A stretch of DNA of 62,682 bases, the filler included, from Kipferlia bialata (taxonomy: Eukaryota): NCBI GenBank assembly GCA_003568945.1. It is 4 parts of 4 records of this genome, joined end to end, with 100 filler letters (N's around TTAATTAATTAA, not from the genome) between each part and the next. Parts side by side here need not be neighbours in the genome. Positions count along the whole stretch, not along the records: positions 1 to 15,611 come from BDIP01000683.1; 3 more parts are not named here. One strand, written 5' to 3'. This document shows, piece after piece, positions 1 through 62,682 of this stretch. How positions within the stretch are numbered: the first letter of the stretch is position 1; each line of letters begins with the position of its first letter. The position numbers and the translations under genes were made by a program. The notes beneath the pieces are model-generated. The model was not told the DNA's origin, searched no databases, and was given only the letters and a program-made list of their open reading frames with translations.

Positions 1-22
1 AATATGTATTCCTATATGCCAC

Positions 23-133
23 ACTGGTGACCCGGAGGGTCACGCCGCACTAGTAATACAAACTGACAGAAGAGAGAGAGGCAGAGAGGACCCACCCTTC
101 AGGGGCAGCAGACCTCTTGGCTCTGGGTGGCAT
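23..133 (-). CDS. possible 5' end of a hypothetical gene (two short exons), truncated by the window start
   Basis: ATG at 133-131; exon 133-97 (MPPRAKRSAAPE) ends at a GT donor; exon 49-23 (VRRDPPGHQ) is flanked by AG/GT and in frame. Confidence 0.3.
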
Positions 134-596
134 GTGTGGACTGCACTGTAGGTAGAGAGGCCTCCAGGGAAAGAGCCTTGAGGCCATCAATCCAAGAGGG
201 TACACTTAGTAAGAGGCAATATGGCAAGAAATTGTCAACCCCTCCAACAATTGTTGCACAGATACTTGCAATCACTGATGAACTATATTGTTTGTTTCTG
301 AATATCTATTGTTCCTGGAGTGGGCCATACATATTGCGGCCTCCCACTAGGACACACAACCAGGTGCTATCAAGATATCAGTAGCTGAGTGGGCCTCTTA
401 ACACTGATGAGTAGTTTGTGCCTCTAAGCACCAATGGCTTAGTAATTGATTGCCTCTAATCAATCAATAGCCCTGTAGATAAATACCCCTCCCCCCCCCT
501 CATCCTCTGGACAGGGTCACTGGCTCACTACGACACATATTATCCAAGTGCTCTCAAGACCTTAGTAGCTGAGTGCTCCTCTAATCAATCAATGGC

Positions 597-2715
597 CTAG
601 TAGTTGATTGCCCCCTCCCTCATCCACTGCACAGGGTCACTGGCATAGGCTACATACTTGGAGGCCTGGAGTAAGGATATACATAGAGAGAAATACAGAC
701 TCATATACTTGGAGGCCTGGGGTGAGTAGTATATAATTGAAGTGAGAATCGATATAAATGCTAGAGACTCAAATACTTGGAGACCTGGGGGGAGAATTTA
801 GTTGAAGAAACAGAGAGAAGAATCGGTAGGTACATCGTTAAGACTTGGAGACATAGGGTAAGTCATAACTATAGCATATACGTACCGCCTCTGTCATCTG
901 GGGTGCCTTCTCGTTGAGGCACACCCCTGCATGGGTGGGCAGGATACCCAGCCTGACTAGGTACTTGTGGACAGTCTGAAGAGTAAGCAGTGGTATACTA
1001 CACGATGGGACATATGCGACGGGACTAAACACAACTAAGGCAGTAGTATTCTACGCGATGAGACATAAGATACGCGATAATACCTGCGGCAGGTTCTTGT
1101 GGATGTCTGGGTGCACTGCCGCGTCTGCGGTGTGTCTGGAGCAGTAGTTGAAGATGCGGCCCAGCTGTTGGAGCTCGAGGGAGTTGCACTTGATGCATCT
1201 GAAGTCAGCCATGGTTATACATTGTTTCACACACACATATGAATATATATGGATGATTCATATTGAAGCTCGAGGGAGTTGCACTTGATGCATCTGAAGT
1301 AAGACAAAGAAGAGAGAAGAAACCTAGTGTGTCATGTCAGTTTCTAACACTGATACTGAGTTGCACTTGATGCATCTGAGGTCAGCCATGGTGTATATAC
1401 ATTGTATCATACACATATATATATATATGGATTCTATACTATATATGAATGTAATATATTGTATCATATTGAATCTATAGGGAGTTTCTATCTCTACCTT
1501 TCCCCCCTCTTCGTGTCACACTGTGACGCGGCTAGCCTGTGCAGCCCCCCAGCCAGGTCGTTGACGTCCCAGGGAGGTACATCAGCGTTAAGTGCCAGTG
1601 ACACATCCAACACACAGGAAGCCGCAGTGCGGTAGAGACCGTGTACATAGACCATACCCACGTTGGTGCCTGAAGTTAGTTCGGTTACGCGATTCACTAG
1701 ATATTGCTACACGATGACTCTACCTGGCTGACCAGGGGTGGACAAGAGGTCTGTGTCCATGAGCATGAAGAACCTCTCTCCCTCAAGGACGTGCTGGACG
1801 AACCTAGCGTTGGAGTACTCGGTTAGAGTATACACAATAGAGGAGACTCACCTCCATATCGACAACACTTTCACCAGTGCAGTAGAGTATGTAACTATTC
1901 ACTACTGATAGGCTGAATACCACATATACAGTATATGTATACTCACATCATCTGTAGAGTGTCCCCCACGTTGATCAGTCCCCTCATTAGTATACAAATA
2001 CTATATATATATACATACATATAGTAAGTAATACTACATACACTCACATCATCTGCAGCGTGTCCCCCACATTGATCAGTCCCCTCATGGCAGCCCGTCT
2101 CTGCTGCACAGCCATGCCCAGACACTGCACTAGACGGCCCTGGTATTAATAGGTGTATAGTATATATAGTGAATATATATATATAGTATGTATACAGTAT
2201 ATACTGTCTCTGCTGCACAGCCATGCCCAGACACTGCACTAGGCGGCCCTGGTATTAATAGGTGTATAGTATATATAGTGTATATATATAGATGGTATGT
2301 ATATAGTATATATTGTCTCTGCTGCAGCCATGCCCAGACACTGAACCAGTCTGCCCTAGGGGTGAGACTGGTAGATATATAAGCATGTATATATAGGAAT
2401 TCACATATCTATAGTACAGCAGCCATGCCCAGACACTGCACTAGACGGCCCTGCTGTTAGAAGGTGTATAGTACATAGTATATATACAGTATAACACTCT
2501 CTCTCTATGTATATTGATACTAAATGTAAAGAGTTATGCCCAGACACTGCACCAGTCTGCTCTGGCAATAGAAGGAGTCCTATATACATATAGATACATC
2601 AACATACTCGATATATATAGACTACTAGGTACACGTACACTACCCATGGTCATGGTCTTGACCAGACTAGATATACAAATGTATATACTAGATACATGTA
2701 TATACTAGATATGAG

Positions 2716-2749
<34 letters not shown>

Positions 2750-5700
2750 ACGTACACTGCCCATAGTCATGGTCTTGATCATGTTTGGGTCTGAGCGGCC
2801 CCTCAGCGTGATGTCGCCCCATGGCACCATCTGGTACATGAGACATAGAGAAGTATGTGGTTCATGACACACATATATACACTGACATATATACTTAATA
2901 GAGAGTGATGCCACCCCAGGGAACCTTATGGTGTCAGATGCATAAGAGACAATATCAGGCCGCAAACTGATACTGATATATATATATACACTATAGAGAG
3001 TACCCACCCCATTATTCCCGATATCCGCCTTGGGCTCTATCAGCGGCATCAGGTGGGTGGGAGAGAGAGACACCATGGCCTCAGAGGCAGGGCCAGGGAG
3101 GGTGTAGGCAGCGGTGTCCAGCACCACACGCACAAACCTACGCGATCTGGATATCTGGATCTTGACTGGGGTAGTGTTGACAGGCACTGGGAAGGCTGCT
3201 GCCCCCACCCTCTTCTTGCCAAGCATGACCTGGGGTGAAGAGTATATAATATAAATAATGTATATATTCATGGTACTCATGTCCATATAGTATACTATAC
3301 CATAGTACACTATACCATAGTAGTATACCATCCTATAGTATACCATCCCACTTTGCCAAAAACGACCCGACATCAATAACACTCAGTATTATATATACAC
3401 AGTATGGTATACATAGTTCCCTAGCATAACATAGGTATATGTATGGTCAGTATCAGTATGGCGGTATGGTAACCAATGAGTAGTACATTGATAGTAATTA
3501 GTATCATATCAGTATGAATATGTGTTACCTTAACGCTGTATACATCACAGTAGTCCACCCCGACGATGGTCTTCTCGAACAGAGGCACACCCCTCTTGAT
3601 GTATGCATCCAGGGTACCAGGGAGGGTGTACTTGGGGTCCTTAATAGGAACCACGGTCGGGAGCTGGTTGGTATCCTTTACAAAGCTAAAGGTAAAGAAA
3701 ACTTAAATCACATTCAGAGTATTGAGAGTACTCGGTGTGCGATAATTACCTGTCACTGACACTTGTGGGAATGACCACCTCGAATGTCAGTCTTGTCGAC
3801 CCCTCGTGTCTGCTCCACCTAAGCTCCCTCACCCCTACCCCGACAGACTCATGGGGAGGGGGTACGTAGGGGGTGTAGGGACACACAGAGCAGGCCTCCA
3901 GACGCACGCCCTTGCGGCAGTGAACTGATGGACCTGGGGGTAAGAGGCATGTGTACATACGGGATAGTATAATTACGCGGTAGAGCACCCACCCTTGACT
4001 GGGGACTGGGCACACGCGACCTGTAGCTTGCGGCTGTATGGCGACATGACACTCTTCCTGAGACAGGTGCACAGGCTGGGATGACCACATATATGTATAC
4101 ATTGTACATCTAAGAAATACACTACAATGTATATATATATATATGTATATCTATATATAGTTATGACACTCTTCCTGAGGCAGGTGCACAGGCTGGGTGT
4201 AGGATACTCCAAGGTACTACTATAAAGCAGAAGCGCAGAAATACATATGCACTAGACACGAATCTACAACGTGTATAGAATTCTCGCCCCGTGACATGCT
4301 TCTAAATCTGTACACATACATGTGAGTTTATACATATGCATACCCCCTACCTTGCATCAAATGGCACAGGCCCCACTCCATACAGGGCATAGGACTGGAC
4401 AGAGCCTAGAGTGAATGACTGCAAGATGTATATATTCAGAAGGAGAGAGAGAGACAGGGCATACGACTGGACAGAGCCTATAGTAGGAATTATGTCTGTA
4501 TTATATATATATGTATAGAAGGAGAGAGATATGAAGAGAGGCACTCGATTGCACAGAGCCGACAGTTAGATAGAGAGGGGGAAGGGAGCAAGGTACATTA
4601 GTTGTAGCAGTGCCTACAGTAACATACATGAGATATATAGAGAGAATAGCGACAGAGGAGTGAGAGTGGTCATTGACATGCAGCATTACCTGACTTGACC
4701 ATCCAGCTGGTACTCCTGCCTGTTGTGTCCACTGTTGCAACACCTCCTAGGTGACACCCACCCTTGTCAGCACCCAGGGAGCCTGGGGGTTAGAATATCT
4801 TTGTTATACCCAGTATAGTATACTACCATACTACAAGATATATGTCACCCACCTGATATGGCCGGTGTGCCATAGTTGAACCCGTCCTGGATACTCTTCA
4901 TACCAGGGGCAAGGCCAGTGGTGGACATGAGCTGGAGGGTTAGATATAGACTCTATACTATATACTATACACTATATACTATATATATACTTTGTACTAT
5001 GCAGTGTATACTATATTCCAATATATCTATAGGCAAGGCCGGTGGTGGACATGAGCTGGGGGTGAGTCTAACTGTATTCCATACGTTCATATATACGCAT
5101 GTATATATATGTATTCATATGAGATACAATATACCTGGAACAGCCCCATTGACATGCCCTGCCCCTTCATCAGAGACTCCATGGAGGGCATATATACTAT
5201 ATACACTGTACACTATATTTACTACATACATACATATATATACATGTCTATACCTGAAACAGACCCATGGACATGCCCTCCCCCTTCATCAGGGACTCCA
5301 TAGAGGGGGCATACTTGTTGGAGGACATGTCGACATCGGGGCACAGGACACGCCTATGTATTAGTATAGAACTACACACACAAATATACGGTATAGTATA
5401 CATAAATGTAAATTGATACTGAAATTGACTTGATGCCATGTCCACATCAGGGCAGAGGACGCGTCTGGGGGTCAGGTAGAGTATACTTCTACTGCATACT
5501 ACACACACACACATGAATACCCAAAAAGTATCGAGAGTCAGTAACAATCTACTACTACACATATCACACACCTTGGTATGTACCATTGTGACATGGGATT
5601 ATATGTATAAATATGTATTATATAATATGAAAACTATATATATATATAAATATATATATATATATCTATATAAGTATGTATTTTTGATCCTAATTCCAGG

Positions 5701-7569
5701 TCCCAGAGGGATTCTCTGCGTCGACGTCTCTCCTTCTCCCCTCTCTCTATGTATACCTCATACCTACACTATTCATAGTATACAATGAAGTTTAATACCT
5801 TGGCACCATTGTGACATGGGTCAGTATGTCCCCAGACCTTAGGGCAGTCCCATCTTCGTCTCTCTCTTCTTCTGCCCAGTCCCACCCTCCCTCTCCCTCT
5901 GCATCCCTCTCCTCTCCCTCAGTGTCTAGCACCCTGACACACAGGCATATGTCCTCGCCCCCAGTCACTCTGGGGTCAGCTATGTATACAACGCTGTATC
6001 CTCTATATACTATATGTATATACACAATGCATACCGTGTGTCTACACGGTACTCTGCCATGGTGGCAACTCTCTCTCTCTTCCTCTATAACAGTCAACAT
6101 ACACATGTATATACATCTCCATACCTTGTGTCTATACCGTACTCTGCCATGGTGGCAAAGAGAGAGGGGGCAAGGTACATGCCTGAGATTAGAGAAGAAT
6201 ACAATACATGATAAGGAGAGAGAGAAAGGAGGGGGGGTAAGGTACATGCCTGGTGGATCAGAATATAGGCATTTCCAGGGAATACTATAAATGGGGAGAG
6301 AAAGAGAAAGAGGGCAACATTTATGCCAGGCAATTACTACATGAATATGAACACACACACACACACACACACAGAGAGAGAGACCCGTACCGTCGTGTGT
6401 CCCCACATGGAACAGAGGGACTAGTATATAGATAGATACTAGAGATTTAGTATATTTTCAGTATTACTCATATATACAACTATATATATAGTCTCGTACC
6501 GTCGTGTGTACCCACATGGAACAGGGGGTGCTTGGAGCCTTCAGGGGCCTGGAAGGGTGAGTCACGGTGGTGGACATAGAGGTAGTGGGAAGAGGTATCA
6601 GTATATATAGTAAAACATATATACCATTCCGCACACCGCTGCCATGAACCTGGGCATGGGTGAGACCGGGTGCATCCATATATATAGAACATTACTAGAT
6701 GTACTACTTGGTACTTCATTATATATATATTATATACAATATGCACTATAGTCTATACCTTGCCGCATACAGCTGCCATGAACCTGGGCATGGGCGAGGC
6801 CAGGTGCACTCTGTACAGTGATACCACACTCTGGCCATCGGGGATGTGGACCTGGGGGTGAGTATATAGATGCAGATGTATTCACTGTATATTCATACTA
6901 GATGAGAATACATATGTATATACAGCATTTGAATAGAGCGAGACACCACACTCTGGCCATCGGGGATGTGGACCTGGCGGTTAGGGAATTGCATAATATG
7001 TACAGATACATGTATACAACATGAGTGCAGCTATCAACGGAAACTAATACTCCGCTGTGACCTCTGTATACATGATGACAACACTTCTATATACTTCTAT
7101 GTATATTATTATATGTATACTATTATATTATTATGAAATCGAAGACTCCAAACTACACACATCACATAAATATTTACCTTTGTCTCCCCCCTCAATACCC
7201 TTCCTGTCCCGACCCTATCCTCTCCACACACAGACAAAGTATCACAGTCTAAGCCAACAGGGACTCCCAGGTAGTGGGGGGCTGGGGTTAATTCAATGCA
7301 TTGATTTTGTGTCATCAATCAATCAACTGTGTACCTTCCATTTTCCCAGGGAGCTGGGGGCTGGAGTGCCAATATATCATATACAATCAATCAATTGATA
7401 TATAGAAGTTAATGCGATGATGATATGCCTCTGATGCCATAAAGCAATAGACCCTGTACCTTCCATTGCGTCTGGTGCCTGTGCCTGGTAGAGTCCCCTC
7501 CTGCACCCAATGGCCACAAGGGCACAGAAGGTGGAGAGGCAGGGTAGGCTATGACTAGTGTGTTAGAGG

Positions 7570-7616
<47 letters not shown>

Positions 7617-8308
7617 AATGGCCACAAGGGCACAGAAGGTGGAGAGGCAGGGTAAGCTATGCCTAAAGAGTAAGAGAGAGAGAGAGAGAGATTCTTTGGC
7701 CACAAGGGTACAGAAAGGTGGATAGACAAGGTATGCTGTGCCTAATATATGAGAGGGAGGGAGAAAGAGAGATATGGCTATTCTAAAGAGCACTCACCCC
7801 ACGTTCCCATTGGATGATGCCGGGAGTGTCTTGTAGACACTTATAGTATAGGTGAAAATGTGAATATAGTATACATAGAGTATGTGTATACACTATCCCC
7901 TACCCTACATTGCCACTTGGGGATGCCGGCAGTGTCTTGTGCAGCACCTACACATATACAGAACAAATAGATATACATGATATAGACAGTATATATTACA
8001 TATTATTCACTATGCACCCACCCCACATTGCCATTGGGCGATGCCGGGAGTGTCTTGTGCAAGACACCCATCAAACACCGGTGGACATGGCCGGAGGCAG
8101 CCTCACCCTGCGGTGCTAGGGGTTAGACGACTACTACTATATACACAAGAGAGAGAGAGAGAGATAACAGGTGGACATGGCCGGAGGCAGCCTCACCATC
8201 CTGTGCTGGTATAAGAGTAGAGAGTAGAGAGAGAGAGAGAGATACCAGGTGGACATGACCTGAGGCAGCCTCACCCTGCGGTGCTAGGGGTTAGACGATT
8301 ACTACTAT

Positions 8309-8344
<36 letters not shown>

Positions 8345-8679
8345 TTAGTAGACATGGCCTGAGGCTCACCCGCCTCGGCTAGGGTTAGATATTCACTTAC
8401 CGAGAGAGAGAGGGACAGTATAAGTTGGCACAGGAGGCATATAGAAGAGAGAGAGAGCGAGAGAGACACCCACCTATATCTGTGCAGGGTGGGGGCAGTG
8501 GCACAGGGATAGGTAGGTACTAAAAATACAATGAATATATATATATATATTTATATATATATATATATATACATATAATTATATATACACCCACCGATGT
8601 CGATGCAGGGTGGTGGCAGTGGCACAGGGGTGGGTAGGTACAGTACCATATATACAATGAATATGTATACATACAATAT

Positions 8680-8714
<35 letters not shown>

Positions 8715-11700
8715 ATGCCTATACCTATGTCGATGCAGGGTGGTGGCAGTGGCACAGGGGTGGGTGTGAAGGACAGGTTGGTGTGGCCATACATGGAGGA
8801 GCCTCCGGTGAGGCCCTGGGGTCAGTGTCCAATACACAATGCTATGTTCTCTCTATATGTATAATCAATCCATATAGTCTTCAAATTACACGGATACATG
8901 GAGGAGCCGCCGGTGAGGCCCTGGGGGTTAGACACTCTCTGTCCCTCATTCTCTGAGAACACACGTAACGTAAATACACAATCTATACCTCCGACCTCTG
9001 ATCGACCCTAATGGATACCGACCTAGAATACTACACATATATACATACAGCAACATACTTCATATATGTATATAAGTGTATAAATACAATCTAAACAGTG
9101 TATACCTCCGATCTCTGGTCCATACTTCATATATGTATATTATATACTAACAGTGTATACATACCTCTGATCTCTGGTCCGTCCCTATGGATGCCGACCT
9201 GAGGATGGAGAAGGCCAGCATCTCACTGCCCCTCTGCTCTTCCTCTTCCTCACGGAGTGCCCTAGGATTAGAGTAGGACAGAAAACATGACCCTCACTCC
9301 TGTGAATGTATAAACACCACGCATACTATATATACACATTGTATCATATATGAACTACCTGACTCCAAACACGTGTGGCAGGTCCCTCACTCTCACCCCA
9401 GTGGCTGTATACATGTATATATGTACAATCAATAATATATATATGTATGTTTATATACCTCACTCCAAACACGTGTGGCAGGTCTCTCACCCTAACCCCC
9501 GTGGCTGCCCTGAGGTATCCATCCAGAGACTGGGTGGTCGTCTCGGAGGATATCCTGGAAGTTAGCGAACTGTACATATATATAGTATTTGCTGTATAAT
9601 ACATATATGCAATCATACAACCTTTCCTATATACACACTATATATACCTGTGGAGTGCCACTGCATGCATCACCGACACCCCGGACAATATGTATGTTGG
9701 ACTACACAGTATACCATATATATAATTAGCATATACTATACAATATGTATATATATATTATACCTGTGCAGTGCCACTGCGTGCATCACTGACACCCCGG
9801 GTGTCCTCAGGAAGCCAGGCACAACAACCAGGAGGTTGAGAAGGCCTGGAGCTCAGAATGATACATTTACATATATATGAATACTGAGAGTCAGAAGGAA
9901 TTACTATATGGGAATTATACAGGTTTCCTTTATACATAAATACACATACATATATATGCACACTGTACCTATGTAGTCCGCCATATTTGATGCCGTGATG
10001 TAGTCACACAATACATATATATATGTATGAATATGGAGTATTATGTATGTATGTATACCAGGAGTAGTATACATCACATACATCCTATATGTACACAATA
10101 ATATACACTCAATCATACCTATATAATCTGCCATGTTTGATGCCGTGAGGTAATACACATAGTATATACAATTAGAAGTAATGTCAGTCTCTACTCATGA
10201 ATATGCATGTATACATATATAGATGTGTGTGTGTGTATCTACCTATATATATTCTGTACCTATGTAGTCTGCCATGTTTGATGCCGTGATGTAGTCATAC
10301 ACAAACACCCTGTCCCTCTTGGCAGGGGCACCCTTGGAGGCATGGGGTGAGTATGATAGTATCACTCTCTAGATTCACCGTCTATACTATGAATATAATA
10401 ATAAAAATATATATAAAAAATACCCTTTCCCTCTTGGCAGAGGTGCGCTTGGAGGCATAAGTTGAGGAGTATAATACATGACACTTCAGACATTACACAC
10501 AGGTACAGTTCATACTAGAAACTGTATACATATACATATATACGCCCATATACCTTAGTGACTGGCGTGTCTGCATAGCAGTGCATGTGGGGGCTGAGAC
10601 TGCGCTCTAGGGGGTGAGAGGGAGTAGAGAAACACATAACACAATATATATATGTGTGTGTGATATACACCTCAAGGGTGAGCGGGATAGACACACAAGG
10701 CACACCATAAGTAACATGTGAATGTGGAAGAGGGAGGTAATATCAGACAGCAGCTAACAGACGATACCAAGACAGCAGAGACACACGCACGCATAGTTAT
10801 ACACATAAAGATACAGTACCTAACAACAACTGCAAGCAGTCCCCTGCCAGCAGTGTGATCTCCACCCTTTCAGATGTATACACTACTATATATACATACA
10901 TATATATAATTACCTAGCAACAGCTGCAGACAGTCTCCAGCCAGCAGTGTGATCTCCACCCTTTCAGATGTCAAGATATATGTACTACTCTACCTATCTG
11001 TCTTCATGTATATACATGTGAGTATACCTAGCAAACACTGGAGACAATCCCCAGCCAGCAGTGTGATTTCCACCCTGCCAGAGGTCAAGATATACACACT
11101 ACTCTATCTATCTATATACATATATATGGTGCAGCTACCTAGTAAGAGCTGTAAGCAGTCCCCAGCGAGCAGTGTGATCTCCACCCTTTCAGATGTCATT
11201 GCAGTGCCCAGGCACTTAAGCCAGGACACAAAGATGGACTAGGATTAGAAGCAAGTACATACATATATACAGAGAGAGAGAGAGAGAGAGAGGAAGGTGT
11301 CATGGCAGTGCCCAGACACTTCAACCAGGACACAAAGATGGACTAGTGTTAGACGTATAGATGTATATGACAAGTTAGAGTCCCACCTCAGCACACTCGA
11401 GGTCTACTATGAGGGATCAGCATCAGTATCTAGGTATATATTATATATTACATACCTCACACTCGAGGTCTGATCTCAGTTTGTGGCTGTCAGTCTTGGA
11501 GGGATAGCCTGGGGGGTGAGACATCAAAGATATTCATGTGTCATAATATGCTGTCCCAAGTCCTCACTCTCTATCTTTCTCCACATATATAGTAATTATA
11601 TATAGAGACACAACAGACATACCTAGGATGGGCTGTGTGCCGTAGTGTGCTGTCCAGAGGGGACCAGTCTCTCTATCTCTCTCTCTCTATTAGCTAATAT

Positions 11701-13451
11701 ATATATATATATACGTATACACATACCAAGGATTGGCTGTGTCCCATAGTGCGCTGTCCAGAGGGGACGGCATGTGAGGGGGCTGTCCAGACACTCCCTG
11801 AGGGTGAGGGTATATCATATATACATATATACACTATTAGTATATAAACACAATAAATATATACATATATTATATAGGTTCGCGAGAGGGCTGTCCAGAC
11901 ACTGTCTGTGGTAGGTGCTACTAGATACATTTAATAGACAGATCAGAAAGTATGTTCTTACATACCATATACCCCAAACTAACTAATTGTACCTATAGTC
12001 CCCTAATCTGTACATGGCTGGCCACTGCATATACATGTATATATATATGTACACACTAATCTTATACTAATTATTCACAATACCCTACCTATAATCCCCC
12101 ACTCTATACATGGTTGGGTTGGCCACGGCATGATCCACTTACACAACACACACACACACATATATATACACATATATATCATATAGTACACATACAATGA
12201 CATACCTATAGTCCCCCACCCTGTACATGGTTGGGTTGGCCACGGCATACTCATCGGGGGCACCGGTGTAGGAGCCGTCAACCACATAGTCAAGCTGCCT
12301 AAGGTTAAGAGTATTACACATATATATATATATACATATATAGAGAGAGAGAGGTAGATGTAAATGTACTGATACCATCAACCACATAGTCAAGCTGTCT
12401 AAGGGTGAACATAGTAGGTATTATATACAGTGTATATATTATATACAGTGTTTGGAATTAGGTCAGATTGGAATGATGCACACAGACGACCTGTCAAAGG
12501 GAGAGTATAGCTGACATACGATATCGCATATTGGAAGCATAGATACTGTGACAACACATCGCATAGTCAAACTGTCTGAGGAGTGAGAGAGAGAGAGAGA
12601 GAGAGAGATAGTCAAACTGTCTGAGGAGTGAGACTGTGATACACACCAATGGTAAAAGAGTGGTAAAAGAGTGGTAAATAGTGATTAAACATACTTCTCC
12701 AATGTCTTCCCGTCCATGCATATCCCCAGTCCCCTCTGGATCAGAGCCTTGGCACACACCCTCAGCTCCTTGCCAAGGGCCGGCATGGACTGGGGTGAGG
12801 TATACAACATAGCAGCTATATATAGTACATGGACTAGAGAGAGAGAGAGATCAGCATACCTTGATGGAGGGTCTGCCGGAGTGGTTGGTCTGGGTCCCGG
12901 TCGAGGCCTAGGGTGACAATGGATATGTGTGTATAATATATACAATATAATATATGTATAGTATAGAGTAATGTGAGACATGTATGCACCATGACGATGG
13001 GAGCAGCAATTGTACCTCATATACATGAGAGATACTACTAGACCAATACTGATACACCTGGTACCGCGCCAAGATACATGTATATATATATATATATACT
13101 TATACATATTCATATATAACTATAGACATTTACCTGGTACCGCGCCAAGTGGACGTCTGTTCTAGAACGGGCACAGCACTGGGAGTTAGAGAAGAGATTC
13201 ACACATTCACCCTAAGAAATACATATATATATGATACCCCCATTACCTTGTTATAGTTGTGTGGCCCTGTCTCTGCCCACAACTGTAGCACAGGCAGTAG
13301 ACAGCATCTCTCTCTCTCTCTCTCCCATAATACATATACAAATATCCATATACCCTACCTTATTGAAGTTCACCGGTCCTGTCTCTGCCCACAGCTGTAG
13401 CACAGGCAGTAACTGCTGGGCGGTGGCCATGCCCATCCTGAAGAGTAAGTG

Positions 13452-13486
<35 letters not shown>

Positions 13487-13495
13487 CAATGAATG

Positions 13496-13543
<48 letters not shown>

Positions 13544-14079
13544 ACTGTTGGGCGGTGGCCATGCCCATCCTTATTGTCAATAAGGAAGAAAGAGTGATAG
13601 CTTGATATATGAACAAATAGAGAGAGAGCGCTCATTTCCGTAAGAGTACATATATTCATCTCGTATGGGGAGTGGCCATGCCCATTCAGGGGGTTAGAGA
13701 AGGAAAGAAACATCGGATACTCATATATAGTACAGTCCAGTATGCACATGCTGTACCTAACAGCAGGTACAGATGGTAGCTCCACCGGTGAGTACTGGGT
13801 GTGTGGCACAGGGGGGGTGTCGGGCAGGACACGGGCATTATCAGGGCCATAGGTCAGAGACTCGATCTGAGGGGTTAGATGTGAATGATACGATTCATAT
13901 ATATATAGAGAGAGAGAGAGAGGGAGAGAGAGAGAGAGTCTATAAGGACACGGGCGCCATTAGAGAAAGTCAGGGACTCAATCTAGAAGTTAGATAGAAA
14001 TACCTATTCATACATAGAGAGAGAGAACTAGAGTATAATAGAGGCGTACCTCCTCCACCAGCTTCCGGCAGGTGTTCCC

Positions 14080-14117
<38 letters not shown>

Positions 14118-15324
14118 ATATATATGTACTTATATATATATAGATACATATTTATATATAACACTTCATATATATCTACAACCTCCTCCACCAGCTTCCG
14201 ACACGTGTTACTCAGACACTCTCTCACTATCAAACTATATCTTGTATATGGTATATATACTACACTAGAGTAGTACCTCCTCCACCAGCTTCCTGCACGT
14301 GTTCCTCAGCCTCACTAGATCCTTGGGAGAGAGGTATGCATCATACATCACACGCCACAGGTAGGAGGCAAGGGTATTGAGGGTTTCTCCTGAAGTTATA
14401 CATTGGCTATATATCTGTATATGAACACTCTACCATTCAAGGTGTAATATGTATGCGTCATCACACGCCACAGGTAGGAGGCTAGGGTGTTCAGTGTCTC
14501 TCCTACTGTTAGAGTAGTGATACTAATCTAATGTCACATACATGTTCATACTATAGATATATGTATTGTATATAGCAATACATGACACGCCACAGGTAGG
14601 AGGGAAGGGTGTTGAAGGTCTCGCCTGTCATAAGCTCATATCGTATTAGTGAATATATGAATATATAAGTGTATTGTTGTGTACTCACCCTTGACCCTCC
14701 TCTTGATGCTCTCCCCTTTGGGGTTGGACCAACTCTCTATATATATACATATGTATACATGTAGACGTGTCTAAACTATTTCTAGTACTCATTGAATCAC
14801 ACTCACCCTTGACCCTCCTCTTGATGCCTCTCTCCAATCTACAATATAACATAACTATGTACATGTCATTTGCATAGAGGTACGATACTATAATATCTCA
14901 CCCTTGACCCTCCTCTTGATGCCCTCTGCATTGGGGTTGGACCGGGTGGGGCGGATCTGGGGTTATATACACATACGAATGAACTCACAAATACACTTGT
15001 ATTAATAAATGTACCAATTAACAGTTGGTGGGGCGCACTAGGTTAATATCAGTGTTGACGAGTAGCTTCTAATACGTGTTAGTGTGAACAGCCGCCACAT
15101 GGATACAGAGACCAGGACAAATGTATCCATATATACAGTGGATACCTTCTTGTTCCATGCCCTGACTGTGTGTGCCACAATCATGATGCACTTCTGATAT
15201 GCCTATGCATATATGATATGCATATACATGAATACATGAATACATACATATATATACATATATCTGATACCTTCTTGTTCCATGCCCTGACTGTGTGTGC
15301 CACAATCAGAGTGCGGCACAGGAC
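597..15324 (-). CDS. large multi-exon (>30 exons) DUF4470-like protein of the family that carries a MYND finger in fungi; 5'-truncated
   Basis: Exons chain in frame from VLCRTLIVAH (15324) to GAINY* (stop 597-599). Motifs recalled from that family: VEITLLAGDCL, YDYITASNMADYIGLLNLL (cf. FDVIDTSNLxDHLGxLNLL), FPVPVNTTPVKIQISRSRRFVRV, VYVHGLYRTAASCVLDVSL, HKYLVRLGILPTHA. Confidence 0.7.
10820..11085 (-). repeat. three intronic 3'-half echoes of exon 11139-11238, each ending in a GT donor
   Basis: Copies start at 10820, 10914 and 11028; two encode exactly TSERVEITLLAGDCLQLLL and one has two amino-acid changes; they are separated by unrelated TA-rich spacers. Confidence 0.95.
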
Positions 15325-15555
15325 CTAACGTAAGGGGTGAGGTAGAAAGAGAGAGAGAGAGAGAGAGACAGAGAGAGAGAGAGATAGAGATACTGTGAGA
15401 GGAGTGTGAGCACTCATACCAAGTCTCTCCATACGCTATGTCTAGTTACCATCACAATGAATATACACACATACATCTGGCTGCATATCATTGAGTGTGA
15501 ATGAGTACATACGGTATCCATGAACCTACTGTGTGTTCATATATATATTCATGTA

Positions 15556-15611
<56 letters not shown>

Positions 15612-15711
15612 NNNNNNNNNNNNNNNNNNNNNNNNNNNNNNNNNNNNNNNNNNNNTTAATTAATTAANNNNNNNNNNNNNNNNNNNNNNNNNNNNNNNNN
15701 NNNNNNNNNNN
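15612..15711. other. artificial scaffold-joining spacer (N-run, TTAATTAATTAA, N-run)
   Basis: The same 100-nt block recurs at 31320 and 47014; it has stops in all six frames; flanking segment lengths descend (15611, 15608, 15594, 15569). Confidence 0.97.
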
Positions 15712-15764
15712 TTTATAAAAATAATGGAACCCCCCCCCCCCCCCCCCCCATTCCCTCATCCCAG

Positions 15765-18465
15765 ACTCCCGCACCTCGGGTCTGTCTGAGGCCAAGGCCA
15801 CCATTCATGACCTCAAGAAGAGTCTGAAGTACAGGGAGAAGGACATCGAGAGGCTCACAGCATCACTCAATGGAGTGTACAGGTTAGGGTCCTGTCTAGT
15901 TGTACTATTACATTCCATGTCATTGATACATCATCACTGTCTAACCCCCAGTGACCTGTCTACCACCCGTGCCGAGTTGCAGTGGTGGAGGGAGGAGGTG
16001 GGGCCCCAGGGCAACTACACCCCCCCTGCCTCTCTGGTGCCCATACCTGTGGAGACACTCAAGAGAGAGAGAGAGAGGAGCACAGAGGGAGATGAGTCAT
16101 CCCTCCTGGATATGCATGCTCTGGATGAAACACTCAGTGGCGCCCCCCTCTCCCCCACCTCTTCTGTCTCCAGACACCACTCGAGACACACCTCCAGACA
16201 CGGGTCCAGACCGCACTCCAGACACAGGAGCACTAGGGAGAGAGGAAAGGTGGAGGCAATGCTGGAGAGGGAGAAGGAGAGAGCGGATACGGCGGAGAGA
16301 GAGCTGGCCGAGCTGAAGGAGTCTCTGGCAGAGTTCACAGCCTTGGAGGAGGAGAGAGAGAGGGAGAGAGAGAGGGCTGCTGCCAGGGAGGCCGAGGCGT
16401 CTGCCCTGAGGGAGAGAAAGGCAGCCATGGAGAGACAGAGGGCGCAGGAGGCAGGCATATACGCCATGCACCCCACCAAGGTGGGTATCACTTGTGCATA
16501 GTATGTATATATATATATATTCCATTATTGGTAGAATCTCTCTCTCTGTGCCCCTCCCACCCCCAGCCCGAGCCCGTCCCCCTCGACTCCTCCTCCTCCT
16601 CTGTCGAGCAGGCTGGGTCCCAGGCACTCACTGCCTTTGCGGCACTCAAGCTGGACCTGGCAGGGATACCAGGCATCAGATCAGCTGGGTCGGGAGGTGA
16701 GTGAAGTAGAGTGTTGACTAGGTGTCTTTGTTGTCATATTCCCTCTATAGTTACAATGACATCTGTTGCGTCTCACCCCCCAGCTGCCGGTGCCATGGAC
16801 AGTCAGAGGGCTCTGGAGAAGGAGAGAGAGAGGGACGTGCCTGCCCTGCACCACAAGAGGACGGAGAAGGTATATTGTGTATGCGTGTCTGTGTATATGT
16901 ATTAGGAATTGCTCTACGGACTCTCCATATATCATCCACTTAGTCTAACCCCCCAGCCTGGTCTGTACATGAAGGAGAGAGAGTCCTCCTATGTGGTGCC
17001 AGGGACCCCCGAGGGACAGAAGACAGAGAGGTGAGAAGGGTACAACTACGAGTCCTTGTCCATGCACACATGTCTATAATAATTGTTAGTCTGTCTCTCA
17101 CCCTCAGGCCCGATATTGGAGACAGTCTAGCCGCTGCCTCCCGCCTGGCTGGTATGTCCTCCCTGACTGTGGATGATACTGTGGATGGGGACACGGGTAT
17201 GGAGCCATCCACAGAGAGCGAGAGGGTGTACAACATTGCATCATTGGGCAGCAGTCACGCACACTCCATGCTGGGACAGACACAGGTGAGGGGGTATGGG
17301 TGCTAGTGAGGTGTATTATTGCGTATCCAACCCCAGACTGGTGCCTTGTCGCTAGGCCTGCCCGCACACCGTGGGGTGGAGAGGGAGAGAGACCCTGTCC
17401 CTGAGGTTGCAGACCCCCTAGCAGGGTCAGTGGCCCTGAGGAGAGAGGTGGACAGACTGGAGGCCAAGAACAGGTGGGTGGGCAGTCATATAGACACAGA
17501 ACAGTATGTCATAGTAGTCATACGTACAAATCCGATCGATGTTGCTCTCCTACTTCCTCCCCCTGACCCCCAGGCTGTCTGAGGACAGGGTCACCAGGAC
17601 AGAGCATGCACTGGCGGAGATGCAGGTGGGTAGCATTGTAGTTAGTGTGTATGTATATACCCTAGTGTGTGTTTACCCCCAGACTGTGTTGGAGCAACTG
17701 GCCAAGGAGCTGCAGACGCAGAGAGAGAGGGAGAAGGAGAGGGAGAGAGAGGCCCAGGCAGCTAAGAGAGCAGAGAGAGCAGAGAGGGAGAGGGAGAGGG
17801 AGAGCGATACCTCACCAACCACACTCAATGTCGTCGATATTAGGTATATACATTTGTATATATATGACATTCTGTGCTCTCCTCTTTCGCAAAGCTTCTA
17901 GGTAAGCATACCCGGTATCCCACCCCTCTGACCCCAGGATGTCCAACTCCAGTATGAGGCGCAGCATAGGCCGCAGCAGGGACGCATGCAGGGATGCCGA
18001 TACCGACTACCCCCCTGCCCCCAGGGGTCAGCGAGACATGGAGACCACCCCGTCCAGACCCCCTAGGTCCAGGCACAGACACACAGAGCCCAGGGTGCCC
18101 ACCCTCGATGTGGGTACCTCCCCCCATGCAGCTGTTGTGCCACACTCTGCGCTGGAGGAGGCACTGGCTGCTGCTGCGGCCATACAGGTAGGGGGTGGCA
18201 TGTGGGGTATCGCGCAGGGTGTTGTGGGAGACCGGTTGGTGTGCTACACGTATCTCGTAATGGGTATTCGCTTCTCCATTTCCTCTTACCTTAGGATGGT
18301 GCCGAGGAGAGAGACGGCACATACAGAGGCCAGATTGAGGATAGGTGGGTGTTGTGATTGGGTCTATATTATCACATAAGCAAGTAAGTGACCCACCCTG
18401 ACCCCAGGCGTCTTGAGTTGAGTGTTGCCAGTAGCACTATAGAGGCACTCATACCACAGCTCCAG
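15765..18465 (+). CDS. hypothetical coiled-coil / low-complexity protein (internal part, ~12 exons)
   Basis: In-frame exon chain with short GT-AG introns (e.g. exons 15765-15880, 15953-16480, 17683-17842, 17938-18187, 18408-18465); E/R/A-rich heptads; ends at a poly-C break. Confidence 0.7.
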
Positions 18466-18497
18466 GTAATGCAACTTACATACGAATGCATACAGTG

Positions 18498-18541
<44 letters not shown>

Positions 18542-18633
18542 TCTTTTACCATTCAGGTAGGAATACTCTCTCTCTCCCCCCCCCCCCTCCCTCTGTGTCT
18601 CCATCTCTCGCTGTCTCTCTCTCTGACTGTAAG

Positions 18634-18861
18634 GCAGGAACACTGTCCTCGTCAGTGGGTGGAGGCAGGCCACACAGGACCCCTCACTCTTTATGTTGAC
18701 CCGAACCGACAGTGACCCTTGTGAGAGTACCCATGCCATTCCCAGGTACTAGCCCTACGTGGGTATATGTAGTAATATACAACTAACCCTCTTTGGCCTG
18801 TGGCTAGACAAGTCTCTCTCTCGTCTCTCTCTCTCGTCTCTCTCTCCCGTCTCTCTCTCTC

Positions 18862-18908
<47 letters not shown>

Positions 18909-19951
18909 TCTAGGTGGACAGTATCTCCTGACATCCCCACCCCCTTCGACCCCTCCTCTCTCAAGGCCATGATATATATATATATATATATATATGATCC
19001 TGATAGGGGGTATCAGTATCAGTATCAGTCATAAGTGATACTGATACATGATCCTGATAGGGGGTGATGTCTACATCTACGGGGTCAGAGACAGGGAGGG
19101 GGCTCTCTCTCCTGACCTCTACATACTGCACCTCGACACTGTCTCCTTCGATACCATCGAGAGAGGGGGGGAGGGGGAGAGAGAGGGGGAGAGAGGGGAA
19201 GGGGTAGTGTGGCCACCACCCAGGCAAGAGCCTGGTCTCTTCAGCCAGGAGGGTCTCTTGTACGTGCTGGGTGGATACACGGGATCGGCTAGAACAAGGT
19301 ATGTAGCATATATTCATATATATACTATAAGGCTATCCCATATACACTCTGTATATCAACGGTCTCATGTGCCTCTTGGGTGGTCAGTATTCTCATATCC
19401 CTCTGAGGAGTGAGAGTGGAGCGACTGCTGGGTGTATGACCCCGAGACATGACGTATCTCTCTCTCTCTCTCTATGTATATATATATTCATGTATACTAT
19501 TATATATATAAATATTCATGTATACTAACATCACAGCAGACATGAGGGACTGCTGCTCCTCTCTCTCTATGTATATATATACTAACATCAGAGTAGAGTG
19601 TATGGACTGCTGGGTGTATGACCTCGAGACTGGACAGTGGACACAGCATCCATACATGGGGCACCACCCAGTACACTACACGAAGACACGTGGGGTATGT
19701 CTTACAGTGGCCTTGTACTCTCTCTCTCCCTCTCTCGTACTGAACATCTTTCTCGGACTCTCTCCCACGATCTCCACCTCTAGATCATTATGGGTTGTTA
19801 ACCGATCCACTCATTCTCTCACTCCCTCTCTCTCTCTGTCTCCCACTCTGTAACTCACCATCAGTCTCACGTGAGGTTCCACTCACCCAAGCACCGAGGG
19901 GGTGGTTATGTGCCAGAGGCCCCTGGCAGTCTCAATGACACCTACTGGGAG
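18634..19951 (+). CDS. kelch-type beta-propeller protein fragment, possibly disrupted
   Basis: Motifs ILIGGDVYIYG, DLYILHLDT, WPPPR...LYVLGGY and DCWVYDLETGQWTQ; exon 18914-19298 is interrupted by an internal duplication and (AT)n. Confidence 0.7.
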
Positions 19952-19953
19952 GT

Positions 19954-19996
<43 letters not shown>

Positions 19997-20236
19997 CGAC
20001 CTGACACCTAATGTGACGTACTCGTGATACTTTATTGTGTAGTTGTCTCTCTTTCTCTCCTTCTAGTTTCTCTCTCTCTCTCTTGATACTGTATCGTGGA
20101 GTACTGTATGCGTAGCATATAAGGATGTGATGCTGTCACTCTCCCGCTCTTCCTCCCTCTCTCCCTAGTCGAACTAACACCCACTCTCGCTCTCTCACTC
20201 TCTCTCTACCTCGCTAGTCCCTCACTCTGTCAGGCA

Positions 20237-21048
20237 ATGGGCCAGTTCTATGTACGGCACAACATAGACAACTCCACCGACCAGGCAAGAGTTTTGATAT
20301 ATAGGCATCAGTGTCATGTGTCTGTATGTCAATGACTAACCCACCAGGTGATCCAGGCGCATGACAGGGTCACTGGCCAGGTCTGTATCCTAGACAAGGC
20401 CACCCACCTGGCACAGCCCCGGTCGGCCAAGTCATGCTTGGTCAACGAAGGTATAGCGATCCGGTCCCATCCCCCCCACCCCCACTCACCCAAGATGTGT
20501 GGCTTGTCTGCTACGAGGAGGAGCAGGTGGAGCACATGCACGACGAATACCCATTCGGGTTCCCAAGGAGTCGAGTCTTCAGTGCCAGGCACCTAGGGGT
20601 GGAGCTGAGCATCAGAGCCACCTTGCTCTACCCCCACCCGTCACTAGGTTGGGCAGTCTGTATATATACGTATCGGTGTGTGTGTGTAGATATCCATACT
20701 GACCCCAGACTGGGCAGAGGACGGAAACCCAGGGCAGAGTATATCTATATATATGTATATATAGCAGAGTGTGTATATATATAAGGCAGAGAATATAGTA
20801 TATATACACGTGTGTGTGTCTATACACTGACCCCAGACTGGGCAGAGTGTATATGTCTATTCTGATACTGGGTATATATCTATATATACATATATTCCTA
20901 TGTAACCTTATGCATATCTTCTCTGACCCCAGACTGGGCAGAGGATGGGGATCCAGGGGAGGAGAGACAGAGGCTGAGCGAGTTCGAGGAGGAGAGCATC
21001 TGGCTCTGGAACGAAAAGAGGATCCCAAAGAAGAGGATAAGGCACTAG
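20237..21048 (+). CDS. small hypothetical protein, 4 exons
   Basis: ATG 20237; exons MGQFY / VIQAHD... / DVWLVCY... / DWAEDG...KRIRH* join in frame through GT-AG introns; two acceptor echoes of the last exon near 20700 and 20830. Confidence 0.55.
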
Positions 21049-21298
21049 GAGAGTGGTGAAATAGGGAATATGGTGGTACTCTGTTCTGAGAGGGCGAATA
21101 GAGTGTACCGATCACTACACCCTTTAGTGAAGTTGTGGCCTTTTGTTTGTCACTTTGAACTCGATGATCCCTGACACAACTGTCCCCTCTCCTCCTCTTC
21201 TAACAGACAAATAGTCCATACTTACAATAAGAGCATGAGTCTCAGCACCGTTAACGCGTATGGTTGGGCCAGCAGCAGGTCCATGGATACCGCAGATG

Positions 21299-21329
<31 letters not shown>

Positions 21330-21495
21330 CCATATAGACAGGATGGAAGAGTATACCATAGGTTACCACACCATACACTTCTTGACTCTAGATTTACAGT
21401 TGAATCAATAATTGTTCATACTAGGCACTCGGCCTCTTTCAAGGGATATTTGTGCTATCATATTACTTAATGATATTCTTCTATTGGCAGCTACA

Positions 21496-24400
21496 CTAGG
21501 CATCAGAAGGGTTGTCGACACATGCACCCGGCACAACAGACCAAGACTCCTGACCGGTCTCGCTATCCATTCCACTACTTGCAGCAGGTGTCACTTGGAT
21601 ATAACAAGAGTCGTCGGCTCTGCCATAGGGTGCAGACTCAGAGTGGGTAGCAGGGGGAGACTCAGCTGCGGGAGAAGAGGTTGGCCCATCAAAGGACTCC
21701 CCGTCTGAGCATTCTATAGAGACAACCGGCGTCTCACTGACACTGGAGTGGTGAGTAGTGCCGACTGCGACACGCTTTCCGTCTCCTCTTACCAAAGACT
21801 TCAAGGTACGCCCTATGTCCAGTCGAGTGTGTTCAGTCACCACACGCTCCTCTTGGGTGACGTCAAACACCTGCGATTAGATACATGTAGTAAGTCAGGT
21901 ATGCATAGTACTTCACAGTATCCATCAACATGATGCAACGACAGTAATCACGCCGTGTACCTGAAGAACTATGAACAGACACACTGCGTAGTCGATCACT
22001 CTGCCGTATGGCTGGATGTCTGAGTATTCGAATATGTCCTCAGCCTCCGATTGACCAAACATGACCATGACTACAATGCAACCAAACGATAGCAGATTGG
22101 TGAACCAGTTGAATGCAGGGGTACGAACGGCAGCAAATCGAAGGGGTGGGCTGCAATGAGATGGCAATTATTGGTGTGCTGACGGGATAGGTTGAAATGG
22201 AAGGAAGTAGTGGTGAATGATACTCCACCTGCACAGCATGTCTGCAAGGACCACAAGGATGGGGCCGACAATCGGAACAACAAGCAAAGCAGAGCTTTTT
22301 AGTGTCAGGTGGAGCTCTATGAGCCTTTCGGACTCACTAGAGTCTCTTGTTGATACATCGAGACAGTCGTCTGAGACCCGTTCGTTGAGTGAGGATATTC
22401 TGGCCGCAGTCATGGCATACGGATCGAAGTCATTCTTGGGGGAGAGGATCAATGAGATGATGAGACTCGAAATGAGACTAAACATCACCCAGGCAGCCGC
22501 TTCTGGGGCAGCACTTCCGGCACTTGATAAGTACAGGGATGTGAGGACACAGACTGTGGCGTGTCTTCGACGCCCGTGCTTCAAGGAGACAGTGTTGTGG
22601 ACTCCTGTAGCTGCCTGGAGAACAAAGAGCAACGAAGCTGCAACAGGCGTGTATAGTACATATGTGAAGAACAACGGGGAGAGTACCACGAAGACAGTGG
22701 CCCGAATCGTGGAAGAGACCACTTTGAGAATGGCGTTACCAGAGTATGTGCTCTGAATCAGTCTCTTGCGCAAGGAAAGAGCGTCACAAAGAGACCAAAT
22801 TGAATCCCACGCCTCGGTAACAAAACAACGAAGTGTCTTGGACTCCTCACCCATGAATGCAAGGAGAACAAAGGCAATAGCAACCATGCCGGAATAGACA
22901 CATATCGCAGCCTCTTTTCTCCAGCCACTACTACCAGCGGCTATGTACCAAAGAGTGGTGTCAGCCATGATGGAAGCCACAATATCTGAGCTGAAGTTGA
23001 GCGTGAAGAAGATGGCATAGGTAAGAACCCTCTTCCGCACAGTCATAGACGTCTGCCGCATAAGGAGCTGCCAATTCATGAAGGAAGCACACACCAACAT
23101 GATCATAACTGCTGCGGAGAGGGTAACAAACAGCATTGGACTCAGATTCTCGCTGACTAGGTACTGAATTGCTGCAGTCGAGATGTTGTCAAGGAACATT
23201 GTCAGTCTAAATGCGTACTTCACCACCGGATAGCGTGTCAAGAGTGCTCCTGATATCCAAACCGGTGTGAATAGACCAACAGTTCTGACGTTGGAGAGAT
23301 GGATGATCGATACATGAACTGAAATATGCCATAGCAGTGATGATCTCTTTGTGACTGAGAGAGAGAGGGCTCCATATAGGGGGAGAATACATATACATAC
23401 CTCAGTACTACAAAAAAGGATCCCGAGAGCATGAACAACTTGAGTGCTGAGAATATTGCAACGTCAAGAGCTACAAAGGCAACGTGAACACCTCGGTCCA
23501 AAAGAGTACGAGTGCTGGTATCATGACCGACAGTAGGATCATCTTCCGGAATGGTGTATATCTCAGTGGGGTATGGCAACTCTGGGTGGATATCATGGCC
23601 TGTGCTGGATGGCTGCTCCCTTTCACCAATGAGTTCAGGTGAGTGAGACTTGATAAGGCCAGAGATGGCACACACCGCCATGGTAGCACCCACTAGGAAC
23701 ACCAGTATGACAGCTCCCCACGACCCTGTTGATATCGGAATGTGAAGGATAGGGGTACCTTCAAACGTGACAACGATACTAGAGAATGCTAGGCTTCCGA
23801 CCCCGAACGAGTCATAGGGGAGGCAGTACTTGAGTGTGGCATAGCTATCGTCAACGCTGAACATAAAGACAGGCTCTGAGGTCGAGCCGTCATACTCCAA
23901 CACCCCAACACCCGCGGTTCCACAGGATATCGGCTCCATGTTGGCATCGTAGAGGGAAATGTCCACAGTCCCACATCCATTCATGGAACCTGTGAAGTCA
24001 CCTTGGACGACAGCCCCCACAACGGGAATAGCAGGAAGGTCAGACCCCGGAACCCAGGCAACAAAGGACTCGCTGATGTTCTTGACAGTACCGTCGAGGT
24101 AGTCAGTGCCGAAATCCCACACGAGTGTGGGTATTGGCAATATGGATCCCTGTGCACCTCGCTGCCAGTCGGGTGGCAGCGCAAGAGGGTGTTCGAACGT
24201 CGCCCGTAAACCATCCTCCTCGGACCATACAGTGGTGCAAGTGGAGACATCCCCGTCGCCAAAGCGGACATTGACGTCCTGTGGCTCCAAATGACTCTCC
24301 CCCAAGTACACACCAATGATATTTCTGGTCTCTCCTGTGTTGGTAATGATCAAATACAAGTCCTCACTTCGGGGGTCTACACATACAATTGTAGTAGCTA

Positions 24401-26201
24401 TATCCATGGAGGATATGACTGCCACGTGATCAGACACGTATCTAGTGCCAAAGATGGTCACTGTCACAAGCTCTCCAGGAACGAAGAAGTCAACATATCC
24501 CATGTAACTGAAGACTACTTCCTGGTCATAGTGTGAGACATATCCCGTAATGTTGGCAGGGGTTCCCCCATCAGAGTGATACCCAAGGGAAACGGCCGAA
24601 GCGTCTTGGACATATGACCCCAGCCCTATAGACACTCTTAGAGAGGGACTTGATGTACCAGAAGAGCTAGGAGAGAACCTGACTTCGACCGGATCAATGT
24701 CTTCTCCCCAACGAGAGTCGATAAACGCAAGGAATGGTATACTCCCAGTGTCATCGGTCCCACTAGGCATGGCCAGTATCAGGAGAGTGTCAGACCAGAG
24801 GGAGACAGAGGACCCGAATCCGTCCAACAGCATTCCCGTCCCTGCCCAGATCTCCTCCCACTCCAAAGGTACACTGTTAGAGCGGCGCTGATACACTTTA
24901 ACAGAACCAAAGGGTGCATCAACGGTTGAGCCTGGACTCCCAACAACCAGTGTGGTGTGTCTTACAGAGAGTGAGGATCCAAAACACACAAACCCGTGTA
25001 TAGATGGACCGGTTTGCCAAGATCCATTATCGAACGAGAATGTGTGTACTGTACTTGTCTGCGCATCATTTTCTTGGGTCTCTGCCACAGCAAGAACATC
25101 ATCGTGAATTGCAACACGGCTACCGAAGGTTGCCCCTCCAGAGAGTCTGAGTGTCTCGTCCCAGGTGGACATTGTCTCTGTACTTGTTGCTTGGTACACA
25201 ACCACAAAACCCGTAGACCCAGTGGTACCACCAAGAACAATCTGGGAGCCGTCAGTAGCCACACTATAGGTATCGGAAGACCCAGGGTATGGCAAGGATA
25301 CAGCTAGCCAAGCACCTGAGCCAGACTCTAAGAGAAAGCCAGCCACTTGTGACCCATCCTCATCAGAGTAATGCGCGATGAGGAGACCACTCCGAAGATC
25401 CAATGCTTGCACCTCACATGTATCACCTGAGTCCCCAAGCGGCAGGACCTGGGCCACCTCCCACTGGTCTGATTCACTGTGGTGGGCAAATACTTGTACT
25501 GAAGCAGTGTCACACACTGCAATACAGCTGCCGTCGATAGCCACACAGCTTCCAAATCCCGCAGTCCCCGTCCCCAGTCTCTCAGTCTGAGTCCACTCTA
25601 GGTTGATACGTCTGTAGATGTAGGCAAATCCAAGAGTGGGGTCCCCCACGACAGCGCACTCCTCTCCAACAGCAACCATGCCTCTTGCATCATTGGATGG
25701 GTCGGTGACGGACACAGGATCTGTCGGAATGTCCAGTTCTGTGACTCTAGAGAACAGAGGATATGTCCTTACCGGGAACTCCCACTCATGCACTCCGTTG
25801 ATCTCGACTGTGAAGGTGAGGGCATCCCACACAACAACCTCTGCAGTGAAGAGCCCCGTCACAGAGTCCAATACCGCCGTGTATCGAGCACTGTCCACTA
25901 CCGCCAAAACCTCCAGAGTAGATAGGACAGCCTCTGGCAGGGTGGTCTCTCCATTGACTGAGATATCCACAGGGTAAGGTAGTCCTCGTGGGAACGAATA
26001 CTCACTCACACTCACAGTGACGCCCAAGTCATCGATACTCATGTCACTCGGTGCGAGCGGGACTTGCAGGGAGGATATCGCCCCATTGGGGGACGGCATG
26101 GGTGCACAATCCACACCTGTTTCACACTCTGGATGACAGGGTAGTATGCCAGGCAGAGGAGGCAGAGGCAGGCTACTAACATCGTGCACATCACTAAAGA
26201 C
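21496..26201 (-). CDS. large surface protein: FG-GAP-like beta-propeller ectodomain plus multi-pass transmembrane C-terminus; 5' end uncertain
   Basis: 2.8-kb exon with FGSCVAIDG, FGSRVAIHDD, FGSSLSV..LVVGSP and FGSSVSLW repeats; the four ORFs join in frame using plausible introns 23285-23400, 22151-22228 and 21871-21960. Confidence 0.7.
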
Positions 26202-27166
26202 CTATTAAGTTAGTGAGAGAGAGAATCAACAGAAGATGGAGAGAGAAAGAGAGCGATGGCTACTATGTGATGCAGGTTGGAGGGGGGGGGGAGCACAATA
26301 TACACGTGCTGGTAAGTGAGCTATCTGAAAGTCGGGTGTTTGGAAGCGGGGCCTGTATACGCAGTATCAAGTACCCGCTGGATAAGAGGAGAGAAGAAGT
26401 GTCATCATCATTGAGCACATGGAGACATAGTTCACAGACATACAGACAGACATATCCACATGAAAGGAAGATGCAATATATCACTCTATTGATGTTGATG
26501 TTGCCGATGTCACAATCGATATAACACGAAGAGGAAGGACAATGACTTGCAAACATGGTCAACTGTGTGTCAGGTACGGGATATCTACTTTAGTGTAATA
26601 TACCACCCGCTCGCTATATTCAACTTCAGAACCCTCCACTCACCTGTGTCAGTCCTATTCCGCCTCGCCTTGCTCCAATGATAGAAGTCTGTCTCAGTCG
26701 CTGAAGTTTTTGACTTTAAACCCTTTGTGAGATTTTCCGACTCACAGTCTTGAGGCCGCTTGAGAGCCTGCTTCAGACCAGAACGTTCCCACAAAGACTC
26801 CATTGTGGCGCTAGAGATGTCTGGGACGCACGTTACCCTAGACCGGGAGGACAGGGTGTTCATGGCCAGGGTCAATGAGTCGGCCAGGAGGTGGAAGGGT
26901 GGGTGGATGTGTACTATAGGAACTATGCCATACTATGCACACCAGCGGCTGTCATGCTCTGCAAGTTCAGTATCATGTCTCTTACTGTTATATATGGGTG
27001 ATACGTACCCCCTCCCGTCTCCCCCTCTGGAATCTGCATTATTGTCATTTGGTACCGGTACTGACCCCCAATGATATTGTTCATTCCACCACTAACTCGA
27101 TACACCACCGCCCCCTACCATAATCTCATTGACAAGTGGCAACTAGTAATTACCCAAGCTCTCCTT

Positions 27167-27214
<48 letters not shown>

Positions 27215-27299
27215 ACCCCTCCCCTCCCTCTCTTTTCTCTGTTCAGTTGCTTCCCTTCGGCTATTTATATACATGTATATATACAGTATATAGTGTCTC

Positions 27300-27765
27300 T
27301 GACCCCAGGGCACCTCTATCGTGGACTCATGCATATTCAATTAGGGCACTTATGAAATGGAGTATATGTATATGTATCCTTCTGAATGTAATAGTGTCTG
27401 ACCCCAGGGCATCTCCATCGTTCACCCAATAAGAACACATATGTATAAGAGTATGTACAATTACTCCTGAATATGTATATATATGGTGTATGATGCATCT
27501 GACCCCAGGGCACCTCCATCGTTGACACACATGCTTATTCATTTAGTACACATATGATATGGAGTATATGTGATATGGAGTATATGTATATGTACATCAG
27601 CCTATATGTCTGACCCCAGGGCACCTCCATCGTTGACTCCACCCCAGGCACCACAGCAGACACAAAGGTATGGGTATATGTGTATGGTCAGTTATATACA
27701 AAAATATATATATAGAGAGAGAGAGAGAGTATGAATGTACCCCCGGCACCACGGCAGACACTAAG
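27300..27765 (+). repeat. echo array around the HydF G2 exon: three acceptor echoes and one donor echo
   Basis: TCTGACCCCAG|GGCA.. ends at 27308, 27407, 27508 and (full exon) 27619; 3' echo 27739-27765 is followed by GTATGG. Confidence 0.95.
27609..27619 (+). promoter_or_regulatory. representative fused branch point / 3' splice site CT(A/C/G)ACCCC(C)AG
   Basis: Precedes most exons throughout the window on both strands; no separate polypyrimidine tract between branch motif and AG. Confidence 0.85.
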
Positions 27766-28995
27766 GTATGGGTATATATTTGTAATAAGAATAGAGAGAG
27801 AGAGAGATTTCCAATCACAGGTTGCCCTGATGGAGATGCACGGGATGGGCCCAGTCAAGCTGTTCGACACAGCAGGTATGTATATCTATATTGAATATGC
27901 ATTGATGGTTCTGGTATATACAATTGTATCTATAAATATGTATATATGATATATTGCACGGCCCTGTCAAGCTGTTCGACACAGCAGGTATGCCCATGCC
28001 TTAACGATGATATCCATACACATACATATCTATCTGTATGTGTATTCACTCATCTAACCTCATGCCTGACAAGGAGAATAGTGTCTATTATTATTATATA
28101 CTATATAATATACTGTATAATATACTATTATATTTACATTCATTATTATATGTACACTTCACGTACACTACAGTTCTATTATTTCCAAATACTGTTTCTC
28201 ACCCCATGCCTTGACGAGGAGGGTATCCTTGGGAACAAGAAGCATGCCAAGACATACCAGGTATTACAGTGTGTTTAGATATTCACACAGATTCATCGTG
28301 TTATACTGTATGTACATAATATAGTATATATATGATATATTATTAGCAAGAAGCATGCCAAGACATACCAGGTGCCATTTACAAAATTATATTTGACTAC
28401 ATGTGTATACAATAAATGTAACATTCATAGTGATATAGTTGGTACAGGTATATATATGTATTCCACTGGTCACTCACCCGTAGTCCCTTGCCCAGAGTGA
28501 CGTGGCCCTCCTATTATACTAATACCATTTACTAGTGTATATACCATTGAATAGTATATATCAAATTGTTTCTAATCCTCAGTCCCTTGCCCAGAGTGAC
28601 GTGGCCCTCCTGCTAATCTAACATTTATATATACATATGAATATATGTATTATATATGTATTACTATATATAGATACCTCATCTAATCCTCAGTCCCTTG
28701 CCCAGAGTGATGTGGCCCTGCTTCTAGTGGACCCTGCATCAACACCCCCAAGGCAGGGGGACAAGTGTGTGGAGGTATGTATATGTATATATATACAAAT
28801 ATGTATGTATACATATATATATATACCTTGTGGACCCAGCATCCACACCACCCAGACAGGGGGACAAGTGTGTGGAGGTATGTATATATATATGTATATA
28901 TATACAAATATGTATGTATACATATATATATACCTTGTGAACCCAGCATCCACACCCCCAAGGCAGGGGGACAAGTGTGTGGAGGTAAGAATATG

Positions 28996-29031
<36 letters not shown>

Positions 29032-31221
29032 TACTCTGCATCCACACCACCTGTCCTGACATAGTATATATGTGTGTCTCACCTCTCAGTTTGATGTCCT
29101 GTCCCGTGCCAAGAGTGACGGTTAATAATAGTTATATGCTGGGTTATACTCTCTCTCTATATATGTCTCTACACTTTTCAATGTCTCTCTAATCCGTCAG
29201 TTTGATGTCCTGTCCCGTGCCAAGAGTGACGGTGTCCCTGTGGTGGTGGTGTTCAACCACTTTGAGGGCACAACACGGTATGTTCACATATATATATATG
29301 GGCTTCTTAAGTATATATACTTTTTAACACAGGATTATTGTTTAATATATATATACATATATATATGGGTGTTCAACCACTTTGAGGGCACAACGCGGTG
29401 AGTACAGTGTTTCGTTTGTTGTCTACGTATTGTGAATCTATTTTTCATTGGTTAATGTATTTGACCCCCAGTGACTCCTCTGAGGAGTGCTATATCGTCC
29501 TTGCTCTCTGTCTCTCTCTCTCTCTCTTCCTCTCATATATATATGAATATCTCACCCCAGTGACTACTCTACCGAGCACATATCTCTCTCTCTCTCTCTG
29601 TCTCCCCCCATCATCATATATATATATATATATATTATTATATATATATATATACCTCTACCCCTCAGTGACTACTCTGCCGAGTGGTGCCGTGCCCTAG
29701 GTGATTATTATATATATATCAATTATTAATACATATATATATATATTGTCTTTAACATATATAAGTATATCTAACCTTAGTGACTACTCCGATGAGTGGT
29801 ACCATGCCCTGGGTGATTAATACTTATATTTATATATATATATACGATATGTATTAATATATATGTATAATGTCTCTTATATCAGTGACTACTCCGATGA
29901 GTGGTGCCATGCCCTTGGTGTGGGGACAGGGGCAGAGGGGGTCACAGTCATCAAGACAGGTGGGTATATGTCATATACACAGATTAAGAGAGATACCATA
30001 CTGGTGTCATCATTATAGGAATATGAATTGTATATATGAACGCATTACTCACTTCACGATCCCTCTATTATTCTCTCTAATATATATACACCCCTGACCC
30101 CAGACCTGTCCAAGGACGTGGTGGCCCATGAGGTGGTGACTGACATACTGCAGGTATTGTCGATAGTAATATATATAGATACATATATATACATATATCG
30201 ATAGATAGATAGGTATAAACCAGTGTATACTAGTATATGTATGATTATGTGGTGGCCCATGAGGTGGTGACAGACATTCTGCAGGTATTTATGGAGAGTA
30301 GTATATATATATATATATAGATAGATATCAATAGATTGATAGACTACGAGTGTATACTAGTATATATTTAGGTGTGTTGTAGCCCATGAGGTGGTGACTG
30401 ACATACTGCAGGTATCATAATATATATGCCTACTAGTGTATACGCGTTCACTAATATATTGTAATTGGTATGCAACTAGTACCACAATATATATACTTAT
30501 ATACATATACTAATATATATTCTGACCCCCAGGCCACCAAGAAGAAGACCAGGGCCCTGCCACCACTACTGCCAACAAGCATCACAGGTATAGGGAGTCT
30601 ATATTCTCATGTTGTATTGATGTGTATGTATATACACACACTGTCCCTACTGCCCACAAGTATCACAGGTATCGGGTGTATGTATGTACTACCGTTGAGT
30701 TTTATATTATTTGCATATATATGTACGTATTTAGACACTCTGCCACCCCTACTGCCAACAAGCATCACAGGTATAGGGATGTATATACATACCACGGTAT
30801 CGGTAAATATATACGATATGGTAAATATATATACACCCATACTTGATTACTGCGATAGGATACTGTGGTGGGGTCTCTGCCTCTAACAGGTAATCGTCTA
30901 GATAGGCTACTTTTGTGTACGCCTAACCTATATGCAGCAAGGGGTCTGTTGTGCTATAGAAGTATATTAACTAGTATATTCTAACTATTTTGTGTATGTG
31001 TATCTCTCTAACCTATAGGCAACAAGGGCTCTGTTGTGCTCAACATCCCCATGGACGATGAGACACCGGGGTCAAGACTGCTCAGACCTCAGGTATATAT
31101 ACATATATCACTAGCTACTCATGTGCATTTTGACCATATATGTGTATTGCATGTGCCCTCATTCCCAGGCCATGTGTCAGGAGCACCTGCTTGGGAACTT
31201 TGTCACAACGGTGGCATACAG
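27620..31221 (+). CDS. hydF: [FeFe]-hydrogenase H-cluster maturation GTPase HydF (partial: G1 motif and C-terminus missing)
   Basis: Spliced product GTSIVDSTPGTTADTKVALMEMHGMGPVKLFDTAGLDEEGILGNKKHAKTYQSLAQSDVALLLVD...VVLNIPMDDETPGSRLLRPQ matches the HydF G2/G3 motifs and the PxDxxxPxGRLxxPQ motif. Confidence 0.9.
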
Positions 31222-31262
31222 GTGTGGTACATGTACATGTAAATATATATATATGTATATGT

Positions 31263-31319
<57 letters not shown>

Positions 31320-31419
31320 NNNNNNNNNNNNNNNNNNNNNNNNNNNNNNNNNNNNNNNNNNNNTTAATTAATTAANNNNNNNNNNNNNNNNNNNNNNNNN
31401 NNNNNNNNNNNNNNNNNNN
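31320..31419. other. artificial scaffold-joining spacer
   Basis: N-run + TTAATTAATTAA + N-run, 100 nt. Confidence 0.97.
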
Positions 31420-34400
31420 TCCACCCTCTTCTGACCCATAGTGGGGAGGTAGACCACACACGCAGAGTGGGGGGAGAGGGTGAGGTCACCATAGTGCCTG
31501 TATGCACCATGGAGTGTCTCCCCAAAGCGTAGCCCCAGCTGCCGCCTCACCATATCCTCCACCGTCTCATTGTTCATGAGTAGATGGTCGAGGGCGTCCT
31601 CTGCAAACTGGGGGTCCCCGTACATGGTACCTCTCTGCCACTCCTCGACCTGGGTGAGGTGGGGGTATCATAGCGTATGGAGAGGGGAGTATCAATGGAA
31701 TGCAGGAGGTATCATACTCAGGTTATGGCATAATATCCAATGTATATCCAATGGATGTAGAACCCTGACCGCAACGAGATAACCAACAGGAACAAACTCT
31801 GCAATCACTACATTTACACACCTCGTTGCGTGGCGGTTCTCTCTCTAGGACAGCGTCACATGCTGCCTGCCCGTGCTCCAGCTGACAGTGCCGGCAGAAA
31901 CCCCCATGAGCCATGCGGTCCTCGCTCTTCTGGGATATTAGCATGGATGGAGTGGAACCGTGTTACTCCAAGACAACACCAGCTATACTGAGAGTACTGA
32001 TGTGGTTTGTGAGTAGGTGTGAACAGATTCCCGATAATTATAGTCAGGGTATGAAGAGTTATAGTGGAATATGCGAAGTAATCACTACCAAGTACTCACT
32101 ATTAGGTATGGAAACAACAAGGTGGAAAATTGATCACCTTTACGAACTCGTAGCACCTCCGGATCTCGAAATTCTGTGGGTGTTCTGCCAAGGCACTGCC
32201 AATGCAGTCGCCGATGTTATGGTCGGCCAGTACTCTCATGTCATCTGGGGGGTTATATACAACATATATACAACATATATACAACTTATATACATGCGGA
32301 TGAGTTCCTATTGTACATCATGATCGTACAGTATTATATATCCCATCATCACCATATATAGTTCGTGGATAATAGTAGAATCACAAAACATCTACATACT
32401 GGCGGTAACCTGCCAGTTGCCGGCTGCTACACGTAATAACATGGAAAAGGGACCACTGATATGTGCAATACAGACTACCTTCCACGTATACATATAGTGG
32501 TATACTTGTATGTGAATGGTCTGCACTCACCACATATGGCAAACATGTTCTGGAACAGAAGCACAATGATCTTTGCCGGCCCCTCATGTGCCCTGTGCAT
32601 GTTGAGCGATGCCAGGAGGGTACGGACATTGTCCTCTTCGAGCACACACTCAAGAGCAACGGGGTCTGGGTGGAGGAAGAACCGGTAACCGATACGGATA
32701 GTGAAACTGTTACTGACACCAAGGACTCCAGATGTCTAGATGTAGCAAGAGTGCAATCGACGAATAGAACATATGCCAGACGTGTGGTCGGTCCAGGTTC
32801 TGAATGTACATACTCACCACGTCATACCTGCCTTGGCGCACCTCATCAGTATCGAGGCGCAGGAGTGACAGAGACTCCAGGCCTCTGGCTGACGTTAAAA
32901 TGTACATGCCCTGGGAGACAACTCGTAAGCAACACCTTACACAAGGGTACACATCTTGTCGCAGGCGCATACATTTCCCAGTGTGTTACTGCACACTGTA
33001 CTCATATATATATAATATATACATTCATAGTATGAATAATACCTGCATGAAGTCGGACATGGCTTGAAGGGCCCACTTGTGGACACCAATCTCAACAACA
33101 GCCCCAATGCAGGAATCTACGGGTAAGGGTATATACAGAGGAACCTGAGGAGGAGGTAAGAGAAATAGAGATCTCGCAGATACCAATGTGCCTTCCCGCA
33201 TACTGTATGTCTGTACAGTGCCCATACTCAAAGACTAGATTCAGACGAGTCATCAAATACCTCCTAGTACCCGGCCCATACCAACAGCCATGAACACAGT
33301 CATGGCGTGCTTGGCTAGACCCATCTCATCAGGATGGGTAAGCATCACAGACCGAATCGCCTGGAGTGCACCCGCCTGTATGTTGGTGATAGTGACAATA
33401 TCCAAGTATATACATGAGCACCTATATGTATGCAGGAGGCACTGGATACAATATAGGCTACAATAGAAGCTACAACGTCACACCTCAAGAAGAGCAACTT
33501 GGGTTTCGCGGGAATCACGAGCTGGAGTAAGCGTTGAGAGCAGGCAAGCTATAAGTGTTAAGCTGACAAACAGAGACACAGCATAACCTATCAACCGTAT
33601 ACCAGGCGTGTAAAGTACGAGATTACCAATATTTGAACACTAGTGTGTACAATATCACAATACACAGAGACCCCAGGCCACCCACCCCCGGACACCCCCA
33701 AGATCACGGACACAAACCCCTCGCACAGGTCAACGGGTAGGCCTGGGGTGGCCATGGCGGCCATTGCAAAGTGGTGGACACCGAGGGAGATGGCAAGGGG
33801 CCCGTTGGCTGGGGTGATATACCGCATCGATATATTTACTATATCGACGTCTGTGTGTGTATATATATGATCAGAGGGAAATATTCACCACGGTAGTTGA
33901 GAGACAGAGGGAGGGAGAGAATATACGACAACGACCAGTACAATTACAGTACTCAAGAATGGAGCACAACAGTCGGAGGATTGTCTTCTCACTTCCAAGC
34001 GCAGGAACCACGGGCCCACTTTGGGTAACTGTTAGGTCCTACCTCCTGCTGCTATGGACACTGCACCCATTGTTTGCATGAGTGCATCATACTCTGTGTC
34101 ATCTAGCTCAGGCCGACTCTGGACCACCTTGTGTAGCCTCTTTAGAGCTCCTAGGAGGCTAGGCAGCATGCCAGACTTGAAAGAGACACTGTCTGGCCAT
34201 GAGGCGAGGGTGTAGCGAGAATGGGGGCGGGGGTAGAAGACAGAGCCTTACAATGTCTGATATATTGGGTTACGCTCACATGTACCAAACTATCACCCTA
34301 TTGAAGGGCGCACGATAGAAATAGGCATATCTAGCTCTAATGTACCTCTACGATCGAACTCCATGATACTGCGTATAATGGACAACACCCAAAGCAGGGT

Positions 34401-35290
34401 GTCAGAGCTGCACGTGTTAACAGTGTCTGCCAGGTATGCTAGGAATGACTTGGTGTGAAGACGGGGGGAGGCGGGGGCTGGGTTTAGAATAGGTGATGTT
34501 CTTACCTATAGAGAGTACAAAGGTTACATGCATCTGAGTAGCTGTACATATGCATTCATACCTAGATGGCACAGCATGTCCAGCAGATGGAAGCCGACGC
34601 CGTGAGTGGCAAACTCTGACGGGTACTGGGGCACCCCTAGTGTCACCAGGGCCCCTACCACCCACCTCACTGCACCTAAGGACACCAGTTCAGCCCGGTA
34701 ACGCTCCTCTGTAATTAGACGGGAAGAAATACTATCATCATTGCGATGAAGTACCAAATCTACAACACAATATGGTGATCACTTGTGCACCTGTCTTGGC
34801 CACCTTGCTGTTGTGTATCTCGCATGCTTCTAGCTCTGGGGTGCCTGAAGTCAGTGGGAGAACAGAGAAAAAACAGAGAACATAATGAATGTATGCATTC
34901 CTACCTATATACATATAGTCCTTAGTCCCGGGAATCAGGATGCCACTAATACTAAACTGTTCTATACCTTATACTCTAGACTATAGTCTAATCACACACA
35001 TAGAGATACCCAGTGATAAGTAAGTATCAAGGGATAAGACAATATCACCAACAGTAGAACACGAGGGCGGACACAGGATATGAAAATTCCAGTGCCAACA
35101 ACTACTAATGGAAGGGAAGGGAATATACACACATTCATAGACAATATCCAAGATTGGGGGTGATACTTGCCTTCCGCTATCGCACGCAAAACCACGAGAG
35201 CAAATACGGTGGTATAGTGATTATGTCCGTAGTGCTTCAGCACCTCCAGCGCTACAGTGTGTGCCCCCAGGCGGTATAGACCATGACACC
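31420..35290 (-). CDS. hypothetical alpha-helical (armadillo-like) protein, partial
   Basis: Splice-bounded exons such as LGAHTVALEVLKHY, ELVSLGAVRWVVGAL, AGALQAIRSVMLTHP, EIGVHKWALQAM and DHNIGDCIGSALAEHP resemble ARM repeats; the exon chain was not fully resolved. Confidence 0.45.
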
Positions 35291-35956
35291 CTGTTGAGTT
35301 GGCAAATGGCATAAACACAAGCTATAACTACACCAGTCTGCGAGGGGGGGGGGGGGGGGGGGGGGGCGGCTAGAAAGTGTGGGACATANNNNNNNNNNNN
35401 NNNNNNNNNNNNNNNNNNNNNNNNNNNNNNNNNNNNNNNNNNNNNNNNNNNNNNNNNNNNNNNNNNNNNNNNNNNNNNNNNNNNNNNNNNNNNNNNNNNN
35501 NNNNNNNNNNNNNNNNNNNNNNNNNNNNNNNNNNNNNNNNNNNNNNNNNNNNNNNNNNNNNNNNNNNNNNNNNNNNNNNNNNNNNNNNNNNNNNNNNNNN
35601 NNNNNNNNNNNNNNNNNNNNNNNNNNNNNNNNNNNNNNNNNNNNNNNNNNNNNNNNNNNNNNNNNNNNNNNNNNNNNNNNNNNNNNNNNNNNNNNNNNNN
35701 NNNNNNNNNNNNNNNNNNNNNNNNNNNNNNNNNNNNNNNNNNNNNNNNNNNNNNNNNNNNNNNNNNNNNNNNNNNNNNNNNNNNNNNNNNNNNNNNNNNN
35801 NNNNNNNNNNNNNNNNNNNNNNNNNNNNNNNNNNNNNNNNNNNNNNNNNNNNNNNNNNNNNNNNNNNNNNNNNNNNTTTTGTGTTTTTTTTTTTTTTTGG
35901 GGTCCCCCCCCCCCCCCCCCCCTTCTCATTAGTAGTGTGACCCCTCTCTGTCTCTG

Positions 35957-38900
35957 ATGAGTGTCAAGCAGAGGGCAGGGCTGGTGTCAGCACGGCTCCC
36001 CCAGCCATCGGGATTCCTGTACAAGGGTAAAGGGGCGGACCAGGGCTATGTGGCCTACCAGCCCGAGACCGACTCTACACAGGGCATGGGTGGACAGGAC
36101 CCCCTAGCTGTGTGTCTGCGTGGTCTGGAGGCTGCCTGTGGGGCATATCACACCCAGTACAGGGCAGGGGGTCAGCCCTGGCGCCTCAAGACTGTGTCTG
36201 CCAAGCACCGCCGCACCCTGCCCCAGGATATGGGCGAGGAGGAGGCTGACATACCCGAGGAGCCCAAGGAGGAAGTGCAGAGTGAGAGGACACGGCGCAC
36301 AAGGGGGAGGGGCCGTAAGAAGGAGCTGGAGAGGGAGAGGGAGGCCGTATCTGCCACTCCATCCAGTGCTCTGCCCCCTATACCCTTGAAGGGAGGCGCC
36401 ACACCCATAGTGAAGACAGAGACACAGGGGGGAGACACCCCTCAGCAGGAGAGGCTGATACCTGTCCCCTCGGAGGCTACCAGTCCCTCTATCAAGGATA
36501 CTCCTAAGGGTACTGCCAAGGATACCCCAAAGGCCAAGGCAGCTGACAAGGACGGCAAGACACCCGACAAGAGGGGGATAGTGTTCCCGGTCTCTCTCAA
36601 GTACAGCCTGAGTACTGACCTTCTTGCCATCGCCACCACCCCTCTGCTCAGCATGGACCAGCACCGCGAGATAGCAATCAGTGCTGAGAAGGCAGCCAGA
36701 GAGGCTGAGAAGGCGAGGCAGGAGGAGGCGAAGCGGCAGGGAGAGGCCAGTGCCGCCGCCTCGTCTGGATCTATGTCTGTGTCTATGGAGGGACTGGAGG
36801 GACTGTCTCTGGTGGGTCAGGTCGATGTGCTGGAGGGGGAGAGAAGGGTCAAGGAGGAGGGGGAGAGCGAGGGAGAGGAGGCCGAGGCTGAGGCACATGA
36901 CATAGCCAGGGGCCACTGGGCCTGTGACACAGTGGCTCTCACCCGCTCCCACCCGGTCCAGGCCACCCCCCGCCCCTCTGTCCTACCACAAGGTGTGCGT
37001 CTCAAGGTGAAGGTGGGTGACATGAAGGAACACGGCAAGGCGGTTCATGCGGAGATAGCCCGGGAGGAGGGGCTGGGCATGTTCACAGTCCTGCAGCAGA
37101 GGGAGGCAGCCCTGTTTGGGAGGGACAGGGACGGGGACTTCGCTGGTGTGGATGTAGGGGGGGACTCCCTGCTGGAAGGGGTAGATACTGCAGGGGAGGC
37201 ACAGGCAGACACCAAGGCCAAGCCAGTAGAGAAGAGACCCCGGTCCAAGCCCAAGCCTGTGGTGAAGGTGCCCAGGAGAGTGGCCTTCTCGCCCCCAGAG
37301 CCAGTCTCGCCTGAGGCTGACGCCCTCGCCCTTGCCTCCAGACCCTCTGCCCTCATGTGGCGGCTGGAGGAGCTGCTAGCCTCACAGAAGAGACGCAAGG
37401 TGCAGCTGGACGACATACTCAAGTACATTGACGGCCTGGTGAAGGAGGGACAGCCACTGCTCACTGGGGAGATGAACGTCTGTGACGCTGTGCTATCCGC
37501 CCTCAATCTGATGTCGTCACCCCCTTCCCCCGAGGCCACACGTGCTGCTCTCAAGGCAGTGGAGGGAGGGGTGTCCCCCTTGGCAGTTGGTGAGGCACTG
37601 GCAGGGGAGAGCAACACCATAACAACAGGGGCAGGTGCAGATACCACCGCACCCACCCCTGCCACTGCGACTGATGCCAAGGACAAGGATAAGGATAAGG
37701 GCAAGGGTACTGCCCCAGCTGAGACTAAGGGCGCTGCGTCTGGTGGTAAGGGGGCAGCCCCCAAGGCTAAGGGCGGCCTCAGGGTCAGGGGGGTGAAGCC
37801 GTCTGTGGCAGCCAGTGGCGATCCCTGCATAGCTACCTATGAGGTGGCCGATGGGGAGAGGGCCAGGGTGGAGAGAACTCTGTACTCGGGGACCGTGGTG
37901 GCCAGGCTGCCTCCCCCCTCGCAGACCCTGCCCCCCAACCCCAGGTTCAAGGATGCCGTGTACCTCAGGGGGACAGCTCGCATCAGCCAGACAGGTGAGG
38001 GTGTTGACTACTCCAATTCTATACTGAAACGCATACTGACCATTATCTGTTGTCGTAATCTATTGTCTAACCCTCAGCCCTTATGCCCCAGCAGGGTGGT
38101 GCAGTCGTTGCTTCTGTCCGCTTCCCATCCCTCAAGGGTGGACAAGAGGCCGAGCGGGAGAGGGAGAGGGAGAGGGAGAGGGAGAAGGAGCGGGAGAAGG
38201 AGCTCCTGAAGGCCAAGGCCCTGGCCGCCGAGGCTGCCGCTGTCGCAGGGACAGGCGACAGCCCCAACACTGGGTTTGTCTCCTCCTTCCCCCCCTGCCC
38301 CCACTCTGTAGTACAGCTTCACCCAGACGGGGCAGTCTACGAGCTCCTCTCCTTTGGGTGCGACCAGGCCGAGAGGGACCAGTGGCGGAAGAGGCTGGAT
38401 GAGATCGGGGCCTACTACGAGAAGGTCCTGGTGCCTGCCGCCGTGGCCGAGGGTGAGCTGAGGCGCGACCTGCAGCACTGCGAGAGTGCGGATGTGACTG
38501 CATACCTCGACAAGGCCAAGGCCTCTAGCGCCATACTGACCAAGAGGCTGGAGACAGTGGCACAGCACAAGGGCAGGGTCGTGGGGACAGTGGTGCCGCC
38601 CAATGCAGCGGAGGTGGCAGGGCTCCAGGTGGGGATCTATACTGTACACAAGAGTTTCTGGATTTACCCACAATGATAGTTCTCCTTCTACCCATCATCT
38701 AACCGTTAGGCTCAGGAGAGGCTTCGCTTCCGTTGGCTGTACTCCTGTCCATTCCCATATGTCCTTGAGGGCAAGAGGAGCCTGGCCCCAGCGCTAGGAC
38801 CGAGGTACGGGGAAGACAGTGTATTACCCATATATTCCTCTTGGTACATATATATCAGTATGTCAGTATATTGTGTACCCCTCTCTCTAACCCCCCTAGG

Positions 38901-40317
38901 TTCCTGTCCATCAGACTATACTTGTGTTTATCCTTCTACAGTGTGATAGTGTGTGTAGTGTACCCCTCTTTCTAACCCCCCCCAGGTTCCTGTCCATCAG
39001 ACAGACTGTGGCCCTCATCACATTATTGTATATAATAATAGTGTATTATTATTGTATTACGTGACCCCCAGGTTCCTGTCCATCAGACTATAATTATTGT
39101 ATATAATAATAGTATATAATTGATGTATCACCTCTAACCCCCTTAGGTTCCTGTCCATCAGACAGACTGTGGCCCTCATCACGGACAGACCCAACTCGGC
39201 CTCAGTGCTCAACCTGGTCAGAGACGCCACGGCCAGACTGCCACACGGTAAGTGACTATATATATATATGTCTCAGTACCCCTCTCTGACCCTTGCAGGT
39301 GTTGGCACCAGACAGGACGTGGTGGCAAGCATAGCGAGTGGGTCCTATCTAGCTAGGAGAGTGCCCATGTCCAAGCTGAGCACCATGGTGTCATGCGCCC
39401 TGGACAGACTCTCAAGCCCAAAGACAAAGTGCGGCAGTCTTGTATACATGTATCACAGATGTATCAGTACATATTTTCTACTGATTCTGATACTCTCAAA
39501 CCCAAAGACAAAGTGTGACAGTCTTATATATATATATATATATATATTTAAATCACATACTAACTCTATGTCCTCATTATCCTTTTGTCCCCTATGGTGA
39601 TGTATTCTCTACTGTAGTCTAGCCCCCTCTCAACCTCAGGTTCCTGACCTATGTCCAGGGCTACAGAGTGTGGTACGCACACACCACTCCTAGCATGAGC
39701 CACTCAGGTCAGGGCATATATACGTGTATATATGGCATCGAGTAGTATTCCATCATACTAAGATACAACGTGTCAACTCACCCCTAGGCCCCATGCCTGT
39801 CCTCCCCCTCTCTCTGGTAGAGACTGCCAAGATCAAGAGACGGGTGGGCAGGAGCACGAAGAAGGCAGTAGAAGCAGCAGCGTCCCCCGCTCCAGCTAGG
39901 AAGCGTCGTCCCAGGCCCTCCCCCTCCAAGCGTGCCTCCTCAGCCAAGGGAGAGGGTACAGGGGTGGGGGGTGTAGTGCGGGTGAGGGAGTCCCAGATGA
40001 CTGAGGAGGAGCTGGAGGCACACAACAAGATGGTAGCAGAGAGCCTCGACCTATCATTCTCCTCTCCGTCTCCCTCGCCATCCCCAACCGCCGCCTCTCC
40101 CTCTCCCTCCCCTTCCCCGAGTGTTGTTGTCGGACTGGGCGCCTCTTCTCTGCAGGAGTCTCAGAGTGTGCCTTTTATACCGGATGTCACTGACCTAGGC
40201 ACAGACCAGCCCATCAAGCTAGAGACTGGTGTTGGTGTTGATGAGTACGAGGGATTGGAGGGTGTTGGCGGCACTGAGGGAGGAGAACCCAACACAGGCG
40301 ATACCACCATGACATAA
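35957..40317 (+). CDS. NFRKB: NFRKB-like (INO80 complex subunit G) protein
   Basis: Spliced QAQERLRF...LNLVRDATARLPHGVGTRQDVV...MVSCALDRLSSPKTKFLTYVQGYRVWYAH matches the NFRKB core (LVRDAAARLPNGEGTR...VVSGALDRL...KLWIYLH); 7 exons; stop at 40315-40317; start uncertain because it is next to a gap. Confidence 0.8.
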
Positions 40318-40519
40318 ATGGGTTATCTTTTATGTATTGTGTGAATGGCTGTTGCCTGTTTTCCCTCATATTGTGTCACACCATCGCACCGGAACGTGTG
40401 AATAGAACACAGAGTGGTGTACTGAACTGTTTTTGCTTCAGGGTCAGAATTGATTGGTTGTTCGGTTTGAAATGAACGTCCAATCAGCTGCAGCATCTTC
40501 TCTTTCAGGACAATCACAT

Positions 40520-42657
40520 ATGTTTGCAGCTTGTGTCTGTCTTCTGCTCCTAGGAGTTGCCCTCTGTGCACCTCCCGAGATCGCCAACCAGTTCAAGGGG
40601 GGTACGGCTGCTATTTACCAAGGAATAATGCACAATTCCTTCTTTGCTCCTCTTCTTCTCACCCTAGATGTTGATGTGACCGTGCCCTTCATCGGATCCA
40701 TGTCCGGTGTTGTGTACTACGATCTCGACGGCAATCGCCAGGTGTGGGAAGAAGAATAGGACGTGGAATATGTAATCAGTGTGGAATGTCAATTGTCCCC
40801 GTTATTCTTTTGTTACCTCTCTGTTGCTGATTCATCTGCTCTGACTTCGCCTCATCCACAGAGACAGGACTTCGGCGGACGCTTCGGCACCACAATCCAG
40901 ATTGACGATGGTGAGTAGGATGGCCAGTATTCTGACCGGATATGTTACCTCCCAGCACTGACCTCCCACGACTGGCTCTGTCTCTCACATCAGGCAACCT
41001 CGAGGTCTCCTACCAGATCTCCTGCCCTCCCCGTGGCAACAACTGCCAGTGCGCTCTGATGGACGACTTCAGCCCTGTCTGGAACCTGGACCTCCCCCCC
41101 TTCTCCACCTATGTGGGTGATGAGGACATCGACGGTGTCTCCACCCAGCACTGGCACTTCGACGTACGTGGTGGTAGTATCTGATCCATATAGTACCATA
41201 TATCTATATAATCCCCTCTCTGACCCTAAGATGGGCCCAGTGACCTTTGACGAGTGGATTGCCATGGGTGCCGGAGACAAGGACCCCAACACACCCGCCA
41301 AGCTCATCATGAACTCCATCGGAATCCAGGTATGGGTATCAGTATCAGTATCAGTATATCTATTCTTGTGGGTGACACTCATTTGCATTCATTGACACCG
41401 CCTCACCCCCAGAGCGAGATGGACTTCTCCAACGTCAACGTCAACTTCCCCCTCACTGGTGAGTACTACATGCAATCTGCATGCTGTCAGTTACTATAGT
41501 ACCATCTTATAATCTTTATACCCATCTGACCCCCTAGACGACCTCTTCGACGTCACCCTGTACAACTGCCCCCCTCCCGTGCCCCCTGTGTTCTGGTCCA
41601 TGAGCGGATACTGCCAGGACTCCACCAACCTCTCGGCCATCTCAGGCGCCTCCGTCACCGCCACCGGAGTCAACACCGGCAACGTGTACACCGCCACCAC
41701 CTCCTCCTCAGGTATATATGCCTTCGCTTATTGCTTCTTAGTTAGTCCCTCTCTCTGTCCGAGCTGCCCTCTCCTCTCACTCTCAGGTGCCTACACCATC
41801 TCCGACATGATCGAGGACGACTACACCCTCTCCATGGACAAGGACGGGTACGTGGAGTCAGTCATACATGCAGTGGTTGCCCCCCCCCCCCCTCCCATCT
41901 CTCAGTCTGTATGTCTTCTCACCCCCAGCTACTACCCCGGCTCTTCCCTTGTGCAGCTCGACCACAACATCGCTGCCGGCACCGGCGCCGATCTGTTCCT
42001 CTCCCCTGTCCTCACCGTTGGCTCCTACCGCTTCATCCTGACATGGGACTCCCACCCCAGGTAGGCATTATCATTTTGTATTAGTATTATGTAGAACAAT
42101 ATAGAAGTATAGTATCGGACAGTTGCAAGAATCATTATTCCATACTGTTGTAAGTAGTATAGGCCTCACCCCAGGGACCTTGACCTCTACGCCCAGGACC
42201 CCGCTGGCTGCTCTGCCTACTACGGCCGCAAGGTCTGTGCCTCTGGCGTGCACCTCGACGTCGACAGGACTGCCGGCTGGGGACCCGAGACCATGACCTT
42301 CGACTCCCCCATGCAGAGCGGTACATACACCGTGTGGGTCAGGAAGGTGAGGCAGAGAGTGTACAGAGTGTTTCTTTTCATTATTGTCTCTAACCCCAGT
42401 ACTCCTCCGACGGTGACATGACCACCTCCGGTGCCCAGGTCGAGGTCTACGATGACTCTGGTCTCGTGGACACTGTCGACATTGTGGAGGCCAACTGCCA
42501 GACCGGCAAGGTACTGTCACTATATATTTGTATATATATTGTTGCATTGTTGTAGTGTGCTGCGTGTATCGATATACCCTCACCGCAGACCGGCTGGATG
42601 ATTGGAACCGTGGCTGGTGCCGATGGTACCTGGAGCCAGAACTCCTACTGCTACTAG
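40520..42657 (+). CDS. secreted protein: signal peptide + ependymin-related-like domain + carboxypeptidase-regulatory-like domain + YfaP/DUF2135-like domain
   Basis: Complete in-frame chain from MFAACVCLLLLGVALC to NSYCY*; motifs GVVYYDLDGNRQRQD, YVGDEDIDGVSTQHW, ISGASVTA..TSSSGAYTISD, LTWDSHPRDLDL and LDVD..GWGPET; strong C-ending codon bias. Confidence 0.75.
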
Positions 42658-42868
42658 ATACTCTAGACGCAGATAGAGGTTTCTGCATAGTCTAGACCTG
42701 CATATGCTGCACTATTAGGCAGCTTAGTATGATCGCCTGGATCACTTTCAGCACATTGATGTGACACGAAATAGACATTGCAGTACCCTATATGCACAAG
42801 GGCTCCACTCATGTGACAATGAAATACATTTATAGCACCAATGCTTGGTGTGCGAACAGTGAGAGGCA

Positions 42869-45800
42869 CTATTTGCTCTCCCCCAATATGGCTTTAAGAT
42901 AGGCATGCATACCAGACCCCACCTTGGGTATGGGCTGCACTATGGATAGAGGTGAGTACTTGCACCCCTCACCCACCCTGACACTCACTGTCACCCCCTC
43001 TGCCTCACTTGCCTTGTGTCTCCCTCCCTTCTTGGGTCTAGGGGCCAGTACATCAACGACAGGTGTCATGGGTCTGGTCCAGACAGAGGGGGGGAGGGTG
43101 GCAGGGGGCTCAAAGGCAGTCCCATTCTCAGCAAAGACCACAAACCCTAGCTGCGGCAGTGCCAGTACAGAGACCACCCCAGTCATGTGTCTAGGGGGCT
43201 TGAAGGGACTGGGGATCTTGCAGTTGGTGCCCCAGTTGGCTAGGACCACCCCGCTTGATGTCTCTATGCCCAGGGAGTGGTTGATCTCACCCAGCCTGCC
43301 GTCCTGGGGTCTCACACTCGAGGCCAGGCCTGAGGTAGGAAGACAGGCAATGATATACACCGTAGTAGTAGTATAGTACCAGATATGTGTATGCTACTCC
43401 TACGTACCAATGACGCATGGGTGGCTAGGGAGTGTGACCTCCATGTAGAAGAAGGGACAGGACGGGGGGACAGTGCCGTTGAGGGGCAGCATGATGTGTC
43501 TCAACTGGATATTAGGTATACATAGGTATATATAGATGTGAGGGGTAATATATGTGGCAAAACTGATGGGGGTCCTTCAGTGAGTGCCCATACCTTCACC
43601 CTCGATGGATACACAGTGCACACAGTATCAGAGACTGGCTTCAGACACCCCTGCTTGGACAGAGCCATGCTGGGGTCAGCAAGAAGGGATATACAGTAGC
43701 ATGATACTACTACACATAAATAGAGAACAGTGTTACTATGACACCACTACAGAGAGTCTAACATACCGAGTTGCCAGGTCATACTTCGTTGGAAGGTGCA
43801 GACCATTGTCCTGCACACTGTAGCTAGGAATGAGAGGGATATAATGGGTGCAAATACACAATGTGTGAGTAAATAATATTGAGGAGGGCCAGGACTAGGA
43901 AAGGAGCAGAGACACTTGCAGTAGTACCCACCTGGACAGGAGGCTGTCCAGCCCACCCATGGTATCTAACAGAGACCCAACCACAGATGATGTGCTGAGA
44001 AGCTGGGACTGGATCTGGCCAGGGGTGAGCACCCTGGGACGGTCAGACTCACTGTCTGGCCTGATAACCTAGAGGGTAAGTGGGAGTATAGAGTGGACAG
44101 GGCCTGTAGGAGAACACCATACACCCTCTCCCACCTCGTTGCCAGTCACTGTCTCCAGGTGATGACTGTCACATAGCTCAAAGAGGGAGGGCTGCCCAGG
44201 GGTCTGGCTCTGGGCCTATCGGTAGGGGGGGGGGGGGGGGGGGGGGGAAAGGGGGAGGGGGGGGGGGGGGGGGGGAAGAGGGGGGGGGGGGGGGGGTGAT
44301 GGACATGGATGGGTGTCGGAAGAGGGGGGTTAGAATGGTATGGATGGTCACTGTTGAAGGTACCTGCATATCTCGAGTGACCTCTCTATCCTGGTCTTCC
44401 TGATGCTGGATATGTAGCTGGGGGTGAGACAGGATACTTAACATCACTACACAGGTCATAACATTGCCACTCTCAATTGCACATCTTCCCGTCACTCTGC
44501 TATCCAACGGTGCACGATACATATACATACATGTGTGTGCACCCACCTATCACTCTGCTCTGCCGCTGCTGCGGCACTGGCAGTGCTCAGTTCAAGGGAC
44601 CTGGGGTGAGAGGGGGAGGGGGGCACTCACAGAGACTATCCCTAACACACCCAGAGTGCCTCACATACACACACATACTTGAGGTGCTGCGACAGTTGCG
44701 TCGACATCTCCTGTCTGGATGAGAGCACAGACACAATCTCCATTTTGAGGGTCTTGAGGTGCTCGATCAGCTGGGCAGCGGTGTCGGGGTCTGGGTCAGG
44801 GGGGAGAGAGAGTGCATAATTAGAGAGAGAACCAAAGAGAGAGAGACTCAGATGTAGATTGTATATATCCAGGTTGGCAGCTATGTCTGGGTCAAGACAA
44901 GCCAACACTGGAAGGAAAGGAGAGAGGCTATACCCCTTCTCACCTGTGTATAGCTCCTGCCACTCCTCGGCCGATATGACACAGTCGTTACTGAAGTATC
45001 TGAGGTAAGGGTGGAATAGAAGGAAGGTACATTGTCCACCACTGTCATACACCTAATAGGGACATATATATTATGTAGGGCCTACTCCAACATCAATAAG
45101 TAGCGTAGAGAGAGAGAGTACCTATCTGGGATGGCCTGGTGTCTCTTGCTGAGCTCCTTTCTGAAGGACAGCAGAGACAGCCTGCTCCCAGCCGGGATGT
45201 ACTCGCCCAGCTCAGAGGGGGTGGGCAGGCGGTACCTGCGTGAGAGGGATATACATACAGAGAGAGACGAAGATACATCCTACATACACCCTCACCTTGG
45301 GTCTGGTGTGGCCTTTGCCGAGTGCCCCGTGTACCCACTCACCATGGGGGTCCCACCCACCCTCACACTCGATCCCTTTCTGGCTAGGGCAGGCGTGCTC
45401 TCTGGCCTTCTCTCTCCCTCCTCCCCCTCCTCCTCTTCCTCCTCTGGGTGCTGCTGGTCCAGACTCTGGCTCAATAGGACAAAGTGGGTGGCTAGGTCTC
45501 CATACTTGGACAGGTACTGCTTGAAGTCCCTACAGGTGAGAGTGAGAGAGAGACTGCAACAGTACACACTGTACCGTACACAGACACAACACTGCAGCTC
45601 CTAAAGATACCTGAGTGGGGCAGGTGAGGGCACAGGTGGGGGCAGATCAGGCTTTCTCTGCACTTGGGTCAGAGAGCATAGAGAGGACAGAGGGAGGAGG
45701 GGGAGGGGGTGACATATAGAGTCAGAGTAATCTTCTGATACTAATCACACTCCCTCCACCTATTCCTGCTCGGAAGTATGAGAGGGTTTGATATAGAGTC

Positions 45801-45986
45801 AAACACTGTTGTATGCATATTGTATGTATGCGGGTAAGGTAGTACACACAATAACCCACCTGTGTAGGTCTCTGGGTCCTGCACTTCCTCCAGTAGGTTG
45901 GACACAGGTAGCGACGCCAGATGCTTGGGGTAGGACCGACTCAGTGGCTTGGACACCGTCGGGATGGTGGGGAACCCACGGTCCAT
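42869..45986 (-). CDS. hypothetical multi-exon protein
   Basis: Splice-bounded exons (e.g. MDRGFPTIPT..., DFKQYLSKYGDL..., DPDTAAQLIEHLK...) and terminal exon 43329-42869; no recognised family; poly-G break near 44225-44296. Confidence 0.5.
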
Positions 45987-46241
45987 GCCTCACTCCTCAG
46001 CTCACGCTCACAGATACGGGTGCTGCACAGAAGGCGTCAATCTCTCTAGGGGAACCAAAGAACAAGGACGAGACCTGTGTACAGCACTACCGAGTGTGGG
46101 ATAGCTGTGTCTGAAAGAGTCCATCCCGGTGACACACGGCTGGACTTAGACTAAGTTAGAATCTAACCCTTCTTTCAAAAACTCAATATTCAGCTGCTGA
46201 AGTTCAGCACCGTCAGCACCGAGTCCTTCCTCACTAGTATT

Positions 46242-47013
46242 ATGGTACCTTCTATTATCACTCACTGTGTTAGGAAAGATGAGGAAGGCAGAGTGTGTGG
46301 GAATCCTCTCGACCCTCCACACACTAGCAGGAGGAAGCACTGTGCTGATTGCTTGTGGGCTATCAAGCAGATCAAGAACCGAGAAACATATCTGCGGAAC
46401 AAGCAGAAGAAGACAGCACCAGAGGCCCCTGGACCTTGCCCCCACTGCGCAGTGCATCTTGGCACAATTGCAGAGAAGGAGGCATTGATAGCCGAGCTTC
46501 AGCTTCAACTACAGGGTGTCAAGGTTTCAGTCCCAATCACTGTGCCCACCCCTCCTCTCGCTGTCCTCCCTGTCCCCTCTGTCCCCGTTGTCAACGAAAA
46601 TGTCCCTCCCCCTGCCAAGAGAGTCCAGAATCCCCAGGCCCAGGTTCATCAAGAAGGTCAAGCCCAAGGTCTCTGCCCTTGTTGATTATCTTGATGACAG
46701 GCAGGAGATGTTCATTCCCAGTGCCCCCCCTCCTGGCAGATACAAGCTCATACACTGTGACTCCAGTACTTGGGGACAAGAGGAGACTACCTCCTACCAT
46801 ATCAACCCTCTCACCCTCCAGCATCTCTCCCCTGATAGCACTAGTCTGTATGTGAATATCTTGGTTGGTTGCATTGAGCTCAATCTCACTGATACAGTCT
46901 ACCGTCTCAAGACCAGAAGAAGAATCTTTTTATTCCTCTCTCGAGCTGAACCCTTTTTCAGAATCTTTTTATTCCTCTCTCGAGCTGAACCCTTTTTCAT
47001 ATTCGCTCAATGG
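46242..47013 (+). pseudogene. intronless Cys-rich ORF with an apparent 1-nt frameshift, possibly derived from a mobile element
   Basis: ORF 46242-46685 (C..C, CADC, CPHC, then coiled coil and Pro-rich segment) continues in another frame as RIPRPRFIKK... after ...AAG AGA GTC C AGA near 46620. Confidence 0.35.
46921..46998 (+). repeat. perfect 39-bp tandem duplication
   Basis: AGAATCTTTTTATTCCTCTCTCGAGCTGAACCCTTTTTC x2 at the scaffold end. Confidence 0.9.
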
Positions 47014-47113
47014 NNNNNNNNNNNNNNNNNNNNNNNNNNNNNNNNNNNNNNNNNNNNTTAATTAATTAANNNNNNNNNNNNNNNNNNNNNNNNNNNNNNN
47101 NNNNNNNNNNNNN
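47014..47113. other. artificial scaffold-joining spacer
   Basis: N-run + TTAATTAATTAA + N-run, 100 nt. Confidence 0.97.
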
Positions 47114-47165
47114 CTCTCTCTCTCCCTATATATACATGTGTGTATATAGAACTATATATCTATAC

Positions 47166-47410
47166 CTGCGTGTCTGTCTCTGTGGCCAGGGTCAGGTACT
47201 GGTCCCTAAGCACCTTGGCCTCAGAGACAAGGTCCTGGATGGAGTCAATGTGGCCCCTGGGAGTCAGAGGAGAGAAGAACAGTTCACAATGCCCCACAAT
47301 ACTCTACTACTATTCTGTATGTGTCCCCCTACCTACCAGTCTCACTCTCAATATATACACTCAATATATATATACATATGTCGACATACGCTCACCTAGC
47401 ACTCGTTCTG

Positions 47411-47449
<39 letters not shown>

Positions 47450-50400
47450 ATACTTATTAATATACATATCCATATGTACTCACCTAGCACTGGATCTGAG
47501 TCTCTCCAGGTCCGACAGGGTGTACAGGACATAGTCATCAAACCCAAAGTTGATGTGTCTGGACATGTTGAGAGCTGCCACACGGCCTGGGGTCAGATAT
47601 ATACACAAACTATATATATATATGTATATATCAAACTATATATATGTATATATATATATAAATATATCTATTCATACATACCTGTGGATAGGGCAGCTAC
47701 TGTGGTCAGGGCGTTGAGGTCCTCCTTCTTCTCACTCTCATACACAGCCAGCTCAGACTGGGCTTGGTCCACAGCCGCACACAGGCCGGTGTCCTGGGCG
47801 TGAGGTACTATACATGATAGACGAACACATTCCATAGTGGGAAGAGAATCAAGTGGAGCAGAGAGAAGGGTTCTGGTGGGATGTGTATGCTGCATACACC
47901 GGATCTGTAGATCAATAATCAATGGAGTGGGATAATACTATTCACGATACCCCACACCTGCTTCTTCAATGCCCCCAGCTGTGTCCTGAGCTGATCACCC
48001 TTGGCGGTGGAGGCAGCCAGCTGGTCGTCGATGCTCTGGCGCATGGCCTAGGAGTGAGACTGTCGATACGTACCAGTCACGTAAAGAGACCATAAAATGT
48101 ATAGAGTAGTTAGCGATAGGAAGATATATACATATATATAACAACCACTGTACCTGGAGTCCCATGACCGTGTCGTATGTCTCCACGGTGATGTCCTCTG
48201 AGGGTGAGGGGGAGTGACATAGGCACCAAGAGATACAGGGACAGTGAGAGAAAGAGATGTATATATAGGAAGAGAGTGTATGACGCGAGAGAGAGAGAGA
48301 TAGAGACACTATACCTGGGAGTGCGTCTCTGGCCAGTCCGTCCTCATTGGATATGTCACTCCAGTCTGACATGTCGGACATGTCACTGTCCTCCTGGTCG
48401 CCTGGGGGGTTGGTGATGGCAATAATCGAGTCGATTATACAAACACATTGGTGTCTACAATGAGAGAGGTGGTCCGTACCCTCTGCATCCTGTTTCACTG
48501 TCTTCTTGAACATAGCAATCAAGTCATATATGTATACTATATACTAAACACACACACATATACATATATACATATATACTGTAAACTATATACCCTCTGC
48601 ATCCTGCTTGACTGTCTTCTTGAACATGGCAATCAGGGCAGCGTGATGGGGGTGGTCGTCTGGGGGTTAGAGAATGACATATAGGAGAGAGTGGCTTGGG
48701 GAATTTGACTTCACAGAAATACACCCACCTGGCACCGTTGCTGCCAGCTTTGTGAGCAGGGCCTGTCTCTTGGCAGACAGGTCCTCGACCTGGGGGGTGA
48801 GAGTGTGTGTATAACGTCAATAATACAACAATAACACTGATATACTCCTCATACCTTGGTGGCTATGCCTGACAGCTTGCCCTGCAGGGACTGCAGTCTC
48901 TTGGCAAGGGCGGCCTTCTCACCCCTGGCGTCAGTCGCATATACACTGTCATACACACTGAATATATACACATATATGTAGTGGATATGTGAATCTCCGC
49001 ACCTCTTAGCGGCCACCTCCCTCAGGATCTGTGCATCTCTCTTGCCAAACAAAAGAAGGGTGCGTACAATCTTGAACAGAACCACCAGCTTCAGCTCCAC
49101 CCTGCCACACTCCACATCCAGGGTGCTCTTCTGGTTGACTAGCTCCTTGACAGTCCTGGGGTTGGACACACACTATCATAGTACATGTAGACATAAATAT
49201 ATAGCTGAATACATACCTGTCGAAGCACGTCATGAGCTCGTCTGCCCTTGACAAGATGCGTCTCCTCTCGGTATCCAGGTGGGCAACGCGTAGCTGCACC
49301 CTGGGAGTGAGGCATGTATACATAGTAGAGGGGTATTCTCCCTCTTTCTCCCCCTCCTTCCTCTCACTCTCTATATATAATCCTATACCTCCTGAGTGCC
49401 TCCTGTCCCAGCTCTCCCTCCTCCCTATATATGGATATTCTTGTATGTATATCTCCATTTATATCTATATACTATACCTCCTGAGTGCCTCCTGTCCCAG
49501 CTCTCTCACCCCCCCCCCTCTCTCTCTATACCTATGTATATATGTACACATATTACTCTTATACCTCCTGAGTGCCTCCTGTCCCAGCTCTGTGCCTGGG
49601 AGTGCCGTGGGTATGCCCTCCTGGGTACTGGCCACAGAGGGGGGGAGGGGGTCAGGGCCTGACGGTAAGAGAGAGAGGGTGAGAGAGAGGTAGGGTCAGG
49701 GCCTGAGGGTAGGAAAGGGAACTATATACAGTAGACATAACACATATATATACCTGCCCCCTGTGCTGCCTCTGCCATCTCCATGAGCTCAGCGGCACTG
49801 CGGAACCTAAGTGGGTTAGTATACATATACAATGAGACATATACACAATTATGCATATTACATATAAAGTCACGTGGAGTGGGATAGCACTCGCCATAAC
49901 ACTACATGCAAACAATAATATACCTCATGTGTAGTGGGTTTGCACTGGGTGCCACTGCAGTAGAGGGCAGGGCAGGGGCAGGGGTGGGGCACATGGTCTG
50001 GGGGGGCTTGCGGCACTCCTCGACCAGGGCAGGCGGGATGGAGCCTGGACATCAGTACACACTCATAGAGAGAGTGAGAGTGGATGGTACTTCCTTACCC
50101 AGTGGTATGATCTGGCTGTCGTCTGCCTTGAGGCCTATGATGCCCTCGGGACACGTGATGTCCTTGATGATGGCAGCCTCGGGGTCGCCTGGGAGTAAGA
50201 GAGGTTATACATATACTACATACTATATACATATGCTACATACTATATACTAAACACTTAATACATATACTGTATGTTTATGTGTATGTATTCATACATA
50301 CTGTAACTGGCAGCAGGGCCTCCATCTGCTCCACACCCACTCATACATATCTCATTATTCATTCATGGATAAGTATACTAGTAACACTGTACCTGGCAGC

Positions 50401-50828
50401 AGTGCCTCCATCTGCTCCACACTCATCTCCTGCACTGTGCCTCTGTAGTCAGGCTCAAGCAGGGGGCACCTGGGGGGTTAGGAATGTGTATCCTCTCTCT
50501 TTATATATAAAAAACACAATACCCCAGGTATCATTACTTGTACTAAACACTGCCTCTACCGAACATTACGATTCCATGACAATTCATCCAGTATATACCT
50601 CCTATCCTTTGAGGCATCGTCACCTCCGGCAGCCATGCCTCCGAAGCCTCCCATCCTGGGGAGTGAGTGCTGAAAGGGGTTTAGTAACGTGCAAAGGAGG
50701 GACATAATTAAATATTGCTATACATAATAGAAGAGAAATATGATAATAATGTAGGAGCTATATGTACCTAGCCATCTTCGCTGCCTTCTCCTCTGCCAGC
50801 ATACAATTAATGTAACACATTATAGTAA

Positions 50829-50872
<44 letters not shown>

Positions 50873-53583
50873 TAAAGATATATGATTATACCTAGCCATC
50901 TTTGCCGCCTTCTCCTCTGCCAGCACAGCCAGTCTCCTGTTGACCAGGTATGCCCTCAGGGCAGCTGGGGTGTAGCCCTGGGGCTTGGACAGCTCGTCAG
51001 AGGAGACATACAGCAGGGCACGGGCTCTGAGGGTAAGAGATATATATGAGTGCGATATTTATGTAGACATGTGTATGAGTATCTATATGAGAGGAGACAT
51101 AGAGCAGGGCACGGGCTCTGAGGGTAAGATTTGTACATGATACATATAAAGAAGACACACATAATTATATATAAGACTTCTGTTCATACCTGTCCAGGTT
51201 GAGCGTGGATGAGTCAAGGAGCAGACGCCTGTTGATCTCGTCAGTCACGCTGGGGTGAGATCGATACACATTACAGAGCAAATAGAGAGAAACAAAAGAG
51301 AGAGAAAGAGAGAGAGAGACAGTACCGTACCGAGTATCTGTGAGGCTGTCGATCATCCTAGTGTACTCTGCCACTATCTTGAGGTAGTTGCAGCACAGGG
51401 TATGCACAACCTGCTTGGCAATGGACAGGGCCTCGACCTAGGGTAAGAGGGCAATGAAGTAGTATATTAAATCATATAAACTAACGTGTATAGAGAGAGA
51501 GAGAGAGGCTTGGCAATGGCGATGGCAATGGCGGAGGCCTCGACTTAGAGGAGGTGCTACGTAGAAAGAAGTGAAGAAAGAGACATGTACCTTAGCGTTG
51601 AAGGACCTTCTGAAGTCACAGTATGCCCTGAGCAGGATGAAGTACTCGGCAAGCCTGGGGGTGAGACTGGATATCTATATGAGAACAGTAGAAGGAGAAA
51701 CACAAAATGCCTTTGTATATACAGTGGAAACTAACAGAGAAATGTAAAGTATGGTGTATACCTAGCGTCACTGCTGCTGAGTCTGGGTGGCAGTGCATAG
51801 TCGGGGTCTGTCCTCAGGAGTCTGGACCCGTTGTGCCTCTTACCGTACTCAATACGGCGCCTGGGATCAGGTGGTATGTTGTGCATGTCTATAGAAAGTG
51901 TATGCATATACCTGTCATCTGTTGAGATGGTCTTGGGGTTGGGCCTGCGTCCCTTCAGCTCCTGCAGGGCCTTGAGGGAGGCAGCCCTCTTGGCATTACG
52001 GGCAGCTACCTAGGGTGAGTGAATGGAAACATCTTCAAGTAGAGAGGGTATATGAACCCTTCGTACCTTTGCCAGCCTGTTGGTGCGTGCCCTGCCTCCT
52101 GGCACAGATGCCACCTGGGCAGCTGCGGCCTCGGACTGGGTGGTATCTACGCGGTGAGAGGATAAAAAGGTTGAGCATATACTAAACTATATCCTCAGAG
52201 TATATGCATACCTGGCCTAGCGCTAGTGACACTCCTGGCGATGGCAGAAACTGTCCCGCCCTGTGCCATCTCTCTCTCCCTCTCCATGTCATCCACAGCA
52301 GAGGAGACAGAGGGGGCGGCACTGGCGGTGCGGCTGCCGGGGACGCTGTTGGCGGCCTCCTTCTCTCTCTCTCCCTCTGCGTCGCCATACTCACTGCCAA
52401 AGGGGGACTCGGTGGGGTCCATCCTAGAGGGTTAGGGTCACTGACACATTAATATATATATAAATATATATTGATATATAACGATGGGGTCCATCCTGAC
52501 ATGTAAGAATGGCATACATGATCAAACCCCAACTTATATATGTTGACAATACTATTGCTGGAAATGTCACACCTAGCCAGTAGCAGGTTGATCTGCTCAT
52601 CCACAACGACAGGTACCTCGCTGACCCGATATGTCCTGACCTAGGGGTTAGTAAATAGAAATACTAATAGAAACCAGTATCTCTCTCTCCCATTGTATAT
52701 GTCCATACCTCCAGACCACTGTCACTGAACCCACGGACAGTGAGACTCTGGCCCTCCACACCTCCACCTGGGAGTCAGTGAAAAATGAACATTTGCTAAT
52801 GCATACACACACATGAAGCAACAACTATTGGTGTGACTTCATACCTAGGAACAGGGCCCTGGCCTTGATAAGTTCCTTCTCGGCACGCTCTCTGGTGGTT
52901 AGAGAGCACTAGAGGGAAGTATCGGTATCAGTACAAGGTGACTAAATAGTACACACCTGGCGTATGCGAACTGGGCATCGACCCCCTCTATCCCTGTGAT
53001 CTGCTCCTCATACAGGGCAGGGCCTAGGCCAGAGTCTACAGTGAAGTCAGTGTTCCTGCGCAGCTGGGCATTCTCAGGGTCCTGGGGTGAGAGAGGCACA
53101 TACACTCACATCAACACACAAAGAGACAAAATTGTATCACTATGGATATAATGTCCTATCCCACCTGCAGAATCTGCCTCATTAGTGTCTTGTACTCATT
53201 CCTCAGACGCCTGGCCTTGTTCAGGATGTCCTGGGGTGAGGACGGGTAGTACATACACATACATACACATATTCACTGTTCCCATATATACTACATATAC
53301 ACTTTGTAACTGCGTCTGCCTGGCAATTACCAGGTCACATACTCTCTCCCTCTCTCTCTCTCTCCTCACTCTTATGTATAGTGTTGTAGTGTGTATATAT
53401 ATACACACTGTACCTGCGTCTGCCTGGCCAGTGCCAGGTCACTCTCCTTCTCTCTCTCTCTCTCTCTACACCCTTATGTATATGAATAGTAGTGTATATA
53501 TATAACCGTTGTACCTGTGTCTGCCTGGCCAGTGCCAGGTCACTCTCCTTCTCTCTCTCTCTCTCTCTTCATTCTTATGTATA

Positions 53584-53622
<39 letters not shown>

Positions 53623-56600
53623 ATGTACCTGTGTCTGCCTGGCCAGTGCCAGGTCACTCTCCTTCTCCAGCCTAGACCTCAGGGTGGACTCGAGGGTCTT
53701 GGAAGACAGGGCGGCAGTGTCCTAGGGGTAAGGCAAGGGTATATGACATAGAGGGAGAGAGAGACAGAAGGTCTTGGAGGACAGGGCGGCTGTGTCCTGA
53801 AGTATAAGATAACAGGGAGAGAGAGAGAGAGAGAGAGAGAGACTTAAAGGACAGGGCGGCAGTGCCCTAGGGGTTAGACAAGTATACAAACATGAACACG
53901 GAAATATATTCACGATAAGCTTCATTACACACCTGTGCGTCAGGCTGCATACTGGGTATGGCATATACATATATCTGGATATATCCACATATATATACAT
54001 ATATATATATATATACATGCTCTCAATACCTGTGCGTCTGGCTGCATACTGGGCCTGACAGGCAGACTGCCGCTCTTGCCACCAGTGCCCATGCTAGGGG
54101 GGGCACGGCCACTGATCAGGTATCTAGAGGGTAAGACATAGAAAAGAATACTAAAAGTCACACATATATACATTCGATAGGGGGGAAATGCTCACTGATC
54201 AGGAAACTGGAAGGCCACAATAGGTGAGTACAGATTACCCCACACAAAGGATATTTCATATGCACAGACACGTACACGTCCAGCTGTCCGGCAGAGTCAA
54301 ACACTGCAAACAGGCTGTTCTGGCAACAAGGTACGATAAGGCAGCCTGGAGGTAAGATCCAAATAACACATAGTATGTATAAATATGGTGAGAGAGTGTG
54401 TTAGCTGTGTACCTGGCTTCTGGATCGACAAAAACAGTACATACAGTCGACTCGGCATACAGTATATCGGCATATACAGATAATATATGATAATATATGT
54501 CATCTATATGTGCTGTACCTGGCTTCTGGAACAGCTGTGTGCAGCATCTCCAGTATGTGTTCTGGACAGTCAGGAGCCAGTCGGCACCGTGCTGGGGGGT
54601 AAGACAAGGAAGGAAAATAATAGGACATGGCAAGTCAATATTGAAGAGTACACTATGTACACTACCTGTGATGGTTGTGTCCTGAGGGGCTGGCAGACAA
54701 GCTCACCTGGTATCAGACATGATAGAGAAAGAGAGAAAGGAGAGAGAGATAAATGCAGTGCATTGAACTCACCGGTTGATGTAGCACTGAGCACTGTGTC
54801 GGCTATGAGTGATGAGGCAGTGATGCCATAGACATTGACCACAGAGAACTCGGGGGAGTGGCCAATGGCCTGAAGGGGTTAGGGGTGGGGGGGTGGGGGG
54901 GGGGGGTTAGAGTATACTGATACAACAGAGGATGGGTTCACTAACTAGTATATACATGTCATACACACCTGAGTGGGCCTCGCAATACCGAGCTGGCTCA
55001 TCAGGGACTTGAGGCTGGGGTTAGGGGGAGAGGGAGATATGATAATACTTTGGATACTATAGTAGTAGAATGGCCTGGAGACACATATAACCATCATATA
55101 CCTGGCCTTGTTGCCGTGCTCTGGGTGGAGTGCCCTGACAAAGTCACTGTACAGCGTGTCAACCTGGGGTGAGGCCTATACGAAGTATTTTAATACATAC
55201 TATGTATGTTCACATACACACTGTATATATACGGCACACCATACCTCCAATAACGACAGGTCTGGGTGCCCCACCAGACATGACTGGACAGGGGCAGTCT
55301 CCCTGAGGCCGGGGGTCTTGTCCTCTCTCTCCCCCTCTGCCTCTGTCTCACCCTCTCCCTCTCCAGGTGGGTGGGTCAGGAACTGGCTGGTCTCAAACAG
55401 ATACACATGGGCACTGCGCCACTTGGACCTGGGGGGTGAGACATCTCAACAAACTAATGCATATGACTGGATGTGCACATAGTACCATACCTAGCAGCTG
55501 CGAGAGTACCACTGAATGGCGACAGACACAGCACCCTCCCCTGGCTGTCTCTCTCCTCGTCCTCATCGGGTATCAGCATCTCAGTGCCCTCGTCATCGCC
55601 AACCATCACAGTGCGGACCTGGAGTGAGAGTGATAAAGTAATATCTATATCTATATATATATATAAATACACATATATATAAATAGAGAGAGAGATGATA
55701 ATGATAGTGCCCTCGTCATCGCCAACCATCACAGTGCGGACCTGGGGTTAGGTACATACATATATTTGAGAGAGAAGTTAGTATTTATAGAGAAAGAGAT
55801 TAGCAGAGATATAGAGACGTATTGTGATACATACCTTCTTAGCCTTCTTCCCCCCTCTCCTCTGCCCAGCTGACAGGGACTGGCCCACATAGGGCTGGGC
55901 ACCCTCGGACATCTCAACCTGCGGTGATGAAGACGAAGAGAGAGAGAGACATACACAAATAGAGGTAGAGTATACCTTGACTGATGCGCACAGCTTGTCC
56001 TGGGACCCAGGCAGTATGTACAGAGACATGAGTTCGTATCTCACTGGCAGCACTGTGTCTGCATAGGGGTTGACGGCATTGCGCTCATCAGCTAGGGCAC
56101 CCTCCTGCGAGTAAGTACCAACAAAACATACAAGTAATAAGATACATATATATATAGAGTATGTAGAGTACGTATATATACCTGGGCTGCCCCGCTGAAG
56201 TCCTCCCCGCCCTCGAGTGCCTCCAGGGCAGACAGGGCGTCCAGGGCACCCTGCTCGGCATCCTTGCCTGTACTGTGAGTATAGTGAAGAGTAGTACACA
56301 AATACGTCCATTAATAGAAGACATGAGAGTACTATTAGTCTTCCATATGCTACCATACCTCCTCTGGTGGTGTTTGCGGCGTCAAGGCTCTCGAGTCTCT
56401 CCTTCTCTAGCCTGGGGGTGAGGCTAGTGTACACACATATATACCAAATATGAATAGACAGCAAAAGAAGAATTCGTACTATGAAAGATAGTATTGTATA
56501 CATACATACCTGACCAGTGACTCCTCGAGGGGTCTGGGCAGCAGAGTACACGTCATATGAAATAACGTATTATATGGTATATAGGACATACATATATATA

Positions 56601-59401
56601 CCAGTATGTCATTACCTGGCCAGTGACTCCTCGAGGGGTCTGGGCAGCAGAGTACATGTTATACATATAATAATAGTGAATATGTAGAGTATACAGTGCA
56701 TATACCAGTATGTCTTTACCTGACCAGTGACTCCTCGAGGGGTCTGGGCAGCAGAGGCTTGGGGAGCTTGATAGTGTGTCTGATGACAGAGGCATCGTCC
56801 ACACTGCCTGAATGTTAATAATTAGTGTATCTATGTATATATACTACAACGCATACGTATTTCCGCACCGGTGACATCCAGAGAGTCTGCCACAGCCACG
56901 CCCTTCTCCTTGGTATGTAACACAANNNNNNNNNNNNNNNNNNNNNNNNNNNNNNNNNNNNNNNNNNNNNNNNNNNNNNNNNNNNNNNNNNNNNNNNNNN
57001 NNNNNNNNNNNNNNNNNNNNNNNNNGGTAGGATACCTGTGACATCCAGAGAGTCTGCCACAGCCACCCCCTTCTCCTTGGCCAGCTTGGCCTGGGCACGG
57101 CGGTACTTCCTGGTGTTAGACACTGTATACATACTACTATATATGGCTATATAGAGACAAATGGAGAGAGTGGCTGGGCACGGCGGCACTTCCTAAAGGA
57201 TGAGAGAAGATATACTACATACATGTATCACTAGTTAGTGTAAACTACACTGGGCACTGAAGTCCTAACTCAACGCACAGGGACAATGCGGGACGACGGG
57301 TATCACAGGTGGGTGTTTTATATATGTATGTCTCTATCATACCTGGTTGTGCTGACGTCTGGCAGAGGCATGGTCACAACAGCATTGGTGGGGTCGGCAC
57401 CTGGAGGTGGGTACGGTAAAGTTCTGAGTACCCATTATAACATATATAGATACATATACACTACAGTACCTGCCAGATGCACCACCATGACGGGGTGTGT
57501 ATATGAGTACAATAACAATAATGATACATAAGTATATATATAGCGTATATAGAGAATGTGCATATCATGTACACTACAGTACCTGCCAAGTGCACCACCA
57601 TGACTGGGTGTGTGTCTGGGCTGGATGGCAGGAGAAGGGCAGTCTTGGCAGGCCTCAGCTTGGGCTCCTCTGTCTCACCCTGTGCCATGGGGCCATCGAG
57701 GGGAGAGGGAGAGGTGGAGACAGGCTAAGGGGTGAGTGATAGTGTGGGTGAGGGGGTATAGAGAGAGAATCTATGTTTAGGGGCCATCGAGGGGGGAGGG
57801 AGAGGTGGAGACAGGCTGAGGAGTGAGTGATAGTGTGGGTGAGGGGGTGCTGGAGAAATACTCATATATATACCCCATACCTCTGTCTTCCCTGCCCCCA
57901 GCCTGTCCTTCTTGATGAATACACTACATATACATATATATACATGCATATAAATATATATATACATATATAACAATATACCTCTGTCTTCCCTGCCCCC
58001 AGTCTATCCATCTTGATGAATCCAAGGGGGTCTAGCTGGGCACCGTCATCATCGAACAGGAACACCTCCTGCCCAGCAGACACGGTGAGGACAATGGCCT
58101 TCTTGCCAGCTCCTAGGGGTGAGAGAGGTAACACGACAGATAGAGAGAGAGAGAGAGAGATCTAGCAATGACACGTTCACTCCTCGTACCGTAACCCTTG
58201 CTCTTGCCCGTTGATATCTGGGCGTGTCTCAGGATGGACACAATGGGGTGGTCGTGGGGCCTGGGGGTGAGCAAGGAAACAATACATATCAACGCAATAC
58301 CGGATGTAACTATAAATATACTATATATACAATGTCTATACCTGGATGATGCAATGAGCCTGAGCTTGCAGGACGTGCCCTTGAGGAACACCCTCTCGTG
58401 CATGGACCGGTCATCCCTGCCACGCTTCACAAGCACCATCTCCCTAAGGGGTGAGAGAGGGACATCAACAATATATACACATGTATATATGCGATAGATA
58501 TATACTAATGGCTGCCACGCTTCACAAGCACCATCTCCCTAAGGGGTAAGCGAGGATGGGAGGGTGTGGATATAGTTAAGGTATTCAATACATATGAATG
58601 ACACTGTTATTGAAACGATGTACCTGAGTGATCCATCGACATATCCCACAAACAGCCTGAGCTGCTGGGTGCCAGTGGGGGCCTGGGGGTGAGAAATTGA
58701 ATGATGTGTTGTATATATACTGATTGAGATAGGAATGATGTTTGGTGTCAGTGGGGGCTTGAAGCTGATACATAGGATCAATATGGATACCAAACACTAT
58801 ACGTACCCAGAGCAGTGATGTGACGCTGATGGGCACAGACATCTTGGGAGGGGACTGGTGGCCGGCAATGACAGTGCCTAGGGGGTGAGGATGTTTATAA
58901 AAATTACTAATGATAGTTAGAAAGACTGGGGGTCCCACACGTACCCTTTGTGAGGTCGTGAATGAAGACTGTTCCCTCTGTGGATGCTGAGGCCACGACA
59001 GGCAGCGTGGGGTGGGCAGCAACAAGGCCTGAGGGTAAGAGAGGAATCAATAAATATAGGGGGGGGCTGCCGATAAATGCATAGTGTGTATGTGCATATA
59101 TCCTGACCTGCAGGCAGTTCGAATGGGAGGGGCACTGACTGCGTTGTGTCCATCTCTCCAGCACCCAGCCTGGCCAGGGAGGAGCCAACCTGGAGATAAG
59201 CAAGATACAAAGAACCTTGAGATAAGCAGCAGAGAGAGAGAGATAGAGAGACTGCACCCACCTCCATGATCCCCCCGTTACCCTCGTGTGCCCTCCTCAT
59301 GAGAGTGAGGTCATAGGACTTGGAGTCGAGGACATACACACCACCTCTGGCATCCTGTAGCACATAGTCAGACCGGAAGGCACCCTCCTCCAGGGGCTGG
59401 T
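47166..59401 (-). CDS. CFAP44: cilia- and flagella-associated protein 44 (WDR52)-like; both ends missing
   Basis: WD40 region YVLQDARGGVYVLD, LFVGYVDGSLR, RPHDHPI, VFLFDDDGAQLDPLGFI; coiled-coil tail with AMFKKTVK, an acidic patch, ELAVYESEKKEDLNAL and VLYTLSDLERL, in the order recalled for CFAP44. Confidence 0.8.
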
Positions 59402-59784
59402 CTGGGGTGAGTGTGAGAGGAGGTAGATAAGTTAGCGTAGTAAGAGAGAGATGAAGAGAGAGACGAAGGCGCCCTCCTCCAGGGGCTGGTCTGAAGTGAG
59501 CCTAAGAGAAGGTAGAGAAGGGTGGTATGGGATGGGGGGGGGGGGGGGCCGGGGGAAAATAGGGGGGGGGGGCCTTCTCAGAGTCGTGTGTCCAACTCTT
59601 ACATGCATGCATGTATGCATGTACATGCATGCTGCTTCCCTCTCTTCTCTTCTTCCCCCCCCCTTCTCTCGGATATACCAACTCCCAGCTACCTTCTCAG
59701 GGTACAGTGAAACTGATAGCGATGCAGGCTATATCTCTACATTTGTATATGTATACAATGTATATACAATACCTCTACCCCCAG

Positions 59785-61020
59785 CTACCTCGTCAAGGTA
59801 TTGATGCTGGGGGATGACTCAGTAGGCAAGTCCAGTCTGCTGACAAGATACGTGGAGGGGAGGTGCGGCATGGTGTTACACAATTTGTGTAGTGTCACCA
59901 TCACTTACTAAGCACACCTTCTCTCTCTCTTCTCTCTTCCCCCCCCCCCCCTATATTGAGTATGTTTCTCCTTTTCCATTTTTCCGTCTACCCCCAGCTT
60001 CCGTCTAGACACTCTCTCCACCATAGGAGTGGACTTCAAGTCCAAGGACGTGGGGGTGGGGAACATGAGGGTTAGGCTGCAGGTAACATACTAAATGATA
60101 ATAGTAGTACATACACTGCAGCATTGAGAAGGGTCAGGCTTCAGGTACCCACAGATCATCTCTCTTACAAGTGGAGTCTCACTTCGTTCTCCCACTCACA
60201 CTCTAGATATGGGACACATCTGGGCAGCAGAGGTACATGAGCATAACAAAGGTATAGACTCTATACCGTATAGAGTCTAGTCTATTTTCATACACTCCCA
60301 TGAAACCTCTCACCCCAAACCTACTTCCGCCTTGTCTCGTGTGTCCTGCTGGTATATGACACATGCAGTAGACAGAGCTTCGACAACCTTGCATACTGGA
60401 GAGAGGTGCTCTCTGCCAATGTCTGTGACCCATCACTCATTCTGCACACGGTACTGGTTGGCACAAAGACAGACAGAGGGGGGGACAGAGAGGTATGGTA
60501 ATGGTGATAAGATAAGGAGAAGGGGCCACTGGCCCCATTTCTATACTTCTGCCACGATAGGAAAGTATCAGTATGCACAGCTAGTTGAACGTAGCTCCCT
60601 CTCATTGATCCTAGGTTTCCACTGAGACTGGTGCTGCATATGCAAAGGAAAATAGCATGATGTATGTTGAGACATCGGCACTGGAGGTAGGGTAGACGTA
60701 TACAACTGGATAGGCAGCGATAACCATGTTCACCATTCACCCTCCAGGGCACCAATGTCTCCTCTGCCTTCCACCCCTTGGCCCATGCAGTGTGTGCAGA
60801 CATAGAGAGTGGGAGAGTGGGGGATGGGGTGTTCACACCCTACCTGGAACACTCAGGTTAGACAGGCCACTTGACACCCGATGACTGGTAATACTGTGTT
60901 GTGGTACTGTGCACAATGCATTACATAAGTTCACAACCCCGCCCCTCACCCCCAGACTCTGAGGGTGGGGCCGTCCACGTAGAAGCGGCGAGGGAAGAGC
61001 GGGTGTCACGATGTTTCTAA
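59785..61020 (+). CDS. Rab-family small GTPase (first exon missing)
   Basis: Exons give YLVKVLMLGDDSVGKSSLLTRY / STIGVDFKSK / IWDTSGQQRYMSITK / TYFR..LLVYD..LVGTKTD / YVETSALE / ...SRCF*; G1-G5 motifs and Rab IGVDF motif present. Confidence 0.9.
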
Positions 61021-61357
61021 TATCGGTACTATTGTCTCAACAGAGACAGGTCAGAGCTGATTACAGGGAGGTTCTTGAGATGAAATGGTGTATTGAATAG
61101 GGCTACATCAAAGAATACCATGTCGACTCCAAACTCAAACACCCATATGACTCTCTGACGACTTCACTAGTATTTCATGTGCTGGACACTCTGCCTAAGA
61201 CAGAGTAACCCATGTATGTAGTGTCCTTTCTGACCTAAAACCTGACAGTGTAGAGGAATATCACAGAGTGTAATTGAACACGTGAAAAAAGGGTTACCTT
61301 CATGTCACACTGTGACTCACACATCTTTCTGTCTCTACTATCAATAGACCTTGACGC

Positions 61358-62551
61358 ATGTCCAGGGTCTTACCCCTGCCTGGTCCTGACGGCCGCATAG
61401 ACTGGAGGCCCCTGGAGACATGGCCCAGTGGACAGGGGTACAGCCATGTCAAGGTGTGGTATACATCTCACAATCAACTACTCTTACAATCCATCGGCTT
61501 TCTCTGACTCCCGCTTCCCCCACCCCCCTCCCTCCTACACACACGCTCGGGGTATATAGTATCCCTGTTGTCACTCATTCCAGGGTGCCCCGATGCCTGA
61601 GTGGAACATACCAGACCCAGTGTATGGCAGGTAAGTATGATGTATACACAGTCTACAGTTACGCACTCGTGTGAGTCCCCCCCCCCCTCACCCAGGCGAT
61701 TTGCCCGTGGACAGGCCATTGACCCCACCCAAGTCAACTCGGTATGTACCCCCCATACTCACACCATCCGTTGATAATGCACTCTCATGTGACATGTACA
61801 TCTATTTTGTGTCAGTGTCAGTCTGGTCATACATGCTCCATTCCTTCTCTCTCTCCTCTCCCCGTCCCCCTCCTCCCACCCCACAGGTATTCCCTGATCA
61901 AGGTGTGACCCTGACCTGCCATGACATGCAGACACAGGCAGAGGGGATAGGGAGGCATGATATGTATGAATGGAACTTCATGTATATATGGACTGATAGA
62001 CTGTACTTACTGTACATGACTCCCATCCAGACACAGACAGAGGGGATAGGGAGTCATGGTACAGCGTATAGAGAGTATGCATTGATATCCACCTCCTGAC
62101 TGACACCAGGGGTCTGTACTCCCTAGGCACAGAGGCAGGACAGCCTGTGGCAGTGGCTCTTCCCAACACAGCAGAGGGTATGCATACATAAGTATCAAAG
62201 TGTGATATCATGCGGTCTAAGTATATGCATACCACATTTCTCTATTTCTTTCCCTCTATACCCCCACCCCCAGCTGCCACCTCTATGGTAGGCATCATGT
62301 CGAGTGGGTTCATCCTGGTGTTTGTGTCTCCTAGTGACGCAGTGGAGCTGGGCAGACGCCTCTCTGCCACCCACTGTGCGGCACTCATTGTACAGAGACA
62401 GTACCAGGGGAGGTGGGGGTAGAACAACTTCGCGTCACTATTCCTGAGTTGTCATCTAGTGTATTCTATTCCGAATAGAATTTCTAGTCGTGACCCCAGG
62501 GACACCATTGCCATGCTTGAGTCGATGCCTGAGGCAGAAGGGGTGATCAAG
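61358..62551 (+). CDS. AMP-dependent acyl-CoA synthetase (ANL superfamily), 5' part
   Basis: ATG 61358; spliced LTCHDMQTQAEGIGRGLYSLGTEAGQPVAVALPNTAEAATSMVGIMSSG..ELGRRLSATHCAALIVQ matches the typical ANL N-terminal pattern; runs off the window. Confidence 0.75.
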
Positions 62552-62682
62552 GTATGGCGGGAGAATCAGTGCTATAGGGACGGAAAGGAAGTACCACAGT
62601 TGGACTAACAATCCATCAACAATTACGAACTCAGACAGTGTCCAAGTTGGACAGTCGGAGCCTCCGACGGAATATTCCGATG

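Follow-up and report, generated by a model that had tools for sequence, protein, structure and literature searches.

Exon-half copies in Kipferlia bialata introns bear the signature of recent coding and splicing selection

Many introns of Kipferlia bialata carry truncated copies of the exons that they adjoin, which are called echoes here. The evidence supports the conclusion that selection on coding and splicing acted on the echoes until recently, because replacement changes in them are few and their splice sites retain consensus strength while most of the intron flanks beside them cannot be aligned. The preferred reading, to which we give a probability of a little over one half (about 0.56), is that echoes are fragments of other working alleles that were copied in by recombination and became non-functional only recently. 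Since no second allele was seen, the mechanism is one that we infer.

The window is a stretch of 62,682 nucleotides, made up of four K. bialata contigs joined by N44-TTAATTAATTAA-N44 spacers; the evidence comes from one haplotype, in contigs only. Exon models were curated by hand, and the codon analysis left out the genes at about 15712-18470, 22168-26201, 40500-45900 and 59600-62600. The focal gene, which matches KIPB_003532 of K. bialata, lies on the minus strand of the first contig (1-15611) and likely runs on beyond the contig end. The genes with echoes are as follows.

597..15324, minus strand: KIPB_003532, hypothetical protein, 40 modelled exons (15324 to 597) in an open frame, 54 echoes.
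27309..31221, plus strand: hydF-like gene fragment, 10 exons, 18 echoes, 33 silent and 5 replacement changes.
47166..59490, minus strand: CFAP44-like gene KIPB_003546, 56 modelled exons, 23 echoes, 25 silent and 11 replacement changes.
38900..39512, plus strand: NFRKB-like gene KIPB_003538; exon 39147-39247 has three 5' echoes and exon 39299-39428 a single 3' echo.
20709..21048, plus strand: presumed kelch-like gene, a single scored 5' echo of exon 20933-21048.

The gene names of the original prediction fared unequally: CFAP44 agrees with a PDB match (E 5e-11) and NFRKB with the UniRef name of P0003, but hydF is a weak label (Pfam HydF_dimer, E 0.12, over a single 24-aa exon). The gene at 20709..21048 is presumed to be kelch-like from its motifs. 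P0001 had no identifying match in Pfam, PDB or the Atlas (at best F-box-like, E 0.045), and neither P0001 nor P0002 had a relative in the metagenomes scanned. A small extra exon may lie near junction 2048-1803 of KIPB_003532.

Every exon was compared with its two flanking introns in an ungapped search, which gave 117 matches at a score of at least 12. The 100 scoring at least 15 were kept; one of the 17 discarded (29102-29118) had the wrong polarity. The echoes adjoin 52 of the 128 modelled exons, in five of the six genes, and occupy 54 of the 122 introns. They form 71 arrays, of one, two, three or four copies in 47, 20, 3 and 1 cases, which bears out the original prediction that many exons are flanked by one to four truncated copies. 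The polarity that it had claimed, with 5' halves upstream of the exon and 3' halves downstream, was found in 100 of 100 echoes (45 and 55, respectively), and none of 248 pairs of an exon with a non-adjacent long intron reached a score of 15. Echoes are 16-60 nt long (median 32.5) and the interval between copies has a median of 107 nt, lying within 67-150 in 96 of 100. The splice site is included in 92 of 100 echoes and the repeated unit, about 33 nt of exon and about 75 nt of intron, thus crosses the exon-intron boundary, head to tail. Intron length grows by about 107 nt per copy (r 0.88). Each echo has a single splice site; where this is reached, GT is kept in 47 of 49 echoes and the acceptor dinucleotide in 41 of 43. 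Neither a clear codon phase nor a shared donor or acceptor was found at the cut ends. The polarity probably says nothing about the mechanism, because any tandem duplication of one edge would give it once harmful forms had gone. The repeat fraction is 0.117 in introns with echoes and 0.027 in long introns without them, so that the proposed initiation at microsatellites has an association in its favour, and an association only. Individual arrays are listed below.

14050..14624, minus strand: array of exon 14389-14277, with 5' echoes at 14622-14578 and 14502-14459 and 3' echoes at 14215-14183 and 14089-14050.
11993..12398, minus strand: array of exon 12298-12206, one 5' and two 3' echoes; exon used in the putative RNA contig.
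10820..11342, minus strand: array of exon 11238-11139, one 5' and three 3' echoes, with silent variants private to each echo; exon used in the putative RNA contig.
9969..10456, minus strand: array of exon 10341-10260, one 5' and two 3' echoes; the acceptor ends in AT, as does that of the 5' echo.
7798..8378, minus strand: array of exon 8115-8022, three 5' and two 3' echoes; an exon-like flank sits outside a foreign one.
1947..2555, minus strand: array of exon 2139-2048, four 5' echoes and one 3' echo.
345..716, minus strand: array of the last exon (665-597) of KIPB_003532, short 5' echoes and 3' echoes, the latter extending beyond the stop codon, where there is no donor.
28694..28984, plus strand: array of hydF exon 28694-28774, two 3' echoes; two fillers are near-identical and the first echo has 6 silent and 0 replacement changes.

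The codon-position and dN/dS comparison that had been proposed was run on six genes of the window. Echoes differ from their exons by 168 silent and 58 replacement changes (dS 0.245, dN 0.024), which gives a dN/dS of 0.10 with a confidence interval of 0.067-0.137 (bootstrap over the 71 arrays). The mismatches at codon positions 1, 2 and 3 number 38, 23 and 165, in agreement with the predicted excess at third positions. When only the echo nearest to each exon is counted, the numbers are 113 and 36 and the context-matched null is rejected (P 1e-13). Between echoes there are 64 silent and 27 replacement differences, a ratio of 0.14. The examples given earlier were reproduced: five changes in 14502-14459 and three in 27739-27765 are all silent, and 9969-10007 has two silent changes, with one replacement just outside, in an alignment extended to 10010. 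Some copies were said to be identical to the exon, and 19 of 100 are, against 13 expected. In-frame stops were not found in the echoes, and replacement changes show no significant tendency to be milder than random ones (BLOSUM -0.36 vs -0.64, P 0.27). Silent changes are GC-symmetric (68 vs 60), silent divergence is no higher in echoes farther from the exon, and echo divergence shows no correlation with flank similarity (rho 0.0). Untranslatable fragments had been expected to mutate at random, but the proper null is a dN/dS of about 0.5 and not random mismatch, because the working exon also gains silent changes; this null is rejected as well. In simulations, duplication followed by decay gives 0.45-0.49, within-locus conversion 0.56-0.66, and allele capture with a short decay 0.09-0.14.

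The splice signals have changed without losing strength. Echo acceptors differ from those of their own exons at 4.0 of 12 positions and score 11.2 bits, compared with 12.7; the same number of random changes takes acceptors to -1.4 bits, and the best of 500 runs reached 1.4. Compared with the used site, the echo acceptor is the stronger of the two in 15 of 43 pairs and the weaker in 21. Echo donors behave in the same way, and letters of the splice dinucleotides are changed at about 4 of 184, close to dN. These observations, together with the low ratios between echo and exon and between echoes, uphold the central proposal, by which every echo belonged to a functional exon until recently. On the intron side, 14 of 92 flanks exceed the 95th percentile of scores between unrelated flanks, and the near-identity of a few shows that duplication within the locus does take place; the filler was predicted to differ between copies, which is true of most flanks but not of these. 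Most fillers cannot be aligned to any origin. Of 37 pairs, 16 agree in the free branch-point letter, where 29% would be expected of unrelated sequences, and 490 of 606 fourfold sites match. The intron sides have diverged far beyond what a simple allele model predicts, which calls for rapid mutation of introns, constraint on silent sites or long-standing population structure.

The comparison with sequencing runs covered 7700-13440 only, and the other arrays lie outside it. DNA contigs of run X1 match 8739-10875 (2137 nt), which includes the whole array 9969..10456, and also seven further pieces of the interval, all with 0 differences and 0 gaps (depth 362-466; eight pieces listed of 762 records). 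No other letters were seen in X1 over this interval, in contigs, which drop variants. A contig of run X2, whose RNA nature is a guess only, splices past the echoes and uses full exons with 0 differences; exons 8-19 of KIPB_003532 add up to 1007 nt, which is also the length of the stretch matched in this contig. The echo-specific variants that might have been expected in spliced RNA were not found among the 8 putative RNA pieces listed. Joints in the DNA run, which resembled microsatellite cross-matches, were not used. No paralogue donor was found in the protein collection, where each search gave a single protein and clusters had one member.

Allele capture implies great diversity in the species, now or in the past: silent divergence between alleles would be about 0.2, and their introns would hardly align. 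When a TA/GA-rich intron broke, the diverged homologue would serve as the template for repair; copying would cross the splice site into the exon and abort, and the end would be rejoined, so that a foreign piece adjoins the resident exon. Afterwards echo and exon may exchange unequally or convert one another, in the exon-like part only, and copies would thereby be added, refreshed or removed. Copies that retain both splice sites, or are cut only within the exon, would be lost to selection, and as a result the polarity would be fixed and the unit length capped near that of one intron. The demoted echo would then decay, by about 0.02 changes per site so far. Echoes are probably a by-product of repair rather than an adaptation. 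Fornicates are without NHEJ and Rad51A and have two Dmc1 paralogues, and alternative end joining is full in some metamonads and partial in others (PMC8516963); Dmc1 is reported to stabilise mismatched joints (PMC6719624), and K. bialata to be diploid by k-mers (PMC5874029). The literature consulted holds no demonstration of outcrossing in K. bialata. A broader proposal, which is tentative and rather doubtful, is that introns form a genome-wide archive of allele exon halves, with write-in and swap-back driven by Dmc1 and policed by selection; if true, one genome would record population diversity and continually renew its intron ends.

Several other explanations have to be weighed. Old resident echoes may enter the working exon often, by pop-out or conversion, with selection in a very large population purging the damaged ones, so that echo codons and splice signals would persist as the filler drifts. 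This would fit intron sides that are near saturation beside exon parts 0.24 apart and sometimes identical, as well as echo splice sites nearly as strong as the used ones. Replacement changes also become more frequent away from the splice site (ratio 0.065 to 0.34), but once 6 nt are trimmed their excess towards the cut end loses its significance (P 0.18, from P 0.002 before). Within-locus exchange without selection on the echo simulates to the high ratios given above, and no echo variant occurs in the putative RNA pieces listed. Indirect selection at an exchange rate low enough for a dS of 0.24 would probably need a hyperdiverse population, whereupon this explanation merges with allele capture; on its own it is unlikely. 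That copies merely keep older versions of the resident exon and then decay or homogenise, the silent bias being a side effect, has the same architecture in amphioxus, with concerted evolution (PMC3087553), on its side, and also the surplus of identical echoes and the near-identical flanks. It predicts, however, a dN/dS of at least 0.45, above the observed interval, and splice signals have been altered without weakening. Such a snapshot model also makes changes private to the inner echo, where the outer echo agrees with the exon, neutral; the observed 27 silent and 12 replacement changes reject this (P 4e-6), and the probability left to it is very small. Changes private to the outermost echoes (24 and 18) include more replacements, so some echoes are older and decaying.

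Donors could instead have been sub-genomes, inherited from an ancient hybrid or polyploid whose copies were later reduced to one, with echoes as leftovers of that collapse. Even silent divergence across echoes (dispersion 1.16, P 0.13) suits a single divergence time, unalignable introns suit old lineages, and no second haplotype is visible; arrays of three or four mutually different copies nevertheless require several donors, and the protein collection gave no paralogues, so that we hold this origin to be improbable. Translation of echoes in minority transcripts through unusual splicing, with direct selection, would account for the low dN/dS, the absence of stops and the strong splice sites. 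Against it, use of an echo site gives a frame shift or a stop in 80 of 91 cases, the cut ends have no common donor or acceptor, echoes lie beyond a stop codon, and the putative RNA contig has the full exons; it is hardly credible. Equally hard to credit is an artefact in which assembly or library joined haplotypes in tandem. X1 may be the source sample and consists of contigs, long reads were not found, and one array adjoins the 100-N gap at 56926-57025, but the X1 pieces listed reproduce the sequence exactly and an array holds up to five different versions, beyond the supply of a diploid. Two further candidates were rejected: intron insertion with target-site duplication, in which the copy would have to start at the exon edge every time, and reverse splicing of foreign introns, which yields no silent differences in the exon part.

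The structure, first put forward as one without a known description, is in fact already known as the 'mirages' of amphioxus, reported in Adh3, globins BflGb6 and BflGb9, troponin C and PGBD5 (PMC3087553, PMC3902484), and the Kipferlia echoes are a variant of these. Both are tandem copies across an exon-intron boundary, at the 5' or 3' edge, often with AG/GT kept and with splicing undisturbed. The same holds of echoes in detail: splice sites are reached by 92 of 100, both edges are copied (45 and 55), the dinucleotides are kept in 47 of 49 and 41 of 43, and the mRNA is normal as judged from the putative RNA contig. Mirage units of 10-160 bp bracket the echo spacing of 107 nt. Mirages, however, are single-locus minisatellites, 81-100% alike over the whole unit and in concerted evolution, whereas only 14 of 92 echo flanks exceed the control and 47 of 71 arrays are single-copy. 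Echoes further differ in affecting 52 of 128 exons with one to four copies, in mostly unalignable introns, in a dN/dS of 0.1 and in splice changes that keep the consensus; the word 'synonymous' is absent from the text on mirages in PMC3087553. No literature report was found of such echo density, of the selection signature or of a protist case. In C. elegans helq-1 and brc-1, abandoned homologous repair (SDSA) completed by polymerase-theta end joining is described as giving tandem duplications, head to tail, from about 100 bp (PMC8654963), as in echoes. There, however, the template is usually the sister, the copies are identical with a median of about 1 kb, and junctions show microhomology, whereas Kipferlia fillers mostly align to no origin. 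In the Rogers model of intron gain by splice-site duplication, as summarised in PMC3087553, duplicated signals by an exon supply the material from which new introns can arise; unlike this, none of the echoes was found to have become an exon, and the copies lengthen existing introns. Alternatively spliced exon copies have both splice sites and are present in mRNA, whereas each echo has one site and none occurs in the eight putative RNA pieces listed.

If the preferred reading is true, one genome would yield thousands of 'fossil alleles', as extrapolated from the share of introns with echoes; 124,912 introns are reported for K. bialata (PMC5874029). A single isolate of this free-living Giardia relative would then be enough to measure diversity and genetic exchange, and the loss of Rad51A and NHEJ in fornicates would be tied to a signature that can be seen in the genome. 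How mirages arise, which PMC3087553 calls unclear, would become testable at scale. A splicing puzzle is posed by strong echo acceptors, some of them above the used site, that are yet skipped, in an organism in which snRNAs were not found (PMC6679479). Echoes can also mislead gene predictors: the automatic model called several of them as exons before manual curation.

The window consists of four spacer-joined contigs of ~15.6 kb each. Genes on opposite sides of a spacer (15612-15711, 31320-31419 and 47014-47113) are not neighbours. Six genes with 128 exons were modelled by script and hand curation, and every exon was compared with its two flanking introns for echoes, the truncated intronic copies of a neighbouring exon's end that include its splice site. 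The search gave 117 matches, 100 of which scored at least 15, the cut-off, and the 17 weaker ones were discarded. None of the 248 control exon-intron pairs reached this threshold. The polarity noted earlier, with 5' halves upstream and 3' halves downstream, is obeyed by all 100 scored echoes. Echoes flank 52 of the 128 exons; they are found in 54 of the 73 introns longer than 140 nt and in none of the 49 shorter ones, and introns gain ~107 nt per echo. They are present in all four genes for which they had been reported (the first four below).

Echoes per modelled gene
KIPB_003532, 597-15324 (-), focal gene, 40 exons: 54
hydF: 18
CFAP44: 23
NFRKB: 4
kelch-like gene: 1
gene at 31490-34844 (-): 0

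The occurrence of echoes is gene- or region-specific. The gene at 31490-34844 (-) has 12 exons and 9 introns longer than 140 nt, yet no echoes, and comparison of the window with itself listed close repeat pairs in neither 15712-18470 nor 40500-47000. The echo-free gene is almost devoid of microsatellites (fraction 0.012). A very diverged 5' echo of the exon at 2830-2756 lies under the cut-off at 2895-2960 (-); read by eye, its peptide is still almost that of the exon, and most of its changes are silent. At 345-644 (-), echoes of the last exon's 3' half run past the stop codon into the DNA that follows, where there is no donor site, which shows that the process works on DNA and does not require such a site.

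The echoes are a real, dense feature. Logan contigs of X1, a DNA run, have no differences from 8739-10875 and seven other pieces at a depth of 362-466, these being the 8 pieces listed out of 762 records. Because X1 is possibly the source sample, the agreement represents a second assembly rather than a second organism; the read-based test covered 7700-13440. One contig of X2, a run guessed to be RNA, covers eight listed full exons without a difference. It spans 8022 to 12789 in 1007 nt, the exact sum of modelled exons 8-19, and the echoes within those introns are therefore spliced out. One CFAP44 echo, at 56871-57080, adjoins a 100-N gap, and a scaffolding overlap could explain that array alone.

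Of the 226 echo-exon differences, 168 are silent, and their distribution over codon positions (38/23/165) bears out the claim that diverged echoes change mainly at third positions. The proposed dN/dS analysis, run on the six modelled genes, gave a dS of 0.245, a dN of 0.024 and a ratio of 0.098 (CI 0.067-0.137, 71 arrays); echo-echo differences are 64 silent to 27 replacement. The silent excess persists when only the nearest echoes (113:36) or only unique sites (153:58) are counted, and a trinucleotide-matched null does not remove it. The original prediction took random mutation of untranslatable fragments as its null, which is wrong: because the exon keeps gaining silent changes after duplication, the fair null is a dN/dS of ~0.5. 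Simulated duplication and decay gave 0.45-0.49, and conversion between echo and exon within the locus fitted worse (0.56-0.66). Where the outer echo equals the exon, the inner echo differs by 27 silent and 12 replacement changes; a snapshot model expects neutrality. The low dN/dS and these inner-echo changes rule out here that echoes are older versions of the resident exon.

The splice signals behave similarly to the codons. Over the final 12 letters, echo acceptors differ from those of their own exons at 4.0 positions, and they score 11.2 versus 12.7 bits; donors differ by 1.5 of 6 letters and score 5.2 versus 6.2 bits. The same number of random changes lowers these scores to -1.4 and 0.6, respectively. 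Invariant splice letters are altered in ~4 of 184 cases, a rate similar to dN. Most simply, this would mean that codons and splice signals diverged while working and have since decayed by ~0.02 changes per site. Signals altered yet near exon strength, together with the dN/dS, uphold the proposal that each echo was recently part of a functional exon. Beyond the signals, only 14 of 92 intron flanks exceed the unrelated-intron control, even next to identical exon parts; filler thus differs between copies, as had been noted, for most flanks, these 14 being more alike than the control.

An echo that worked elsewhere until recently must come from another gene copy. Protein searches found no paralogue of the echo-bearing genes on record, so that other alleles of the same gene are the likely donors. 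Simulated capture from lineages ~0.2 apart, followed by a short decay, gave a dN/dS of 0.09-0.14 and reproduces the observed figures. A break would be followed by copying on the other allele, abandonment of the copying and joining of the ends. Abandoned copying with end joining has a precedent in C. elegans (PMC8654963). Such a route would fit fornicates, in which NHEJ and Rad51A are absent and Dmc1 occurs as two paralogues (PMC8516963); mismatched joints are stabilised by Dmc1 (PMC6719624). At 28694-28984, two near-identical fillers lie beside copies with six silent changes, three common to both echoes and three confined to the inner one, which reads as a unit duplicated recently whose exon part came from a different source. 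Microsatellites are associated with echo introns, and the suggestion that repair starts there stands as far as this association.

Arrays with four or five different versions require many donor alleles. PMC5874029 reports K. bialata as diploid and does not contain the terms 'duplicat' or 'heterozyg'. No second allele was seen in the X1 contigs over 7700-13440 (contigs drop variants), and metagenome scans found no relative. Identity is far lower on the intron side (16/37) than at fourfold sites (490/606), a several-fold excess of divergence that the plain allele model does not predict. It is predicted by the rival explanation, in which echoes form an archive exchangeable into the working exon. 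An increase of replacements toward the cut end was lost after trimming.

The architecture itself has been described: in amphioxus 'mirages', exon-intron boundaries are copied in tandem and splicing stays undisturbed (PMC3087553 and PMC3902484). The Kipferlia arrays share three of five mirage features and differ in whole-unit likeness. A literature search, with thin coverage of subscription journals, found no such copies reported in Kipferlia or another protist and no selection signature reported for mirages. The architecture of the Kipferlia echoes is known; their selection signature is one that the known explanation does not produce.

A focal-gene exon matched a single protein, KIPB_003532 of Kipferlia bialata (minus strand), and Pfam, PDB and Atlas searches for its function returned nothing usable. 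Its protein record, P0001, contains extra intron-derived residues at 10341-10368 and near 8725 (-), for which the putative RNA contig has no space, and skips a possible small extra exon and upstream acceptor at 1817-1881 (-). Two introns, at 10341 (-) and 28208 (+), appear to be of the GT...AT type, with a normal branch motif followed by an acceptor whose last letters are AT; the former agrees with the length of the putative RNA contig, and its echo at 10456 likewise ends in AT. At 22168-26201 (-), in contrast to the surrounding intron-rich genes, there are two long frames without interruption, of 431 and 987 aa, whose ends overlap. At 46920-47000, a contig end carries a perfect direct repeat of ~40 nt, possibly an assembly end effect.

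What the first reader, a model, noticed from the sequence alone, without database searches (positions are those of the whole stretch)
10820..11238. Clearest echo case: two copies with 7 substitutions each and no amino-acid change
Seen: the real exon ends ...CTC GCT GGG GAC TGC TTA CAG CTC TTA CTA G|GT. Echo 10914-10971 reads CTG GCT GGA GAC TGT CTG CAG CTG TTG CTA G|GT and echo 10820-10877 reads CTG GCA GGG GAC TGC TTG CAG TTG TTG TTA G|GT. Both include two-step Leu switches (TTA to CTG, CTC to TTG), and they also differ from each other only silently. Neither has an obvious acceptor. Inference: each copy experienced protein-level purifying selection independently.
Basis: seen in the sequence. 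Interest (0 to 1): 0.8.

Follow-up and report, generated by a model that had tools for sequence, protein, structure and literature searches.

The report
Introns archive old half-exon versions
In this Kipferlia bialata window, about half of the 111 introns examined hold half-copies of the neighbouring exon that differ from it mostly by silent changes and keep their splice signals; they are likely once-working versions pushed aside by recombination between diverged alleles, which would make these introns an archive of past alleles.

Summary
Confirmed. The exon at 11238-11139 (minus strand) is followed by three 3' half-copies. The two named copies each differ from it by 7 bases and 0 amino acids, and from each other by 6 and 0. 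The third has 13 differences and 2 amino-acid changes. DNA contigs carry the array at the depth of the flanks, and the one RNA-type contig uses only the first copy. The feature is widespread: 97 such echoes lie in 53 of 111 modelled introns and none is a whole exon. dN/dS is 0.14-0.19, against 0.51-0.54 simulated for duplication plus decay; 51 of 55 3' copies keep GT. Two of four gene pieces do not differ significantly from that null. Where an exon has both 5' and 3' echoes, they never overlap by more than 8 nt (0 of 20). The organism is Kipferlia bialata. Best reading (0.5): echoes are displaced halves of formerly working alleles, multiplied by unequal exchange inside exons. Selection on them today is not shown, and no second isolate was found. 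I found no description in the library searched.

The parts
11139..11238 (-). c1, the working 100-nt exon (acceptor upstream, GT donor at 11138-11137)
   Evidence: RNA-type contig X2 record 9 matches it with 0 other letters; open frame
11028..11087 (-). c2, 3' half-copy with GT donor; 13 nt and 2 aa differences from c1
10914..10973 (-). c3, 3' half-copy with GT donor; 7 silent differences from c1
10820..10877 (-). c4, outermost 3' half-copy with GT donor; 7 silent differences from c1, 6 from c3
11168..11196 (-). 29-nt arm identical in c1, c3 (10971-10943) and c4 (10877-10849); likely exchange site
   Evidence: role inferred
11088..11138 (-). spacer 1; homologous to spacer 2 (11027-10974) and spacer 3 (10913-10878), including the junction into the next copy; not homologous to the intron after c4
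   Evidence: spacers 1/2 and 1/3 rank above all 37 control introns; 2/3 rank 4 of 37; comparisons with the intron after c4 are at background
11295..11342 (-). 5' half-copy of the same exon with its own branch-like motif and AG; overlaps the 3' copies by up to 8 nt
10554..10606 (-). next working exon; the RNA-type contig leaves 54 letters between c1 and the exon after this one, so there is no room for c2-c4
   Evidence: record 9 coordinates 1018-1071
597..15324 (-). host gene 1: 39 exons, 1236 codons open, 5' end missing; 54 splice-anchored echoes in 29 of 38 introns; protein family not determined
27620..31221 (+). second gene (HydF-like GTPase; label recalled from motifs, no call) with 17 echoes, dN/dS 0.06-0.07
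28694..28984 (+). mosaic example: exon plus two 3' echoes, in which each of the three copies is the odd one out in a different segment
47166..62443 (-). gene pieces g3 and g4 (predicted, not RNA-checked) with 26 echoes, dN/dS 0.21-0.42, not significantly below the decay null

Best explanation
The echoes are real half-exon copies in the DNA, skipped by the RNA-type contigs laid here, and are likely displaced halves of formerly working exons from diverged alleles. Inferred steps: (1) A break near mid-exon is repaired by copying about 110 bp (exon end, splice site, start of intron) from a diverged homolog. At least one end is joined without homology, so the old half stays behind with its own splice site and intron. 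(2) Only products with a single splice site survive, because a whole second exon would be spliced in. (3) Later unequal exchange and gene conversion, at short identical arms such as the 29-nt arm here, add units that share one junction and make mosaics. (4) The differences are mostly silent because each version gained them while it was translated in its own lineage; amino-acid changes build up only after displacement. Shown: anatomy, low dN/dS, kept splice signals, shared junctions, abutting halves, mosaics. Inferred: allelic origin, repair route, no selection today.
For: dN/dS over 97 echoes is 0.19, or 0.14 without the 9 nt next to the truncation. The same pipeline gives 0.51-0.54 on simulated duplication plus decay. 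GT is kept in 51 of 55 echoes against 0.72 simulated at matching pS, while the donor flank is at background identity from +6. Echo acceptors differ from the real ones at 5.9 of 14 positions yet score 6.8 bits against -3.2 for random changes. dN/dS differs by gene (0.06 in the HydF-like gene, 0.13 in gene 1, 0.21 and 0.26 in g3 and g4), as expected if the copies carry each protein's own constraint. 0 of 97 echoes are whole exons. In 20 exons with both kinds, the halves never overlap by more than 8 nt and 7 overlap by 1-8 nt (post hoc permutation p 5e-5 to 3e-4). 16 of 31 sibling pairs share the truncation point within 2 nt. In gene 1, silent differences rise from 0.14 to 0.71 with distance from the junction, a slope absent in simulations. 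No paralogous exon contig was laid at 80% likeness. Fornicata lack Rad51A and canonical NHEJ and keep two Dmc1 (PMC8516963, passages), and Dmc1 is mismatch-tolerant (PMC7809202, search listing).
Against: The model needs alleles that differ at roughly a quarter or more of silent sites, and four such versions at this exon. No such allele was seen: the DNA contigs show no other letters at either locus (contigs drop variants), and two metagenome scans found no relative. g3 and g4 do not differ significantly from plain decay (p 0.38 and 0.47; 0.11 and 0.10 after trimming). The gene 1 slope is absent or reversed in g2-g4 (p>=0.98). Outer echoes are hardly more decayed than inner ones (pN 0.049 vs 0.042), and here the innermost copy c2 is the most changed, so there is no simple age order. 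c3 and c4 can have spent at most about 0.075 substitutions per site silent, so capture must be recent relative to allele age. The binomial p values treat codons as independent and are overstated.
Confidence: 0.5

Rival explanations
1. Live spare cassettes. Deletion or exchange between the identical arms often brings an echo's 3' part, donor and intron into the working slot, so damaged echoes are selected against now.
For: A crossover in the 29-nt arm would give an in-frame exon with the same amino acids for c3 and c4. Splice signals are kept, and outer copies are about as intact as inner ones. One unexplained DNA joint lies inside the array (10948 to 11042, side 23).
Against: Contigs over c1-c4 have even depth (441-478) and one order, so no common switched form is visible. 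51 of 97 echoes carry an amino-acid change or indel. Exchange frequent enough to select would also homogenise silent sites unless the population is very large (inference). The tool flags joints with side under 30 as often spurious.
Confidence: 0.2
2. RNA-level use. Echo donors and acceptors work in nested or stepwise intron removal, or in rare isoforms, and that keeps them intact.
For: One intronic RNA-type contig (depth 4, 266 nt) ends exactly at the G of an echo donor (29398). If colinear, its other end falls near an echo acceptor at 29668. My rough estimate of the chance of such an end is 2-3%. The organism also splices GT..AT introns, so odd acceptors are possible.
Against: The main contigs join real exons across all echoes (8 of 9 joints listed in the second gene at depth 3985; record 9). 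Nested splicing would protect splice sites but gives no route to silent-only coding changes, because 3' echoes have no acceptor and the exon has no matching internal donor. It rests on a single contig from a run whose RNA status is the tool's guess.
Confidence: 0.1
3. Plain tandem duplication followed by neutral decay, with the silent-only cases picked out by chance.
For: The unit of about 110 bp and the lack of whole-exon copies fit it. 12 of 97 echoes are identical to the exon. g3 and g4 fit this null.
Against: Non-silent differences are 116 of 317 against 57% expected (p 1e-13). Simulations give dN/dS 0.51-0.54, a flat profile and faster loss of GT. Echo-versus-echo dN/dS is 0.23.
Confidence: 0.05
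4. Assembly artefact: alleles or strains laid end to end.
For: Silent-only differences and unalignable introns are what alleles look like. The introns are rich in microsatellites. Run X1 may be the window's own source (tool caution), so it is not an independent sample.
Against: Separately assembled contigs cover 8736-10875, 10848-10969 and 10944-11197 with 0 differences at depths 441, 478 and 466, against 362-450 for the other listed contigs. Two haplotypes would give half depth. The RNA-type run shows one version only.
Confidence: 0.04

Closest known systems
Intron gain by tandem genomic duplication (PMC3443670, passages)
   Same: Short intragenic direct repeats of exon sequence next to splice sites.
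   Different: There an AGGT in each copy becomes donor and acceptor and a new intron results. Here the copy lies inside an existing intron, carries one old splice site, is skipped, and shows coding selection.
Tandem exon duplication and mutually exclusive exons (definition recalled; search listing)
   Same: Neighbouring homologous coding copies with low dN/dS.
   Different: Those are whole exons with both splice sites and are spliced as alternatives. Here 0 of 97 are whole and the contigs skip them.
Silent-cassette gene conversion, e.g. Borrelia vls (PMC11499132, search listing)
   Same: Silent partial copies beside an expressed copy, exchange through homology, mosaic copies.
   Different: vls varies the protein at one locus. 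Here the protein is conserved, many unrelated genes are affected, and switching is not shown.
Tetrahymena 90-bp-exon LRR arrays (PMC6564038, abstract and passages)
   Same: Exon-intron units multiplied and scrambled by unequal crossing over in a protist.
   Different: Those are whole, translated repeats in one gene family. Here they are half-exons, untranslated, in ordinary single-copy genes.
One-sided invasion and MMBIR template switching (PMC4888836, one passage and one reference title; one-sided invasion otherwise recalled)
   Same: Templated copying with a microhomology junction gives short local duplications.
   Different: Known as sporadic repair outcomes, not as a standing feature of about half the introns examined or one with a coding-selection signature.
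Nested introns (stwintrons; PMC8469720, search listing)
   Same: Extra splice sites inside an intron could be removed stepwise.
   Different: Stwintrons interrupt a splice element and are obligatory. Here the extra sites come with exon halves, and their use rests on one contig end.

Membership tests
Mutually exclusive duplicated exons | Each copy is a whole exon with acceptor and donor | tested here: not met
   0 of 97 full length; no junction AG before c2-c4
Mutually exclusive duplicated exons | Alternative copies appear in mRNA | tested here: inconclusive
   Main contigs skip them, but contigs drop rare forms and no raw RNA reads were offered
Mutually exclusive duplicated exons | Copies under protein-level purifying selection | tested here: met
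   dN/dS 0.14-0.19 pooled; not significant in g3 and g4
Intron gain by tandem duplication | Duplicated AG|GT used as donor in copy 1 and acceptor in copy 2 | tested here: not met
   The donor used is at the end of c1 and the acceptor is the next exon's; the shared arm reads AG-G-GT, one base out of register
Silent-cassette conversion system | Silent partial copies homologous to the expressed site | tested here: met
Silent-cassette conversion system | Ongoing transfer from silent copy to expressed site | not testable with these tools
   Needs raw reads or clones; contigs show one order
Silent-cassette conversion system | Protein diversification at the expressed site | tested here: not met
   c3 and c4 encode the same residues as c1
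Neutral decayed tandem duplicate | dN/dS of about 0.5 or more against the working copy, and splice sites lost at the neutral rate | tested here: not met
   (met only loosely for g3 and g4)
Captured or displaced alleles | Echo-type sequence is the working exon in another haplotype or isolate | not testable with these tools
   No second sample was listed and the metagenome scans were empty
Captured or displaced alleles | Splice signals diverged yet of working quality, with unrelated flanking intron | tested here: met
Nested or stepwise splicing | Intermediates that begin or end at the inner splice sites | tested here: inconclusive
   One depth-4 contig ends at echo donor 29398
Assembly artefact | Copies at half depth or not bridged by sequence data | tested here: not met
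   Depths 441-478 and overlapping contigs with 0 differences; the run may be the window's source

The most novel reading that the evidence does not exclude
Kipferlia runs a genome-wide exon-end shuffling system. Most exons sit between spare half-exon cassettes, each with its own splice site and intron. Dmc1-only recombination at short identical arms swaps them into the working slot often enough that all copies stay under protein selection while their silent sites drift apart, and the spare splice sites may also serve stepwise intron removal.
Probability: 0.15. Interest if true: 0.92.

Novelty: new variant of a known kind. Interest (0 to 1): 0.72.

Why it matters
Intron sequence that is not translated should not show codon-level selection, yet it does here in many unrelated genes. 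If the echoes are displaced alleles, one genome holds a sample of its species' past alleles, so diversity, sex and recombination could be read from a single uncultivated-type protist genome. It would also show what repair does in a eukaryote that lacks Rad51A and canonical end joining. Intact decoy splice sites about 110 nt from the real ones, apparently ignored, make splice-site choice testable in a species for which no snRNA candidates were found (PMC6679479, passage). If the copies are live, this is a new kind of gene maintenance. In practice, echoes fool gene predictors: mine returned 13 calls that do not match the hand model among 37, mostly echo pieces.

Tried and rejected
No whole genome was held, so all counts come from this window, which is several contigs joined by N spacers. 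The run search listed only two runs of one sample, with no RNA holder on record; X2 is RNA by the tool's guess, supported by its spliced joints. Bins over c2-c4 have no X2 depth; I rely on the contig's continuous coordinates, not on the blank. Metagenome scans with two long ORFs of other genes found no relative. Three single-exon queries failed as too short or out of frame. The protein family of host gene 1 remains undetermined. Three look-ups of earlier findings returned nothing. Literature searches: Kipferlia+intron (25 of 33 listed), Kipferlia+exon (14 of 16), and generic combinations. None showed a description of these copies in titles or abstract starts. 'duplicat' occurs 0 times in the main text of PMC5874029 (I read parts 1-2 of 6 and passages) and 0 times in PMC6679479 (passages). 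Supplements were not opened and subscription papers are not searched. Rejected: paralogue donors elsewhere in this genome (none laid at 80% likeness); mRNA or cDNA templates (the echoes carry splice sites and intron); error-prone one-step copying (would give mostly amino-acid changes); a general rule that differences sit near the splice site (true in gene 1, not in g2-g4); a link between flank homology and silent divergence (none). Dropped before counting: 1 of 98 detected echoes that did not reach a splice site; one predicted exon (49424-49389) judged to be an echo. The last g3 exon was extended by hand. Genes at 15712-27619 and 31420-47000 were not modelled, although echoes are visible at 38870-39520. 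Echoes scoring under 30 are missed.

Full report
Observation. On the minus strand the exon 11238-11139 (c1) is followed by three copies of its last 58-60 nt: c2 11087-11028, c3 10973-10914 and c4 10877-10820, each ending at a GT. The frame comes from a hand-built model of 39 exons with one open frame of 1236 codons. c1/c3 differ by 7 bases and 0 residues, c1/c4 by 7 and 0, c3/c4 by 6 and 0; c2 differs from c1 by 13 bases and 2 residues. All c1/c3/c4 differences lie in positions 30-55 of 58, and the first 29 nt are identical. A 5' half-copy with its own acceptor lies upstream at 11342-11295.

Organism. An ORF at 23241-26201 matches a protein named by its source as Kipferlia bialata KIPB_003535 at 100% identity over 90% of the query; it was the only hit among 7994 candidates scored. 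K. bialata is a free-living fornicate with 124,912 GU-AG introns and two k-mer peaks read as diploidy (PMC5874029, parts 1-2 of 6 and passages). The window is several contigs joined by N spacers, and no whole genome was held.

Is it real DNA? Contigs of run X1 cover 8736-10875, 10848-10969 and 10944-11197 with no differences at depths 441, 478 and 466, like the other listed contigs (362-450). Two haplotypes laid end to end would give half depth. The donor ends and the spacer 1/c2 junction are properly bridged; the junctions into the c3 and c4 arms have 30 letters on one side. X1 may be the window's own source, so this is a second assembly, not a second sample.

Is it expressed? One X2 record was laid on 8700-13500. 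It is spliced, matches c1 with 0 other letters, and leaves 54 letters for the next 53-nt exon, so it has no room for c2-c4. In a second gene, the main contig (depth 3985) joins the modelled exons across all echoes, with 8 of 9 joints listed. Contigs drop rare forms. One intronic contig of depth 4 ends exactly at an echo donor (29398), which is a weak lead for use of echo splice sites.

How general? I modelled four gene pieces: g1 and g2 by hand with RNA support for part of g1 and nearly all of g2; g3 and g4 by a script that recovered 24 of 25 g1 training exons but also made 13 non-matching calls, so those two models may contain errors. 98 echoes were detected and 97 reach a splice site: 42 are 5' halves with an acceptor and 55 are 3' halves with a donor. 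They lie in 53 of 111 introns, and none is a whole exon. In gene 1 the repeat unit has a median of 111 nt. By class, 12 are identical to the exon, 34 differ only silently and 51 carry a residue change or indel.

Selection signature. Pooled pS is 0.22, pN 0.049 and dN/dS 0.19. Non-silent differences are 116 of 317, against 57% expected if the real exon changes only silently and the echo decays (p 1e-13). Without the 9 nt at the truncation, where alignments overshoot, dN/dS is 0.14. Simulated duplication plus decay through the same detector gives 0.51-0.54 and keeps GT in 0.62-0.89 of cases; observed, 51 of 55 keep GT and 39 of 42 keep the acceptor dinucleotide. Echo-versus-echo dN/dS is 0.23 over 31 pairs. 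Against this, g3 and g4 (0.36 and 0.42; 0.21 and 0.26 trimmed) are not significantly below the null, and codons are not independent, so the p values are too small. The lowest value (0.06-0.07) is in the HydF-like gene (label recalled from motifs).

Anatomy that points to a mechanism. Echo acceptors differ from the real ones at 5.9 of 14 positions yet score 6.8 bits, against 8.8 for real sites and -3.2 for random changes. Donor flanks fall to background identity from +6. So the splice sites changed while staying usable. In 20 exons with both kinds of echo, the halves never overlap by more than 8 nt and 7 overlap by 1-8 nt (post hoc p 5e-5 to 3e-4), as if they were two halves of one split exon; quick collapse of longer overlaps would give the same ceiling. 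16 of 31 sibling pairs share their truncation point within 2 nt, and here spacers 1/2 and 1/3 are homologous while the intron after c4 is not. Arrays therefore grew from one junction. In gene 1, silent differences rise from 0.14 at the junction to 0.71 at 45-53 nt, with no such slope in simulations; g2-g4 lean the other way. At 28694-28984 each of three copies is the odd one out in a different segment. These patterns indicate exchange among copies.

Best explanation (0.5). The echoes are halves of exons that once worked in diverged alleles. Repair of a mid-exon break copies about 110 bp from a diverged homolog and leaves the old half behind. Single-splice-site products survive. Unequal exchange and conversion at identical arms then add and mix units. 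This fits Fornicata's loss of Rad51A and canonical end joining with two Dmc1 kept (PMC8516963, passages) and Dmc1's mismatch tolerance (PMC7809202, listing). The repair route is inference. The weak point is that it needs very diverse alleles, and none was seen: the DNA contigs show no other letters and two metagenome scans were empty. Outer copies are also barely more decayed than inner ones (pN 0.049 vs 0.042). Rivals are live spare cassettes selected through reactivation (0.2), RNA-level use (0.1), plain decay (0.05) and artefact (0.04). The first two DNA models grade into each other and both need a large, diverse population. About 0.1 is left for mechanisms I have not thought of.

Known systems. 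It works like a mix of local templated duplication and silent-cassette conversion, but fails the membership tests for mutually exclusive exons, intron gain by duplication and antigenic cassettes. Nine searches of the paper library showed no description of these copies at the level of titles and abstract starts, and two Kipferlia-related papers have no occurrence of 'duplicat' in their main text. Supplements were not read and subscription journals are not covered.

Verdict. The feature is real, not explained by chance or plain decay in the two RNA-supported genes, and apparently undescribed. It is a new variant of known duplication and conversion processes; interest 0.72. The boldest open reading, a live exon-end shuffling system, has probability 0.15.

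Noticed in passing
window 10342-10341, 1211-1210 (minus), 28207-28208 (plus), and four predicted sites in 60064-61956: Introns that end in AT instead of AG (GT..AT): 7 of 111 modelled introns. The one at 27876-28207 is a listed RNA joint and the one at 10341 fits the RNA coordinates. Echoes of these exons often keep the AT.
   Followed up: partly
window 29398-29495 (X2 record 11): An intronic RNA-type contig of depth 4 ends exactly at the G of an echo donor; if colinear its other end is near an echo acceptor at 29668. Possible excised inner intron.
   Followed up: partly
window 10948-11042: A DNA joint skipping 93 nt inside the array (side 23, depth 453). Unexplained; the tool flags such joints as often spurious.
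   Followed up: no
window 10682-10665 (minus): An acceptor-like motif followed at once by GT inside the intron after c4; could be a decayed 5' echo or a recursive splice site.
   Followed up: no
window 27620-31221 and 27170-27240: HydF-like GTPase gene (label recalled from motifs). Its upstream exon seems missing near a long poly-C run; the RNA contig has 81 letters that lie on nothing before 27617.
   Followed up: partly
window 15612-15711, 31320-31419, 47014-47113: N runs around an identical 12-nt stop-codon spacer: the window is separate contigs joined artificially, so neighbours across them are not linked.
   Followed up: yes
window 38870-39520: An exon with four upstream echoes in a plus-strand gene that was not modelled.
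   Followed up: no
window 56510-56546, 55706-55741, 49389-49504, 53515-53553: Echoes identical to their exon over 27-39 nt but with different intron sequence right beyond the splice site, suggesting conversion limited to the exon part.
   Followed up: partly
window 597-15324: Most exons are 45-130 nt and echo-free introns as short as 54-70 nt, so exon plus minimal intron is near a nucleosome repeat length (idea only).
   Followed up: no
window 23238-26201: A 987-codon open frame; the matching database protein P0001 carries Pfam PF14312.
   Followed up: partly
window 46921-46999: A 39-nt tandem repeat at a contig end, unlike the surrounding sequence.
   Followed up: no

Follow-up and report, generated by a model that had tools for sequence, protein, structure and literature searches.

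A GT-AT intron within the G3 motif of HydF in Kipferlia bialata, and a second one in an unrelated gene

The window, meaning the whole stretch of DNA that was analysed, comprises 62,682 nucleotides (filler included) of the Kipferlia bialata assembly GCA_003568945.1. It was put together from separate contigs, not genomic neighbours, by means of artificial spacers (N44-TTAATTAATTAA-N44) at 15612-15711, 31320-31419 and 47014-47113. One stretch of it matched a single protein, K. bialata KIPB_003536, at 100% identity. HydF (TIGR03918), a GTPase of hydrogenase assembly, was the sole NCBIfam match of this protein; the score of the partial sequence was 36 bits (E 3.4e-9) against a curated cut-off of 325.55, the gene being truncated by the contig end. 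PF18133 was found in most of the 120 homologues listed, several of which bear the name HydF. A PDB search with a single HydF exon gave a chance match only (E 5.2), one with the partial HydF model gave no match, and a degenerate pattern for the downstream exon had 0 matches in metagenome contigs. HydF exon lengths were 48-81 nt, and the features that concern us are as follows.

27620..31221, + strand: the 10 exons of the HydF gene that have RNA support; the contig stops at 31319, so that the gene lacks its 3′ part
27821..27875, + strand: upstream exon, 55 nt, absent from the public model KIPB_003536
27876..28207, + strand: GT-AT intron of 332 nt in phase 1, which interrupts the glycine codon of the HydF G3 motif (DTAG); RNA joint 27875>28208
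28198..28207, + strand: fused branch-acceptor motif CTCACCCCAT, with the presumed branch A (from the motif) at 28201 and the last intron base at +6 nt
28208..28260, + strand: downstream exon, 53 nt, absent from the public model KIPB_003536

The HydF region was compared with two public sequencing runs, X1 and X2, over 27240-31250. Run X2 was taken as RNA by guess, its contigs being spliced where those of the DNA run X1 were unspliced. X1 is possibly the source of the window's assembly, so that a match to it serves as a re-assembly check and not as an independent sample. Both runs derive from one sample and thus supply one line of DNA evidence and one of RNA evidence. The latter consists of a single assembled contig per gene; contig assembly drops minority forms, and contigs may collapse variants.

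The preliminary description had proposed the GT-AT intron from the G3 motif, with an upstream exon ending in CAGCAG at 27875 and an intron that opens with GTATG and closes with CTCACCCCAT at 28207. Indeed, an X2 contig (973 nt, depth 3985) skipped exactly 332 bases, joining 27875 to 28208 with GT..AT at the ends. Among the 15 joints listed out of 23, the remaining joints of the HydF gene in X2 were GT..AG in 7/7, and none of the HydF joints was present in X1. The G at 28207 that the same description had considered as a possible contradiction was not seen, as an X1 contig (807 nt, depth 402) spanning 27741-28511, unbroken over both exons and the intron, had T at this position and 0 differing letters. 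The X2 exon pieces listed likewise showed 0 differences from the window. No X2 cover fell inside the intron, which carries no weight on splicing efficiency. A reading of the joint shifted to T..TG fits the letters and was rejected as it requires a TA donor; two-step (nested or recursive) removal was rejected by reasoning from the sequence, since T28207 cannot be removed with canonical ends. It is almost certain that the HydF intron is genuinely removed at GT and AT.

The RNA-defined exons formed a single open frame through DTAGLDEEG, as had been proposed. The D, T and G of G3 were invariant in 101/101 aligned HydF homologues (those with ≤520 residues, out of the 120 listed), and the GT-AT product aligned with them without gaps, DTxG in register. 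Twelve alternative AGs between 27881 and 28258 were tested, and 11 of them led to an early stop, among them the AG at 28173 and all five downstream AGs. To this extent the claim that no nearby AG is usable was borne out; it does not extend to the AG at 28081, 126 nt upstream, which is in frame and open. Splicing at 28081 would add 42 low-complexity residues at the cost of the G3 glycine, and this AG was unused by the X2 contig. Exon skipping and intron retention both gave early stops. The GT-AT product scored 197.9 bits in one domain; the 28081 form reached 176.5 bits, split in two, and a skip of two exons resembling the public model 107.9 bits. The public model lacks G3 because the two flanking exons were dropped. 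It also seems to take an echo exon at 27398-27445 (+), and its N-terminus differs from the RNA contig. The upstream 81 letters of the X2 HydF contig match nothing in 27240-31250.

A second site ending in the same motif was found in the window.

10342..10553, - strand: second GT-AT intron, 212 nt, phase 0, ending CTCACCCCAT, in the unrelated gene KIPB_003532 on another contig

As the window consists of separate contigs joined by spacers, this intron is an independent locus. Its acceptor was predicted from the sequence motif before the RNA comparison, and the evidence at this site comes from run X2. An X2 contig (2203 nt, depth 106) skipped 212 bases at the joint 10340>10553, which, shifted by 1, reads GT..AT on the minus strand. 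The other joints in this region of X2 were GT-AG in 6/6 listed, four joints at repeats being left out. The AT acceptor has an in-frame AG on either side, 27 nt upstream and 9 nt downstream, and both were bypassed in the RNA contig; the public model KIPB_003532 takes the upstream AG and gains nine residues. Because both alternative AGs keep the frame, decay of faulty or frameshifted messages cannot explain the choice of AT. A scan that starts at the branch and stops at the first AG would select the one at +9 and therefore fails to explain it as well. KIPB_003532 (1270 aa) had only a weak F-box-like Pfam match (E 0.045). In the same region, the donor at 12694 (-) is RNA-supported with exonic GAA in place of the usual AG.

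The donors of the two introns, GTATGT and GTATAT, resemble those of neighbouring GT-AG introns and are of the usual major (U2-type) kind. The branch motif is CTCAC with the last intron base at +6, and 28 further sites with this motif have AG at the end. By the features expected of major-type introns, the usual donor, the branch motif and precise removal were all found and the 3′ AG was absent, which makes these introns a non-canonical variant. A count of CT(A/C/G)ACCCCAH acceptors, suggested earlier for the whole genome, was run on the window. Its 32 occurrences of CT[ACG]ACCCCA were followed by G in 28, T in two, C in one and A in one; both T-ending sites are RNA-supported acceptors. From these counts the HydF site is the usual fused branch-acceptor with its last base altered. 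GCC follows both AT sites and likewise 3/16 canonical RNA-supported acceptors, so it is nothing special.

A strict census of motif sites gave 107 ending in AG, dead echoes being counted among them and weak motifs being missed; once 11 non-G candidates had been filtered out, 19 remained on the list. Seventeen of the 19 were judged by eye, mostly without an RNA test, to be antisense, exonic or intronic, the plus-strand site at 60318 being the least clear. A looser census (75 AG, 41 non-G candidates) was discarded as too noisy. The proposal that the final G is dispensable was thus overstated: 107 motif sites keep G, two RNA-supported sites have T, and no RNA-supported AC or AA was found. U is the only base seen to replace G at -1. 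The GT-AT rate was 2/109 motif sites (95% interval 0.2-6.5%), or 1/108 (0.02-5%) with the ascertained site removed. GT-AT introns perhaps make up ~1% of introns, an estimate from two sites, one of them ascertained, with a wide interval.

Distances were taken from 18 RNA-supported introns, 15 from the joint tables and three via piece coordinates, in regions picked for holding candidates. From the presumed branch A to the last intron base there were 6 nt in nine introns, 7 in seven and 8 in one, the eighteenth being without an assignment. Both GT-AT introns have a distance of 6, and their next AG lies 15 and 17 nt from the branch. At unconstrained motif sites running from intron to exon, the first AG ended 6-8 nt past the branch A in 56/84, against 18% under the null, with a few sites at 4-5 and 9-10. 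The idea that the acceptor is set by distance from the branch motif was upheld as a window of 6-8 nt, most clearly at the second intron, and not as a single fixed number. With the branch A presumed from the motif, an acceptor set by distance is probable.

Diverged copies of splice-site regions, here called echoes, lie inside both introns.

27955..28012, + strand: echo 1, in which diverged copies of the upstream exon's end and the downstream exon's start flank a 10-nt GT..AT remnant (27988-27997)
28054..28076, + strand: echo 2, in which the acceptor (CTAACCTCAT) and the start of the exon recur in diverged form
10422..10466, - strand: echo of the second acceptor, also ending in AT (CTCAACTTAT)

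The echo ATs at 27996-27997 and 28062-28063 are where they had been reported. AT was present in 3/3 echoes of AT acceptors, and AG was kept in 12/13 echoes of AG acceptors. As the AT echoes all end in AT and have diverged elsewhere, the T likely predates them or was copied along. At 30923-30940 (+), an echo of the canonical acceptor of 31018 has AT in place of AG; a G-to-T change can thus occur in a dead copy, which shows one way for AG to become AT. The remnant at 27988-27997, set between copies of both flanking exon ends, is what is left of a copy of the entire intron that has lost its body, and is unused by the RNA contig.

We propose that the HydF intron, one of at least two of its kind in the organism, is cut by an ordinary major-type spliceosome that places the 3′ cut by branch distance and makes no search for AG; we give this reading a probability of about two in three. 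The branch motif and the following donor would together mark out the short exon, and branching would proceed without recognition of an AG. The active site could then be reached only by bases 6-8 nt beyond the branch A, and whatever YAN is present at that distance could dock. CAU would dock where no AG lies at 6-8 nt, the contact of A(-2) being kept and the G(+1):G(-1) pair replaced by G(+1):U(-1), as proposed for yeast HAU sites. For the latter, a G+1:U-1 pair has been proposed, with an account of why C or A would fit less well (PMC10711555); U as the sole substitute seen here is consistent with that account. In yeast, HAU sites were activated without Prp18p, a prp22 allele increased the use of a CAU site, and Prp18p and Slu7p were dispensable when the branch distance was short (PMC10711555). 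In Giardia and Trichomonas the spacing of branch and acceptor is strict, and a shift of the branch abolished splicing (PMC6679479).

A more speculative step is that loss or divergence of U2AF35 and of Prp22 proofreading would make AT efficient as a main form, so that such introns would recur genome-wide. In K. bialata, U2AF35, SF1, Prp22 and all eight U11/U12 proteins were not detected, and U2AF65, Prp8, Prp16, Prp18 and Slu7 were detected (PMC6679479, Additional file 9); the same study found no snRNA candidates in the species. The non-detections come from a fragmented predicted proteome, and Prp22 scores 0 in three diplomonads too (PMC6679479). The presence of Prp18 and Slu7, fidelity factors in yeast, speaks against the proposal, and the link to lost proofreading is speculative and the weakest step of the mechanism. 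In its fullest form the reading would be one of obligatory GT-AT introns numbering of the order of a thousand (~1% of ~125,000) and hidden by gene prediction limited to GT-AG. A major spliceosome that had lost U2AF35, its reader of AG, and Prp22, its proofreader of exon ligation, would remove them as the main form with a ruler of 6-8 nt from the branch A. This extension is possible and rather doubtful; if true, it would be a natural, genome-scale counterpart of the yeast fidelity mutants.

Among the alternatives, the introns may be real and placed by branch distance and yet be isolated accidents that any major spliceosome working at a short distance would tolerate, with no lineage-wide class and the machinery unchanged. 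Rare U2-type non-AG ends do occur elsewhere, with 99 candidates in five model species and a GT-AT intron in DGCR2 (PMC1557818); when the ascertained site is removed, the rate has a lower 95% bound of 0.02%, and the detection of Prp18 and Slu7 also fits this view. Isolated accidents would not lead one to expect a second case within 62 kb, on another contig, with an identical acceptor that the sequence had predicted ahead of the RNA comparison, nor an AT acceptor that beats nearby in-frame AGs. We regard this explanation as unlikely.

Transcripts supplied by a hidden G allele or paralogue, or pre-mRNA edited to AG before splicing, are very unlikely. Contigs can collapse variants, spliced RNA hides the intron bases, and the DNA contig evidence is from the HydF site. 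Against a hidden copy, no other letters were listed, one unbroken 807-nt DNA contig covers the HydF exons and intron, and the listed RNA exon pieces have 0 differences; AT stands in 3/3 echoes, and two loci would both need the same allele or editing event. The U-to-G conversion that editing would require is not known as an established activity.

The evidence comes from assembled contigs, and the junction could have arisen artificially during reverse transcription or assembly; alternatively, the introns could be copies of a mobile element that brings its own ends. Microhomology at the junction was 1 nt at both GT-AT sites, and the end duplexes (-2.3 and -12.7 kcal/mol) were near those of four control introns (-7.0 to -11.2 kcal/mol); an artefact would hardly restore the invariant G3 residue. 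The likeness between the two introns ranked 86 of 153 intron pairs, i.e. they are unrelated, and no full copies of either were found within the window. A family of introners or transposon-derived introns was rejected on the same grounds, and both versions are highly improbable.

The minor class of introns is defined in part by the donor consensus GTATCCTT. A U12-type identity, to which GT-AT as a productive pair (four human and three mouse cases, PMC1557818) and strict branch spacing would point, is largely refuted by donors that resemble their neighbours and have three and four mismatches to the eight positions of the consensus RTATCCTT, and by 0/8 U11/U12 proteins detected in K. bialata (PMC6679479). 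The HydF intron behaves like a fused-branch major intron with a CAU acceptor in the style of yeast mutants, and is neither a minor intron nor an introner.

Non-GT-AG pairs amount to ~2% in total across kingdoms (PMC7072748). The earlier treatment of non-AG ends as almost confined to AC needs qualification, GT-AT being on record in mammals (PMC1557818) and for a Giardia candidate (PMC10711314). The mammalian cases comprise seven U12-type introns in human and mouse and, among 99 non-AG candidates, a U2-type intron conserved in human and mouse DGCR2 (PMC1557818). Like the GT-AT introns of DGCR2, DEADC1 and SLC24A6, those of Kipferlia have ends that are used in normal transcripts. Mammalian GT-AT introns are mostly U12-type, and the 99 U2 non-AG candidates, found among more than half a million sites, have polypyrimidine tracts (PMC1557818), whereas the Kipferlia introns show no U12 signature and no long tract and have a fused branch.

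Closer likenesses are found in Giardia, Spironucleus and Trichomonas, which share the GTATG-type donor, the CT[A/G]AC-type branch fused to the 3′ end and the tight spacing (PMC6679479; PMC10711314). These organisms have few introns, and those that have been verified end in AG (PMC6679479; PMC10711314), whereas Kipferlia is intron-rich. One GT-AT and one CT-AT candidate are listed for Giardia (PMC6679479; PMC10711314), the former spliced in 1.3% of reads (PMC10711314); the Kipferlia AT end, in contrast, is the assembled main form and is required for a conserved enzyme motif. The cryptic HAU (CAU) sites of yeast prp18 and prp22 mutants share CAU with a G donor and the preference for U over C or A at -1, but are low-level, poly(U)-dependent errors of mutants (PMC10711555), whereas the Kipferlia sites are apparently wild-type main sites. 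In Fritillaria borealis, too, the major spliceosome takes non-AG 3′ ends, with U2AF implicated; there 95% of introns escape GT/AG and the U2AF subunits are duplicated (PMC13326754), whereas in Kipferlia nearly all introns are GT-AG, the donors are canonical and U2AF35 was not detected.

The accessible text of the Kipferlia genome paper describes AUGUSTUS models with 124,912 GU-AG introns and mentions no other kinds (PMC5874029). No report of GT-AT or other non-AG introns in Kipferlia was found in a literature search outside most subscription journals. GT-AT introns are already known elsewhere as rarities; what is new here is AT as the main form without a detected minor spliceosome. How 3′ splice sites are chosen and proofread is an open question that has mostly been addressed through yeast mutants, and a wild free-living protist with ~125,000 introns and CAU as a main acceptor is a natural data set for it. 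Existing RNA and DNA reads could yield the rate, the allowed branch distances and whether only U substitutes for G. For annotation, the HydF model lost two exons and G3, and KIPB_003532 gained nine false residues; introns ending in AT would silently distort a reference fornicate proteome.

The introns in 27240-31250 (+) and 8750-12950 (-) are rich in decoy echoes, which copy almost perfectly either a branch motif, AG and exon start or an exon end and GT donor. The RNA-supported introns use the first donor and the last acceptor and skip the inner copies, and 8/18 of them hold a strong inner branch motif with YAG. Such a pattern points to exon definition of a strict kind, and to growth of these introns through tandem duplication of their splice-site regions. 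The acceptor CTCTTATATCAG of the intron at 29278-29885 (+) is RNA-supported and has no clear branch motif, and three upstream echoes within that intron have better ones.

What the first reader, a model, noticed from the sequence alone, without database searches (positions are those of the whole stretch)
60252..60318. Non-canonical GT-AA intron in the Rab gene
Seen: ...ATA ACA AAG|GTATAG ... CTCACCCCAA|ACC TAC TTC CGC gives YMSITKTYFR, matching the Rab switch II consensus spacing (FRSITxSYYR). The three upstream AGs (60272-60280) give a frameshift or hit TGA. The geometry is the standard CTCACCCCAG with G changed to A. It is a second gene, with a different base, supporting relaxed acceptors.
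Basis: partly seen in the sequence, partly recalled or inferred. Interest (0 to 1): 0.7.

Follow-up and report, generated by a model that had tools for sequence, protein, structure and literature searches.

The report
Kipferlia introns spliced without final G
In the free-living Giardia relative Kipferlia bialata, an intron in a Rab gene ends in AA and one in a hydrogenase-maturation-like gene ends in AT instead of the near-universal AG, yet RNA assemblies show both cut out exactly there, which suggests this organism likely picks intron ends by distance from the branch site rather than by the AG itself.

Summary
Confirmed and extended. The window is four joined contigs of Kipferlia bialata. A spliced RNA contig joins 60251 to 60319, removing a 67-base GT..AA intron; this is read from piece coordinates, as the joint row was cut from view. 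A DNA contig (depth 484) shows no other letter at 60318. The product is a gap-free Rab, best of 199 alternatives. The 'other gene' is HydF-like: its 332-base intron is joined GT..AT in RNA. Both ends lie six bases after a strong branch A, and all 16 RNA-joined introns end at +6 to +8. A third AT candidate (10342, minus strand) is untested. Likely mechanism: a branch-to-acceptor ruler with a lax check of the last base; a published survey found no U2AF35, SF1, Prp22 or U12 proteins in this species. Open: the organism is diploid and contigs hide alleles; about 1% in one selected window does not give a genome-wide rate. Not found in print (six searches). The scan noted relaxed acceptors before in other genomes (Rozella, Neolecta, a marine protist), in notes that mostly await RNA data.

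The parts
60252..60318 (+). Rab intron, 67 nt, GT..AA, phase 0
   Evidence: RNA contig pieces and bin depths; DNA contig with 0 other letters; best of 199 open in-frame GT/GC-donor products against a 14-protein Rab profile
60309..60318 (+). branch motif CTCAC (predicted branch A 60312) fused to the acceptor CCCCAA; last base is branch A +6
   Evidence: score 9.6 against a median of 9.2 for 215 strong AG sites; first AG after the branch is at +56; branch position is predicted, not mapped
60255..60279 (+). predicted 11-bp perfect hairpin just inside the donor of the Rab intron; the acceptor region is unpaired
   Evidence: fold of 60240-60345, z = -3.3; role unknown
59785..59862 (+). Rab exon with the P-loop (second exon; the first exon is not in the window)
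   Evidence: RNA contig; Pfam Ras E 6e-5
59998..60082 (+). Rab exon (switch I)
   Evidence: RNA joints GT..AG on both sides
60207..60251 (+). Rab exon upstream of the GT-AA intron (G3 motif, switch II)
60319..60492 (+). Rab exon downstream of the GT-AA intron
   Evidence: RNA piece 60319-60490, 0 other letters; Pfam Ras E 9.7e-7
60615..61118 (+). last three Rab exons (60615-60686, 60748-60856, 60956-61118 with stop and 3' UTR), introns GT..AG
   Evidence: piece coordinates of RNA contig, frame check
27876..28207 (+). HydF-like GTPase intron, 332 nt, GT..AT, acceptor CTCACCCCAT at branch A +6 (different contig from the Rab)
   Evidence: RNA joint row 27875->28208 'GT..AT', contig depth 3985; DNA contig 0 other letters; all six AGs in 28190-28261 frameshift; upstream exon matches TIGR03918 HydF at E 0.004 and 3qq5 weakly
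28054..28080 (+). diverged intronic copy of the HydF acceptor and exon start, also with AT at the acceptor position
   Evidence: seen by eye
10342..10553 (-). third candidate intron, GT..AT, acceptor CTCACCCCAT at branch A +6; an in-frame AG lies 9 nt further; a diverged copy near 10457 also ends AT
   Evidence: ranked 2nd of 10 non-AG calls by an RNA-blind gene finder; frame open either way; not tested with RNA

Best explanation
The Rab intron at 60252-60318 starts GT, ends AA and is cut out exactly there in the RNA assembly, and it is likely an ordinary major-class (U2-type) intron whose end is set by distance from the branch site rather than by the letters AG. In K. bialata the branch motif (YTNAC) is fused to the acceptor, six to eight bases away (shown for 16 of 16 RNA-joined introns, with the branch position predicted). 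Inferred steps: U2 pairs with the strong CTCAC motif without needing AG recognition; after branching, the short C-rich linker places the base at +6 in the active site; the A at -2 is kept but the last base can be A or T; and the usual rejection of such ends is weak. The apparent lack of U2AF35, SF1 and Prp22 would explain this. The same rule would account for the GT..AT intron of the HydF-like gene, so such ends are probably recurrent, on the order of 1% of introns.
For: RNA contig joins at 60251/60319 and 27875/28208 GT..AT (printed row); DNA contigs at depth 484 and 402 show no other letter at either site. No direct repeat at the Rab junction and one shared letter at HydF, so template switching is unlikely. 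Both sites have the same geometry (CTCACCCCA + A or T, branch +6) and median-or-better branch scores (9.6 and 9.3 against median 9.2). The first AG after the branch lies at +56 and +17 and is not used in the contigs; in the 14 AG introns the first AG is the acceptor, at +6 to +8. Among 182 predicted AG introns with a strong acceptor, 172 lie at +6 to +8. An RNA-blind gene finder put the two confirmed sites 1st and 3rd of 10 non-AG calls. Of 56 duplicated exon starts behind AG acceptors, 51 keep AG and 0 have AT, whereas the copies of both AT sites (found by eye) have AT, so AT likely predates the duplication. Supplement of PMC6679479: K. bialata scored 0 for U2AF35, SF1, Prp22, Cactin and all eight U11/U12 proteins. 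In yeast, Prp22 and Prp18 mutants use CAU ends and branch-proximal sites (PMC10711555, passages). Fixed branch-acceptor spacing is described in Giardia and Trichomonas (PMC6679479, passages).
Against: One sample, contigs only, no raw reads: neither splicing efficiency nor a second allele can be seen, and the genome paper calls the species diploid. The Rab has no intronic copy of its acceptor, so the age of its AA is unknown, and the protein is divergent (TKTD for NKxD, DDSV in the P-loop), so selection on it may be weak. The two RNA-tested stretches were chosen for these sites, so 2 of 16 is not a rate; the window estimate is 2-3 of 210-257 predicted introns, with P(>=2) = 0.016-0.023 at a 0.09% background but 0.13-0.18 at 0.3%, before allowing for the roughly 800 windows of this genome. 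Prp18 and Slu7 are present, and the 'absent' Prp22 and U2AF35 come from a search of a fragmented predicted proteome, not re-tested here. Branch positions come from a model fitted on this window.
Confidence: 0.6

Rival explanations
1. The Rab site is heterozygous: the assembly shows a dead AA allele while the mRNA comes from a normal AG allele that the assemblers collapsed.
For: K. bialata is reported diploid from two k-mer peaks. The tool states that contigs drop rare variants, and X1 may be the window's own source. Splice-site mutations in diploids are usually carried as heterozygotes (general knowledge). The Rab acceptor has no old copy to date it.
Against: No other letter is listed at any place in either laid stretch, in DNA or RNA contigs (table 3), so visible heterozygosity is low here. 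It would have to hold separately for HydF, where a diverged intronic copy also has AT while 0 of 56 copies of AG acceptors have AT.
Confidence: 0.17
2. The splicing is real but these are isolated tolerated exceptions at the ordinary eukaryotic background rate, and the window was flagged because it happens to hold two or three.
For: Rare U2-type introns with non-AG ends exist everywhere: 99 in five model species, including a conserved GT-AT in DGCR2 (PMC1557818); minor non-canonical pairs are 0.09% in plants (PMC7072748). With about 800 windows per genome, a 2% tail gives over a dozen such windows by chance.
Against: The sites share one geometry (CTCACCCCA + A/T at +6), sit on three separate contigs, and one is in a conserved GTPase motif with no in-frame AG within reach. 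With three sites the tail falls to 0.001-0.002 at 0.09%, but the third is untested.
Confidence: 0.17
3. The terminal A is edited to inosine in the pre-mRNA, so the spliceosome reads AG.
For: Documented for human GT-AA introns (NRK, ADARB1, HOOK3, COG8; PMC4176328).
Against: ADAR editing of mRNA is described as a metazoan innovation, absent in the four unicellular relatives tested (PMC9989829; fornicates not examined). The acceptor is unpaired in the local fold. Editing cannot explain the GT..AT intron.
Confidence: 0.02
4. These are minor-class (U12-type) introns, which tolerate other terminal pairs.
For: About 5% of U12 introns have non-canonical ends, GT-AT among them, and their acceptor is set by distance from the branch.
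Against: Donors are GTATAGA and GTATGTA, not RTATCCTT, and score as ordinary donors of this genome (71st and 50th percentile); the branch motif is the genome's common CTCAC. No U11/U12 protein was found in K. bialata. GT-AA is not in the U12 table of PMC1557818.
Confidence: 0.02
5. Artefact: base-call error in the assembly or a reverse-transcriptase jump.
For: The window assembly is imperfect nearby: the first exons of both genes are missing from it.
Against: A separately assembled DNA contig agrees at depth 484; the junction has no direct repeat; it uses a consensus donor and branch and restores the Rab register without gaps.
Confidence: 0.02

Closest known systems
Fused branch point-3' splice site introns of Giardia, Spironucleus and Trichomonas (PMC6679479, passages)
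   Same: Same clade, U2-type signals, fixed short distance from branch A to intron end, reduced spliceosome.
   Different: Those consensus ends are AG and the genomes hold few introns; here the genome has about 125,000 introns and the last base varies. One Giardia GT-AT candidate is listed, spliced in 1.3% of reads (PMC10711314 table), whereas here the non-AG join is the only assembled form.
Rare U2-type introns with a non-AG 3' end in model organisms, e.g. GT-AT in DGCR2 (PMC1557818, passages)
   Same: Normal GT donor, one changed base at the intron end, spliced there.
   Different: [quoted passage not shown]
U12-type introns with non-canonical termini (RT-RN class)
   Same: Works alike: branch site dominates, acceptor set by distance, last base relaxed (GT-AT allowed).
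   Different: No U12 donor or branch consensus, no U11/U12 proteins reported in this species; GT-AA is not a listed U12 pair.
Yeast prp18-null and prp22-G810A spliceosomes (PMC10711555, passages)
   Same: Use of CAU ends and of sites 7-10 nt from the branch when second-step fidelity is lowered.
   Different: Mutant, low-level mis-splicing; here the apparent normal route in a wild organism that retains Prp18 and Slu7.
Editing-dependent human GT-AA introns (PMC4176328, passages)
   Same: Same terminal pair in DNA.
   Different: Depend on ADAR and a paired acceptor; neither is expected here.

Membership tests
U2-type (major) spliceosomal intron | GT donor with the genome's consensus | tested here: met
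   AAG|GTATAG, 71st percentile of 257 predicted donors
U2-type (major) spliceosomal intron | branch motif near the 3' end | tested here: met
   CTCAC at 60309-60313, score 9.6 against median 9.2; predicted, not mapped by lariat
U2-type (major) spliceosomal intron | terminal AG (canonical GT-AG subtype) | tested here: not met
   ends AA in window and in DNA contig; so it is a non-canonical variant, not a GT-AG intron
U2-type (major) spliceosomal intron | precise removal from the mRNA | tested here: met
   RNA contig piece coordinates and bin depths
U2-type (major) spliceosomal intron | removal by the U2 spliceosome through a lariat | not testable with these tools
   needs lariat reads or snRNA knock-down; no snRNA candidates were found in K. 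bialata by PMC6679479
U12-type (minor) intron | RTATCCTT donor and TCCTTAAC-like branch | tested here: not met
   donors GTATAGA, GTATGTA; branch CTCAC
U12-type (minor) intron | U11/U12 machinery in the organism | not testable with these tools
   no genome held; published survey scores 0 for all eight U11/U12 proteins
A-to-I editing-dependent GT-AA intron | acceptor A in double-stranded RNA and read as G in pre-mRNA | tested here: inconclusive
   acceptor unpaired in the local fold; no pre-mRNA reads available
Rab-type small GTPase (Pfam Ras PF00071) | G1-G5 motifs in register | tested here: met
   202 bits, residues 2-175 against a profile of 14 relatives, no gap at the junction; exons hit PF00071; G4 reads TKTD; subfamily not determined
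HydF maturation GTPase (TIGR03918) | whole-protein score above the curated cut-off | tested here: inconclusive
   only single short exons could be scanned; 1 of 5 hit TIGR03918 at E 0.004; motif resemblance of the other exons is from recall

The most novel reading that the evidence does not exclude
K. bialata, with about 125,000 introns, has a major spliceosome that has largely dropped the check on the last intron base: around one intron in a hundred (a thousand or more) ends in AA, AT or AC at a fixed distance from the branch point, because U2AF35 and Prp22-type proofreading are lost. It would be a natural, intron-rich case of U12-like ruler splicing by a U2 machine, and AG-only public gene models would be wrong at all these sites.
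Probability: 0.4. Interest if true: 0.78.

Novelty: new variant of a known kind. Interest (0 to 1): 0.62.

Why it matters
The last G of the intron is among the most conserved letters in eukaryotic genes, and changing it usually blocks exon joining. A wild organism that joins exons at AA and AT ends, apparently as the main route and in a conserved enzyme gene, offers a natural test of which factors enforce that G. The candidates (U2AF35, SF1, Prp22) are already scored as missing in this species, and public reads should allow a genome-wide count. It also matters for annotation: the genome paper counts only GU-AG introns, and neither protein search returned a protein bearing the Rab exon after this intron, which hints that such genes are mis-modelled and that published 'absences' in this proteome need care.

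Tried and rejected
One search's empty list of alternative splice forms was invalid (frame off by one); redone, which found 15 open AG-ending forms, the best at 132 bits against 187. No genome is held for the window, so no genome-wide count and no search for snRNAs or splicing factors. No run is on record as RNA; X2 is a guess by the tool, but its joins at GT-AG introns show spliced RNA. Rows dropped before the count of 16 introns: five DNA-run joints and one RNA-run joint (58996-59230, GA..AG, 21-letter side in a GA repeat), taken as repeat matches; the tool itself dropped two RNA joints in repeats in each. Homolog searches with the Rab exon and another exon gave no hit; the representative search gave 53 Rab-like proteins, none above 52% identity; these blanks are weak evidence about annotation. 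A first self-trained gene finder over-merged genes and was replaced by a region-bound one that recovered 9 of 11 test introns; its other 7 non-AG calls had margins of 3.4 or less and were not accepted (one is the copy beside the third candidate). A motif scan alone gives 102 non-AG sites with acceptor geometry, mostly inside exons, so motif matches without frame or RNA are no evidence. Literature: searches found no report of non-AG introns in Kipferlia; the library lacks most subscription papers. An ADAR search naming Giardia returned nothing.

Full report
Source and layout. A long reading frame of the window (23241-26099, minus) is 100% identical to a protein named KIPB_003535 of Kipferlia bialata, whose longest contig is 15,608 bases. 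That equals the piece between two N-linkers (15712-31319). The four pieces are 15,611, 15,608, 15,594 and 15,569 bases, so the window is four contigs sorted by length and joined, not one chromosome stretch. No whole genome is held.

The observation. Bases 60252-60318 begin GTATAG and end CTCACCCCAA. The exons on either side hit Pfam Ras. The three AGs near the donor give a stop or a frameshift, and keeping the intron gives a stop. The best AG-ending form (60375) loses 19 residues and scores 132. My first test of alternatives was in the wrong frame and is void.

RNA and DNA evidence. Two coded runs of one sample hold the region. The DNA contig across 59922-61877 (depth 484) has no other letter. 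One RNA contig (842 letters, depth 9.58) carries the Rab in seven pieces. A 47-letter piece from 60205 is followed at once by 60319-60490, and the bin depths fit exactly 47 and 122 covered letters. The join is thus 60251 to 60319, with no letter shared by both sides. The joint row was among four not printed, so this rests on piece coordinates. No contig with the intron retained was laid, but contigs show presence, not absence.

The second gene. Reading the rest of the window and scanning for branch motifs without an AG pointed to a HydF-like GTPase on another contig. There the RNA contig (depth 3985) is joined 27875 to 28208, printed as GT..AT, between two GT..AG joins; the DNA contig (depth 402) agrees with the window. 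All six AGs nearby shift the frame. The family name rests on a weak TIGR03918 hit for 1 of 5 short exons, a weak PDB match and recalled motifs. A third site (minus strand, 10342) has the same ten letters as the HydF acceptor but an in-frame AG nine bases on, and could not be tested.

Geometry. In all 16 RNA-joined introns (12 printed rows, 4 from piece coordinates) the end lies 6-8 bases after the predicted branch A. In the 14 AG introns it is the first AG; in the two exceptions the first AG is at +56 and +17 and is passed over for the AA or AT at +6. Of 182 predicted AG introns with a strong acceptor, 172 lie at +6 to +8. The odd sites have ordinary donors and median-or-better branch scores. 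The branch model was fitted on this window. A gene finder blind to RNA, which recovered 9 of 11 test introns, ranked the HydF, third and Rab sites first, second and third of 10 non-AG calls among 257 introns.

Age of the AT ends. Introns here often hold diverged copies of the next exon's start with its acceptor. Of 56 such pairs behind an AG acceptor, 51 keep AG and none has AT. The copies of both AT acceptors, found by eye because they miss the two-mismatch rule, have AT. This argues that AT is old and fixed. The Rab site has no copy.

Mechanism. Shown: splicing at AA and AT, and the fixed spacing. Inferred: that spacing, not AG, sets the end. From papers: Giardia, Spironucleus and Trichomonas introns have the branch fused to the acceptor, and moving it abolished splicing in Trichomonas (PMC6679479, passages). 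The same paper's supplement (file 10, read whole) scores K. bialata 0 for U2AF35, SF1, Prp22, Cactin and all eight U11/U12 proteins, and 1 for U2AF65, Prp8, Prp16, Prp17, Prp18 and Slu7. That U2AF35 reads the AG is recalled knowledge. In yeast, loss of Prp18 or a Prp22 mutant allows CAU ends and branch-proximal sites (PMC10711555, passages). The absences come from a fragmented predicted proteome and were not re-tested.

Against this reading. The species is reported diploid (PMC5874029, passages) and contigs hide alleles, so a G allele at 60318 is possible. The Rab is divergent (TKTD at G4). The rate is uncertain: 2-3 of 210-257 is about 1%, against 0.09% for minor non-canonical pairs in plants (PMC7072748, passages) and 99 cases in over half a million sites (PMC1557818, passages; abstract start). 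The chance of two is 0.016-0.023 at 0.09% and 0.13-0.18 at 0.3%, and this window is one of about 800 in the genome. Editing of A to I explains some human GT-AA introns (PMC4176328, passages) but ADAR editing is described as metazoan (PMC9989829, passages), the acceptor is unpaired and AT is not explained. U12 signals are absent.

Novelty. The genome paper counts 124,912 GU-AG introns and does not use the word 'non-canonical' (its three text supplements have no 'intron'). Searches found no report of non-AG introns in this species. Passages of PMC10711314, PMC11347168, PMC6823432, PMC11316075 and PMC6260720 gave none either; the first lists one rarely spliced GT-AT candidate in Giardia. Subscription papers and preprint supplements were not visible. 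Earlier notes of this scan describe relaxed acceptors in other genomes, none in this one; I did not check them.

Verdict. A real, RNA-supported GT-AA intron with a GT-AT companion of the same build, in an intron-rich relative of Giardia whose spliceosome appears to lack the AG reader and a proofreader. A new variant of a known kind; interest 0.62, rising to about 0.78 if a genome-wide count confirms a rate near 1%.

Noticed in passing
window 15612-15711, 31320-31419, 47014-47113: N-linkers with a 12-base stop spacer join four unrelated contigs of 15.6 kb sorted by length; genes across them are not neighbours.
   Followed up: yes
whole window, e.g. 27300-30800, 9000-11300, 53300-53650: Many introns hold tandem, diverged copies of the next exon's start or the previous exon's end, complete with splice signals (51 pairs with an intact AG). 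In the HydF-like gene the RNA contig skips the copies, using the first donor and the last acceptor. How the spliceosome ignores them, and whether they seed new introns, is unexplained.
   Followed up: partly
window 60255-60279: Predicted perfect 11-bp hairpin three bases inside the donor of the GT-AA intron (z = -3.3).
   Followed up: partly
window about 59530-59580 and 27170-27210: The RNA contigs of the Rab and HydF-like genes begin with 116 and 81 letters not found in the window; long G or C runs upstream are probably collapsed gaps that hide the first exons.
   Followed up: partly
window 59688-59740: A decayed copy of the Rab acceptor and exon start lies upstream of the used one (59785).
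   Followed up: no
window 59785-61020: The Rab is divergent: DDSV in the P-loop, TKTD for NKxD, a single cysteine near the C-terminus; no protein bearing its exon was returned by two searches.
   Followed up: partly
window 15323-15340, minus strand: A strong branch motif is followed by AC at +8 and the first AG only at +13; the upstream exon is lost in the linker, so the acceptor could not be decided.
   Followed up: no
window 39431 and 59863: Weak-looking donors GTGCGG; the one at 59863 is used in the RNA contig.
   Followed up: partly
window 46250-46920: Short reading frames with cysteine/histidine-rich stretches and a 29-base tandem repeat at the contig end, possibly a mobile-element remnant (impression from reading).
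   Followed up: no
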